Source: Octopus bimaculoides (lineage: Eukaryota). Taken from it: 55,432 nt of DNA. Shown piece after piece: positions 1 through 55,432 of the stretch. Every line of letters begins with the position of its first letter. The first letter of the stretch is position 1. Below the pieces are notes generated by a model, which had not been told where the DNA came from, searched no databases, and worked only from the letters and a program-made list of their open reading frames with translations. Where the stretch lies: the NCBI RefSeq assembly GCF_001194135.2, contig NC_068982.1:48525519-48580950 (forward strand), read 5' to 3'. Made by a program: the position numbers and the translations under genes.

Positions 1-47
<47 letters not shown>

Positions 48-150
48 TAGATAGATATATATACATATATGTATATATATATCTACATACACATACTCTT
101 TCTCTCACACACGCACACATACACGTGTGTTTTATACATATATATGTATA
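1..150. repeat. (AT)n/(AG)/(CA) compound microsatellite
   Basis: Pure (AT)n at 1-44 grading into GATA/CA repeats. Confidence 0.95.
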
Positions 151-632
151 AAACATACTCAGATAAAAGAAAAGAACTAAAACAACTTATGCTGCATTAC
201 AGATAATGAAATTATAATAATATTATATAAATATAGTTTACAGACAGTTAACACCAAATATATTTGCTGATTCAGCTTATTCACAGATAACATCAAAAGA
301 TATCCATTGCAAAACTAAAAAAAAAAACAAATTATATTTCCAGATTGGCAAACTCACTTTTCCCATTTTTCAACATATTTTCTGCCAACCCAAGCATGTA
401 TATATTCGAATGTGGAATTTTATAAAGTGAAATCTTCTGTAAAGGATCTGTACTTGAGCAGATTTTTGCTGAATAGTTATGTTTCAACTGAAAGTCCATA
501 GTTAGGTAATCAAAATTGTGTAATAAGTTTATTTAATATTGCTTTTCAAAATTATGATAGTCTTGCCACCTTTACCTTCTAACTTCATCAACAGCATTAT
601 TCTTCCCCAAGTGCATTTTATGTTTTATTTTA

Positions 633-843
633 CAGGGTTCACCAGAAATACCTCCCACATTTTAAACTTTCACCTATGTGTTTCTAATGAACTTATGCAA
701 GTGCTAATGATGTTTTCATTTAGCTAATGAACAAAATCTGTAACCCTTTGTTTAAACAACAGTAAAATTAATTTTTCATAAGTGATGTTCCTTTTCCCTT
801 TTGTGAACCTTTCAAATGTGGGAGGTGTTTCTGTTGCACCCTG
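633..843. mobile_element. Tc1/mariner-type MITE (about 211 bp)
   Basis: TA|CAGGGTTCACCAGAAATACCTCCCACATTT at the left end and GGGAGGTGTTTCTGTTGCACCCTG|TA at the right end are imperfect TIRs with TA flanks. Confidence 0.6.
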
Positions 844-1478
844 TAGTTTTATATATGACTGCATATTCCTGCACACACGTGCGTTTATATGTAGTATGTG
901 TGTGTGCATGTGTAGGAATATGCAGTCATATATAAAACTACAGGGAATGGCAGAAATACCTCCCACATTTGAAAGGTTGATAAAGGGAAAAAGAAACAAC
1001 ATGCATGCATATGCATGCATGTACACATATGCACACACATGCAGGCATCCACAAACACATGCATGTGCCCCCCCCCCACATACATACACACTACAAGGTG
1101 TGCTTTACTGCATCTTTTTTGTGAAAGAAACATAATGTGCTCAATATGTGCTTACAGGAATATGGAAAAATCTGATAAGTATATATATATTTAATAATTT
1201 TGGCATTAAACCCATGCATTAGTTTCATGCTAATAGCTAAGTAGTTGCTAATCTGAGTGGATACAACAATCTTTAGTGGATGTAAAGCAGAGAACGCTAT
1301 GTTGTTGTCATGTGACATTAGGCATGGTTCAACAGGTTTTTCAATAACCGTAAGTGGATATGAAAGGAAGACACCTTAGCTTATTATTATGCAACATAAG
1401 TCATGAGTTTAATTCACTGGAGGGAATCTGTAGGTCTGTCTGCAGTTAGAGATTAGCAAGTAAAGAGAAAAAAAAAGC

Positions 1479-2520
1479 TGCTTAGAGTGGTGAAATACAT
1501 TTCTGTGTTATACTTAAGTTGTCTCTTTTGAGCCAGCTTTTGCAGACTGATCCTCAAAGACGGTCTGTTCATGTTGTCTTAGAGTCTTTTTTCTTTCTTT
1601 CATTTATCTATCCATTCTTTGTTGCCTACTGTGCCTGGAAATCACAGTTTTATTTTCTTTAGACTCGTGCTTAAAAGAACAAATATATCAGCACAGCCTG
1701 CTCTTGAAGACATTTTCATTTGAAGCTATATAAAAAGATGCAGTCCGAACTGCAATACACTGCACTTCAGCTGCAATATATCGCAGTATCTAGCTCCAAA
1801 TAGATATAAAAATAGAATAATTCATGGCACTATATAATAGTTTCCAGCTCAAAATTTGTACACCAATATACACAAAAATAAAGAAAAAATTGCTTAGAGT
1901 GGTGAAATACATTTCTCTCTTATACTTAAGTTGTCCCCTGGCTTTTGCAGGCTAATCCTCAAACAAGGTCTAGTCATGTTGTCTTAGAGTCTTATCTTTT
2001 TCTTTCTTTATCTATTTATTCTTTGTTGCCTAATGTGTCTGGAGATCACTGTTCTATTTTCTTTTGACTGGTGCTTGAAAGAACTGGCATATTAGTGCAG
2101 CCTACTCTTGAAGACATTTTCATTTAGGGCTACATAAGAGGTTGTTGCCTGAATTACAATATACTGCAGTATCTAGCACCAACAAGATTTAAAAAATGGT
2201 GTCATTCATGGCACTATATAACAGTTTTCAGTTCAAAATTTCTATGCCAATATACACAGACATCTCAGAAGTAAAAAGACATCTCATATAATACATTTAA
2301 TCTGTGTGGACACTACCTGGTGCTTCAAACTTGTTAATGTATTATGTAGAACACATGTCTACAAAAAACTAGATTAGGTATTTAAATGCATTGAATGACA
2401 TTTTTTTGTTTCCAGTAATAAATCGCTCAAAAGCAAATGTGTCTATTCATTTTTGAAACAGTAGTGTGTGTGTGCACCAGCATGACCACATTCCAATGAC
2501 TGTAACTGGTAAAAAGATAT
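1479..2520 (-). pseudogene. Two tandem diverged copies (period about 412 bp) of a Penelope-like GIY-YIG endonuclease remnant
   Basis: GCTTAGAGTGGTGAAATACATTTC recurs at about 1480 and about 1892. Minus-strand translation gives ..NENVFKSRL..SFKHESKENKTVISRH..KRDNLSITQKCI, resembling the PLE GIY-YIG C-terminal half; many stops. Confidence 0.55.
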
Positions 2521-3594
2521 ATTGTTTTTAAACAAGAATATTATTGACAGTGACTTTGAAGTTTTGGCCACTTAGGCAATCATTGGGCTGCAATGCATTG
2601 AAGTTTATGTTTGGCCTTATATAATCTCTGTTGAATTAAAATCTTCCTTGGGTATGTGGGTTTGAATGGAGTGGTAATTAGGTTTTAGAGTGGGTTGTGA
2701 TGGAGAGGTGCTTTGGAGAAACTTTTATTGATTGTATCTATCTATCTATCTATCTATTTATCTATCACAACAAAATAGTGAGATTGTTTGTATTAAAGAA
2801 TGTGAAAGAAGACAAAGTGATTTAAAAAGAAATAGATGTAGCATAGTTTATGATAACCTAATTATTATAGCAACTAATCTAACACTTGAGTGTGCATTTT
2901 GTGCATATGTATATCGAATCTCCATTTGCTGTTGAAATCTTGTTTGGTACACCTGTCTTTTGCTAACTACTAAAAAGTGTCCATCTAGTATGAAATATAA
3001 TTAAAATCAGTGATAATAACCAAATGTTGGCAACAGTCATAAGGTCTTTGAGGTGTTTAACAGTGCATTTCTTACAGAATTAATATTAAAACAAAAAGTA
3101 TGGAAAGGAAATGGAAATATGATGGATGACATGATGGATATTATTATAATTTCTTTACTAAATCAACTGATCTTGCCAAATGCTGGAAGCTGTGTCCTTT
3201 ATGAATGACTAATTCATCTTGTTGCTAATGAGAAGTAAATAAGAATCACATTAAAGTATTGTTGCTTTAAGGCATATTGATACCAACCAACGAAATCTTC
3301 ATTTCATAAATATTTAACTATCATTAGATACATTAGCTAAATAAGTGCTGTAAATAAGTCATAAATAAGTGTTAACTAAGTCAATTTATCAGTTATTTAA
3401 TTTTAAAATCTTTTACTTTTGGTTATTAATAATTCAAGAGTGCTTCTAAAGAGTAACTTAAACTGCTAGATTTAGCAGTTTCATCCCTTTCCACCTAAAT
3501 CAGATCCTACTATCTAAAATAGAGAAATATATTTTGTAAAAAGGATTTTGAAATGTAGAAAGTCTGATTAACTATGATGATATTTCTTTTCAAG

Positions 3595-3634
3595 CCTATA
3601 GATACAGATATTGCTACAAAACCACATGGTCTAG
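3595..3634 (+). CDS. Candidate coding micro-exon (PIDTDIATKPHGL), phase 0 to 1, unidentified gene
   Basis: TTTCTTTTCAAG|...CTAG|GTATCT; open frame; phase joins 8630 to make codon GAC. Confidence 0.5.
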
Positions 3635-3679
3635 GTATCTCAAGCAAATATCTCTACTATAGCTTTGAGCTGACTAATA

Positions 3680-3910
3680 CTTGTGAGTGAAGTTGGTAGA
3701 CAGAAACTATGTGGAAGCCTGCAGTGTGTGTGTTGTATGCATGTGTGTCTTTCTGAAATCTGTTTCTCTATTCACAGCATTTCAAAAAACTGGTCTTCTG
3801 TGCTTATTTCTCATAACTTGCAGTGTGACAGAAAGAGATTGTTAAATTAAGTATGGGGGTTTATTTGATCAACTACAGCCCTTCAAAACATTGCCCCAGT
3901 ATGACCACAT
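3680..3910 (+). mobile_element. Decayed SINE body (family B, same as 42620-43003)
   Basis: GTGAGTGAAGTTGGTAGACAGAAACT..GAAGCC..TAACTT..CCCCAGTATGACCACA matches other copies in the window. Confidence 0.6.
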
Positions 3911-4204
3911 TTATCTTTCTTTGAGCAGTGTTTGCTCATGCGTTTTTTTATGCACGTGAGATATTGCTCCATTCTATCCAACATCAGAGGTGTATCACTT
4001 TAGTCCCTAAAGATTGAAGGTCAACAATTGGAGGTAAAGTTTGCAGTCAGAATACAAAGAGCTAGAACAATAACACAATACACCTCAGCCAATGCTGTAA
4101 CATTTCTACCAATATCCACTGCTCTGACCTGTGGTAGCTGAGCCTTCTGTTCTACACTACTGATTTCATTACCCATGTTTCTGCGGAGTTATAAATCCAT
4201 CTTT

Positions 4205-4635
4205 AGAATGGTACTTGAAAGAACTAACATAACAGTACAACCTGCTGTTGAAGACATTTTCATTTAAGGCTACATAAGAGGATTCTGTCTGAACTACAAT
4301 GTATTGCAGTATCTGGCACCAACAAGATTCAGAAATGGTATCATTCACAGCACTATATAGCAGTTCCCAGCTCAAAATTTGCATACCAATATACACTGAC
4401 ATCTCAAAAGTAAATAGACACCTTTCATCATACCGTTTTATGTGTGTGGGCACTATCTGGTGCTTTGAACTTGTTAATATACTACAACAACATACATCTA
4501 CTAAAAACTAGATTAAATATTTAAATGCATTGAATGACATTATTTTGTTTCTAGAAATAAATCGTTCAAAAATGAATATGTTTATTCATTTTGAGATAGA
4601 AATGTGTGTACTCCAGCACAACCACAGTCCAATCA
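4205..4635 (-). pseudogene. Third copy of the Penelope-like GIY-YIG remnant
   Basis: Shares GAAGACATTTTCATTT..GGCACTATATA..TTTAAATGCATTGAATGACATT with 1479-2520; ORF 4169-4453 contains SSYVALNENVFNSRL..SSFK, like the PLE YIGLTE.FK.R...SSF motif. Confidence 0.55.
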
Positions 4636-5451
4636 CTGAAACCAGTAAAAGGATATGATGGGGCACAACTACAAATTCGTGTTGACCCACTCTTTCTTTA
4701 TATGTTCTTCTTTTTCACTTCTGAACTTACTACTCACCCACATTATTTCTAACAGGGCCTGTAATACTTTGGAAGGAGGTTAGTTGATTGAATTGACTGG
4801 TACTTTACTTTATAGACCACAGAGGAATGACAGGCAAAGTTGACTTTGGTGGAATTTAAACACAGAATGTAGAGAGCTACTACAAATACTGCAGTTCCCC
4901 TGTTAAATCTAATGATTCTACTCCTCCACCCATATGTTACAAATGTAACTTTCAGCGGAGCATTCTATGTAATCCTTGATTACATTAATTGTATTGCACT
5001 GACACAAATACACTAGAAGAAAATTATGTTTATATCTCACTATTTCTGATCATTGTTTTACCTGGATACACACACATACAAATGTTTACAGATAATACCA
5101 GGTTATATAATAAATGTATTTTCTAATATCTGTCTCTTTTTCTGATGAAAGCACCACATCGATGTGTTTTCTATTTTTATGAGTGTTGCCAGCCAGAAAC
5201 TTACAATCATTTTTAGGGTAGAATATAAAAAGGAGATATTCATGCAATTATTTTATTATATATGCTTTGGTTTATTTTTCATGTGCTATATAATTAGCAT
5301 TATATTCCAAATATATTAAAGCTTGAATCTGAGTCTGTTACACGAAAATTAATCAAGTATTTTAAATGAACCTTGCATGAAAATATTCTCTCAAGATTTA
5401 AGGAATAGTTTTTCTAGCAATATATCTATCTATCTATATATCTAACTAACT

Positions 5452-5454
<3 letters not shown>

Positions 5455-5504
<50 letters not shown>

Positions 5505-5520
5505 GAGAGGGAGAGAGATA
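5455..5520. repeat. (GA)n microsatellite
   Basis: Directly visible. Confidence 0.95.
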
Positions 5521-5763
5521 AATGTTTGAATAAGTGACATAAGAGAAAAGAAGAAGCATTCACACTTTTTCAAAGTAGATTTAAATATACATATTTGTAC
5601 ATAAAAATGTGAGTCAACCACATGCAATTTTGTTCCTGCCCTCTCCTATCTTTGTTTACCCCTCTTCCTCTGTTCCTTGGACTCTTCTATTTGCATCTGA
5701 TGATAGATGATACTCAAACTATTATACTTTCACTCAATAACTTTTTGCTTATGACTTTTCCTC

Positions 5764-6331
5764 CCTATGAGCCAGCTGGAGGAGATGTCCTCCTGGGGCT
5801 AAAAGCAACAGTAACATCCACCCCTAGGGGTCAGCCACACTTAAGTGGCAATATACTACACTTTATCGTGCAGTTACTGTTAATACTTCATTTAGAGAAT
5901 TAACATTGCTTGTTTTCACCTTTTCAATATCAGTGAAGAATTTCACTGGAAAAGAAGATATAAGGTTTGCCAGGTTTTTGTCTCTCTCACCAAGGTCATC
6001 AGCTGTCGAACGCCGACGAAGGGAAATAACCCTGAAATCCGGATACGTTCGTGCTGCTGGTCGAGGTGAGAGGGATAACTCCCTTGGCAAACAGGACACA
6101 GTCGTGTGTCGATAAGCCAGCTGGAGGAGATGTCCTCCTGGGGCTAAAAGCAACAGTAACATCCACCCCTAGGGNNNNNNNNNNCCTATGAGCCAGCTGG
6201 AGGAGATGTCCTCCTGGGGCTAAAAGCAACAGTAACATCCACCCCTAGGGGTCAGCCACACTTAAGTGGCAATATACTACACTTTATCGTGCAGTTACTG
6301 TTAATACTTCATTTAGAGAATTAACATTGCT
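5764..6331 (+). mobile_element. Retrozyme-like tandem element (345-nt monomer, A-B-A, gap, A) carrying a hammerhead ribozyme
   Basis: AGCCAGCTGGAGGAGATGTCC at 5770 and 6115 (offset 345) and again just after the 10-N gap; many hairpins; HHR at 6007-6051; no coding potential. Confidence 0.7.
6007..6051 (+). ncRNA. Type I hammerhead ribozyme (U4C core variant)
   Basis: CGAACG-CCGACGA-AGGG(AAATAA)CCCT-GAAAT(CCGG)ATA^CGTTCG: 6-bp stem I, 4-bp stem II, palindromic minimal stem III; predicted cleavage after 6045. Confidence 0.8.
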
Positions 6332-6362
<31 letters not shown>

Positions 6363-6899
6363 TATATGCATATATGCATACATATATGTACATACCTACA
6401 TCTATATGTATACATACATGCATTGTAATTACAATGCGCACTCCTCTATTATCTCTCTCCCTCTCTTGTTCTTCATCCTTACTGTTTTTCTCTCCCACTC
6501 TTTCCTTATTCTCTCCCTTTCACCGTTCCCACTCTCTCTCTCTCACTCCTCCTCTTCCTCTTTGACTCTCTCTCGTCGCTGACACGTGACGAAAGGGGTT
6601 CTTTCTTTTTGCCCACTGGTCTTCCTCAAGAACAGACGTGTTTTTTGTCTCTTCGTGACACTCCTACTTAGCGTTCATAATTTTTCTATCGTCTTGGCTC
6701 AACAGCCCTCACAGGTAAGAAACACAAAGTTCCCATAGACAACTACGATATTATAAATAAAGAATAGCTTAATAAAAAATGCAAACGCAATAATAAGAAT
6801 AATAGATCAACTAATACAAGGACAGATAATTCATTTAAAGATAAAAATTATAAACCTAATAATAGAAATAACAACGAAAAAACCTGGTTAATAATCCCA

Positions 6900-7560
6900 T
6901 ACGGGAACCAGGTTAAAACAACGCTATGATGTCTCGTATCTCACGTGTTTTAGTTCTAAACGTCAGTTTAACATTTGTGATCACATGGTAGGCGCCATTT
7001 TGTCACGTGATACGCATAGTATACATTTCTTTGCTTTGGATAGTACCTCAGTCAACCAAGTTTCCTCGTTAAGTTAAGTGACTTTTTTTTCCTTATATTC
7101 TTGCACGGTTTTTTCCCTTTACTAGCTAATCACACTTTCGTTATATACGTTTCCTTTTCTACAGATATTATCTCTCCAATTGACGTTTTATGCCTTAAAT
7201 TTGACAGATATTTATTGCTATTTGATGTGTTTTATTATAAAACCTTGACAATTTCCTTTGTACTAAATGCTGCTTAAACGGACAGATTTTTATACTTTTC
7301 TTATTTTAAGCATTTTAAAATTTAAGATACGGTTTTGAAGTTACCGGACCTGAAGAGTGTCCTCATATTGGGTGGTATCTATCTTGTTCGATTCACTGTA
7401 GATTGACCAGATATTTCCCACTGTTATGTGGCCATGAAACGCGCGTTGTCTTTCTCTCACTTTCGTCTCTTAAACGTAACCGATTTTAATTCTTAGTCCA
7501 ATATTTCAAAGATTTTTATATATTATAAATTCTCTCTTGCATTTTTTAGATTTTTAAACT
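6900..7560 (+). mobile_element. Probable Penelope-like pseudo-LTR / non-coding part
   Basis: CpG-richer non-coding block containing an HHR motif directly upstream of PLE RT remnants; boundaries approximate. Confidence 0.45.
7346..7451 (+). ncRNA. Type I hammerhead ribozyme with elongated stem II
   Basis: GGAC-CTGAAGA-[GTGTCCTCATA...TATGTGGCCAT]-GAAAC(GCGC)GTT^GTCT; predicted cleavage after 7447. Confidence 0.6.
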
Positions 7561-7670
7561 AGTTTTGTATAGTACACTTTTATTGATGGTGTCTGATCTC
7601 CTTCTTCGTGCGAGTTACACCATGGTGGTTCTTCTCTAAATTATTTAAAAAAATATATATATATTTCAAA

Positions 7671-8450
7671 ATGGATATCGTTACCAAGGCAGTATGCATG
7701 GTTCTAAAGAAGAACACATTTAACTTTGATGGTAAAACATAGCAAATGAAGGGCATAGCTATGGTGACAAAATTTACACCCTCATACATTTACCTGGTTA
7801 TGAGTTTTTTAGTAGAAAAATAGTAGAAGTAGAGAAAACGTTTGACCAAAATTTCAAGAACACATGTCATGGAAAAGTGGAAACACTTCCTCCTTGACTG
7901 TTTTAACTTTTGAGAGAAATCAAATGATGATCTGCAAATATTCAATAACATTCTAAACACCCTTCAACCATCTACCAAATTCCTGACAGAAATCAGTCAT
8001 AATGACTTACTGTTCCTAGATATTTACATGAAAATATGTGACTCCACTCTAACAATGGATATATTTTACAAAATAACAGACACACACCAGTATTTGAACT
8101 CCTACTCCTGCCATCCTTCACACATCAAAAGTAACACTCCATATAGTATAGTAAGATGTGTCTGTGCAACAGTAGTTGATCTGAAAATGCATCAAATTTA
8201 ACTCAATGAACTCAAAGTCTTCCTAAGGAAAAAACAGATTTACTCCTTAAAATTAATAAATGATAGAATTATAAAGGCAATGAAACTAGACATCATACAA
8301 CCGAGGACACTTTTGAAAAATATTGAAGAAAATGCTATTCTATTTATCAATAGACATAATTCAGGAGTGACCAACATTTTCCACACTATAGTGACAAACC
8401 TACCAATACTCTTACAAAACTCCAAAATAAAAAAACAATTCTAAAAATCC
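7671..8450 (+). pseudogene. Penelope-like reverse transcriptase remnant
   Basis: Translates as VLKKNTFNFDGKT*QMKGIAMVTKFTPSY (RT motif B region), then LNTLQPSTKFLTEISHNDLLFLDIY..DIFYKITDTHQYLNSYSCHPSHIKSNTPYSIVR, typical of the PLE RT and thumb; stops and frameshifts. Confidence 0.85.
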
Positions 8451-8629
8451 TGGGTCTCCTTAAAGCAACCACTGTTTACTCTTAAACGTACAAACAAACA
8501 CATGCACACACATACAGTATGTTTATGTTTATGTATGTGTGCTTTGTAAATGAATCACAAATATGATAATATCGAAATTCTGGTCTACATAATCTTGAAG
8601 CTTTTTCTTATAAATACATTTTAACAAAG

Positions 8630-8679
8630 ACATTGTGATCAGCTTCCGACATGACATGTCTCCAGATAAAACTGAGGAA
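8630..8679 (+). CDS. Candidate coding micro-exon ((D)IVISFRHDMSPDKTEE), phase 1 to 0
   Basis: TTTTAACAAAG|AC ATT GTG...GAG GAA|GTATGG; phases match the neighbouring candidates. Confidence 0.5.
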
Positions 8680-8994
8680 GTATGGTTACCACAAATATTT
8701 GGTCTGAGGCCAGCCTTAATCATCAGTAAATATTACTGCACGTCTTTTATCTATCAACTGACAAACAGCAAATTTCACTTAGGCAGGATGCCAGAGACAG
8801 ATGTTGGAAATAAGAAATTCCTTTTCTAATTTTCTACCTTATATAGTTCTGAAATGTTAGCTTTCTTCCTCATCAATATCATTTATTAGACGTAGTAACC
8901 TAAAATGAGGCAAATTTCGTTAGCACTTTCAGACAGAGATGTTTGGTCTGGAACAAATATTCCAGATATTTTACTAGTTTATCTTTGTTATTAT

Positions 8995-9335
8995 TTGTTT
9001 GAGTCATTGAACTGTAGCCAAGCTCAGACACCACCTTCAAGGGTTTAGCCAGACAAATTGAGCCTGATACTTTTTAAAGTCTGGTACTTACTCTATTAAT
9101 CTCTTTTGCTAAACTACTAAGTTATTGAGAGGTAAACAAGCCACACAAATATATACACANNNNNNNNNNTATATATGACAGGTTTCCACACCGTTTCTGT
9201 CCAACAAATTCAATTACAAGGTTTTCGTTGGCCTCGAGCTATAGTAAAAATCTTTTGCCCAAGGTATTGGGCACTAGGACTAAACCCCAAACCATTTTAG
9301 TTGCAAAATGAGCTTCTAAACCACACAACCATGCC
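8995..9335 (-). mobile_element. SINE family B, decayed, contains a 10-N gap
   Basis: TTTGAGTCATTGAACTG...AAACCACACAACCATGCCTG collinear with 42620-43003. Confidence 0.75.
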
Positions 9336-9533
9336 TGGACAAAAAGTGTTGTATTCTGTTTTTGCTTACACTCGTCACCAGTTTCTCCTTTTCCTGTAAT
9401 TGCTTTGTTCACCTATTTTAAACTACTATTCAACTACATCACCAATTTCAATCAGTGCAAATGAATCACAGAGTATTTATGTAATTGCTCAAGCTGGTAC
9501 CACATGGGCACATTGGATAATTGCCTGAGAGAC

Positions 9534-9950
9534 TCATGAGTCTAGGGGCCTAATTCTAATCTATGCTGTGGTTTGCTGTTAATAAGAATTACAGGGCTCA
9601 GTGCCCTGACCTGCCTGGCAACTTCATGGTCTAAGGGGCCAATTCTGATCTAAGTTACAGCTTGCTGTCAATAAATATTATAGGGCCTAATGCACTGACT
9701 GCCACAACTGTTGAAACTGACATGTCAGTATTAAGAATTTTTGATGGGCACTTTTTGGATGATTATGGTCCCTGTTAATTTTATATATGCACATTAGTGA
9801 ATTGCTAAATCCTCCAATTATTTGGATGATGAAAACACAAATCCTATTAACTGATGAGGCAACAGAAATTGTCAAAACTGACATGTCCAAATCAAGAATT
9901 CTTGATTGGCACTTTTTGGACAATTACGTTCCCTTTTAGTGTATATGCTT
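9534..9950 (+). repeat. Two adjacent diverged tandem duplications (about 90 bp and 161 bp periods)
   Basis: CATG..TCTA.GGGGCC.AATTCT twice; AAACTGACATGTC at 9714 and 9875, each followed by AAGAATT.TTGAT.GGCACTTTTTGGA. Confidence 0.75.
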
Positions 9951-10093
9951 TCATTCATGTGCATTAACTACAGCATTAGAGCAGTTTAGCTCTTATTTCT
10001 AGCAATGTAGGTGTTTCCTAACATCCTAGTTGCATTTAGTGACATTTGTAATTTTTCTTTTTTGGTGAAACATTAGAAACTATTGTTTATAGC

Positions 10094-10135
<42 letters not shown>

Positions 10136-10535
10136 NNNNNNNNNNNNNNNNNNNNNNNNNNNNNNNNNNNNNNNNNNNNNNNNNNNNNNNNNNNNNNNNN
10201 NNNNNNNNNNNNNNNNNNNNNNNNNNNNNNNNNNNNNNNNNNNNNNNNNNNNNNNNNNNNNNNNNNNNNNNNNNNNNNNNNNNNNNNNNNNNNNNNNNNN
10301 NNNNNNNNNNNNNNNNNNNNNNNNNNNNNNNNNNNNNNNNNNNNNNNNNNNNNNNNNNNNNNNNNNNNNNNNNNNNNNNNNNNNNNNNNNNNNNNNNNNN
10401 NNNNNNNNNNNNNNNNNNNNNNNNNNNNNNNNNNNNNNNNNNNNNNNNNNNNNNNNNNNNNNNNNNNNNNNNNNNNNNNNNNNNNNNNNNNNNNNNNNNN
10501 NNNNNNNNNNNNNNNNNNNNNNNNNNNNNNNNNNN
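10136..10535. other. Assembly gap (400 N) after an (AT)n tract
   Basis: N run. Confidence 0.99.
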
Positions 10536-10799
10536 TTTTTGACAAGGAAATAATAATTTTATCACCGCCAGAATCGTTTGTTTACGTAGTCAGCACTTAC
10601 TGTATTCGACTGAATGGACGTCAGTCATTGGTTGAAATTACAGAAATACGACAACTTTAACATGAAATAACTTGCGATGTACGTTTTTTTGTTAAGAAGA
10701 CTAAGAGAAAAAGATGTTTTATATGACACATTCTACCAGTGTCCCAAGTTTCAAAGTGTTTCGTTAAGAAAATACTGGTGCCCCCGTTTTGAACTAGAT

Positions 10800-10848
<49 letters not shown>

Positions 10849-12278
10849 CACATACATATATATACATATATGTATATATATGTGTATGATAGATAGATAG
10901 ATAGATAGATATGTATGTGTTTGTACATGTATATGTGTGTGTGTGTGCACGTGTGTGTGTTATTATTTCTTTGCATTGACATTGCATGATAGATGTAAAC
11001 AAGTGTCACTGTAATGTAAGTAGTGTCCTTCGTCTCCAATATTCTGTGAAATCATACTTGGCCATAGTAAAATATTGCCTTACTTGGAAATGGTGCCAAA
11101 ATGGGCATCTGGCTGTAGAAAACCTGCCTTAATAAATTCTGCGTGACTCAGCATGGAAAATTGAACAGTAAAATAATGACGATGATGATGGAAGTCATTT
11201 TCTTTCATTTTTTCTCAGTTTCTCCTCTTTATCATGCATATTTTTCCACTCTGGGACAGCCCATACAAATAATCCCTGTGTTTCTTTTGTGATTATTTTC
11301 TAATATTAAAACTAATCATTCAACCATGTTAATTTTTATGCATATGATTTTCAAAACTGAAGCCATGATTCTTTAGTTTGTTTTCACCCTTGGTAACTGT
11401 CATAGTTCAAGGAAGTCCATATCACAACAGAATTTCTTCAGCTAGTCCTAACTTTAACAGCCTATTAATCTGACAATCAGTCAATACTTTACCTTGTAAT
11501 TTCCAGGAAGTACTCTACATTTAAATGTCTTATCATGTGTATCTTGGATTGAAAATAATTGTCATAAGAAATGAATAAAAAGTTTGGTGACAGGAAGTGC
11601 ATCCAGCCATAAAGCATAGTTTGAGAGAAAAAACTGTCCAGCCCTTGTTAGCATGAAAAAGTGGATACAAAAGTTGATAGTGATTCTACAACAAAATAAC
11701 TTTTCTCTGTTTTAACTGAATAACCTGCATGTCTCTGTTATAACATACTACTCTCTCCCTCTCTCCCATTATCTATCTATCTATCTATCAATATTTCTAT
11801 CTACCTATCTATCTATTTCTTTTATGCATGCTCACATAGGTACCATTTATTCTTCAATGAATATTTCAGTTTAGCTATCCATCACACATTTTTTTTAATA
11901 TCTAAACCATAAGACCTGTTCCTTTGTTAAATATAGTTATACTGATTAAACTTTAGTTTATCCAAGCTCATCTACAATTTCCATTTCAGAGTCCACCAAA
12001 TGTCCTTCCATATTCCATTCAATTACACTTCTGTCAGTATGATTTATTTATTACCAAACTTTATCTCCTCTCCAATGTTAAGTACAACCTATTCTGCTTC
12101 ACTTTTAATGAAACAGTATTTCTTTTTCTTACTTATCTCGCTTTCCCATGTAGTTCTTTTTCATATAAATACTTATATGCTTGTGTGTGTGAGTGTGTGT
12201 ATGGATATGTGTGTGTATATGTGTGTGTGTATGCATATATAGGTGTGTGTGTGTGTATAGGTGTGTATGCATATATAG

Positions 12279-12321
<43 letters not shown>

Positions 12322-12920
12322 TATATATATACACACACACACACATATATTGCCTTCCTACCATTTTCTCGTGTCTTGTATAACTTCTCTTCACACTTAC
12401 TGATCTGTTAAGCAGGCGATTGTCTCAAGTGGGTCTTTAAATTATTCTCTCCAATAATTCCAGTCCTATTTTACTGACCTGAACTAAATCTATCACAAGA
12501 CGAGACTGGCTAGTGGAACTATAATGGATTTTTCTAGATTTCTGTCAAATAGGTCCAGTGTCCAGTTAACCATAATTTTCATTGTAATTTAATTTCAAAC
12601 ATGATCAAATAGGTCATTGATCAAAAACAAGCCAGTCTAGATAATTATGTTTCTTTTATATTTTGTCATACAAAATATAACAAATACTATATAACACAAT
12701 ACATCAGTTTCTTTTTTCTTTTCAGATAGTGGAATGTAATTTGAGGATGAATTGGCTGCCATTTCTAACAACTGTCACACATTTTATCATCCTCGTCATA
12801 ATTTGCTAAGGTTATCTTTACAGATTTTCTCTAGAAATTATAGGTAGCAGTGATTTTGTTATGACATTTCATATCTGGGATGTCAGATGTAAACAATGAG
12901 ATCAAAGATAAAAAATGTGT

Positions 12921-12974
12921 AATGGGCATATATGCCATATTTCAAGAGTTTTTCCTCCTTCATCAGACACCATC
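12921..12974 (-). ncRNA. Degenerate type I hammerhead motif
   Basis: Minus strand: GATGGTGT-CTGATGA-AGGAG(GAAAAA)CTCTT-GAAATAT(GGC)ATATA-TGCCCATT; core and stem II intact, the three core-proximal stem I pairs are mismatched. Confidence 0.45.
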
Positions 12975-13080
12975 TAATCCAATAATCATCCACGAACACC
13001 TCACTTAAATAGCCACAAAATATAGTGGTGTAACATTATTAGATGTATCAATTTTACATATTAAGCACATTCCTGGTATT

Positions 13081-13400
13081 CATCATCATCATCATCGTTT
13101 AACGTCCGCTTTCCATGCTAGCATGGGTTGGACGATTTGACTGAGGACTGGTGCAACCGGATGGCTACACCAGGCTCCAATCTAATTTGGCAGAGTTTCT
13201 ACAGCTGGATGCCCTTCCTAACGCCAACCACTCAGAGAGTGTAGTGGGTGCTTTTACGTGTCACCCGCACGAAAACGGCCACGCTCGAAATGGTGTCTTT
13301 TATGTGCCACCCGCACAAGAGCCAGTCCAGGGGCACTGGCAACGATCTCGCTCGAAAACCCTACAAGGCCAGTCAGGCGGTACTGGCAACGGTATTGACT
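13081..13400 (-). mobile_element. RTE-LINE 3' UTR/tail or a SINE sharing that tail, ending in (GAT)n
   Basis: (CAT)n-CGTTTAACGTCCGCTTTCCATGCTAGCATGGG; near-identical to 16568-16732 and 40501-40804; the same tail follows RTE coding at 31605. Confidence 0.85.
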
Positions 13401-14157
13401 TATAAAAACGTTTAATATACTTTATAGAATACTATGGTTGTATAACAAAATACCATGACCCTACAAGTACTTATCATCATAATTTAACACCCATGTTCCA
13501 TAATGGCTTGCACTGGGCAGCTTGACAGGGTCCAACGAGTCCAAGAATTACATGGTACTCTAATGTTTGCTTTGGTATGATTTCTACAGCTGAATACCCT
13601 TCCTGATACACTCCACTTTACATACTTTACATCATGTACTAAGTGCATTTTTCATGACACTAGCACATATAGGGAACATAATACTGCTTATTTTCTCTAA
13701 ATATGCATTGCACCTTCTTTGAAATTTAGTGTGACAAAATTGTGAAAGGTATCAAGACAGTTTGACCCTGGAGCACTAAGTATGTCTATGATGAAATTAC
13801 TTCTAGACTACACAAATAAATAAGAATATTAAGTGAAACATGAAGAGTTTGGTGGCTATCTCGAGGAAGTCAACTGACAACATAGACTCCTTCAGTGGTT
13901 CACAAAAATAAGTTTAATGTGACAAAATTGTGGAAGGTTTGCTTCTGGAGCATCGAAGTATGTCTATGATGAAATTGCTTCTAGACTAAACATGTAAATA
14001 GGAATATTAAGTGAAACCTGAAGAGTAGCTTTATATATGTTGTTATCATTGTTCTTTAACCTTAGGTCAACTCTGATTGAACAGACCTGTAATTAAATGC
14101 ATTATAGACATGGCCATTGCAACTTTCTCATTAGCACAATGCAGCCAGGCTTTACAT

Positions 14158-14447
14158 CAGTGGTTCCCAAAGTGGGTGGTACTGCCCCTGAGGGGTGGGG
14201 GGAAAGGTCCAGGGGGCATTGAAGAAAAGCGGGGCAATAACAGAGTGGCCAAAAGTGGGTGATGGATTTAAAAATCCCCTTAAAATAATGGGTTAACTTG
14301 GGTAAATTTTATTTGTGAAATACTGATGTTTTGAATTAGTTGAAGAAAGAGGTCTATATGTGTGTGGTGGTGGGTGGGGAGGGGGTACTAGGAATGTGAA
14401 CAAGGAGCCAAGGGGGTGGCACCCTGAAAAAAAATTGGGAACCACTG
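14158..14447. mobile_element. hAT MITE
   Basis: TIRs CAGTGGTTCCCAA / TTGGGAACCACTG; 8-bp TSD CTTTACAT / ATTTACAT. Confidence 0.9.
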
Positions 14448-14724
14448 ATTTACATTATCTGATAAGTCCTTTTCTGTTTTGGTTAGCATTGACTGAGGGA
14501 GTATTTGGCAGCTATTTCTAGGAAGTCAAATTGATCATACAGAGTCCTTCAGTTGGTCACAAAAAATAAGTTTAATGTGGCAAAATTGTGGAAGGTACCA
14601 AGAAGAGCATCTACGTATGTGTATGATGAAATTTGATTCTAGACTAAACTTATAAATAGGAATATTAAGTAAAACATGAAGAGTTTGGCAGCTATTTCTA
14701 GGAGGTCAAACTGACCATATAGAG

Positions 14725-14909
14725 CATTGCTCCGCAACCTTTTCCCACTTGCAGTACACTTATATTCTTTTTAGAATTCGGTGGCACACCTGAACAAAAG
14801 ATATAACTAAAAGTATAGGAAAAAAATTATATTCAAGTTACACTGCAGCATACCTAGCATTGTCTTGTAGAACACCAGTGAGCCACAGCATTCCAGCTGC
14901 ATAACACTG
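14725..14909. mobile_element. hAT-type MITE, older
   Basis: Ends CATTGCTCCGCAACC / GCTGCATAACACTG; flanks ATATAGAG / ATACAGAA (6 of 8 match). Confidence 0.55.
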
Positions 14910-15284
14910 ATACAGAATGCTTCAGTGGCTCAAAAAAAAAAAAAGTGTGCAAGCATGGCATAGTGAACGTTAAAGCGATGATGATGATGAATGATAACGA
15001 TGATGATGATGATAAATAACTTGAGATTGGCTGGTGCTCTGGAAGTAATCGGTAAACATTGTTATCTAGTATGTGTTAGAAATGTAAATCAATTTCTGTT
15101 ATTAAACCTGTTTCTGTTAAGTCTTAAATTGTTATATGATTATTTAATATCAATCACTTTATATTGAAAAACCTTAGTAATTAATTTTTGTTCATACAAG
15201 AGGTGTGGTGGCTATTAGAGGTAATAATAAACAATTAACTAATCTGAATATGTATAAAAATTAATTTGCTGCTGGCAAAGGTGT

Positions 15285-15430
15285 TGATGAGGAGGATGGT
15301 GGTGTTGATGATGATGATAATATTGGTAGTGATGATGATGGTGGTGGTAATGAGGATAATGGTGATGATGATGATGATGATAACAACAATGATGGTGGTG
15401 GTGGTGATGATAATGATAAAGATGATGATC
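15285..15430. repeat. (GAT/GGT/AAT)n compound trinucleotide repeat
   Basis: Directly visible; explains ORFs 15235-15450 and 15266-15472. Confidence 0.9.
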
Positions 15431-15600
15431 TTGGCTTTCACATTACTCAAAATCAGTGAAGCTAATATTTAAGCCATGAGAACTGATTTTGCATGCATGT
15501 ACAAATAACATGTATAACTGATTGTCTGAAAGTATATAAGATTGAACAAAGCTATGCCTGAAAGTATGCATATATATATTTTATATGTATATTAAAACAG

Positions 15601-15971
15601 TGGAGGCACAATGGCCCAGTGGTTAGGGCAGTGGACTCGTGGTCATAGGATCGTGGTTTCGATTCCCAGACCAGGCATTGTGAGTGTTTATTGAGCGAAG
15701 ACACTTAAAAGCTCCACGAGGCTCCGGCAGGGGATGGTGGCAAACCCTGCTGTACTCTTTCACCACAACTTTCTCTCAATTTTACTTCCTGTTTCTGTTG
15801 TGCCTTTAATTCAAAGGGTCAGCCTTGTCATGCTGAATATCTCCGAGAACTACGTTAAGGGTACACATGTCTGTGGAGTGCTCAGCCACTTGCATGTTAA
15901 TTTCATGAGCAGGCTGTTCCGTTGATCAGATCAACTGGAACCCTCGACGTCGTAAGTGATGGAGTGCCAAC
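15601..15971 (+). mobile_element. Full-length tRNA-derived SINE
   Basis: A box TGGCCCAGTGG, B box GGTTTCGATTCCC; 12-bp TSD ATATTAAAACAG (15589-15600 and 15972-15983); second copy at 27450. Confidence 0.92.
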
Positions 15972-16379
15972 ATATTAAAACAGATTGCACCTTGCATGCA
16001 TATACAAATACAATGTATAATATATTGCCTAGAAGCAAACAAGGATGAATAAAACTGCATGAAAGAATGTATTTACATGAAATTCTGCATCAAGTGGCTT
16101 ATAAGGAATATATCTCCTTTCCTCTGAAAAGTTGTCCCAGAAAAAAAACAGGTTATGTTTTATAAACAAAAGTCAGAGTGTAGGTCTTTTTGTTTTTTTG
16201 CTTGGGTGGAAGGGCAGAATCAATGACCCTTCTCAGATTTCCTGAGACAAGTAGGAAGAATGGAGAAAGAGTGAAAGGGAGGAAGGTATCCTCAAACTGG
16301 AGATGTGGTCCAAAAGCTTATGTATAGCATCACCATCAACAGCAGCATCACTTAATGTCCACCAAACAGAAATATAAAA

Positions 16380-16567
16380 TCAATCAATCAAACATGTATG
16401 TATGAACAACAGGTTTCTAGTTCTATATTTAAGAGATGAGGAACTACGTATATTATTTACATTATTTACATTCGACGGATATTTGTCCTCATCTTGTTTG
16501 TTGTTAACACAACATTCCCTCCAGCCTTCTTCAGGTGTCTTGGGGAAATTTCGAACCTGGGTTCTCA
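16380..16567 (-). mobile_element. Penelope-associated repeat fragment with a hammerhead remnant
   Basis: Minus strand GACAC-CTGAAGA-AGGCTGGAGGG-AAT-GTT-GTGTT keeps stem I and the first core strand; the PLE link is inferred. Confidence 0.35.
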
Positions 16568-16732
16568 TTCTCTGAGTGGTTGGCGTTAGGAAGGGCAGCC
16601 AGCTGTAGAAACTCTGCCAAATTAGATTGGAGCCTGGTGTTGCCATCCGGTTTCACCAGTCCTCAGTCAAATCATCCAACCCATGCTAGCATGGAAAGCG
16701 GACGTTAAACGATGATGATGATGATGATGATT
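16568..16732 (+). mobile_element. RTE-type 3' tail ending in (GAT)n
   Basis: GGCGTTAGGAAGGGCAGCCAGCTGTAGAAAC...GGACGTTAAACGATGATGATG. Confidence 0.85.
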
Positions 16733-17079
16733 ATTGAGAATACACCTGTAGAAAAAAAAAAAGGTAATGTAAAAGGAGAAAGGGCTCTATACCCCTTTCT
16801 TATTTTTTCTGACCAGGCTCCCGTAGCTTTATGGGTTTTTCCATGTGTAACCTTTCCTTTTTCGAAGTGCCTCCCCCTTTGGGAGTTCTATTTATTTATT
16901 TATTTATCTATTTATTTGTTATATCTTTCTCCGTTTTCTTCCTCTGTTTAGACGAACTTTCCTACCTTTTGGGACAAAACCTTTTGTAACCTTCGTCCTG
17001 TCTTTGTCCTTACATGTTTTTAATTGATATTAGCCCTTGTGGCCAATAAAACGAATTAATTATTATCATTATTGTTATT

Positions 17080-17147
17080 GTTCAGGTTGCTGCTTGGAAT
17101 CTTGGGGTTAGTAGCCCGTGCTCTTAACCACTATACCATATGCCCAC
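17080..17147 (-). mobile_element. tRNA-like SINE head
   Basis: Minus strand GGGCATATGGTATAGTGGTTAAGAGCACGGGCTACTAACCCC: A box plus anticodon arm. Confidence 0.55.
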
Positions 17148-18023
17148 GGGCATATAGTGTAGTGGTTTCTATATTTTTTTCCCCCTAATTTCATCTGCAA
17201 GTATTGGTCAACTCACAGCTACAGTATACGACAGCAGCCAACAATGTTCATGAAGTGGGATTGAACCCCTGACTGAATGTTTCTGAAGTGAACTTCTTAA
17301 CCACACACCCATGCCTATAGTCATTATGAATGTTTATATGTTTATATATTTCTAAAGGTACACAAGTGTAGTTAAAAAATATATTTATCTGACACAAACT
17401 CATCTCTTTTTCTCTGTTCAGTTTCTTATTTTCACTCTTCTTTTCTCCCATTTCTCTCTCTCTCTCTCTGTTTTATTCATACACATACATGCAAACACAC
17501 ACACAATTTATGACTGACTTTATCATTCTTTCACATTTTATTCCCATCTGATTCTCTCTTTGTATGCACACATTTTCCATTTCGTATGTCTGTACATGTC
17601 ACTCTCTTTCTATCTATTTGCCTGTCAATTTCTCTCGCTCTTTCTCTTCCTCTCTCTCTCTAATATTCTCTGCCATCCTTCAATTCTCTCTCCTCCTCTC
17701 ACTTTCTAGACTCTCATGTTTATGTTGAAATGTGTGCTAATTATTTATGCATGTCTTTTTTGATATATGTGCATGTACACTTATGTAAGCATGTATTAGT
17801 ATTCAAGACAGAACAGCATTTAGAAGATGATTTCAACAGTTTAAAGCTCTATCATCTAATCTCATTAGTTAATGCAGTCAAGTACAACATTGTAGCAGCT
17901 AAGCTGTGTAAAATTTCAGTATAACATTCAACACTTATATCAGATAACATGAAACACCTACCTACCTGTTCACACTGGCCTGCAGTTACTAACTCATCTG
18001 ATCTTCGCTTTGTTTCTCCACAG

Positions 18024-18058
18024 TTCTTTTCACCTCTCCAGCCATACATACCCAGCCT
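18024..18058 (+). CDS. Candidate coding micro-exon (FFSPLQPYIPS(L)), phase 0 to 2
   Basis: Strong acceptor CTTTGTTTCTCCACAG|, donor CCT|GTAAGA; phase matches 24957. Confidence 0.55.
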
Positions 18059-18694
18059 GTAAGAGATTATTTATAAAAGTAGATTATAATGTAATTCTCA
18101 TAATAGTAGATAGATTACTATATTTACTCAATGAATTTTACTTACAATGTATATCAAATATTTGTGACATGTACATATATATAATGAAAAGCTTCACTCA
18201 AAAAAAAAATTTTCTTTGCAATAATAAAATAATGATAATAATGATAATTCTTTCTAGTTTTAGGCAAAAAGGAAGAAGAAAATCATTAGGTCAACCCAAG
18301 TGCCCAGCTGGTACTTATTTTATAGACCTTGAAAGAATGGAAACAAAGTTGACTTCAGTGGAATTTGAACACAAAAATAAAGATGGACAAGAAAAAAAAT
18401 GCTCGTCAGTTGAACATGTCCCTTAGTGGCTGCAGATGGTTCTGAAACCACTTAGCATATAGTCATAGTCAGTTGGACAGCTTGCAGCAGACCCCTTGAT
18501 CGGTATGCAGCATGGAGAAGTTACAACAATGATGAAACATCAATAAACTATTTGACTAGTATCTTATTTTATCAATCTCAGAATAATTTCAGCAGGATTT
18601 GGATTGAGAATGTAAAAAAACCTTAACAAATACATGTCATTTTCTCTGAAACATTAATGATTCTGCCAGTCCAATGTGAAAATAATAATTATCC

Positions 18695-18907
18695 TTTCTA
18701 CTTTAGGCAAAAGGCCTGAAATTTGGTGAGAGTGGGTTAGTTAATTACATTGATCTCAGTACTCAGATTAGCACCTATTTTATCAACCCTGAAAAGATGA
18801 AAGCTAAAGTCGCCCTCAGCAGAATTTGAACTCAGAACATAAAGATGAATGAAATATCATTAAGCATTTTGCCCAGTGTGTAACGAATCTGCCAGCTTGC
18901 CGCCTTT
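18695..18907 (-). mobile_element. SINE family D (head AAGGCGGCAAGCTGGCAG)
   Basis: Conserved block TTTATCAACCCTGAAA.GATGAAAG..AAAGTC..CCTC.GC.GAATTTGAACTCAGAAC, present in more than 10 copies in the window. Confidence 0.8.
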
Positions 18908-19233
18908 ATAATAATATTAATAATAACTGTTTCTAATTTAGGCACAAAGCCAGCAATTTTTGAGTCAGAACCATGGTGAAGAGAGAATGAGATAGACAAA
19001 TAGACAGAGAAAGATAGATAGATAGAGAGAGAGAGAGAGAAAATGAGGAGAAAAATAATTGCTTTTTTCTTATATAATATAGTAAGACAAGAAAAGGCAG
19101 TGCTTACAAAGATTTGACATGACTTCTATAAATCTTACAAGAAACAAAGAATTTATGTCAGGTTATTCTCAGACTGGAGACCTGGATCAGAAGCCTGCAG
19201 CTAAAAGCACCTAAAAGCTATTTGGTGGTTTAA

Positions 19234-19451
19234 ATCCTTTTGTTATCATAGCTCTGTTGAAATATACAGCATTTGTTTATATTAATTTCTTTGAATAATT
19301 AAGGGTTTAATGAAAAAATGACTTATTATCAAGCAGGTGTTCAGAAACTAAATTAACATGAAATTTTGATTGAAGATTAAATTTAGAGATCTTTAAGACT
19401 GGGGTCTGTGTCATAAATACAAAGGCAATAGGTTGGTTGGTATCAAAAGGG
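19234..19451. mobile_element. piggyBac-like MITE
   Basis: TTAA|ATCCTTTTG...CAAAAGGG|TTAA. Confidence 0.55.
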
Positions 19452-20442
19452 TTAAGTGATCTATCTAACAACAGTCACGGTCCCTCTGACAGACTTCTAC
19501 AGAATTTCGTGGTAACCACTTGCACCAACAAGATTGAGTGCAACTCATGAGTGCAGCAAAACTCACTTGCCTAAGGTTTCATACAGTGGGACTCATTCCT
19601 GGAAGTATAAAATTCTGATGTGAACTTTATAATCATAAAACCATGGTGAAGAGAGAATGTGATAGACCGATAGTTAGATAGAGAGAAAGAAAGAAGCAGA
19701 CAGTCAGACAGACAGATAGATACAGACTGAGAAAGCGAAAACAAAATCAAATAAGTTAAGGAAAAATTTTGAATAGGCAAATAGCTAGAAATGAAATGAA
19801 GAACATTTCTCTCTATCACTTTTTATTACAATTTGTGCCCAACCTTCCCTTTACCAAGAAAAAGACTAAAAATAAAACTAAACAAATACATAAAGCTGCA
19901 ATGAATGAGACTGTAAAATATAAAGTGCACTAAAAAGATAAATGTCGGGCAATGTATTCATACTGGTGCCAAAGAAAGAGTTTAACAAAACAATAAAGAA
20001 ATCAATACTACATTTCTTAGATTCGAAGACAAATATTAAAAAAAAAAAAAATTCAAGTAGTTTCAGTTTTGTACTGAACAGAGCTTGTGTTTTAAGGAAG
20101 GAAGGCAGTTCTTCACATGCAAATTGGGATATGATTTCAACAGTACAAGAGTGAGAAATAAAAAGAGAATAAGTAAATATTGTAAGAATGTATGAGTGTG
20201 TGACTATATATATATATATATATATAGTGTATACACACACATATACACTTAGTGTGCTCTGATGTGCTTGATAAATGAATGAGGAAGAGTACTCAATTTA
20301 TGTTGTAGAGTATATGATTTATTTAGACTCAATTCCTTTATGGCAATTTAACTTTCACACTACCACTAATACATGCATACATACACACATGCATGCACAT
20401 GCACACATCTATATATATATTCCTATATACATACATATATGC

Positions 20443-20492
<50 letters not shown>

Positions 20493-20989
20493 ATAATTGA
20501 AGATCAAGAGGAGAGTGGAGATTTATCTACATCATATATAGTAATGGCCAACATATGTTGCTACTACAGCAACTACTCATTGCTCTATATGCAATTATGC
20601 ATCCTAGTCATGGCAATTTCCTCATGGATCCATCACTTACGACGTTTTCAAAGTAAACTAATTCAAACAAGCTTCCTGCATTGGTATTCAGTTGAAGGTG
20701 ACAGCATTACTTTTTAAATCAAATAGAATTCTGGTCTTATAATCTCCTCTACAGGTATCACAGTTGAAGCTTGGTTTATAAAATGTTTAGTCATATTACA
20801 ATTAATTATAGCAGTTTTATTTACATTTTACTGTATTAAGTACATCATTCATTTAGAGGTACTTCATTTATTTTGAGTTCATATCCTCAATAATATTATT
20901 GTTATTATTATAATAATTATATTTATTAGTATTATTTATATAAATATCATAATAATTAATTTGACTAGTATAATTACTATAGATTGTAA

Positions 20990-21180
20990 GTTATGTTCCT
21001 TTAAATCATTTAAATGTATATTTTATCCAGTGTGGACATCTCATAGCCTGTTCCTGTATAGTGTTTCTGAGAGTGAATTTGGCACATGTCTTCCACACAA
21101 AGGTCACATCTATTATCACCTATTCTATAAGCTTTTGCTTTAATAATTATTTCCCAAACAATCGAAAATACTTTGTTACT
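20990..21180 (-). pseudogene. Penelope-like GIY-YIG C-terminal fragment
   Basis: KVFSIVWEIIIKAKAYRIGDNRCDLCVED matches the I.W.I...A..Y......C.LC..E pattern of PLE endonucleases. Confidence 0.7.
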
Positions 21181-21190
21181 ATACATGCAT

Positions 21191-21221
<31 letters not shown>

Positions 21222-21222
<1 letters not shown>

Positions 21223-21570
21223 GCACAGTCTATGACAGACCATGTCTGTCTTTGGCTGGCCTCAAATCTCACCTGCGAACCCATGGAAAACAAACTTCAA
21301 CCAGCTATTCTGATTATATGTCTGTGCTCACGTTTGAATGTGGTGTGTGCCAGCGGGTTTGCAAATCCAATGGGGGTCTTAAAAGACATGGTAGGATCCA
21401 CAATGAGCAGAACATACCTGCAGGTATTGGTAGTACAAATCAGAAGTGCAATCTGTGTGGGTGTTTTTTCAAAACATTGTCTGGTTTAAAAAGCCACATC
21501 AGACGCCATGAAAGGGCTAAGGTGTAGGTGCAGGAGGTGGTCAAACTCTGTGTAAGGAGTAGACAACGAC
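21222..21570 (+). mobile_element. 5'-truncated retroposed fragment encoding three C2H2 zinc fingers (probably the C-terminus of an RTE-type LINE ORF)
   Basis: CTVYDRPCLSLAGLKSHLRTH..CGVCQRVCKSNGGLKRHGRIH..CNLCGCFFKTLSGLKSHIRRH* then a short UTR and (AT)n; no TGEKP linkers; embedded in a microsatellite. Confidence 0.65.
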
Positions 21571-21576
21571 CATATA

Positions 21577-21624
<48 letters not shown>

Positions 21625-21635
21625 CACACACACAC

Positions 21636-21840
21636 TTTATTAAAAAGCAGCAAAAATATCACAAAACTATTACTTAAATCAAAATAGCTTATGTAGAAGG
21701 AAAAAAGACCTGAATACTCGGGGTAAATAATGATAATAAATCTAAATCAATTAAAAGATATATCCATTTAAAAAAAACTTTCACACTAAAATACATATAC
21801 ATTTAGCAGTATATACACATACCAAACAACCTGTATATAC
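21636..21840 (-). mobile_element. Partial inverted copy of the PLE terminal repeat at 22978-23400
   Basis: Reverse complement of GGTTGTTTGGTATG..GCTATTTTTGATTTAAG joined to GTAATAGTTTTGTG..TTTTGCTGCTTTTTAATAAA. Confidence 0.75.
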
Positions 21841-22140
21841 ATATATACATACAACATACAGGCGTTGGTACATGGCTACATACATATACAGACAAATATA
21901 GGCAAAACATGAATATATACAAATGCAATATATATGTATTCATGCACACACATGCGCGCGCATAATACCTCCTGCTGTATGCTTATACAACTTAGTTGTT
22001 ACAGGAGGGAGAAAGAAAATCAGAGAATAACAAGTGGTGGGAGAGAGAAAAAAGATACAAAATTAGAAAGACAAAGGGAAAATAGATAGAAGTAGAAAGT
22101 AAGATGATTTGGAAGTTGGCCTGTATGTTTAGTGTACATA

Positions 22141-22975
22141 CAAGGGTTGGACAAAATAATGGAAACACATAGCATCATAATTTTGAAATATCTATAAAAC
22201 TGTCAAAAGCTTGTTTACTTTTATGTTTTTTGATTTATTATTAGTGTTGCTTAATGTGTTTTGCTAAAATTGCTGTTTTTTTTTTTTTCAGATATCATCA
22301 GAAAAAGGTAATTAAAATTCATTAACATGACAGATCTATCGGACTTTCAAAGAGGTCAAATTGTTGGTGCTCATATGGCAGGCACTAGCATAATGAAAAC
22401 AGCCAAAATGTTTGGTGTATCAAGAAGTGCTGTCTCGAAAGTACTGACAGCCTTTGAGAAAGAGGGGAAAACCTCGTCGAAATAAAACTCCGGAAGAAAA
22501 CCAAAACTTACAGATAGGGACCGTCGGACTCTTACGTGAATTGTTAGAAAGGATCACAAAAGTGCAGCTCCCAGAATTACTGCAGAGCTTAATGACCACC
22601 TTGAGAACCCAGTTCCCACAAAAGCTGTTCACTGGGAGTTGCACAAAACCAGATTTCATGAGAGGGCTACAATCTTGAAAGTTGAACATCTAATCTGGCC
22701 ACCACAGTTCACAGATCTCAATATTATTGAACATTTATGGTGCATTTTAGAAAATCAAGTAAGGAGCTGATATCCTCCACCATCATCACTACAAGAGCTG
22801 GAGACTGTTTTAGGTGATAAGTGGACAAAAATTCCTTTGGAAACAATTCAAACTTTGTATGAGTCCATAGCTTGTAGAATTCAAGCTGTAATTACTGCCG
22901 AAGGTGGTCTTACTCTCAATTAAAATAAATTTGTTTGAAATTTTAAGGTATTTCCATTATTTTGTCCGACCCCTG
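22141..22975 (+). mobile_element. Tc1-family transposon, internally deleted
   Basis: TA|CAAGGGTTGGACAAAATAATGGAAACAC / TTTCCATTATTTTGTCCGACCCCTG|TA. Confidence 0.93.
22327..22923 (+). pseudogene. Tc1 transposase pseudogene (HTH region fused in frame to the C-terminus; 3 internal stops)
   Basis: MTDLSDFQRGQIVGAHMAG..SGRKPKLTDRDRRTL..HKTRFHERAT/ILKVEHLIWPPQFTDLNIIEHLW..IQAVITAEGG. Confidence 0.9.
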
Positions 22976-22977
22976 TA

Positions 22978-23610
22978 TGTATATATAAAGGTTGTTTGGT
23001 ATGTATATGTATTTTAGCGTGAAAGTGTTTTTTTTTAACGGCTATATCTTTTAATTTATTTAAATTTATTATTATTTTTTTACCACTAATTATTTACCCT
23101 GGGTATTCAAGTCTTTTTTCCTTCTATCTAAGCTATTTTTGATTTAAGGGTTTTCTTTGATTTTTATTATACCATTTTTAAACTGCAATTGTAATTTCAT
23201 ACAACCAGTTATTGAAAAGACATTAGTTGAAAGGACCAATAAAACAAAGCCATTTTCAAATGTGTATCTATCAAAGTAATTGTATATTTATGCATATAAC
23301 CTTATTTTGTTCCATTCAAAACAAAAATGTCTGATGAATGGGAACATGAAACTTTGAGTAACAATTTTGGTGGTACTTTTGCTGCTTTTTAATAAAACAT
23401 TACTCTACCTCCAGTATTTGAGTACTATTTTTTCCACCCTGTTTCGCATTTATGTGCTTACTCTGGTATATATATATATATATATGAAACAAATGAAAGA
23501 AGATGGAATATGCGAGAATATATTATTAATCATAGCAGTTGTTTTGACACACAAAAACTGGTTCAGGAGTAACCGGTGGTGCAGACATATCTCGTTGGGT
23601 GATAAATAAA
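22978..23610 (+). mobile_element. Penelope-like terminal repeat region with a hammerhead
   Basis: Inverted homology to 21636-21840 and a canonical HHR at 23322-23369. Confidence 0.6.
23322..23369 (+). ncRNA. Minimal type I hammerhead ribozyme, canonical core
   Basis: CAAAAATGT-CTGATGA-ATG(GGAA)CAT-GAAAC(TTTGA)GTA^ACAATTTTG: stem I 8 of 9 bp, GNRA-capped stem II; predicted cleavage after 23360. Confidence 0.8.
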
Positions 23611-23987
23611 TTAAAAAACTCGTTAAAATGACTGTTCCATGATACAACTTTCCAAACACACACACACAGAGTTATAGTTACATGTGCATGGACATGCGTA
23701 TCCATGTCATCACATGATAACCAAACTTTCAGCAAACCTCACCTTGATACAGTATTATTCATTTGCAATCATCCAGAGAATCATGATTGGTTTTTTGCGC
23801 TGTTCATGTTTGAGTTTAAGTAAGGGAATTAATAACTTGTTTGAAAACAGATGAAGGCATCTAGCCACAGAGAATTGCTTCAATAGATGTCATCTGATCC
23901 ATGCAATGTATGGAAAAGTGAACATTAAAATGATGATGTTGAATATGTGTTAAATTTTGATTTATCTTAAAACTAGATTAAGAATAA

Positions 23988-24305
23988 GTGAAGGCACATA
24001 GCATAGTGGTTAGAGCATCAGACTCACAATCAATAGGTAGTGAGTTCAATTCATGAACCAGGTTGTGTGTTATGTTCTTGAAATAAGACACTTTATTTTA
24101 CATTGCTCCAGTTTATTCAGCTGTAGAAATGTGTGGTGGCATCACTGGTTCTAAGCTGTATTGGCCTTTGCCTTGCCCTTGGGTAACATCAGTAGCATAA
24201 AGAGGGAAGGATGGTATGTATGGGTGACTGCTGCTCTTCCATAAACAATCTTGCACAGACTTGTGCCTCAGAGGAGTACTTTCTAGGTGCAATCCCATGG
24301 TCATT
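23988..24305 (+). mobile_element. tRNA-derived SINE family A
   Basis: GTGAAGGCACATAGCATAGTGG A box, GAGTTCAATTC B box; collinear with 33637 and 52424. Confidence 0.88.
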
Positions 24306-24956
24306 TAACCTTTAAAAACAACAACATAATATTTACTGATGGGAGGACTCAATATCAAGAATAGAATTAAATTTATTGTGAATTCTACTGATATCTTTGT
24401 TTATATGTTGTCATACTACTGTCTTATTTCAATTGTTTGAATAATCAGCAAATCTATACATCACTTGAGGGGAGATGAATTCTTGCTATCTGTAGTAGCT
24501 GTGCATCCATCATGGACTAAACCAAAGAAAGTCGAAATCAAGGGATCTAGTGGTCTCAGCACTGGATGTGGTGGGGATTTATCTCCCAACTAGTGATATA
24601 AATAAAAGGGCACTTTGCACCAAAAGTGAATATGAGATTTTCTCCCATGGTATCTACCAAAGTATAATTTGTCCTACAGTTATGTCTAAATAGGGATAAA
24701 TATTATCTAACATGTCCTTTCTGCTTTTAAAAAGGTAGGGATTTGATGAGAGAAATTTGTCTTCTAATTCATTGCAAGTTCAGTGTTCACATGAGGGCTT
24801 CCTCGTTGGTCTACATGATAATTAGATGAACAGTTACAGCAATTGAGAGATAACTATGATTATGAAATACATAATCTCATTCAGCTGGGTTGTTATCTAG
24901 TAGCCAAGATTATGAATTTGCTTGTTTATGGAATTTCTTCAAGTCTGATGTATTAG

Positions 24957-25071
24957 TTGGCATTATGAAAAGGTGGATTATCTAAATGTGTTGAAAAGAT
25001 ACTGTTATGAAGCTGTGAGACCAGATGAAGACGAGATGGTGGTAGACAGAACCTTATTTTCAATGTTTCAG
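24957..25071 (+). CDS. Candidate coding exon (WHYEKVDYLNVLKRYCYEAVRPDEDEMVVDRTLFSMFQ), phase 2 to 0
   Basis: GATGTATTAG|T TGG...CAG|GTATGG; high-complexity protein-like sequence bracketed by in-frame stops just outside both splice sites. Confidence 0.65.
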
Positions 25072-25120
25072 GTATGGTAATTGCATCACTTCAGATTATA
25101 TGAGTGTAGTTTAGTGTTAG

Positions 25121-25157
25121 GATAGAGGATACTGGACTAAATGTGATAACAATATGG
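25121..25157 (+). CDS. Possible micro-exon (DRGYWTKCDNNM), phase 0 to 1
   Basis: GTGTTAG|GAT...ATG G|GTCAGT bridges the phase gap to 35436 but needs a 49-nt intron. Confidence 0.25.
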
Positions 25158-25166
25158 GTCAGTATT

Positions 25167-25500
25167 TGCATGGCTGTGTGGTAAGAAGTTTGCTTCTCAG
25201 CCACATGGTTCTGGGTTCAATCCCACTGCATAGCACTTAAACAAGTGTCTTCTACTGCATCCCTGGGTGATCAAAGCCTTGAAATTGGATTTGACAAATG
25301 GAAACTATGAAAGCCATTGTGTATGTATCTATGTATGTATGTCTTTGTCTCCCCTACCACCACTTGACAATTAGTGTTGGTTTGTTTATGTCCCTATAAC
25401 TTAGTGGCTTGGTAAAAAGTAACCAATCGAATAACTACCAGACTTAGAAAAAAAAAGTTGGTCACGGACTAATGACTGAATCAAGTGAAAGATAGATAGA
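25167..25500 (+). mobile_element. SINE family B
   Basis: GCATGGCTGTGTGGTAAGAAG..GGGTTCAATCCCACTGC head and shared body. Confidence 0.85.
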
Positions 25501-26261
25501 AGAATGTGAAAACAAACACCCTATCTAATGTAGAAAAGAAGAAAAATATTTTTGAGGTTTAAGAAACCTTAATTGAAAACTAAACAATATATTATATAAC
25601 ATTGAATCTAAACAATACTGACTCAGTTATGACATAACAAAGACATGTGACTTTATTAGGTGAATGGTAGAGTGTGACAATTAAATCAGCTCATAAACAT
25701 TAAGAGATCCTCTAATGCTTTATGAATCAATGAAAATCCATAGCCTTTTATAATACTATGATTGATAAAATAATGTGAATGAAAAAGATTTTGCAGAATT
25801 ACTGCTACACCTAAACAAGCATACATCTAATGCAATTAGATCAACTAATACAAAAGGAAAAGCTGCACATACTACATGCTCATTTCAAACCTTCCTAAAG
25901 CAATTATCTTTTGAATAAACAGATTTCCAAATATCCAATTCAGGCAGAATATGTGCACTAGCCTATTGTATAATTAAAATTATTGAGACAAAAGATTCAG
26001 AGCTTATTTGATATATTCAGTTGAATGTATGTAATGTAACAAATGTTACATAGGCAGCACCATCAACCTGTTGTTATACAGGCATCATTGTCATTCTGCT
26101 CATATAAACACATTAAAGAACATGTGAATGAAAAATCGTTGTTTATGAAATGGGATCTAGATACCTAACTGTGTATGAGGTTAAAGCTTATATCAAGGAC
26201 TGCAGTAGGAACATTGAACATTTTTATGTTAATATCTCTTTTCTCTTCTATCTAATTTTTG

Positions 26262-26640
26262 TCTCAGTCATTAGACTGCTGGGGCACCACCTTGAAAAAT
26301 TTTTAGTCGAATGACTCAACCCTCGGTAATTTTTTTAATTTTTTTTTAAAGCCTGGTACTTATTCTGACAGTCTATTTTGCTGAACCACTAAGTTATGGG
26401 GATGTAATCACAGCAACACTGTTTGTTGAGTGGTGGTGGGGGCCAAACAGACACACCCAAAAATATACATGTATATATTCAACAGGCTTCTCTCAGTTTC
26501 AGTACCGAATCCACTCGGGAGGCTTTGGTCAGCCCAAGGCTATAGTAGAAAACAGTAACAAGAGGTATCACATAGTGGAACTGAACCCAGAACCATGTGG
26601 TTGGGAAGGAAACTTCTTACCATATAGTCAAGCCTGTGTC
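26262..26640 (-). mobile_element. SINE family B
   Basis: Collinear with 42620-43003. Confidence 0.8.
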
Positions 26641-27082
26641 TATTAACATATTAAATATTTAAAGATGGTGGATAAGCTAAGTTGTTAGCATGCTGGATGG
26701 CATGTATGATATTTGTTTTAACTCTCTTCGCTCTGAGTTCAAAATTTACCCGAGTCAGTTTTTTTCCTTTCGTTCATTTAAGGTTGATAAAAAAGTTCTA
26801 ATTCAGGATGGTGAATTGGCAGAGTGTTAGACTGTTAGGCAAGATGTTTTGCAGGATCTCTTCCAGGTATTTGTGCTCTGACAGCAACACCTGCAACAAA
26901 ACACTGATGCCAAGTTGTATTGGCTCAAGTCAATGGCTTTTTTTTTACTTCTTAAATAAGCATCTGTGGTGTATAGAGGGAAGACTTACAGGTTTGGATA
27001 ACTGCCTGTCTCCTTAAAAAAAAAAAAATTCTTGCCCAGGCTTGTACATACATGATCAGCTTTGACCAAAAGAGCCCTATAT

Positions 27083-27433
27083 CATTGGCTCTTAACCGGG
27101 TCTGTATATCATCTGAGGGTCCTAATTAGATTTTGGTGGGGTCCATACAACACAATAGTAAATTGAGGATCCACAATAGTATTTTAAGGGCCCCTGGAAA
27201 GATTTTGTTTTAGATGTATGCATTGGTATGTATTGCAGAAACAGCTAGGTTTTTTTTTTCTCTGACATTTTACATAATTCAACCTACACAAATTAATAGG
27301 TAAAAAACAAAATAGGAATTTTGAAAGAAATTTCTATAACAGTAGTTTTTAAACATTGAGTGACTATGGGGGTCCACCAGAGTAGAATAGTAATCAAAGG
27401 GGTTCATAGATACAAAATGGTTGAAAACCCCTG
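27083..27433. mobile_element. hAT MITE
   Basis: Ends CATTGGCTCTTAACC / GGTTGAAAACCCCTG; perfect 8-bp TSD CCCTATAT; interior shared with 40217-40500. Confidence 0.85.
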
Positions 27434-27449
27434 CCCTATATTAACCAAG

Positions 27450-27826
27450 TGGAGACGCAATGGCCCAGTGGTTAGGGCAGCGGACTCGTGGTCATAGGAT
27501 CGCGGTTTCAACTCCCAGACCGGGCGTTGTGAGTGTTTATTGAGCGAAAACACCTAAAGCTCCACGAGGCTCCGGCAGGGGATGGTGGTGAACCCTGCTG
27601 TACTCTTCCACCACAATTTTCTCTCACTCTTACTTCCTGTTGTGCCTGTAATTCAAAGGGGCCAGCCTTGTCACGCTGTGTCATGCTGAATATCCCCAAG
27701 TACTACATTAAGGGTACACGTGTCTGTGGAGTGCTCAGCCACTTGCACGTTAATTTCATGAGCAGGCTGTTCCATTGATCGGATCAACTGGAACCCTCAA
27801 CGTCGTAAGCGACGGAGTGCCAACAA
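27450..27826 (+). mobile_element. Full-length tRNA-derived SINE (same family as 15601)
   Basis: Near-identical sequence; degenerate TSD TATATTAACCAA / TACATTAATCAA. Confidence 0.92.
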
Positions 27827-28659
27827 TACATTAATCAAACACACTAAACCATACCAAACCCAAATCAACCATCAGAAGGAACTTCAATACCAGTTATATG
27901 GAACCTATGACATACATGTAAGTCGTTACGACATACATGTAAGTCGTTACAACACACAGTAGGTTTATAGGTGACATGTGATGGATTTTAAAAAAAGTAT
28001 TTTCTTTACAGGATCTTGTTATATCAAGCTTGTCTATAAGCATTAATCTAAACTAAAATATATGTATACACATGCGACACTCTAATAAAAGGATTATTAA
28101 ATAGATTAATATTTCGACATGTTGGGGTAAAATGTTTTACTATCATTATTCTTGATTGTCATAGATGTAGGGATTGATTTTAATATAATAGCTCCAAACT
28201 ATACTCCCCATAATGCAGTGTATTTCTAAGCATGTTGATGGTTCAGGGGATTATTAAGTTCATATTGTTTTAAATTGTCCTTTCATGAACAAGGCTTGTT
28301 AAAATCAACATATTGATATTTTTCTTCTTTCATATTTAAACAAAGCATCAGTGAGGAAATAAACATTTAAAGTAGGATAAAAATGCAAAAAGCCCAAGCT
28401 CTCATATTTTTCTCTTTTCCCTATTCTTTTTATGTCAACACCAGCATTTTTAAATGTGAACATATTTGCTGCCCAGTCCCAGGTTACTCATCTATAAATT
28501 TAATTGAACAAATTTATTTTCCCCTTTTTTCTGAAGTATTGTTGTCTTCATCGTTCATTGCTAACTATATTGATCTGGCCTTTTAATATTTTGAGTGAAA
28601 TAAGGGCGATAGATTAGCTAAACCCTTAGGGAATTGAACAAAATGCAGTTTGGTATTTA

Positions 28660-29010
28660 GTTATGATTCTTATTTCTTTACTGCCCACAAGGGGCGGCAC
28701 ACAGAGGAGCCAAACAAATACAGACAAACGGATTAAGTCAATTATATCGACAACAGGGCATAACTGGTACTTATTTAATCGAACCCAAAAGGATGAAAGG
28801 CAAAGTCGACCTCGGCAGAATTTGAACTCAGAACATAATGGCAGACGAAATACCACTAAGCATTTTGCCTGGCCTGCTAACGTTTCTGCCAGCTCGCTGC
28901 TTTTAGTTATGATTCTATATGTTTTGTGTTCAAATCCTGCTGAAACTAACTTTGCCTTTCATCCTTGCAGGGATTGATAAAATAAATACTAGTCAATACT
29001 CGAAGCTAGT
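28660..29010. mobile_element. Two SINE family D pieces in opposite orientation
   Basis: Minus copy 28660-28900, then plus partial GTTCAAATCCTGCTGAAACTAACTTTGCCTTTCATCC. Confidence 0.7.
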
Positions 29011-29055
29011 ATATCTGGACATGTTTTTCTTCCAAAGTTGAGGCTTTGTACATAT

Positions 29056-29283
29056 TTTTACTTGTTTCAATCATTTGACTGCGACCATGCTGGGGCACCA
29101 CCTTAAAGGAGATTTTCAGTTGAAGAAATCGACCCCAGTACTTATTCTTTGTAAGCCTAGTATTTATTCTATCAGTCTCTTTTGATGAACTGCTAAGTTA
29201 TAGGGATGGAAACACATCAGCATCAATTGTCAAGTGATGATGGGAAGACAAACACAGACACAAAGACACACACATAAATATAA

Positions 29284-29333
<50 letters not shown>

Positions 29334-29482
29334 CATGGGCTTCTTTCAGTTTCTGTCTACAAATCCACTCACAAGGCTTTGATTGGCCTAAGTAGAAGAC
29401 GCTTACCCAAATTGCCAGGCAGTGGGACTGAGCACAGAACCATGAGGCTGGGAAGCAAGCTTCTCACCACACAGCAATGCCT
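29056..29482 (-). mobile_element. SINE family B with an internal (AT)n expansion
   Basis: Collinear with 42620-43003. Confidence 0.85.
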
Positions 29483-29799
29483 GATAATATATACATATGT
29501 AAGATACCAACATTTCGATTAAAGTAGTAAATTAAGTGGAGCATAACTAGAATAAGACCAAATCAATTATCAGTGTTTAATTAGTAGGTGACTCCTTAAT
29601 TGCATGACTGCATATCTGAACATAGTAAACTAGAATTAACCATCATCATGTATACCAATAATAGCCTATGTTTATCTCACTTGCCTCTACAAAGAGCAAC
29701 CCTAAAATCTATTATCAAATGAAAACAGGGTAGAACAGACAACACACATACACACGCACATAGATATATACACACACATACATGTATCTCTCTCTCTGA

Positions 29800-30236
29800 C
29801 TGGGTAACCATGTACTTTCTCCACAGCAAAACACCTATTTCTGTCTCTCTGTCATGCTCTAACATTTCATCATCTGGCACAAGATCGACTTCTCCAGTAA
29901 CCCCTCCCCTCTCAAAAGACCATTGTGACTTTGCCAGGGCTGGTGCCATGTAAAAAGTGTCCAATGCACAATGTAAAAGTGGGTGGCATTTGAAAGGGCA
30001 TCCTGCTACATAAAAAAACCTTGCCAAAACTGATCTTGCCTGTGTTGGTGTTATGTAAAAAGCACTCAGTCCATTTTGCAGAGAGGTTGGTGTTAGGAAG
30101 GGCATCCAGCCATAAAAACCATGCCAAAACAGACTGGAAAGCATGGTGCAGTCTTCTGCCAAGCCAGCTCTTGACAAAACTGTCCAACAGCATAGAAAGC
30201 AGACATTAAATAATGATGATGATGATGATGATGATA
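29800..30236 (+). mobile_element. RTE-type 3' UTR ending in (GAT)n
   Basis: TTAGGAAGGGCATCCAGCC...AGACATTAAATAATGATGATG tail. Confidence 0.75.
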
Positions 30237-31604
30237 GTATACACATACACACACACACACATATATTATATATACACATGTAAAACAATCAGATGCCTGA
30301 GCTATCACATTGTAATCTATATCATGTACCAAAGTATCGTGCAACTTTGATTCTGCATATCAAAGTGCACTGTCTCAGAGACTCTGTGAGACAAAGACAT
30401 GGCATATTTATACAATGGACATGCAAGTCGCAGTTAGTCTGTTACTGATTATCTACATTATAGATTTGCTTAACAAAAGTAACAAAACCAAGTCAACTTT
30501 TATTACGTGTTTCATGATATAAAATGATGCAAATTATAGTCTATAATATAAATTATTTCAAAATTTCCACTATCCTTCTAGAACTGATAGAATTTTTCTT
30601 TTGAATTATGGTCATCTCAAACATTAAAGAAAAAGTTAAAAACAAAAGAAAATAACAACAGCCAAAAAAAAATTTGCCACATCATATTAATGATATTTTT
30701 CTTGCAAGACACAAAGCATGTAAATAGATTTAAAAACATACTCATTTCATGCCAGACTAAAGATAATTGCATTATTCTTTGTCTGTGAGATATTGATTTA
30801 CTATAAAGAGGGTTAAAAATTTTAGCAGAATGGAATGACCATTACTTTTGAGTATCTGTACCTGATTTCCCTTACTGCAAGCATTTAGGAAATTATTATT
30901 CAGTTGATTGCCAAGAACTTCTTTTCAGATGAATACTTTAAAAGATTCTATTTTCCTATAATGTTTTTACTTCACTAAGAAATTATTGAACAAGCTTGTG
31001 AACACTCTGCTTTCTTCTTAAGCTATTTAGTAAGATTAAGAGCGTATTATCAAAAACTGTAAAATTCTTGGCTACATTTCAAAACTTCAGCATCACTTTT
31101 CCAATCATTTGTGGTAGATATCATGAAGCATAAGCCTCTATCACCACTATCATTATGCAGCACCTTACCATCATTATTTTTTGTTCTTTTATCCATCTCA
31201 TTATCTGTCATTCTTCTTTTGAAAAAACAAAAGATAATGATCAATATAACAGGGTAGAAAATTATAATGATTGGCAACTGAACAGTAGAGAAAATCACCT
31301 TATATGATAAACCACTGCATGCTAGAATTCCCACGTGGCCTTCAACAAGTTGGTTTCATAGTAGATCCATACTGATGAGTCAGCAAATTTCACCCAGATG
31401 CATGACTGGTTACCTACGTGATTGGAGTACTTGAACAAGGTTGGCTAAAGATACAAGCAAAAAAAACCAAAAAAAAAACCAGCAATAACCATCATTTGTT
31501 TATTTGCCTTATGTATTAAATCTCAAAAGCTTTTCTTTTCTTTTATTGTTTATAGCTTTGTATGTGTGCTTTGAGATTCACTATTCCAAAAAGGAATTAT
31601 ATAT

Positions 31605-32075
31605 GCATATGGATGAGGACAGCTGCATGAAGAAGTGCTAGGCTCTAATTGTGGAGGGAAACTGGAAGGGGTAGACCAGGAAGATATGGGACAAAGTGAT
31701 GAGGAAGAATCTTCGGGTTGCTGGGCCTCACAGAGGAAATGACAAGGGACTGGGAGATGTGGTGATTTACTATACTTGATAGGATACATCAAGCTAAGCA
31801 AAATCACTATCTTCCATACATACAGGCTTGTTCTCTCAGGTGCCAGTACCACATAAAAAGCATCTGTGCTGGCGCTGCATACACACATCCATGCTGGTGG
31901 CATGTAAAAAGCACCCAGCACACTGTTAAGTAGTTGGCATTAAGAAGGGCATCCAGCAGTAGAAACTGTGCCACAACAGACTATTAGAGTCTGGACAGCT
32001 CCCCAGCTGGCCAGCCCCATGTCAAACCGTCCAACCCATGCCAGCATGGAAAACAGGTATCAAATGATGATGATG
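31605..32075 (+). mobile_element. RTE-type LINE 3' end (ORF2 C-terminus plus UTR and (GAT)n)
   Basis: MDEDSCMKKC*ALIVEG..TRKIWDKVMRKNLR/LGLTEEMTRDWEMW, like the RTE C-terminal R...GRPR..W...V..DL motif, followed by the shared tail. Confidence 0.75.
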
Positions 32076-32099
32076 GTAATTTAATACACACACACATAC

Positions 32100-32375
32100 A
32101 ATGTCCTTCCACATAGTTTCCATGAACCAAATTCACTTACAAAGCATTGGTCATCCCAGGGATATAGTAGAAGACACTTGCTCAAGGTACCACATATTGA
32201 GATTGAATCTGAAACCATATGGTTGCAAAGGGATATGATAGAAGATACTTATATAGTAGAATATAGTACAAGGGATATAGTAGAAGATACTTGCCCAAGG
32301 TATCACATATTGAGATTGAATCTGAAACCATACGGTTGCAAAACAAATTTCGTAACCACACAGCTATGCTTGTGC
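32100..32375 (-). mobile_element. SINE family B 5' half with an internal tandem duplication
   Basis: GGGATATAGTAGAAGA.ACTTGC.CAAGGTA.CACATATTGAGATTGAATCTGAAACCATA occurs twice. Confidence 0.8.
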
Positions 32376-33267
32376 CTTTCCTAATGAATTGTAAGGTAAG
32401 TTTATGGATTTAAGCTATACACTGTAAAATAAGCAGCAATTATTTCATCATAAAGCTGTAAGATGAGAGAACTACATAAAACAACTAATGAAATGTTTCT
32501 ACATTTCCTTCTACTGAATTAATAGCAACTAACAACAATAATAAATAGTAACAAAGAGATATTATAAAGGAAATGATAAGAAAAGAAACAAACTTATCGC
32601 GTGGCAATTTGAGGGTTTCCTGTGTTTATATCAATATCTTTGTCTTTAAATTATTCCTCAAGGAAAGGTTACTTACAATACTTAATTTATGAAGACTTAA
32701 AAAACAACAAACCTCATGTAATCACTAAATAGTTTTATTTTTAATCTCAAGACAGTTTTCAGCAGATTTCAGTGGTAATATCATACATAGTTAATACCAC
32801 CTTATCTGAGAATACTAATAGCTTTAATACTTATTATAAAACTAATTCAAACGTCAAATTAAATAAAATCATATGACTTTAAATGTGATTTCACATACTT
32901 TTTTTTTTATTTATTTACATTTATTTTCTTTTTTTCTTCTTCATTGTTTGGGATTTACTAATTTGAAAACTTGGAATTGAAATAATTGGTTTTTATTCCT
33001 GAATACACAACTCAAAGTCAGCTGTTATGTCATATATAGTAGAATGATGTGTGTGTTTCCAAGCTTTATTTAAACTGATGTATAAATACAAGATACAGCA
33101 TATGTCTCTTTAGCAGGTCTTAAATTCATAAATTCTTATAATTTAACTCTTTTGATCCCCACATGGGACTGTCCCCGATTCTATAACACATATTTATTGT
33201 TTTTAAGTGATTTAAATAATAATCTCCCATCACAGCTTTATGTTATTTATTCCAGAGAGCAGTTTAA

Positions 33268-33487
33268 CCCTTTAGCATTCAGGTTACTCTGTCAAATGTG
33301 ATGCTTATTTATTCACAATATTTTGAATTAATTATGCTTTATCTCAGAGCTTCAAGATTTCCATGATGTGATTGTATATTTTTAGAATGACATTGTAGGG
33401 AAGATGTGAGAGACTGGATCTAGTCAGTTAGAACATAGTACTGGTAGAATATTTGGGCTGGATATGGTCAGTTTAAATGCTAGAAAG
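33268..33487. mobile_element. piggyBac-like MITE
   Basis: TTAA|CCCTTTAGCATT...AAATGCTAGAAAG|TTAG; second copy at 34379. Confidence 0.7.
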
Positions 33488-33636
33488 TTAGCAACTAGAA
33501 GGTTATTTTAGTAAATTTTTCATTATTTAAACAATTATTGAAACATATGTCAACAGAAATATGGTAAGAAAGGGATTAAAGTATCAGTATTAAAACCCTT
33601 TAAGCTCAAAGACATATTAAACATCTTGTAGTCATT

Positions 33637-33974
33637 GTGAAGGCACATGGCTCAGTGATTAGAGTGCTGGGCTCATAATTACAAGGTGGTGAGTTTGATT
33701 TCTGGACCAGGCTGTGTTATGTGTTCTTGAGCAAGACACTTTATTTTACGTTACTTCAGTTCACTCAGCTGTAAAAATGAGTTGCGACATCACTTGTGCC
33801 AAGCTATATTGGCCTTTGCCTTTCCCTTGGATAACATTGGTGGCATGGAGAGGGAAGGCTGTTATGCATGGGCAACTGCTGGTCTTCCATAAAGAAACTT
33901 GCCTGGACTTGTGCCTCAGAAGGGAACTTTCTAGGTGCAATCCCATGGTCATTCTTGACTGAAAGGAGTCTTTT
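33637..33974 (+). mobile_element. tRNA-derived SINE family A
   Basis: Collinear with 23988 and 52424. Confidence 0.88.
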
Positions 33975-34074
33975 TAGTCATTACAATATATTTGCTGATT
34001 AAGTAAATACTGCAACACAGCTTGTCAGTCCAGCTAACAATCCCAACAATTTATTTCCCCATTTCATAATGGTT

Positions 34075-34278
34075 TCAAATTTTGGCACAAGGCCACCATC
34101 TTCAGGAGAAGTGTTAGGTCAATTACATCGACCTCAGTACTCAACTAGTGCTTGTTCTATCAACCCTGAAAGGTAAAGCTGACCTTGGCAGAATTTGAAT
34201 TCAGGATGTAAAGACAGATGGAATGGCACTAAGAATTTTGTCTGGTGTGCTTATGATTCTGCCAGCTTGCTACCTTTA
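34075..34278 (-). mobile_element. SINE family D
   Basis: Shared conserved block. Confidence 0.8.
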
Positions 34279-34378
34279 TTTCTCTGTTAATAATAATATT
34301 CATAACTTATATTTTGTCAAAATAGTTTCATCTTCTTTAGTGTAAACTCATTAATAGACATTAAGTCAAAAGGATTAA

Positions 34379-34593
34379 GCCTTTAGCATTCAAATTAATC
34401 TGTCAAATGTAATGTATATTGACATTGTTTCTACTTAATCATGCATTATCTCACAACTTAAAGATTTCAATGATTGGTTGTATATTTTTATACTGACATT
34501 GTAGGGTAGTTGTAAGAGGCTGGATCTAGCCAGTTTGAACATAAAACAGGTAGAATATTTGGGCAGGATATGGTCATTCTAAATGCTGAAGTG
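34379..34593. mobile_element. piggyBac-like MITE
   Basis: TTAA|GCCTTTAGCATT...AAATGCTGAAGTG|TTAA. Confidence 0.75.
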
Positions 34594-35435
34594 TTAAATA
34601 AGTAAAAGCATTTACGCCACAACTTATCGCATTTCAAGTAATAATGCTATCCTGATATTATGAATTAGCTTAATGATTTCAAAAGAAGTGAATCAGTGGT
34701 TAGGTTTTATATAACTCTCATTCTTAAGATTGAAAATTTGGTTCCTGATCTGGGAAGTGTGTTGTGTCCTCATGCATTTTACTTAACCATGTCCCAGTTT
34801 ACACAGCTAGCAACAATAAGTTTTCAGACAAAAGGAGCACCAAACTGCTATATCCTATCTTTACTATTTACAGTGATTTCAAATCAACTTCAAGTCAGAA
34901 CCAACAATAAAGTATTTATCAAATATGAATTGTTTCATTACTGACCCTCCCAACATTGAAAAATGGATGTCAAATGAAGATATATTTAGAACTACATTAT
35001 TCTTTTTGTATTTAATTTCTTATGCTGGACATGGTGTGGCCTGAGATTCTTTTGATCTTCTTTTGCCCTGCTACTAAAGACAATCTATTTGTGATTATCC
35101 CAACTGTTTGAAAGTATTTGAAACTAGATTATATAAATTGATCCTTTCTTTATTTAAGATGCTAAAATGTGATTTGAAAGAAATTTTACTGCTATTTCTA
35201 ATTGACAGAGTAACCATGTAGAGGCTTCCCTCAGAAGCCCATAAAAACATTGTGCTTTGGATATGATATTGGTTAGTTATTTATAAAAAATGGGTCTTGA
35301 ATTAACAAAAGTTTTACTGCATTTTTGTGGATTTTTGTTTTCTTTTGTTTTTGTTGTTGTTGCTTTTTCCTGACTTCTTAGAATTAGTCTGCTTCCATCT
35401 TTCTTCAAATTAGAAACTGGTAATTATTACTTTAG

Positions 35436-35500
35436 ACCTAAAGAAATCAATTCCTTATTCTGCCAATAAATTTGCACTGAAGGAGAGGGAAGTGTTTTTG
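35436..35500 (+). CDS. Candidate coding exon (LKKSIPYSANKFALKEREVFL), phase 1 to 0
   Basis: TATTACTTTAG|AC CTA...TTG|GTGAGC; only one frame is open. Confidence 0.6.
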
Positions 35501-35534
35501 GTGAGCTGTAACAGTGTTAGTACAAGTAGCAAAA

Positions 35535-35720
35535 AGAATGAAACTAGCAGCTGCAGCAGCAGCAGCTCATTTTGCATCCTCCTCCTCCTCCCCACCACCA
35601 CCACCATCATATCATCATCATCGTTAGTAGCTGAAATAGCAGTAGTAGCTGCAATGGTAGTAATGATGGATAGAATATTAGGGAGCAGCAGTTGCAGTAG
35701 TAGTAGTAGTAGTATTGATT
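35535..35720. repeat. Mosaic trinucleotide island (CAG, CCT, CAC, CAT, TAG)
   Basis: Directly visible. Confidence 0.9.
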
Positions 35721-35889
35721 CTAGTGCTGGGATGCAGCAGATAATAGTCGCTGGTAGCAATGGTACCAAAGATAGTTTGTAATAGTATTTATGTTGTGGA
35801 AGTAATGGTATTGATTTAGGTAGAGGTAAATATAAAAAAAAATCATTATAGTCATAATTATTATTATCATCATTATTATTATTATTATT

Positions 35890-36103
35890 ATGAGGTAGTG
35901 CGCTGGCAGAATCATTAGCATGCTGGACAAAAGGCTAAGCAGCATTTTGTCTGTCTTTATGTCCTGTGTTCAAATTCTGACAAAGTTGACTTTACCTTTC
36001 GTCCGTTCAGGATTGATAAAATTAAGCATCAGTGAAACATTGAGTCGATGTAATCAACTAGTCCCCTTCCTTGTAGAAAGGATTATTATTATAGTAGAAA
36101 GGA

Positions 36104-36168
<65 letters not shown>

Positions 36169-36600
36169 GAGGTGGTGAGCTGACAGAATCATTAGCACAC
36201 CGGGCAAAATGGGTATCGACATTTTGCCTGTCCTTACATTCTGTGTTCAAATTCTGACAAAGTCAACTTTGCCTTTCGTTATTTCAGGGTTGATAAAATA
36301 AGTACCAGTTGAGTATTGGGGTCGATGTGATCGACTTATGCCTTTCCCCAAGATTGCTGGCTTTGTGCCAAAATTTGAAACCCTTATTATGAGGCAGTGA
36401 ACTGGCAGACACATTAGTGCGCTGGATATATTGCTTAGCAGCATTTTCTCTACTTTTTATGTTCTGAGTTCAAATCACTGAGATTGACATTGCATTTCCT
36501 CCTTTTGAGGCTGATAAAATAATTACCATTTGAACACTGGGGTCAATTTAATTGAGTAGCCCTTTACTCAAAATTGCAGGCCTCATGCCAATGATAGAAA
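35890..36600 (+). mobile_element. Three tandem SINE family D copies separated by (TTA)n
   Basis: GAGG.GG.GAGCTGGCAGA..CATTAGCA heads at about 35892, 36170 and 36390. Confidence 0.8.
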
Positions 36601-36829
36601 ATATTATTATTACTGGACAAAATACTATGCTGTATTTTATTTCAGTTGAAATCCCACTGAAGTGAACTGTGCCTTTTACTGTTACAGGGTCAATAAAGTA
36701 AAGTACCTTATTAAGTACTCAAGTTGTCCTAATCATTTAACCCTCACCTTTCCACAAGTATTAGACCTTATGTCTGTATTTAAAAACAATTACTGCCATA
36801 AAAAGATTGGTTGAATTGGCAGAATTATG

Positions 36830-36985
36830 GACCCCAGTGTTTCACTGTTATTTAATTCATTGACCCTGAAAGAATGAAAGGAAAATCAACCTCGGTGGAA
36901 TTTGAACTCAGAATGTAAAGATGGATGAAATGCTGCTAAGCTTTTTACTCAGCATGCTAATAATTTTGCCAGTTTGCTGCCTTAA
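36830..36985 (-). mobile_element. SINE family D
   Basis: Shared conserved block. Confidence 0.75.
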
Positions 36986-37536
36986 TCAGGAGTTAAATAA
37001 TAACAATATGACAACTAGCATAATCATCACTGTTACCTTGAGTAAATAAGGGTGTTTATGTTCTTGGCTCTACTTACTTAAAACAACAACCAAATCTTCT
37101 TAAAATCACACCTACTATCTTAAAAATTAAATATATTTTTAGATGCAACATGTCTGAGAAAATGGGAAGATGATCTGTGCTGGAATAATATTGCTTAATG
37201 GTGTGCTCAGTCAGGTCCGGCCAGGGGCTAAACTGTATAAATAACAAAATACACTACTTCAACACAAATCTGTCTGCAGATACGCATATGTATGTGTTTG
37301 AATATATGCATATATGTTTGTCTACATATATTCATGTATCTGCATAAATGTTTGCATATATGCATAGGTTTGCATCTGTGCAAATATGTCTGCCTAAATG
37401 CATATTTGGATGTCTGCATATCTACATAAAAGTAGGTGCCTGTGAATATAAATATGTGCATGCATTTATGAATATATGTGTGTATTTGAATAGATTTATA
37501 CATATGTACAATTGCATATATGTATATTAATGCATA

Positions 37537-37589
<53 letters not shown>

Positions 37590-38288
37590 GTGTGTGACTG
37601 CATACTTGTACATATATTACTGCCTATATGCCTATATTTATGTGTATGAATAAATGATTATATGCAAGCAGGTTTGAATATGAGTGGTGAGTGCCAAGAG
37701 AGGAGGTTGAAAAACCTGTTAAAGATATTATTTTCATAACAGATTTTTTATTTATTATTTCTAATCATTTATTTCTTTGTTGAAATTAGTGTTAAGATCA
37801 CGATAAGAATATCAGAATGAGAACTTATCACTAGCTAGAGTGGCAGTGTTTGTGGGTGAAGAACTTAATGAAGAAGATACTGACTCTGGTAGTAATAATG
37901 ACAGGAAATATTTAATCTGAACATAGAAGAGGGAACAGAGTAAGAGGAGTGAAAACAAACAAATAAAATAAACAACGGCAGAACAAAACAGAAGAAAACA
38001 AAACAAACAACTACAAAACACCAAGAGTAAACAAACTAAACAATTTAGGTGATGATTCTAAAGAATAAAGAAACTATAACTATAAAATCAACAAAATCGA
38101 AAGATATTGAATACAAATAGGTTAAAATCAATAAGCCATTGAACATAATGTATCTCATAGTGAAAAACTTTGGCTTCAAATTGCAAGTCAGGAAGTAGAG
38201 AGAAACAAACAGGAGTGAGTAAAATTATCAACTACAGCTACGATGAAGACATTAAAAAAAAAGAAGCATTTTTCTTTTTTTTTCCATA

Positions 38289-38677
38289 GGCATAAGTGTG
38301 GCTGTGTGGTAAGAGGCTGGCTTCCCAGCCATGTAGTTCTGGATTCAGTGCCACTGTGTGACACCTTGGTCAAGTGTCTTCTACAATAACCTGGGGCTGA
38401 TCAAAGCCTTGTGAGAGGATCTGGTAAAAAGAAACTGAAAGAAGCCCATCATATATGTGTGTGTGTGTGATCGTGTATGTTTGTGTCTGCTTTTGTCACC
38501 CAGTACCACTTGACAATTTGTGTTGGTGTGTTTATGTCCCCATAACATAGCAGTTCAACAATAGAGATTGACAGAATAAATACCAGGCTTAACAAAAAAT
38601 TGACAAAAAATTCTTCAAGGTAGTGATCCAGAATGGTTGTAGTCTAATGACTGAAGCAAGTAAAAGATAAAAGATAG
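38289..38677 (+). mobile_element. SINE family B, full length
   Basis: Head GGCATAAGTGTGGCTGTGTGGTAAG through the AGTAAAAGATAAAAGA tail. Confidence 0.85.
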
Positions 38678-39703
38678 AAGAAATGGGTTTCATGAATAAG
38701 CAGAGATGTTAATGTTTAGCTTCATGTTGATCCAGATTGAGAACAATCTGATAAAAGACACTTCTGCTGTGACTATACTAGCTTCATTTGGCATAACGTA
38801 GTTAAGATTACACAATACAGTGTGCTGTTCTTTTCATTTTAAAGACATGTTGTGACTTGAAGGATATTTGGTTCTTATTTCTAGAATGTTGGGTAACCAC
38901 ATAAAATCTGCCAAATTAGTTCACAAGCAGAGATGTGAAGCTTGATGGTGATGCTATTGCCTTAGTATTTTTGATGGGAATACAGTAGTAGAAGTGTATG
39001 GGGTGTCAGGGAGCGGTAGCAATTTTGACAGAGGAACACTTTGTATTCTTAGGGGTAGTTTTTCCATGTTGGTCTCCACAGGGGACCTAAATTCCCCGTG
39101 GCTCCAAGTAGCTGTTTGTATATGATGGTGGCCACACCTCAGTAAACCACTTCACACACACAGGCACACACACACGCACACACATACAGATGAGGGTAGC
39201 TAATGAGTATGTAACAGCTGAGTTAGGCCTTACCTATCTATGCATGTGAAAACCAGATCCAATAGATTCTGTAGAAGAAATCTTCATGGCTCAACATAAA
39301 AAACCTGTATTTTAGAATGTATTGCAGCAATGCATTGTAAAATGCAGAAAGAAAAATTAGGCAAGCAAGACAGCTAGGTCATCCACTTCATCTGTCTCTA
39401 TCCTCAATCATCTTCGCCTGGTCTTGCCATTGGATTGAAGATGGTCATGGATGAGAGAGTGAGACTGACAGTCGGCATTTCTTCCTCACTTTAAATAAAA
39501 GTTTCTGTGCAAGTCATCAGTCATCTCCAGGATGACTGGATGGTCATTATCACCCTGATGGATGAACATGAGTGAGAAGCAGAACTGACAAAAGGTATAC
39601 CAGCGTCAAATATAAATGCATTACAGGCCACCAAAGTTGATTTAGTCTTTCTTTATTGGAGAATTATGAAAAGATTCATATCTGTTACTGTTAACTTTCA
39701 TAG

Positions 39704-39742
39704 AGAATTTGGGAGTTATTCCCAAGACCTGGAGAAACTCGA
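39704..39742 (+). CDS. Candidate coding micro-exon (RIWELFPRPGETR), phase 0 to 0
   Basis: TTAACTTTCATAG|...CGA|GTAAGT (consensus donor); 39 nt. Confidence 0.6.
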
Positions 39743-39907
39743 GTAAGTATAATTAAGTGAACTACTTCAAGATGCAATAAAGTACCTTCAATAGATTTGA
39801 ACTCATGAACCAGAGGAAGACAGCAGTGCCTGCTTAATTCAGTGTTTGGCACAAAGAAAAGAAGAAAAAAGAGTAAAACCTACCATTGAAAAACCTGCAA
39901 ATACATG

Positions 39908-39948
<41 letters not shown>

Positions 39949-40216
39949 CATTCATAAGCCCTATGACAGCAAAGATTTTCCTGGTTCCTTCAGAGGAACA
40001 AATACTCAATCAATCCTAAATGCTATTTTCCCATTATGGATTGATTGGATAAAGGGCAATGCTCATGACCTTTTGAAGTGTCCCTGAGAACATTATGAAA
40101 GAAGTAGGATGGGGTCATGTGTTGTTGATTGTTGTAGTAGGAAACAGCATCTCAAGATATTGTGCTATATTATTAAAGCTGATACCAGGTCTGCTAAAGA
40201 ATGGATTCCTCTAAAT

Positions 40217-40500
40217 TAGTGGTTCTCAACCAGTGTCATTATAAGATTATGGTGGGTTCACTTAAGCAAAATAATCCACAGTATCATTTTGATGGTTCAT
40301 GAAAACAGTTTGCTATAGATGTATTTATTGCAAGGAACAGCTAGGTTTCTTTCTCTAATGTTTTATGCAGTTCAACCTATGCAAGTTAACATGTGATGAA
40401 CAAGACAGAAATTTTGAAAGAAATATCTATAAAATTAGTTTTCAAACATCAAATGGCTATGGGGGTCTACCAAAATAAAATAGTAACCAATAGGGTCTCA
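40217..40500. mobile_element. hAT MITE, right end lost at a retroelement insertion
   Basis: TAGTGGTTCTCAACC left end; interior matches 27083-27433. Confidence 0.7.
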
Positions 40501-40804
40501 TCATCATCATTATCATCGTTTAACGTCCGCTTTCCACGCTAGCATGGGTTGGACGATTTGACTGACAACTGATGAAACCAGATGGCTACACCAAGCTCCA
40601 ATCTGATTTGGCAGAGTTTCTACAGCTGGATGCCCTTCCTAACACCAACCACTCCGAGAGTGTAGTGGGTGCTTTTACGTGCCACCGGTATGAAGGCCAG
40701 TCAGACGGTACTGGCAACGGCGACGCTCAAAATGGTGTAATTTACGTGCCACCCGCACAAGAGCCAGTCCAACGGCACTGGCAATGATCTCGCTCGAAAG
40801 TCCT
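40501..40804 (-). mobile_element. RTE-type 3' tail running into a gap
   Basis: Near-identical to 13081-13400. Confidence 0.85.
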
Positions 40805-41648
40805 NNNNNNNNNNNNNNNNNNNNNNNNNNNNNNNNNNNNNNNNNNNNNNNNNNNNNNNNNNNNNNNNNNNNNNNNNNNNNNNNNNNNNNNNNNNNNNNN
40901 NNNNNNNNNNNNNNNNNNNNNNNNNNNNNNNNNNNNNNNNNNNNNNNNNNNNNNNNNNNNNNNNNNNNNNNNNNNNNNNNNNNNNNNNNNNNNNNNNNNN
41001 NNNNNNNNNNNNNNNNNNNNNNNNNNNNNNNNNNNNNNNNNNNNNNNNNNNNNNNNNNNNNNNNNNNNNNNNNNNNNNNNNNNNNNNNNNNNNNNNNNNN
41101 NNNNNNNNNNNNNNNNNNNNNNNNNNNNNNNNNNNNNNNNNNNNNNNNNNNNNNNNNNNNNNNNNNNNNNNNNNNNNNNNNNNNNNNNNNNNNNNNNNNN
41201 NNNNNNNNNNNNNNNNNNNNNNNNNNNNNNNNNNNNNNNNNNNNNNNNNNNNNNNNNNNNNNNNNNNNNNNNNNNNNNNNNNNNNNNNNNNNNNNNNNNN
41301 NNNNNNNNNNNNNNNNNNNNNNNNNNNNNNNNNNNNNNNNNNNNNNNNNNNNNNNNNNNNNNNNNNNNNNNNNNNNNNNNNNNNNNNNNNNNNNNNNNNN
41401 NNNNNNNNNNNNNNNNNNNNNNNNNNNNNNNNNNNNNNNNNNNNNNNNNNNNNNNNNNNNNNNNNNNNNNNNNNNNNNNNNNNNNNNNNNNNNNNNNNNN
41501 NNNNNNNNNNNNNNNNNNNNNNNNNNNNNNNNNNNNNNNNNNNNNNNNNNNNNNNNNNNNNNNNNNNNNNNNNNNNNNNNNNNNNNNNNNNNNNNNNNNN
41601 NNNNNNNNNNNNNNNNNNNNNNNNNNNNNNNNNNNNNNNNNNNNNNNN
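40805..41648. other. Assembly gap (844 N)
   Basis: N run. Confidence 0.99.
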
Positions 41649-41797
41649 GTTCACGTCCCCGTAACTTAGCAGTTCGGCAAAAGAGACCGATAGAATAAGT
41701 ACTAGGCTTACCAATAATAAGTCGTGGGGTCGATTTGCTCGACTACAAGTGGTGTTCCAGCATGGCCACAGTCAAATGACTGAAACAAGTAAAAGAG
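41649..41797 (+). mobile_element. SINE family B 3' part (young)
   Basis: Close reverse complement of about 42620-42765. Confidence 0.85.
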
Positions 41798-42300
41798 TAA
41801 GTATTTTGCCTGGCATTCTAATGATTCTGCTATTGTGTGGCCCTGATATGATATTTCAATATTACACACCAACTGTTTCTGACTCTTTAGAACTTTGACA
41901 AAAGCTACATTTTGCTCCTGTCATAAGCAAAGTCTTCAAACATATATAACACAAGAAACTGCATGAAAATTGCCAGTCTACCCATTTTACTATCTCTTAG
42001 ACGGATAAATTCTTGCCAAACAGGTTAATCACAGCACCTACATACAGTATTTTCTCAGACACATGTTCTATAAACTTGGTTATGGTATGTCTCATGGCTA
42101 GCTCTCTTTTATTGCACCTTCTGATCAATAATGATATTACAGTTAGTGCCAAACACTGCACAGTCCTATGGAGATAATACCACTTATGCATACAGGCATC
42201 ATTCACCCAAAATAAAACCCCTTATACTACACTTACTCATCAATGAGCATCAGTCTTAAAAACATCACAGGATAAAGAAATTACAACTTAGTCTTCTTAA

Positions 42301-42559
42301 CCCTTTTACTGCAGAAATCAGATATATCCACCCAAAATTTCATTACCCCTTAGCTGCAAAAAGCAATTTGATATATCTACCTATCTTTTGTTGAGGAATG
42401 TCATATTTGAAACTATTTTCTGTTGAGATATATCAAGTTTACTGAGGCAACGTGACTTGCAGAAAATAGCAGACAATATCATTCTATTTCTTGAATTTCT
42501 TTGTAGATATTTAACATTGTTACTGGAAAATCATGAAATCTAATTTTACCGTGAAAGGG
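42301..42559. mobile_element. piggyBac-like MITE
   Basis: TTAA|CCCTTTTAC...GTGAAAGGG|TTAA. Confidence 0.8.
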
Positions 42560-42619
42560 TTAAAGAAAACCAAAACCCTTTCACTCATTAAGGAAACAGA
42601 CAACATCTTTTCTCTCTCT

Positions 42620-43003
42620 TTACTTACTTGTTTCAGTCATTTGACTGTGGCCATGCTGGAGCACTGCCTGTAGTCGAGCAAATCGACCCCAGGACTTATT
42701 CTTTGTAAGCCTAGTACTTATTCTATCGGTCTCTTTTGCCGAACCGCTAAGTGACGGGGACGTAAACACACCAGCATCGGTTGTCAAGCAATGCTAGGGG
42801 GGACAAACACAGACACACAAACACACACACACACATATATACATATATACGACAGGCTTCTTTCAGTTTCCATTTACCAAATCCACTCACAAGGCTTTGG
42901 TCGGCCCGAGGCTATAGTAGAAGACACTTGCCCAAGGTGCCACGCAGTGGGACTGAACCCAGAACCATGTGGTTGGTAAGCAAGCTACTTACCACACAGC
43001 CAC
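42620..43003 (-). mobile_element. SINE family B, young full-length copy
   Basis: tRNA-like head TGGCTGTGTGGTAAG..GGGTTCAGTCCCACTGCG, CpGs retained, tail TGAAACAAGTAAGTAAA. Confidence 0.92.
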
Positions 43004-43296
43004 TCTCTGCTCACAAAAACTTCACAACTAAAATCTTAAACTATTTTCTTTTTCATTTTAAAATATTTTCCAGTTTACCTTTTGTATGCAACCAATACAG
43101 AAACAATACAGAGTGCAGCAAAAACAAACAAGACCCCCCCACCCACAGCTCTGCAAAAAACTCAGATTCACCATTCTTGATATATATTTCAACAGCAGAT
43201 GCACAGTGTGCACATCTCCAAACATTGATTGTAACTACACAGAAACAATAAACCTGCATGAAGACACTGTTATCACCAGCCCTACTTTACTTATCC

Positions 43297-43908
43297 TTTC
43301 TACTATAGGCACAAGGCCTGAAATTTGGGGGAGGGGGTAGTTGGTTTCATCGACCCCAGTGTGTTACTGATTCTTATTTAATCAACCCCGAAAGGTTGAA
43401 AGGCAAAGTCAACCTTGGCAGAATTTGAACTCAGAATGTAGTGACAGGTGAAATACTGCTAAGCAGTTTGTCCAGTGTGCTAACGATTCTGCCAGCTTAC
43501 TACCAACTTTACTTATACAATACCAATGATCATATAAAATATGGGAGGTCTTTCTGTCACACCCTGTATATCTGATCTATCATGTCTTATGTTAGTCCTG
43601 CTTAGGCCTCAATCTTTTTTACACAAATTACTACAAACTGCAAATAGAATAAAATACTACATTTGGCATCACCACAGATTTCTTACAGATCCTTGTTACT
43701 GATTACTAAAATCCTTTCTACAATAGGCATAAGGCCTGAAATTTTAGGTTAGGGGCCTAGTCGATTACATCAATCCCAGTACTCAACTGGTACTAATTTT
43801 ATCAACCCTGAAAGGATGAAAGACAAAACCAACCCCAGCAGAATTTGAGCTCAAAATGTTAAGCATTTTGCTTGGCATGCTAACAATTCTCCCAGCTCAC
43901 CACCTTAA
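43297..43908 (-). mobile_element. Two SINE family D copies (43297-43503 and 43715-43908)
   Basis: Shared conserved block. Confidence 0.8.
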
Positions 43909-45780
43909 AGATTACTATAATAAAATCAAAAATACTCCAGGATGACAGACCACCTGAACATATCAGGAGTAAAAGATTTTGTTGCTGAAAGCTCTTATGC
44001 ATACACACCTGTAGGTCAAACACCATAAGTATTATGAAACATCTACATATGAAGAAAACTTATTCATCCACACAGAACAGAGTAATGTAGCAACCACATA
44101 TGTACAAAAATCGCACTAACGATGTCAATAACATCAACATTGTGATTAAGCCTAACTTAATCACCTCTCCTATGAGTCTCATCAGAATCTAGAAGGATAC
44201 ATAGATAAATCAAATAGTATAGAATCTGCAACATGTCCCAACAGAGTATCATAGAATAAAAAACTGCAATCTCGAATGTATAATTAAGTCCTTTATCAAA
44301 CTAAAGTATGTTTAGAGTAATAGAATTATAGATTTCACATAGCTGTTATCTCCATGTTCTATGTTTGTTTGATTAGGATAAATGATCAGAGTTTTGAAGC
44401 AACAACTAAAAACCAACACAAATTTTGCAAATGCTATACATCAAAATCTCTGATGATTCTTTATGGTGACTAATTTGAGAGAACTATGCTCTAATATGTA
44501 AGTTTCCTTGCCAGTATCAGAAAATATTTCAATCATGATCAACTATTGATTGTCCATAAACTCTAGTGCAATCAACATTACAGTGCTACTAATATATCTT
44601 GGGTAGTTCAGCTCCCCCACCACACGCACACATTCTTGACTGCATCCCCACTTTTTAATCAATGAGTCAATGAGTTTATAGTCTTTATACTAGATTCACA
44701 TCATCACTCTTATTTACATCGATCTAAATGAATTAATGAGTAAGCTCCAACATGATCACACACTCTAATCAAAGCAATAGCTAAATCTCCCTCATATGAG
44801 ATCCCACAGCCTTAAAAAAATTAACTCTATCATAAGAATAATGCTAAAATGTTGGTCAGTTCAACAACTACAAATATTTGCAAGTAGTATTTTAAGCCTT
44901 GATTTTATGGTAAAGTTAATTATCTAACGTCATATTGTAGAAACTGTACAATAAATCAAGAGCAGTAATTTTTGTTCTCTATGGAGTATTTCATTTAATG
45001 AATCAATGCATTATTTGTGGATAATTTTGAATCATTAATCTCTTGGTTAGGAGACTAGTATGTTCATACTTCCTAGTGCTTATGTATTTATGTTAAAATA
45101 TGTTTGTGAGAATATAAACTAGATAGCAAATCAAATTAAATTGGCTTTAATTCAAACATGTGACTAATGTAATTTTGACATTATTCAGCCATGCAGGAGA
45201 ATATCTAAAATAAACTGTAATTGAGAAATAATTCAGACCTTCGGTCTCTAGCACATATTTAGTATTATTTTAATCTCATTCTCAGTTCTGAGGTTTTTAT
45301 TCCGATTCTCTCCCCAAATAAATAAATAAATAAACAAATAAAATAAAGTAAAAAATGAATATATATATATATATATCTATATATATATATATATATATAA
45401 ACCTTTCACATATGATTTTAGCAATATTTGCAATATATTGATCATTACTGAATTGCTTTGAAAACATCTGATCAATGTATTCTGCAGCTTTTATCATTCT
45501 CAGCAAAGCTAGATAACCCTGAACATTCTGTACAACACATTTTTAGCCAAATCAGCAGCTTCTCATCATTAATTCATTGAAGAATGCAGATCGTTTCCTT
45601 TTATTTAGATTCTGTTGAAGTCTAGGATGCATAAAATCTTCATTTAATTAAATTTATATCTTCTTCCTAAGATGCAGGCTGGTATCATATAATTTTAATT
45701 TTAACTTTGGGACAATGTATTTATCACAGAAGCAAAATGGCAATCCTTCTTGTGACTGTTTTTTTTAATGACTTAGCCAG

Positions 45781-45825
45781 GAAGAAGGGGAAATGCTCAT
45801 AACCTTTGCAGTCCCTTCAAGACAG
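45781..45825 (+). CDS. Candidate coding micro-exon (EEGEMLITFAVPSRQ), phase 0 to 0
   Basis: TTTTTTTTAATGACTTAGCCAG|GAA...CAG|GTGAGA; a competing AG lies 4 nt upstream. Confidence 0.55.
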
Positions 45826-45954
45826 GTGAGATGATATGAGAATGATCAGTTAGAACATCTACAAGTTGATAACATCTATAAGACAAATGATGGCATAAAA
45901 TAAATACTGGAACATTGGATATTCTTGGGAAGAAAAATTAGACAGTATAACACT

Positions 45955-46432
45955 TTGGGCAAGTGTCTTCTACTATAGTCTCAGGCTGACCAAAACTTTG
46001 TAAAGGGATTTGATAGAAGGAAACTGAAAGAGGCTTGTTGTATACATACATAAATACATACAAACAGACAGACAGATTGAGAGAAAAAGAGATAGACATA
46101 GAGATAGAGATATCTTTTTATTATAACCACACAGGGCTAAATACAGAGATAGAGATAGATAGACAGACAGATAGATAAATAGATAGAGATAAAAAGATAG
46201 ATGTATATANNNNNNNNNNNNNNNNNNNNNNNNNNNNNTATGCATGAATAAAATCTCTGTATGTGTGTGTTTGTCCCACACACACACATCACTGCTTGAC
46301 AAACAGAGTTGGTTTGCTTACATCCCCATAACTTTAAGACAAAATAAATATTGGGGTCAAATTATTCCACTAAAATGCTGCAAGGTGATTCCCCAGCATA
46401 GCCACAGTCCAATGACTGTAACAAGTAAAAGA
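45955..46432 (+). mobile_element. SINE family B lacking its head, with a microsatellite expansion and a gap
   Basis: TTGGGCAAGTGTCTTCTACTATAG...CCAGCATAGCCACAGTCCAATGACTG. Confidence 0.8.
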
Positions 46433-49065
46433 TAGTTGTTAGTGCAAGATCTAGGAAAGAGAAGGCACAAAATAGGTGCCCAGAAGAGGAGAGACGGGAG
46501 CGTGAATGGCACTGTGGTATTCAACTAGCAGATTTAGAGCAGCAGAGTCTTTACATTAGTAACAAAATAAACAATGGAAAAGAAATTGATTTGTCCTTAG
46601 GATAGATGTAGTGTGTTCATGAGAAAACCTTTGGTAGTGAGATTTTGGAGTAGTTCTCAGCAGTTCACAACTGTGAGACTTGAACTTTGGCAAGGGTCAG
46701 AGTTCCAGCTGTCATGAAAATACTCTATTCACCAACTTTTAGTGTTTACAGAGGCAAGAGGTTCATACTGAGCACTTAAATTTTTCTTATTTACATTTGA
46801 CACTATTCTGTATGAGAGAGAGACAGAGAGAGAGAGACAGAGAGAGAGAGATGCATGTATGTATATACTTAGATGCATGTATATCATCTATGATTGTGTG
46901 TCTGTGCTTGTTCCCTACCAGCTTGTTACAAAGAACTAGTCTATCAGATGGTACTCATTATCTGATATTAAGATTTTATTTTTCAGTAATCTGGTATAAT
47001 AATGCTTAAACATATTCCTCAGATAAAATTATCATAAATGAAAACCTATTTTCTTAAACTGTCATAGCTTTAAAATTGGAATTATGGGTTGATATAAATA
47101 AATTCCTAAGAATTTTATCTACGTTTTTGTCACATTTTTGCAATCATATTGACTGAAGATGTCTAGCATATTAATCATTAGGTTGTTTCACACAAGCAGC
47201 TTCTAGCCATTTTGAAGTATTATCAAAAGTTGTACAAATATGTATATATTCTACAATGGTAGCCTCAATATGTAGAAACAAAAACATTAGTTTGTAACGG
47301 TTATGTTTGAGACTGATGGTTGTTGGGACATACTTATTTCCTCTTTCCATAAGAATTTTAACTTCATATTTTATTGAGGAAAGTTTGTGGGAATGTCTAT
47401 CCTAACTATCCTGTCTGTTTTAATTCAGTGTTTGATGACCTTTAAATTGATTTAGAATTGTGATAAAGGAAATTTTAGGTACAATTCTGATCCTTTCAAT
47501 ACCAGCCCACCTGAGACTGCCCTTGGTTTTATGATACAAACTTTCTGTTTTGAAGCAATCTAAATTATAACATTCTTTCAGAATTTCATGTTGATTTATG
47601 TTGCAAGCTACCAGATTAATATGGTTAATAAATTCTTCATTATTTTCAAAATTAATTGAATCAAAGGCAGTGTATTTCAACAGAAATATGGTAACAAAAG
47701 GGTAAATAAATCTGAAAGAGATACATATCAACCTCCAAAGCTAGTGTAGTATTGGAAAAAGATATAAGGAACATAACTGGTTTTACAGATAAGCAGCTCT
47801 TACCATAACACCTTTAAAGATTCTTCTTCAGCATTATTTAAAACCCCTGTGTACAATTACTACAGTTTTTGACAAGAAATGGTAAAAGAGAATATATTTG
47901 TATATTTGTATATAATTCTTTTTCTGATTGACAAGAAACAGAAGAACAAGAAATGGAAGGAAACTTTCTTTAATTGCAAACCAAACAAATCCCCTAAACT
48001 GGAGAAATTGACAGCACTATAGAAGATATCCCATTAATCAGATGGAATGGAACAGAGATCTTGGCTTGAGATTGATAGAATAAATGTGGATATTGCATGT
48101 GAAAACAAATCTAAATACAATAACTCCCAATGTTGTTACAATTACTACTGTTGTTGTTAAATTGTTGTGTTTTGGCATGAATGAATGTATTTTCAAACTG
48201 CTCCAAGACAACTTGATTATTATCAAGTTTACTGGATGAAGATTTTTCTTTCCTGGATTATTCTGCAAACAGGGAACTTTGAAATGTGTGGATGATCTAA
48301 TACTATGGTAGACGAAAATGATCTTGCTCTTAGGCATTATTTTATTTAGTCTGAAAGTTTTTTTTTTATTTACAGTGTATTCAAAATGACTTCTACTAAT
48401 AGAGGAGTAGGAAGAGGTGCTAAAAACAAAGAAAGAAGTAATGGATACCCATCAAAATGAATTAAGCTTTGAATGAACAAAAATTTAGAAAAAGAAGATA
48501 AGTAGAATAGAATTAATAAAAAAAAGAAAGAAACAGAAAAATTGGCAACCTCATAAACATAGATAATAATGATCTGACATTTGAAAACATAAACTTACAT
48601 GAGGAAAATAAAAGTACTAACAACAACAGCAACAATGCAAACTCATATGATATTAATGAAACTTATAAAAGCAACTCCTTTGCTATCAAGCAAAAGAGGC
48701 TTTTAGGCAAGAGTTGAATCTAATCAAAGGAAGAAACATAGCAGTAGTAAGTTACAAATACAAGTACCTCCTTGCTTGAAAGATTTACCAAGGAATAAAC
48801 AAAGTGTGACATACTTCTGCTGCACAAAGACCAGCAGGAGTGTCCATATATCTTCAAAGGAACAATTAAAGGAAATACTAGATGATGGATAGGATGATAT
48901 GTGCTCCACTGATAGGAGCAGGGTGTATGATATTGTATGTCAGGTTTTCAAAGCCAGGAAGTAGAACAAACTGGCTGACTACATATCTATCAATAGACTG
49001 GTGCACCAATATATGGGATTATGTAACATACTTTTTGTTACTTGTTTTCTTGTTTTCATAAATTA

Positions 49066-49474
49066 CCTAAATCCTCGAGTATAGTCCACCCTCGAGTATA
49101 ATACACAGGGAATTTTTAGGGGGCTGTACCCCTGAAAAACCTAAACCTTGTGTATAATACACACCCTTCTCTAACTTGAGTCAAGGAGGTTTATATAACG
49201 TCCTTGGTTTGTAAACGTATATACGGTAACGTCCTTTATTATTATTGTATATGTAACATAATGCAAACGTGGAGCTTTTTTGTGCATTTTGTTTGCAGAA
49301 AATAAAGAAATAACAGTAATAAAGTCAGTGAAAAATAAATATTAAGTAAATTGCCTTTACATATTTATTACTTAGAAAATATTTTTCATTTTTAACCTCG
49401 TATATAGTACACACTAGAAATTTTGACCTTTAAATTTTGGGAAAAAAGTGCAGATCATACTCGAGGATTTACGG
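49066..49474. mobile_element. pogo/Tigger-type MITE
   Basis: TA|CCTAAATCCTCGAGTAT / ATACTCGAGGATTTACGG|TA; internal second CTCGAGTATA. Confidence 0.8.
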
Positions 49475-49756
49475 TATATATTATGAAATTTATTGTATTT
49501 TGTTATATGCATGGTTCCACTGGTCTAGAAAAAAAACTGTTTTGCATGAAACACCATAGTCCATGGTGCCAAAAAAAGGGTAGGGGACCACTTCCTTTCT
49601 GGATATCAACAACATATGACAAATTTGAAAAGTCTGTCTTGAGCATACATGGTCATTAGGCTAGAGATTATTCTAGTTTCCATGACATGTAAATGGCAAA
49701 GAGTACCAAATACACAACTGAAAGGGACACCAAATCCATTGCAGAGTTAACTCTGG

Positions 49757-49812
49757 GCTGTTGAACTTGAGCTGTTGAACTTGAGCTGTTGAACTTGAGC
49801 TGTTGAACTTGA
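49757..49812. repeat. 14-bp minisatellite (GCTGTTGAACTTGA)x4
   Basis: Four perfect units. Confidence 0.95.
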
Positions 49813-50040
49813 GCTATTGTTGGTACTCATTTTCAGCTGAATGAATTGAAGCAATGCATAATGAATCATCTTACTCAAGACTGCAATGCAATACTTGTCC
49901 AGCAACCATATGATCACAAGCATAGCAACCTAATTCCTGTGACACATACCATCACTTATATGTGAAGGAATCTGTATATGTATTTTGATTATATACATTC
50001 TTTTCTGAATACATGCAAAGCATACATCTATATCTCCATA

Positions 50041-50168
50041 TCATACATACATACGTACGTACGTACGTACGTACATACATACTTTCGTACATACATACGT
50101 ACGTACATACATATATACATACGTACATACATACGTACATACATATGTACATACATACATACATATAT
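50041..50168. repeat. (CATA/CGTA)n tetranucleotide repeat
   Basis: Directly visible. Confidence 0.95.
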
Positions 50169-50838
50169 ATGCCAACAGAATAGAGCCTTGTAATTTCAAA
50201 ACAGCTTTCCAGTCTGATGATTTATTGACTGAGCTAATGTGATGTGTGTTCACTCAACCATTATAAAGGTCATCAAAAGCAGATAATCATCAATAATTTG
50301 AATACAGACATTGATCCTAGATATACTGGATATAACATATGAATATTGAGCAGTTAAGAAGTATTCAGTAATTAACTAATGATTAATCATTTTAAAATAT
50401 TTAGCAACGCATTAAAATCCGTTTCTTCTGTGACAGAAAACTGGATTCATAGAAAATATACTTATGTTTCAATTAATATCGTTATCATAGAGTGTTATTA
50501 AATGTACTTTTCCCCATAAACCATACTATGTAATCAACTATATACATATAAAAATACTTAGTTTTTTTAGCAAAGATTGTTCCAAATTAAGATCCAAGTT
50601 AAAATCAAAGATGAAAAAATAAAGCAAAGAGTATATGACCAAGCTAATTATAATTTAAATTAACCAAAACATTTATTAAAATTTATAAAATAAGAGAGAT
50701 ATATCGATGGGGAGGAGAGGTAGCTACCAATATTTGGGGTAAGGGCTCTTCTTTGAAAAAATTTTTCTCATTTCTTCAAAGAGAGAACCTGCCCAAAATG
50801 TCAGAACAGTAATAAAAATATTGAGCCAATGATTACAT

Positions 50839-51089
50839 CAGTGGTTCTCAACCATCTTTTTCCTATGGATCCCTTTTGTTCTTATTTTACTCAGATGGAC
50901 CCTACTGGTCATTTGATGTTGAAAAAATGTTATATTTGTATAATTAGATATTATTAGGTTTTGTATAAAAATATTATCAAAATATTTTGTGTATTGTACA
51001 AGTGTAAGGAATTTATTGCAGATAAATTTTAACAGCAAAATCTTATATGGACCCTGAATGGTCATATGGACTCCAGTTGAGAACTACTG
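50839..51089. mobile_element. hAT MITE
   Basis: TIRs CAGTGGTTCTCAAC / GTTGAGAACTACTG; TSD GATTACAT / GATTACAG. Confidence 0.9.
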
Positions 51090-52049
51090 GATTACAGAAG
51101 GCCATGGAAACCAGTGGCTACAAAGAAGGTTGACCCGTAAATTCTGAGATAGAAAATGATGCTATGCTTCTATATATTCTATTATTTGGAGAATTGTGAA
51201 GAAGAAACTGAAGACGATGGTGATGATTATAGAGAGAGTGGCAGATTCTAGATTTTTTGTTTAATAGTGAATGATGAGCTCAGGTTACAAGCACTTTCTA
51301 ACAGCACTCAAACTTATCATGGAAAGCAAACTTCTCACAGCAAATCATATTTCATGCAACTCATCATCAAACAGCTGGCTGTCTCATAATCGATTACATG
51401 AAAGGTAAAAGTTTGTGAAGTGTTTTACAGCTTCACTAAGCTAATATTTTACTATACTTTTGGTAACCAAATTCTGTTTTCTCCACCTTATTTTCACCCA
51501 TGTGTTCACACACTCACACACACAATGAACTTCCACACAATTTCTGTATACCAAATTTCTGCTTACTAAATGATTTCATTCTGGCCAATCAAAGATTATG
51601 GTAAGTAAAAGTCCTTTGTCCACTGCTCTATGCAATGACATCAACCTAAGAACTACAAAAACTGCAAAGTGAACTTCTTAACCATACAGCTGGAAATGGG
51701 TGAATGAGATTTAACTCATTCATTATGATATTTCTTTTGAAATACTCTTTGTTCATTTCAATTAATTACCATATTTTCCAGCATACAAACTGAATTTTCC
51801 CGACCAAAATTTAAACCCAAAAGAAGTAGGTCAACTTGTAGACCAAAATAACTTTGGCGGACCAAAAGTTTCATGTGAAATGTAATAGGATTTGGTAAGA
51901 TAGTGTCGATGTTTCAATGTTTACACTACATATTTATATTATATACTACATCAACTTGTATGCTAGAAAATACAATATGAAAATAAAGAAGAATTTAATA
52001 AAACTTTTCGTTGTTATAAAACTGGTGCTTGGAACATAAATTGACATAA

Positions 52050-52245
52050 AATTTTAGCACAGGGTCATCAATTTCGTGGGAAGGGATAAGTTGATTACAT
52101 TGACCCTAGTGTTCAACTGGTACTATTTTATTGAACCTAAAGGAATGAAAGGCAAAGTCAGCCTTGGTAGAATTTGAACTCAGGATGTTAAGACGGATGA
52201 AATACCACTAAGTAGTTTTTTCGGCCATGCCAACAACTCTGCCAA
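52050..52245 (-). mobile_element. SINE family D
   Basis: Shared conserved block. Confidence 0.75.
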
Positions 52246-52423
52246 CACTTGCTTGGAACATAAACTAGCACGAAGTTTTGATAGAAGGTTTTAATTAAGA
52301 TTATTCTAAAACAGTGACTGTGTCTCATAGAACCAGATGCATTTTCAGGCAGCTTAAGTGATTAAACTATGTCAGAATTCAATATATGTGACATATGTAT
52401 GTTAATGTAAATTTGTAAGGCTT

Positions 52424-52760
52424 GTGAAGGTGCATGGCTTAGTGGTTAGAGTGTTTGGCTCACAGTCATGAGATAGTGAGTTTGATTCCTAGACCGGGCT
52501 GTGTATTGAGTTCTTGAACAAGACATTTTATTTCACATTGCTCCAGTTCACTCAGCTGTTGAAATGGGTTGCAGCGTCACTAGTGCCAAGCTGTGTTGGC
52601 CTTTGCCTTTCTCTTGGATAACATCGGTGGTATGGAAAGAAGAAACTGATATGCATGGGCGACTGCTGGTTTTCCATTGATAATCTTGCCCAGACTTGTG
52701 CCTCAGAAGGTAACTTTCTAGGTGCAATCCCATGCTCATTCAATATTGAAGGGGGTCTTT
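52424..52760 (+). mobile_element. tRNA-derived SINE family A
   Basis: Collinear with 23988 and 33637. Confidence 0.88.
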
Positions 52761-53756
52761 ACCATTTACCCTATCTATTGATGTAGGGTTTCTTCAAATA
52801 CAGATTTATTCAAAAAAAAAAAAAAGATGATGCTAGTAATACATTATGCACTCTAGTTGCTTACATGCATACATGTAGTACAAGTTTGAATATGTGGATG
52901 TATTCAAGCATTTTGAGATTTTATTATACCTTTCATAGTTTTACGACATTACACTGAGTTATAATTGAGCTAGTTTTAAAGTTTGCTTTTATTACTCTAT
53001 CAAAATAATAACTACTAATTGCATTATTACATTTGATTAGAGTTAATGGCAAAACAGAAACTCTATAAAGTATAAAAATGCATACTTTAATATTACATCC
53101 ATTTTTTAATAAAAATATTTCCAAATAAAACAACATTTTTTATTTTGTTATAAGATACACAAAACACAAGTTTCCATCGTTTTTGTAATGTGTCTAATAA
53201 TACTGAGCATAGTATGAAGAGGATATTACATACTTGTTGATTGGGAATATTACTATACTAGTAGAAATCCACGCAGTGGGCAGAATTTCTGAAACTAACA
53301 ATGCTTCAAATTTTAGCACAAGGCCAGCAAGTTCTGGGGGAAGCAGGTAAGTCGGTTACATCAGTCCCAGTACTTCTGCTGGTATTTTTTTTATTGACAC
53401 TGAAAGGATGAATGGCAAGGTCAACCTCAGCAGAATAAATTCTTAGAAGGTAAGGTTGGATGAAATACCACTAAGCATTCTGCCAAATGTGCTAACAATT
53501 CTGCCAGCTCACTGTTCTATTTCTGCAACTAATAATCATTTCAAATTTTGGCACAAGGCCAACAATTTCGTTGATTGCATCGACCCCAGTGCTCAACTAG
53601 TACTCATTCTATCGACCCTAAAAGGGTGAAAGGCAAAGTTGACCTTGGCAGAATTGGAACTTAGAATGTTTGTTTACATATGATGTAATTTATATTACAT
53701 CTAGCATTTCTGGATGACTTTATAAGTTCTAAAATTACAGAAGAATTTGTCAGTAA

Positions 53757-53828
53757 AGCAGTTTAGCTTAGTGGTAGAACACTTGACTGGAAATCAAAGG
53801 GACGTGAATTCGATTCTCATAGCTGGTT
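53757..53828 (+). tRNA. tRNA-Cys-like pseudo-tRNA, anticodon GGA (copy 1)
   Basis: TAGCTTAGTGGTAGAAC D arm, TTGA-CTGGAAA-TCAA anticodon arm, TTCGATT T loop, T at position 73; body resembles eukaryotic tRNA-Cys (TAGCTCAGTGGTAGAGCATTTGACTGCAGATCAA). Confidence 0.6.
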
Positions 53829-54038
53829 GCTGACAAATTTTTCTGCTTTGTAAGGATTTTATCCTATACATGCTATTCTATCAGTATTTATGCATTGAAA
53901 AATATATCTTTCTACTTGTACTACAAGACATGTCAGTGCTTCAAAAACAAACTTAAGTTGCTTACATATGATGTAATTTATATTACATCTAGCGTTTGAT
54001 TTTATGAGTTCTAAAATTGCAGAAGAATTTGTCAGTAA

Positions 54039-54110
54039 AGCAGTTTAGCTTAGTGGTAGAGCACTTGACTGGAAATCAAAGGGGTGTGAATTCGATTCTC
54101 ATAGCTAGTT
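54039..54110 (+). tRNA. tRNA-Cys-like pseudo-tRNA, anticodon GGA (copy 2)
   Basis: As copy 1, with an intact D stem GCTT/GAGC but a weaker acceptor stem. Confidence 0.6.
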
Positions 54111-54546
54111 GCTGACAGATTTTTCTGCTCTGTAACGATTTTATCCTATATATGCTGTTCTATCAGTATTTACACATTGAAAAATATATCTTTCTACTTG
54201 TATTAGAATGTAAAGACAAACAAAATGCCATTACCCAGCATGTTAAGAATTCTGCCAGCATGCTGCCTTATTTATGCAACTAATAATGATAATCTACTAC
54301 AAACACAAGTCCTGAAATTTTGCAAGAGGGAGGCTAGTCATTTACATTGATACCAGGTACTTATTTTATTGGTACTTATTTTATTGACCTTAAAACAATG
54401 AAAGGTAAAATCAACCTCAGCAGAATTTGAACTTAGGTCATAAAGCTGGAAGAAATGCCACAAAGCACATTGTCCAATGTGTTAACAATTCTGCTTGCTC
54501 ACCGCCTTAATAATGATACCAATTTTTAATAATAACTACCCAATAG

Positions 54547-54601
54547 AGCATAACACGTGCTAGCCAATGGAGTGACAAGCAGAATTATAATATGATGTCA
54601 G
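54547..54601 (+). CDS. Candidate coding micro-exon (SITRASQWSDKQNYNMMS), phase 0 to 1
   Basis: CCCAATAG|AGC ATA...TCA G|GTATGG; open in the phase required by 45781-45825; the acceptor is weak. Confidence 0.45.
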
Positions 54602-55125
54602 GTATGGGTAACAATTATCAAAACATGAGTCGCATGAAACATGGCTCATCATCAGACAGGCCACACTACTTTTCATTAGGTATGCCATTCAAAAAGTCCC
54701 TCGGGCTACTGTTTATTCATATCTGATATAGTTAATCATGACTATAACATTGTTAATGATTAAGCTTTGATAATATTGCACTAATTGTGTGATATATTAT
54801 TGACTTGCCTTTGACCAAGAAAATTAGTAACATGTATGTATCCATTTGATATTGATTTAACCTACATTTCTACTAATCTGAGTATGGATCCCTCTAAGAT
54901 TGACTATGCCAGCCAACCTCACAGAAGTTAATAAAATAAGTACTGATAAAGTACTGAAGTCAATATAAATATTTCCTCTCCCATAATTTATGGCCTTATA
55001 CCTAAGTCAGAAACTAACATTTGTGAATTGGCAAAAGTTTATTCTGTGACAGACAGTTGGCAACAAAGACATTTGATGTTACAGCTTTAAATTCTCAGGT
55101 GTTTAATCATTTAGAGGAATATTTG

Positions 55126-55432
55126 AAGACTCGAGGTATTTCGTGTTGCAAGACAGTGTAGGAGAGAGAATAGTGATGTTGTAGGAGAGAAATGTGTTCG
55201 CATGGATGATGGTACGCTTGCATTAAATGAGGATGCAAAGAAAGAGGTCTGGAGATGCCACTACGATAGATTGCTTAATGAAGAGAATGAATGGGAGAAA
55301 GAGAGCCTGCTGTATGTCGACCCAATAGAGGGACCAGCTATCCGAGTTGATAGTACCAGGGTAGATAAAGCAATTAAGAGTATGAAGACCAGGAATCACT
55401 GCAGAGATGCTCAAAATATCTGGCAGTGTTGG
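55126..55432 (+). mobile_element. RTE-type LINE ORF2 fragment (EN-RT linker), runs off the window
   Basis: VFRVARQCRRENSDVVGEKCVRMDDG..KKEVWRCHYDRLLNEENEW..AIKSMKT/GITAEMLK; the KAPGP motif is deleted with a frameshift. Confidence 0.85.

What the first reader, a model, noticed from the sequence alone, without database searches (positions are those of the whole stretch)
5764..6331. Candidate retrozyme: a 345-nt self-complementary monomer with a hammerhead, inserted as more than one unit
Segment A (from 5770) recurs 345 nt later, giving A-B-A, the geometry expected from reverse transcription of a circular RNA. The monomer is densely paired. The HHR sits at the tip of a long rod (GTTTGCCA 5965/TGGCAAAC 6085; CTCTCACC 5984/GGTGAGAG 6065; GGTCATCAGC/GCTGCTGGTC). 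Further hairpins are CAGTGAA/TTCACTG, GACACA-GTCG-TGTGTC, AACAGTAAC/GTTACTGTT, GGAGG/CCTCC and GCCAC/GTGGC. Size, type I HHR and lack of coding match metazoan non-LTR retrozymes, which make circular RNAs and are thought to be mobilised by PLEs; PLE remnants lie within about 1.5 kb. Only one HHR is visible and the 10-N gap may hide more units. Whether this family is already described in cephalopods I cannot tell.
Basis: partly seen in the sequence, partly recalled or inferred. Interest (0 to 1): 0.9.

Follow-up and report, generated by a model that had tools for sequence, protein, structure and literature searches.

The report
Octopus hammerhead retrozyme copy, variant core
This is one copy of a very abundant 345-base non-coding repeat of an octopus genome that carries a hammerhead self-cleaving RNA motif, as the "retrozyme" mobile elements of other animals do, but this copy has a weakened ribozyme core and its local layout is blurred by an assembly gap.

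Summary
The sequence observation mostly holds. 5770-6114 is a 345-nt unit (A 142 nt, B 203 nt), its first 60 nt recur at 6115-6174, and it folds far better than shuffles (z -7.55). The gap is not a continuous join. The sequence after it (6185-6332) is an exact copy of 5764-5911, including 6 nt of the left flank, so the number of units at this locus is unknown.

A type I hammerhead (HHR) layout sits at 6007-6051 (+), with predicted cleavage at 6045/6046. It has C instead of U at core position 4, and no Rfam model detects it. It is still not chance: it is the only such motif in the window, against 0.05 expected.

Raw DNA reads cover thousands of family copies. The sites in 6009-6049 varying at or above about 1.5% are the ones an HHR tolerates. 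These are N7, H17 (A/C, no G), helix III pair U-A to C-G at equal frequency, helix I A to G opposite U, and position 4. About 7% of copies carry the canonical U.

Both unit junctions are common in DNA and RNA. Other copies abut (TA)n, are 5'-truncated, or sit head-to-head, as Penelope-like element (PLE) insertions do, and a PLE reverse-transcriptase remnant lies 1.4 kb away.

Verdict: a new, cephalopod member of the metazoan non-LTR retrozymes. Self-cleavage and circular RNA are untested.

The parts
5770..5911 (+). Segment A, copy 1 (142 nt). It starts at the recurrent 5' end of the family (5770) and ends at the recurrent 3' end (5911).
   Evidence: Read and contig depth rises from 0 at 5770. 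Other copies end at about 5910 next to (AT)n (loose ends). Exact repeats are shown.
5912..6114 (+). Segment B (203 nt). It holds the long rod and the hammerhead.
5965..6092 (+). Long imperfect rod, which is the outward extension of hammerhead helix I. It carries a side hairpin GGGA-UAAC-UCCC at 6073-6084.
   Evidence: The minimum-energy and centroid folds both contain it.
6007..6051 (+). Type I hammerhead motif. Helix I is 6007-6012 with 6046-6051. The core is C6013 C6014 G A C6017 G A6019. Helix II is A-GGG 6020-6023, loop AAAUAA, CCC-U 6030-6033. G12 A13 A14 are 6034-6036. Helix III is A6037 U6038 [CCGG] A6043 U6044. H17 is A6045. Predicted cleavage lies between 6045 and 6046.
   Evidence: Descriptor hit with one core mismatch, U4 to C. 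Chance test. Family variation. Dimer fold. There is no Rfam match.
6115..6174 (+). Segment A, copy 2. Only the first 60 nt are present, cut off by the gap.
   Evidence: 100% identical to 5770-5829. Family reads continue as A beyond base 60 (joints 6114 to 5770 and 6114 to 6191).
6175..6184 (.). Assembly gap (10 N). The sequence is not continuous across it.
6185..6190 (+). CCTATG, a duplicate of the left flank 5764-5769. It marks the post-gap contig as a second rendering of 'left flank + A'.
   Evidence: 148-nt exact repeat 5764-5911 = 6185-6332.
6191..6332 (+). Segment A, copy 3 (full 142 nt), running directly into the (TA)n-rich microsatellite.
6333..6419 (.). TA-rich microsatellite at the 3' end of the insertion. 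It is the likely target site.
   Evidence: TRF row 6332-6419. Other family copies also abut (AT)n. PLEs prefer (TA)n and other microsatellites (PMC8557442).
7700..8450 (+). Context only: a decayed Penelope-like reverse-transcriptase remnant with stops and frameshifts. It is not part of the repeat unit.
   Evidence: Frame translation. The read-through finds proteins with RVT_1 (PF00078) + PF26215, and one with GIY-YIG (PF01541), E down to 8e-65.

Best explanation
The locus is a copy of a young, very abundant non-autonomous retroelement of the metazoan non-LTR retrozyme kind. The element is a PLE-dependent, non-coding, 345-nt tandem unit, in an Octopus bimaculoides-type genome.

Proposed life cycle:
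1. Tandem arrays are transcribed into multimeric + strand RNA. RNA of the family was seen here. Which strand drives this is inferred from G-U pairs.
2. Each unit carries a type I hammerhead at the tip of a long helix I rod. Helix III has only 2 bp and is closed by a palindromic tetraloop (AUCCGGAU). Two hammerheads are therefore predicted to pair through an 8-bp shared helix III and cut as a double hammerhead between A6045 and C6046. The structure is predicted here. Cleavage is not shown.
3. Unit-length RNAs are ligated to circles by a host tRNA ligase. This step is inferred from other animals (PMC7229834).
4. A PLE reverse transcriptase/GIY-YIG nuclease copies the RNA into microsatellites. 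The resulting insertions start at 5770, end at 5911 next to (TA)n, are often 5'-truncated, and form partial tandems (A-B-A) or head-to-head pairs. The pattern of ends was seen here. The enzyme is inferred.

The copy in the window has a single hammerhead with C at core position 4, as about 93% of the family has. It is therefore probably an inert product rather than a source of circles.
For: Motif:
- It is the only near-consensus HHR in 110 kb of scanned strand, with 0.05 expected, and 0 hits in 3000 monomer-like random sequences.

Family variation in raw DNA reads at about 12,000-14,000x (contig data). The sites within 6009-6049 that vary at or above about 1.5% are:
- 6017 (N7), C>A, 20-21%.
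- 6045 (H17), A>C, 25-27%. G and U are below 1%.
- 6038 T>C and 6043 A>G, at matching frequencies of 7.1/7.2% and 8.4/8.5%. This converts helix III pair U-A to C-G.
- 6014 C>T, 6.5/7.9%, which restores the canonical U4.
- 6009 A>G, 17%, and 6010 A>G, 3%, both opposite U, so a G-U pair is kept on the + strand only.
- 6009 A>T, 1.5-1.8%. This matches the 1.5-2% subfamily that reads GAAA-CUCGAG-UA-CGUACG, with a palindromic loop again and A-U changed to U-A.
Two changes sit near 1%: 6017 C>T (about 1%), at the free N7 position, and 6036 A>C (0.6-1.1%, strand-biased, probably error). The other core positions, C3, G5, A6, G8, A9, G12, A13, A15.1 and U16.1, show no change at 1%.
Other CpG cytosines (6011, 6050) change in under 0.5% of reads, so 6014 C>T is not general CpG decay.

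Folding:
- Two copies co-fold into the double hammerhead as the minimum-energy structure. Energies are -53.3 vs 2 x -24.2 kcal/mol for the window sequence, and -57.3 vs 2 x -22.0 for the U4/C-G variant.
- Unit fold z is -7.55.

Tandem units and abundance:
- A to B and B to A junction contigs and reads are common in DNA and RNA. Upstream of 5770 the consensus of other copies is the end of B.
- Raw-read depth is about 14,400 on the HHR and about 28,000 on the A start, in 1.93 Gb of reads.

PLE-type ends:
- (AT)n or other microsatellite flanks, variable 5' truncation points, and inverted head-to-head joints at 5770, compared with PMC8557442.
- A PLE RT remnant lies nearby.

Other properties:
- Size of 345 nt, 45% GC, no coding potential, no tRNA/5S/7SL similarity.
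- Published properties of metazoan retrozymes match: PMC7229834, PMC7761336.
- U4C is a known natural variant that still works in vivo: PMC3088659.
Against: - No Rfam hammerhead model matches, even at E<=10 on a 77-nt stretch.
- Core position 4 is C in this copy and in about 93% of copies. U4C is reported to lower activity considerably in vitro (PMC3088659).
- The 10.1-11.1 pair is A-U rather than the usual G-C.
- As a monomer the region prefers an inactive fold, CCG 6013-6015 with CGG 6040-6042: -24.2 against -13.9 kcal/mol for the HHR fold.
- RNA-seq shows no pile-up of molecule ends at 6045/6046 and continuous coverage across it. Both read orientations are equally represented. The level is modest, a few hundred reads among about 12-13 million reads scanned per run. 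That fits read-through transcription as well.
- Linkage of the co-varying sites is inferred from equal frequencies, not seen on single reads.
- The region is so uniform that loops are invariant too. Lack of change at core positions by itself says little.
- Circular RNA, self-cleavage and PLE dependence were not tested.
Confidence: 0.68

Rival explanations
1. The family is a non-autonomous PLE derivative, or a satellite-like tandem repeat, in which the hammerhead is a relic. It was inherited from a PLE pseudo-LTR and disabled by U4 to C in the lineage that amplified. Copies spread as linear RNA through the PLE partial-tandem mechanism or by unequal crossing-over, with no self-cleavage and no circular stage.
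For: - About 93% of copies have C4.
- Rfam is silent.
- Insertion ends at 5770 and 5911 do not coincide with the predicted cleavage site.
- No read ends pile up at 6045/6046.
- PLE families without HHRs amplify very well (PMC8557442).
Against: - Subfamily differences respect hammerhead rules, including compensatory helix III changes that keep the palindrome in three different versions. That is not expected of a dead motif.
- U4C is documented as compatible with function in vivo (PMC3088659).
- The double-hammerhead fold is the predicted optimum for two units.
Confidence: 0.2
2. This concerns the local layout only. The A-B-A seen in the window is partly an assembly artefact. The real locus, or one of its two haplotypes, is 'left flank - A - (TA)n'. 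On that reading, segment B with the hammerhead was walked into from the high-copy repeat, or it belongs to the other haplotype.
For: - The post-gap contig starts with 6 nt of the left flank followed by a full A and the right flank. 148 nt are identical to 5764-5911.
- The pre-gap contig stops 60 nt into the second A, as a k-mer walk that re-enters a cycle would. This step is my inference.
- B in the window equals the commonest family variant at nearly every site.
- PLE-type insertions are known to upset short-read assemblies (PMC8557442).
Against: - Partial tandems A-B-A are the normal product of this kind of element.
- A to B and B to A junctions are common genome-wide.
- No locus-specific read could be laid on the flank, so neither layout was seen directly.
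Confidence: 0.35
3. It is an ordinary pol III SINE (tRNA-, 5S- or 7SL-derived head, LINE-derived tail) that happens to lie in tandem.
For: - Octopus genomes are annotated with about 11.6% SINEs, mostly 'unclassified' (PMC13282606).
- The family is short, non-coding and highly repeated.
Against: - No tRNA, 5S, 7SL or snRNA similarity at E<=10, and ARAGORN finds nothing.
- Units are joined head to tail without tails between them.
- Inverted head-to-head copies and microsatellite targets point to PLE-type rather than LINE-type integration (PMC8557442).
Confidence: 0.04

Closest known systems
Metazoan non-LTR retrozymes (Cervera & de la Pena 2020, PMC7229834): coral, mussel and axolotl tandem repeats of about 170-400 bp with type I hammerheads, expressed as circular RNAs
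   Same: - Unit of 345 nt, 45% GC, non-coding, strongly self-paired.
- One type I HHR per unit.
- Short tandem or partial-tandem arrays dispersed in the genome, in tens of thousands of copies.
- RNA is present.
- The helix III of 2 bp capped by a tetraloop matches the axolotl HHR_Amex2 description. The palindromic loop and predicted dimeric action match the amphibian HHRs.
   Different: - Core position 4 is C in most copies. The canonical U occurs in about 7%.
- The 10.1-11.1 pair is A-U.
- Rfam models do not detect it.
- Circular RNA and self-cleavage are not shown.
- The host is a cephalopod, and no paper in the searched library describes a retrozyme there.
Hammerheads in pseudo-LTRs of Penelope-like elements and their non-autonomous derivatives (PMC8557442; PMC7761336; bioRxiv 10.64898/2026.07.22.740005)
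   Same: - Partial tandem (pseudo-LTR-like A...A), 5' truncation, inverted adjacent copies, and (TA)n or other microsatellite targets.
- The HHR is expected to act as a dimer.
- A PLE RT remnant lies 1.4 kb away.
   Different: - There is no sequence similarity between the unit and the PLE remnant in the window.
- PLE HHRs are described as minimal variants lacking helix III nucleotides (PMC7761336). This one has a 2-bp helix III and a long helix I rod.
Natural U4C hammerhead variant of a viroid (cited in Perreault et al. 2011, PMC3088659)
   Same: It has the same single departure from the core consensus. It is reported to be much less active in vitro yet sufficient in vivo.
   Different: That case is a minority variant of an infectious plant RNA. 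Here C4 is the majority state of a genomic repeat family, and its activity is unknown.
Newt satellite 2 / Schistosoma and cave-cricket satellite hammerheads (type I HHRs in 'satellite DNA')
   Same: [quoted passage not shown] A weak helix III leads to dimeric cleavage (PMC7229834, PMC7761336).
   Different: The resemblance is architectural only.

Membership tests
Hammerhead ribozyme, type I | Three helices around the junction in the order I - CUGANGA - II - GAAA - III - H, with the 5' and 3' ends leaving through helix I | tested here: met
   Helix I has 6 bp and continues as a rod. Helix II has 4 bp with a 6-nt loop. Helix III has 2 bp with a CCGG loop. H17 is A.
Hammerhead ribozyme, type I | Conserved core nucleotides C3 U4 G5 A6 G8 A9 G12 A13 A14 A15.1 U16.1, and H17 not G | tested here: inconclusive
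   10 of 11 are present, but position 4 is C in this copy. T at 6014 is found in 6.5-7.9% of genomic reads and 9-12% of RNA reads. U4C is a documented natural variant with reduced activity (PMC3088659).
Hammerhead ribozyme, type I | Match to the curated covariance models (Rfam Hammerhead_1 and relatives) | tested here: not met
   No hit at gathering score, nor at E<=10 on 801 nt or on 77 nt.
Hammerhead ribozyme, type I | Helices supported by compensatory change among copies, with free positions N7 and H17 variable | tested here: met
   6038 T>C and 6043 A>G occur at equal frequency. 6009 and 6010 A>G lie opposite U. 6009 A>T matches the CGUACG subfamily. N7 is C/A and H17 is A/C. Linkage is inferred from frequencies, not from single reads.
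Hammerhead ribozyme, type I | Site-specific self-cleavage | not testable with these tools
   RNA-seq shows no excess of ends at 6045/6046. These libraries are not suited to decide the question.
Metazoan non-LTR retrozyme | Head-to-tail repeats of about 150-450 bp, each with a type I HHR, non-coding, GC below 50% | tested here: met
   The unit is 345 nt with 45% GC, and the longest stop-free stretch is 101 aa. Both junctions are common in DNA. At this locus only 1.17 units are contiguous, because of the gap.
Metazoan non-LTR retrozyme | Highly self-paired unit RNA | tested here: met
   z is -7.55 on the + strand and -5.75 on the - strand.
Metazoan non-LTR retrozyme | [quoted passage not shown] | tested here: inconclusive
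   Family RNA is present in many runs, including junction-spanning reads and contigs. Tandem DNA gives the same joints. Both orientations are equal and the level is modest. Circularity is not testable.
Non-autonomous PLE-mobilised element | Partial tandems or pseudo-LTRs, 5' truncation, adjacent inverted copies, microsatellite targets | tested here: met
   A-B-A here. Other copies have (AT)n, (CA)n or (GA)n flanks, variable 5' ends, and head-to-head joints at 5770, compared with PMC8557442.
Non-autonomous PLE-mobilised element | Sequence shared with an autonomous PLE of the same genome (3' end or pLTR) | tested here: not met
   There is no similarity to anything else in the window, including the PLE remnant. 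The rest of the genome could not be searched.
SINE (pol III) | Head derived from tRNA, 5S or 7SL RNA with an internal promoter | tested here: not met
   No Rfam match at E<=10 and no ARAGORN hit.

The most novel reading that the evidence does not exclude
The prevailing ribozyme of an octopus repeat family with some 15,000-40,000 copies may be a natural C4 hammerhead that is functional only as a double hammerhead. In that reading C4 stabilises an inactive CCG:CGG fold in monomers and circles, so it acts as a built-in attenuator. A canonical U4 / C-G helix III lineage of about 7% would be the fast-cleaving form. If so, part of what octopus annotations call 'unclassified SINEs' would really be PLE-driven circular-RNA elements. 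They are also substrates of the heavy A-to-I editing of cephalopods.
Probability: 0.3. Interest if true: 0.62.

Novelty: new member of a known kind. Interest (0 to 1): 0.5.

Why it matters
Retrozymes are known from cnidarians, mussels, amphibians and other animals. No paper in the searched library describes one in cephalopods. Recent octopus repeat annotations report 11.6% SINEs, mostly unclassified, and do not mention hammerheads or retrozymes.

A ribozyme-bearing, PLE-type element with tens of thousands of copies would reclassify a visible slice of the octopus repeat landscape.

The family would also give a natural series of hammerhead cores for testing how much activity such elements need. 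The series is C4 versus U4, three helix III versions that all keep a palindromic loop, and H17 A/C.

The transcripts appear to be edited on both strands. That ties the family to the cephalopod A-to-I editing question.

Tried and rejected
- Rfam searches at three scales found no ribozyme, tRNA, 5S or 7SL similarity. ARAGORN found nothing. This rejects a classical SINE, and it means the HHR claim had to be tested by hand.
- I first read the region as a plain stem/internal-loop hairpin. I dropped that reading once the junction order I-core-II-GAAA-III-H became clear.
- The minus strand has no HHR-like motif. Helix I changes would also break pairs there.
- Two read-laying runs were lost to a filter on 6360-6396.
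- The unique flank gives depth 0 in every run, although the runs are said to hold it. A locus-specific test of the gap and a depth calibration on the flank were therefore impossible.
- I tried to fetch other copies through ORF translations of the repeat. The exact-protein look-ups found nothing. The homology search gave a single 54-aa Octopus bimaculoides 'protein', which is a translation of the repeat.
- Pattern scans for the HHR core in metagenome and viral contigs found nothing.
- Pfam on short ORFs around the locus found nothing. The PLE remnant was recognised only after a read-through search.
- General CpG decay as the source of 6014 C>T was rejected. Other CpG sites in the motif change in under 0.5% of reads.
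Full report
**1. What is in the sequence**

The window reads flank ...CCTATG | A (5770-5911, 142 nt) | B (5912-6114, 203 nt) | first 60 nt of A (6115-6174) | 10 N (6175-6184) | CCTATG + full A (6185-6332) | TA-rich microsatellite.
- The unit has 45% GC, against 34% for the window, and no open frame beyond about 100 codons.
- As RNA the + strand folds at -128.7 kcal/mol against -90.3 +/- 5.1 for dinucleotide shuffles, z -7.55. The - strand gives z -5.75.
- No other copy lies in the 55-kb window.

**2. The gap, tested first**

The two sides are not continuous.
- The left side stops 60 nt into a second A.
- The right side restarts with six bases of the left flank (CCTATG = 5764-5769) and then a complete A. 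148 nt are duplicated exactly.
- A contig that reads 'left flank - A - right flank' cannot follow 'left flank - A - B - A...' on one molecule unless there was an odd duplication.
- The simpler readings are two haplotypes (with and without B-A) placed in series, or a repeat walk by the assembler.

I could not settle this. No read or contig could be laid on the unique flank in any run, although the index says the runs hold it. So the number of units at this locus, and even whether B sits at this locus on every haplotype, stays open. Family reads do run from the end of B into A well past base 60.

**3. Is there a hammerhead?**

Rfam says no. There is no ribozyme match at gathering score, none at E<=10 on 5600-6400, and none at E<=10 on the 77 nt around the site.

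Read by hand, the + strand has the full type I layout:
- Helix I: CGAACG 6007-6012 with CGUUCG 6046-6051, continued outward by the long rod 5965-6092.
- Core: C6013 C6014 G A C G A6019.
- Helix II: A-GGG / AAAUAA / CCC-U, 6020-6033.
- G12 A13 A14: 6034-6036.
- Helix III: A6037 U [CCGG] A U6044.
- H17: A6045, with the cut predicted between 6045 and 6046.

The only departure in the eleven conserved core bases is C for U at position 4. The 10.1-11.1 pair is A-U.

I wrote a descriptor for this layout: at most one core mismatch, helix I at least 5 bp, helix II at least 3 bp. It finds this site and nothing else on either strand of the window. Random sequences with the window's dinucleotide make-up give 0.05 hits per window. 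3000 sequences with the unit's make-up give none. The motif is not chance.

**4. What the family says**

The unit is a high-copy repeat.
- About 1,600 to 11,000 Logan contigs per low-coverage DNA run lie on it.
- In raw DNA reads, 1.93 Gb of run X46 give about 14,400-fold depth on the hammerhead and about 28,000-fold on the start of A.
- If the genome is about 2.7-2.8 Gb (the size given for octopus assemblies in PMC13282606), that is roughly 15,000-20,000 hammerhead units and up to 40,000 A segments. The estimate is rough because the library is a proximity-ligation type.
- A 54-aa UniProt entry of Octopus bimaculoides is a translation of the minus strand of another copy. That ties the family to that species or a close relative. 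A second, coded species carries near-identical RNA contigs.

Variation in the raw DNA reads across 6009-6049 (contig data):

| Site | HHR position | Change | Frequency, DNA (X46 / X47) |
|---|---|---|---|
| 6017 | N7 | C>A | 20-21% |
| 6045 | H17 | A>C | 25-27%; G and U below 1% |
| 6038 | helix III pair | T>C | 7.1% / 8.4% |
| 6043 | helix III pair | A>G | 7.2% / 8.5% |
| 6014 | position 4 | C>T (restores U4) | 6.5% / 7.9% |
| 6009 | helix I, opposite U | A>G | 17% |
| 6010 | helix I, opposite U | A>G | 3% |
| 6009 | helix I | A>T | 1.5% / 1.8% |

- These are the sites that vary at or above about 1.5%. Two further changes sit near the 1% line: 6017 C>T (about 1%, also at N7) and 6036 A>C at A14 (0.6-1.1%, with strand bias that suggests sequencing error).
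- The equal frequencies of 6038C and 6043G fit one double change, U-A to C-G, in the second pair of helix III.
- The 6014 C>T frequency tracks the same values across four data sets.
- 6009 A>T matches in frequency a 1.5-2% subfamily that reads GAAA-CUCGAG-UA-CGUACG. That subfamily has another 2-bp helix III with a palindromic loop, and a helix I pair changed from A-U to U-A.
- The other core positions (C3, G5, A6, G8, A9, G12, A13, A15.1, U16.1) show no change at 1%.
- Other CpG cytosines in the motif change in under 0.5% of reads, so 6014 C>T is not blanket CpG decay.

Caveats:
- The family is so uniform that the loops are invariant too, so the silence of the core alone proves little.
- I infer linkage from frequencies and did not see it on single reads.
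- Even so, the substitutions that separate subfamilies fall on the two free core positions, on a compensating pair, and on wobble-compatible helix I sites that keep pairs only on the + strand. A working hammerhead would produce exactly that pattern.

**5. How it probably works**

- Helix III is too weak for a monomer. Alone, the region prefers an inactive fold in which CCG 6013-6015 pairs with CGG 6040-6042 (-24.2 against -13.9 kcal/mol).
- Two copies co-fold into a double hammerhead with an 8-bp shared helix III (AUCCGGAU) as the minimum-energy structure. Energies are -53.3 against 2 x -24.2 kcal/mol, and -57.3 against 2 x -22.0 for the U4/C-G variant.
- This is the behaviour published for newt, axolotl and PLE hammerheads (PMC7229834; PMC7761336).
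- U4C is on record as a natural variant that is much weaker in vitro yet sufficient in vivo (PMC3088659).
- By analogy with other animals, multimeric + strand transcripts would cut themselves into 345-nt units, which a tRNA ligase closes into circles. These steps are inference. None was tested here.

**6. How it moves**

- Other copies end at the end of A next to (AT)n.
- They start at 5770 next to (CA)n/(GA)n or unique DNA, or are cut off at many points in B.
- In several cases they are joined head to head to an inverted, 5'-truncated copy exactly at 5770.
- Upstream of 5770 the commonest neighbour is the end of B.
- These are the traits listed for Penelope-like elements and their non-autonomous partners: 5' truncation, partial tandems forming pseudo-LTRs, adjacent inverted copies, microsatellite targets including (TA)n, and trouble in short-read assemblies (PMC8557442).
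- A decayed PLE reverse transcriptase lies at about 7700-8450 on the same strand. Its read-through finds RVT_1/PF26215 proteins, and one with a GIY-YIG nuclease. It shares no sequence with the unit.
- The insertion ends (5770, 5911) are not the ribozyme cut site. So copies were not made from simple linear monomers. That fits copying of circles or multimers, but it does not prove it.
- A 2026 preprint argues that animal retrozymes are non-autonomous PLE sequences (10.64898/2026.07.22.740005).

**7. RNA evidence**

- Family RNA is present in many runs of the species, including contigs and reads that cross both unit junctions.
- In the two raw-read libraries both orientations are equal, and coverage is continuous across 6045/6046. 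No position shows a pile-up of ends. The level is a few hundred reads among about 12-13 million reads scanned per run.
- This neither shows nor excludes cleavage and circles, because such libraries are poor at both.
- Subfamilies are not sampled evenly. H17=C and U4 are somewhat commoner in RNA than in DNA, and N7=A is rarer.
- Several T>C and A>G differences are seen only in RNA. They look like A-to-I editing of both strands.

**8. Comparison and verdict**

- In size, composition, self-pairing, tandem layout, ribozyme type and PLE link, the family matches the metazoan non-LTR retrozymes.
- It differs in the C4 majority core, the A-U closing pair of helix II, and invisibility to Rfam.
- No paper in the searched library mentions retrozymes or characterised hammerheads in octopus or other cephalopods. 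The nearest is a count of 235 Rfam Hammerhead_1 hits in the giant squid genome.
- I rate it a new member of a known kind, of moderate interest.
- The copy in the window is probably an inert product, with a single C4 hammerhead and an uncertain layout.

Noticed in passing
window 5826-5885 (A>G) and 6004, 6027, 6033, 6044, 6048, 6055 (T>C): These differences appear in 3-30% of RNA reads but are absent, or below 0.3%, in raw DNA reads of the same species. The pattern looks like A-to-I editing of transcripts of both strands of the repeat.
   Followed up: partly
window 5770 joined to 5791-5808 on the opposite strand (other genomic copies): Head-to-head junctions are present in WGS contigs of three runs and in raw reads. 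An inverted 5'-truncated copy abuts a direct copy exactly at 5770, as described for PLE insertions.
   Followed up: partly
window 5530-5769: The unique left flank gets depth 0 from every run laid on it. The run index says the same runs hold 100% of its sampled words. This is unexplained, and it blocked a locus-specific test of the gap.
   Followed up: partly
window 7700-8450 (+): A decayed Penelope-like reverse-transcriptase remnant with several stops. Its read-through matches RVT_1/PF26215 proteins and one GIY-YIG protein. The best hit has 46% identity and E 8e-65.
   Followed up: partly
window 53670-54202: A 282-bp unit repeated 1.9 times. Each copy holds a tRNA-like gene, at 53757-53828 and 54039-54110 (Rfam tRNA 41.6 and 45.4 bits). 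It may be a tRNA-derived SINE pair or a tRNA gene duplication.
   Followed up: no
window 35857-36353: A 277-bp unit repeated 1.8 times at 79% identity, next to an (ATT)n run. It looks like another short interspersed repeat in partial tandem.
   Followed up: no
window 5863-6238 (-): UniProt A0A0L8IHK6_OCTBM is a 54-aa 'uncharacterized protein' of Octopus bimaculoides. It is a translation of the minus strand of a copy of this repeat and so is probably a spurious gene model.
   Followed up: yes
window 5455-5518 and 6449-6575: A (GA)n run lies upstream and a CT-rich stretch lies downstream of the insertion. They form a 48-nt, 77% complementary inverted pair about 1 kb apart. This may be mere microsatellite context.
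   Followed up: no
window 9160-9169, 10136-10535, 40805-41648, 46210-46238: Four further assembly gaps are in the window. Long ORFs listed across them are runs of X and mean nothing.
   Followed up: no

Follow-up and report, generated by a model that had tools for sequence, protein, structure and literature searches.

A 533-bp block with two tRNA-like units inside an Octopus bimaculoides SINE looks most like a retrotransposed partial tandem

Insertions of Penelope-like elements (PLEs) and of their non-autonomous relatives are partial tandems with pseudo-LTRs, often with a tail of 30-40 bp at one end (PMC8557442, PMC8969392). The mechanism proposed for them uses a multi-copy template RNA, an internal reverse-transcription start in a stem-loop, and AT-rich targets (PMC11167929). 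Octopus is rich in PLEs and in several clades of LINEs (PMC13282606). Elements with tRNA-like sequences in their LTRs are already known in the form of Helenus, or TRIMp3 (PMC10886601). Metazoan non-LTR retrozymes are built of units of 150-450 bp with low G+C, occur as dimers upward, have no LTRs, no primer binding site (PBS) and no polypurine tract (PPT), and are flanked by target-site duplications (TSDs) of more than 4 bp (PMC7229834).

The DNA analysed here (the window) is a stretch of 55,432 nucleotides of Octopus bimaculoides contig NC_068982.1. Near its end, a 533-bp block interrupts the second in a row of three SINE copies arranged head to tail (53300-54530). An initial reading of the sequence alone (the sequence-only reading) had taken the block for an unclassified unit that moved whole, split a SINE, was bounded by an exact 9-bp TSD and bore two tRNA-like units mounted on hairpins. 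This core claim was upheld. An exact 9-bp duplication brackets the block, and after removal of the block and one duplicate the host SINE aligned without gaps to 10 other SINE copies in the window. The duplicated 9 bp consist entirely of host SINE sequence; a TSD of 4 bp was rejected, as it would need two mutations that coincidentally recreated host sequence. The block is real, unclassified mobile DNA in an older repeat, represented by one old, decayed copy, and it shows no sign of function at this locus. No match to the host SINE sequence was found in the literature. Coordinates of all features are collected in Table 1.

Table 1. Features of the inserted block and its host SINE, in window coordinates.
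Feature	Position	Strand	Basis or remark
Host SINE copy interrupted by the block	53541-54300	+	Alignment to other copies
Left TSD, TTAGAATGT	53661-53669	none	Host SINE sequence; matches SINE consensus TCAGAATGT
Inserted block, 533 bp	53670-54202	+	31% G+C
Repeat copy 1, 251 bp	53670-53920	+	Alignment
Small 8-bp hairpin, GATGTAAT-TTAT-ATTACATC, near unit start	53682-53701	+	Inverted-repeat pair, fold
Hairpin 1, 19-bp stem around tRNA-like unit 1	53738-53845 (arms 53738-53756 / 53827-53845)	+	
tRNA-like unit 1, anticodon GGA, degenerate	53757-53828	+	Rfam tRNA, 41.6 bits
A box of unit 1	53764-53774	+	
B-box-like motif of unit 1	53806-53818	+	
Pol III terminator-type T5 run, 10 nt past unit 1	53838-53842	+	Within 3' stem arm
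Small hairpin CTTGT-ACT-ACAAG	53915-53927	+	Predicted fold; contains start of 37-bp segment
Unique 37-bp segment ('spacer' or 'tail'), CTACAAGACATGTCAGTGCTTCAAAAACAAACTTAAG	53921-53957	+	Alignment
Repeat copy 2, 245 bp	53958-54202	+	Alignment; 6-bp deletion relative to copy 1
Twin of small 8-bp hairpin, in copy 2	53970-53989	+	
Hairpin 2, 20-bp stem around tRNA-like unit 2	54019-54128 (arms 54019-54038 / 54109-54128)	+	
tRNA-like unit 2, anticodon GGA, degenerate	54039-54110	+	Rfam tRNA, 45.4 bits
A box of unit 2	54046-54056	+	
B-box-like motif of unit 2	54088-54100	+	
Twin T5 run, 10 nt past unit 2	54120-54124	+	
Right TSD, TTAGAATGT	54203-54211	none	Second occurrence of the left 9-mer

The block holds 1.85 copies of an AT-rich unit of 282-288 bp, laid out as 251 + 37 + 245 bp. 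The two direct repeats, the single spacer and the 288-bp monomer had been described in the same terms before, and alignment bore them out. Tandem Repeats Finder gave the block a period of 282 with 1.9 copies and 91% matches. The repeats are 93.5% identical (16 substitutions in 245 aligned bases, plus one 6-bp indel). They start with TTGTTT and TTGCTT and end with CTTGTA, and a shift of the boundaries by one base breaks the TSD. The layout is that of an LTR-internal-LTR element, and can also be read as a truncated plus a full copy, in either orientation. Simple tandem duplication in situ was rejected, since the period (288 bp) exceeds the second copy (245 bp); duplication in situ cannot yield a repeat-spacer-repeat with a single spacer, and so the block arrived as a 1.85-mer.

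Each repeat contains one tRNA-like unit. As had been pointed out, it lies in the middle of the repeat and not at the 5' end as in a SINE; it begins 87 nt inside. Infernal-type scoring, which the sequence-only reading had proposed, put both units above the Rfam tRNA gathering score of 29. Their A boxes are perfect and their B boxes weakened. ARAGORN called no tRNA in the block at default settings; with thresholds lowered, it reported both units as tRNA-Ser(gga) with a variable region of 5 nt. Neither cloverleaf is perfect: in both, the acceptor stem has a G.G mismatch, the anticodon stem has 4 bp, and A53.C61 is also mismatched. A functional tRNA gene would have an intact cloverleaf and one isotype for anticodon and body alike; the GGA anticodon occurs here without the long Ser variable arm. 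Of the earlier description as Cys-like cloverleaves with a GGA anticodon, the anticodon and the lack of a long variable arm stand, but the cloverleaves are imperfect. The body is presumably Cys-like, judged by comparison with one tRNA-Cys sequence.

On the + strand, a T5 run lies 10 nt and a T4 run 29 nt past the tRNA-like unit. The T5 runs make each unit a self-contained Pol III-type unit, from which transcription of the whole element is impossible. Together, the T5 and T4 runs of the + strand and A5 runs on the - strand exclude a Pol III transcript of a whole unit in either direction. The suggestion that the units serve as internal Pol III promoters of the element was therefore given up: the unit starts 87 nt inside and is followed by a terminator.

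The stem of hairpin 1 was found as first reported. As + strand RNA it is paired throughout its 19 bp, with two G.U pairs among them, and in the predicted fold weaker pairing lengthens it to about 53712-53866. Wherever the stems depart from Watson-Crick pairing, the pair on the tRNA-sense strand is G.U. The + strand monomer folded better than shuffled sequences, with z = -3.05 and, as a circle, with z = -2.5; the - strand did not clearly do so (z = -1.66). Three differences between the copies fall in the stem region, all of them single transitions: one gives rise to a G.U pair, one makes the stem longer by a G-C pair, and one disrupts a pair in the acceptor. The two-copy comparison contained no compensatory stem change, two sequences being too few for covariation.

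We favour a retrotransposed partial tandem with a Penelope-like pseudo-LTR layout and a 37-bp tail, over a new kind of element, and put its probability at roughly 40%. The source would be a multi-unit RNA transcribed from a tandem locus, of which target-primed reverse transcription made a copy at a nick in an AT-rich target. Reverse transcription that continued past one unit into the following one would leave a partial tandem, the repeated part of which mimics an LTR. The 37-bp segment would be the counterpart of the 30-40-bp tail that separates alternative reverse-transcription start sites, and a staggered cut of the target would produce the 9-bp duplication. The tRNA-Cys-derived module would not have served as promoter for the mobilised RNA; it would be a pseudo-tRNA gene of Pol III type, self-contained and seated on a leader-trailer stem. 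The insertion, its TSD, the repeat layout, the tRNA-like units, the stems and the terminators are seen in the sequence itself; the PLE-like enzyme and the RNA intermediate are inferred, as are the orientation and what the tRNA module does. This route, which the sequence-only reading did not consider, would account for the layout and the TSD, so that neither LTR rules nor circles are needed.

The block resembles PLE insertions and derivatives such as MRC1 of Chlamydomonas in what may be a partial head-to-tail tandem that mimics LTRs, in a 37-bp segment that may match their extra 30-40 bp, in its AT-rich target, in having no PBS or clear PPT, and in a TSD that is not of integrase length (PMC8557442, PMC8969392, PMC11167929). 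If the ends fell at random in the 288-bp period, a segment of 30-40 bp would be expected only about 4% of the time, a figure set against a single observed length. In the predicted fold, the small hairpin CTTGT-ACT-ACAAG has the 3' end of the block in its loop. A hammerhead is absent from the block, though most canonical PLE pseudo-LTRs and all retrozymes carry one; Naiad-type PLEs also lack it (PMC8557442), and in this the Naiad and Chlamys elements resemble the block. The block differs from PLEs in that the window shows no reverse transcriptase or GIY-YIG open reading frame (ORF) and no similarity to an autonomous PLE, and in its tRNA-like module, which is undescribed for PLE pseudo-LTRs. Nothing in the window, whether reverse transcriptase, PLE or LINE, has an end that matches either end of the block. 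The block could be a non-autonomous element of short length or, just as well, the end that 5' truncation left of a longer LINE or PLE with tandem repeats in its terminal region.

Further copies were sought in several ways. Within the window, blastn (word size 7) and an nhmmer profile returned nothing beyond the two copies, save two unrelated tRNA-SINE heads. An exact 22-mer at the stem/tRNA junction had 0 matches in metagenome contigs; a 22-mer from the anticodon arm matched there twice (L001 and L002), both being the same unrelated locus without tRNA context, and was set aside as chance. Scans of genome contigs and viral contigs for the element gave 0 matches, and its six-frame translation (a chimeric query) gave 0 matches at E <= 10 among 5.8 billion proteins. 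The copy-number check proposed at the outset thus returned a single locus with two copies in the window, from collections with essentially no cephalopod or source-organism DNA, so that the absence of other copies weighs little.

Capture of a non-transposon sequence is an unlikely origin. A tRNA-pseudogene satellite, perhaps in the form of extrachromosomal circular DNA, would have supplied a piece of its tandem array, taken up once during repair of a staggered double-strand break. This would fit the one copy found across all searches, although that count carries little weight in collections nearly devoid of cephalopod DNA. With its leader, body and terminator, each unit has the look of a small but complete Pol III gene of the kind seen in tandem arrays of tRNA genes, and the end points of the block are arbitrary within the period. 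The clean 9-bp duplication, with neither filler nor deletion, is however more typical of staggered cuts made by an enzyme.

Also unlikely is a Helenus-like TRIM (TRIMp3), with two LTRs of about 250 bp that carry tRNA-derived Pol III promoters, a 37-bp internal region, and mobilisation by a Gypsy-type reverse transcriptase and integrase. Direct repeats with tRNA-like sequences are the Helenus layout, which occurs in molluscs (bivalves) (PMC10886601), and the terminal direct repeats of the block, each with an Rfam tRNA match, reproduce it. The identity between repeats is consistent with LTRs that were identical at insertion. As in Helenus/TRIMp3 and Cassandra, the tRNA is unlikely to be functional because anticodon and body disagree (PMC10886601). 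Just upstream of the 3' repeat, purines make up 73% of the final 15 nt of the internal segment, AAAAACAAACTTAAG, in a tract that is interrupted and weak. The remaining features speak against an LTR element. The repeats end in TT..TA instead of TG..CA. No PBS was found by the 5' repeat, where the segment starts CTACAAGACATGTCAGTGC, with no TGG and no complementarity to tRNA; the only complementarity of the 37-bp segment within the element is its own 8-bp palindrome. The TSD of 9 bp contrasts with 4 bp for animal and 5 bp for fungal and plant Helenus, and with an integrase range of 4-6 bp (PMC10886601). The T5 run directly past the tRNA would halt Pol III. None of the 11-mer probes from the element occurred in the published Helenus consensus file, and Helenus is unreported in cephalopods in the literature. 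For Cassandra, the characteristic 5S rRNA-derived sequence was sought, and Rfam gave no 5S match at E <= 10. The TRIM interpretation offered in the sequence-only reading accordingly failed on ends, PBS, TSD length and terminator.

It is improbable that the block moved by cut-and-paste as a non-autonomous Mutator- or Merlin-type DNA transposon. These superfamilies characteristically give TSDs of 9 bp, exactly the length seen (range for Mutator/Merlin-type MITEs, 8-10 bp), and both families are annotated in Octopus vulgaris (PMC13282606). Identity with a MULE MITE had been named from the start as a possible simpler explanation, and it was checked through the terminal inverted repeats (TIRs). None were present: the first 80 bp, aligned to the last 80 bp in reverse complement, scored 16.0, and shuffled sequences had a mean of 16.1. 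Such inverted repeats as exist are internal, around the tRNA-like units, and a direct-repeat body is unusual for a MITE.

Comparably improbable is a retrozyme-like element, in which RNase P and RNase Z, in place of a hammerhead, would cut tandem transcripts at the tRNA-like structure to free an RNA of about 288 nt, which would perhaps be circularised and would be reverse-transcribed as a multimer. Its layout agrees with that of metazoan non-LTR retrozymes (AT-rich unit of 282-288 bp, 1.85 copies, 31% G+C, 9-bp TSD; PMC7229834), with which it also shares a highly self-paired unit RNA and short units of low G+C (PMC7229834; bioRxiv 10.64898/2026.07.22.740005). The significant structure of the + strand, linear or circular, and the G.U positions on the tRNA-sense strand point the same way, and an insertion longer than one unit is expected where the template is multimeric or circular. 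The type I hammerhead that defines retrozymes is missing, however, and the structured core is instead a tRNA-like structure on a stem. No Rfam ribozyme class matched the block at E <= 10, and the CUGANGA core was absent from both strands, even with one mismatch to CUGAUGA allowed. The lack of a compensatory change between the copies and the single copy found also count against it. RNase P and RNase Z leave 5'-phosphate and 3'-hydroxyl ends; RtcB, the ligase by which retrozymes are circularised, is not known to accept such ends as substrates. Of the retrozyme-like proposal made earlier, the layout stands (unit length, dimer, no PBS or clear PPT, TSD above 4 bp), without a ribozyme.

More improbable still is a cephalopod family of retrozyme-like tandem elements mobilised by PLEs, in which the tRNA-like structure on its leader-trailer stem would replace the hammerhead and RNase P and RNase Z would release the unit RNA. 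In such a family the Pol III boxes of the module might also give a hairpin-tRNA RNA of about 100 nt.

Other classes were rejected outright. The block shares with tRNA-derived SINEs a tRNA-derived module of A and B boxes, a short non-coding repeat, a TSD and the lack of poly(A); it differs in the 19-bp stem around the tRNA, in its insertion as 1.85 copies and in a tRNA that is not 5'-terminal and is soon followed by T5 and T4, so that it has no Pol III promoter for the whole element. Helitrons, DIRS elements and Cryptons make no TSD, TIR transposons in general were rejected for want of TIRs in the block, and a nested MITE built from the 19-bp arms would leave a flanking duplication, which neither copy has.

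Small-RNA-gene modules are known to ride mobile DNA in two ways, as the 5' tRNA of SINEs and as tRNA or 5S sequence in the true LTRs of Helenus and Cassandra TRIMs. If the block belongs to a family, it would represent a third, with the module inside a partial-tandem, non-LTR unit. Annotation of cephalopod genomes would then be affected, since the units exceed the Rfam tRNA threshold and would inflate tRNA counts, and the pseudo-LTR layout risks misfiling as an LTR element.

Exact look-ups of the proteins of four window ORFs and of P0001 returned nothing on record. P0001 is a LINE reverse transcriptase-like protein of metaclust, without a contig, and was the one protein matched by repeat-derived ORFs of the window (a chimeric query). 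Two canonical tRNA-derived SINEs lie in the window at about 15607 and 23988.

Two copies of the 9-mer TTAGAATGT were found, one on each side of a 533-bp block. The empty site was rebuilt by deleting the block and one 9-mer, and was aligned with ten more copies of the host SINE found elsewhere in the window. The alignment was ungapped over the junction, and the duplicated 9-mer is itself SINE sequence (family consensus at this position, TCAGAATGT). This shows the block to have inserted into the host SINE with a genuine target-site duplication (TSD), as the sequence-only reading had proposed. A 4-bp TSD was rejected, as the second repeat would need two substitutions at its end, both restoring host SINE bases by coincidence. 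The target is AT-rich. The host SINE, probably the abundant octopus SINE, gave no match in a literature sequence search. Three copies of it lie head to tail in one orientation, with the insertion in the middle one, and a similar pair has (ATT)22 between its members (period 277 and 79% matches in Tandem Repeats Finder); the AT-rich SINE tail seems to draw in further SINE insertions.

Tandem Repeats Finder reported a 282-bp unit in the block (1.9 copies, 91% matches), and alignment of the copies gave two direct repeats around a single unique segment, or 1.85 copies of a 288-bp unit of 31% G+C, the arrangement first described. Alignment of 245 bases between the copies showed 16 substitutions, 15 of them transitions and one a transversion (JC distance 0.068), and the copies also differ by one 6-bp indel. 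The host SINE differs from the local SINE consensus by about 13% and is thus older than the insertion. Seven sites carry A in copy 1 and G in copy 2, and several differences are CpG decay (e.g. TG versus CA at 53891-53892); the A/G excess could reflect chance or A-to-I editing of a structured template RNA. Once inserted, the block cannot have gained this layout by simple tandem duplication, since the period exceeds the length of copy 2 and the unique segment is present once. It must have come in as a 1.85-mer or, identical in layout, as repeat-internal-repeat.

Positions in the window of the insertion, its parts and other features
Feature	Position	Strand	Length
TSD, first copy	53661-53669		9 bp
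Inserted block	53670-54202	+	533 bp
Repeat copy 1	53670-53920		251 bp
Stem arms, copy 1	53738-53756 / 53827-53845	+	19 bp
tRNA-like unit 1	53757-53828	+	
T5 run after unit 1	53838-53842	+	
Unique segment	53921-53957		37 bp
Repeat copy 2	53958-54202		245 bp
Stem arms, copy 2	54019-54038 / 54109-54128	+	20 bp
tRNA-like unit 2	54039-54110	+	
T5 run after unit 2	54120-54124	+	
TSD, second copy	54203-54211		9 bp
Three head-to-tail SINE copies	53300-54530		
Similar SINE pair	35857-36353		
Canonical tRNA-SINE, tRNA part	15607-15673	+	
Canonical tRNA-SINE, tRNA part	23988-24065	+	
Zinc-finger ORF	21252-21527	+	91 aa
Repeat-derived ORF	42781-43251	+	
Assembly gaps (N runs)	about 10100-10540, 40790-41690, 46240		

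The Rfam tRNA model matched units 1 and 2 at 41.6 and 45.4 bits (gathering score 29); no other RNA family match passed its threshold anywhere in the window. ARAGORN called no tRNA at default settings; with lowered thresholds both units were tRNA-Ser(gga) with a 5-nt variable region, in line with the Ser anticodon and missing long variable arm noted from the sequence. Both cloverleaves are flawed: the acceptor stem contains a G.G mismatch, the anticodon stem has 4 bp, and A53.C61 is mismatched at the T-loop base; the D stem is broken in copy 1 and an acceptor pair in copy 2. Two stem sites differ between the copies; a hybrid carrying at each of them the base that keeps the pair cleared the ARAGORN default threshold, so the cloverleaf was better in the common ancestor and has decayed in both copies since. 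The D and anticodon arms look like those of a eukaryotic tRNA-Cys-GCA, a lead to a possibly Cys-like body. The A box in each unit, TAGCTTAGTGG, fits the consensus TRGCNNAGTGG perfectly, and the B box is weakened (AATTCGATTCT versus GGTTCGANTCC).

Each unit caps a stem, as claimed. Read as + strand RNA, all stem positions pair, and the 3/3 non-Watson-Crick positions are G.U, never A.C, which lends weak support to the tRNA-sense strand as the one that pairs. Compared with dinucleotide shuffles, the whole unit is more stably folded on the + strand (z = -3.05 linear, -2.5 as a circle) and less so on the - strand (z = -1.66 and -2.1). Pol III would begin near the tRNA and end at the T5 run 10 nt past it, inside the 3' stem arm; the predicted product, of about 90-100 nt, would be a pseudo-tRNA with paired leader and trailer. 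The tRNA is internal, as stated, the block starting 87 nt upstream of the first unit, and within the unit T5 and T4 runs occur on the + strand, with A5 runs on the - strand. For both reasons the mobilised RNA did not come from Pol III transcription of the tRNA module. The Cassandra-like reading thereby loses its point that internal Pol III promoters drive the element, and a SINE reading was dropped on the same grounds.

The element is best seen as a small-RNA-gene-bearing non-autonomous retroelement with a pseudo-LTR-style insertion. The layout and the TSD match those expected when a multi-unit RNA is copied by target-primed reverse transcription, and both are characteristic of Penelope-like elements (PLEs); this is the preferred explanation, at a probability of roughly 0.4. 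The figure also covers a mundane variant, in which the block would be the end left by 5' truncation of a longer LINE or PLE whose terminal region is repeated in tandem. PLEs usually insert as partial tandems in which the repeated portion imitates an LTR (pseudo-LTR), frequently with a 30-40-bp 'tail' at one end, and non-autonomous relatives behave alike and were misidentified as LTR elements (PMC8557442, PMC8969392). The unique segment falls in the tail range, an argument from one length only. For one PLE, biochemical data support nicking of AT-rich DNA, a multi-copy template RNA and reverse transcription starting internally in a stem-loop, the tail being the stretch between two start sites (PMC11167929); the target here is AT-rich too. 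In the predicted fold, the 3' end of the block lies in the loop of a small hairpin, CTTGT-ACT-ACAAG. The symmetric layout fits either orientation. Naiad-type PLEs, common in invertebrates, lack hammerheads (PMC8557442). Octopus vulgaris is rich in PLEs and in several LINE clades (PMC13282606).

The PLE-type explanation rests on one copy, and no partner element was found for the block. Searches of the window and of collections with essentially no source-organism DNA, which say nothing on copy number, gave no other copies. A one-off event in which part of a tandem array or of circular DNA was captured is unlikely. TRIMs with small-RNA genes in their LTRs have been described (Cassandra and Ajax, 5S; Helenus, tRNA), Helenus in molluscs from bivalves only, and Helenus is defined by LTRs, PBS, PPT and a TSD of 4 bp (animals) or 5 bp (fungi, plants) (PMC10886601). 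A Helenus-like TRIM is improbable here: the repeats end TT..TA rather than TG..CA, neither a TGG-type PBS nor tRNA complementarity is present in the segment that follows the first repeat, the purine tract is weak and the TSD is longer. None of the element's 11-mer probes occurred in the published Helenus consensus file. A 9-bp TSD points to Mutator or Merlin DNA transposons, but the block termini carry no inverted repeat (score 16.0 versus shuffle mean 16.1), which speaks against the MULE MITE envisaged earlier and makes a Mutator-like transposon quite improbable. Metazoan non-LTR retrozymes are tandem 150-450-bp units of low G+C, from dimers to large multimers, without PBS or PPT and with TSDs above 4 bp (PMC7229834). 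The retrozyme-like reading holds for this layout but not for the hammerhead that defines the group: no Rfam ribozyme family matched at E <= 10 and the CUGANGA core is absent from both strands. A ribozyme-free retrozyme cut by RNase P/Z, as first suggested, has structural hints and nothing else in its favour and is very doubtful. The element belongs to none of the families tested; it is old and decayed, so that function at this locus is unlikely.

The anticodon-arm 22-mer matched two metagenome contigs (L001, 1648-1669; L002, 7097-7118), one locus in unrelated eukaryote-like sequence; with nothing tRNA-like around, these were set aside as chance matches. Two weak matches to the tRNA part of the element profile (nhmmer E = 0.0037 at 15607, 0.00027 at 23988) form the 5' end of ordinary-looking SINE bodies, with no flanking stem and a different tRNA type; these are canonical tRNA-SINEs, in contrast to the element. 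The zinc-finger ORF (Pfam zf-C2H2, E = 1.8e-10) has stop codons around it and is either a gene fragment or part of a decayed element. Part of the repeat-derived ORF matches, at 50% identity, a segment within a 462-aa metaclust protein (P0001), the rest of which resembles a decayed LINE reverse transcriptase; a repeat nested in that LINE probably accounts for the common piece. The N runs (1293 N in total) mark the window as draft assembly. Elsewhere in the window, many below-threshold Rfam 'miRNA' matches consist of TA/CA simple repeats.
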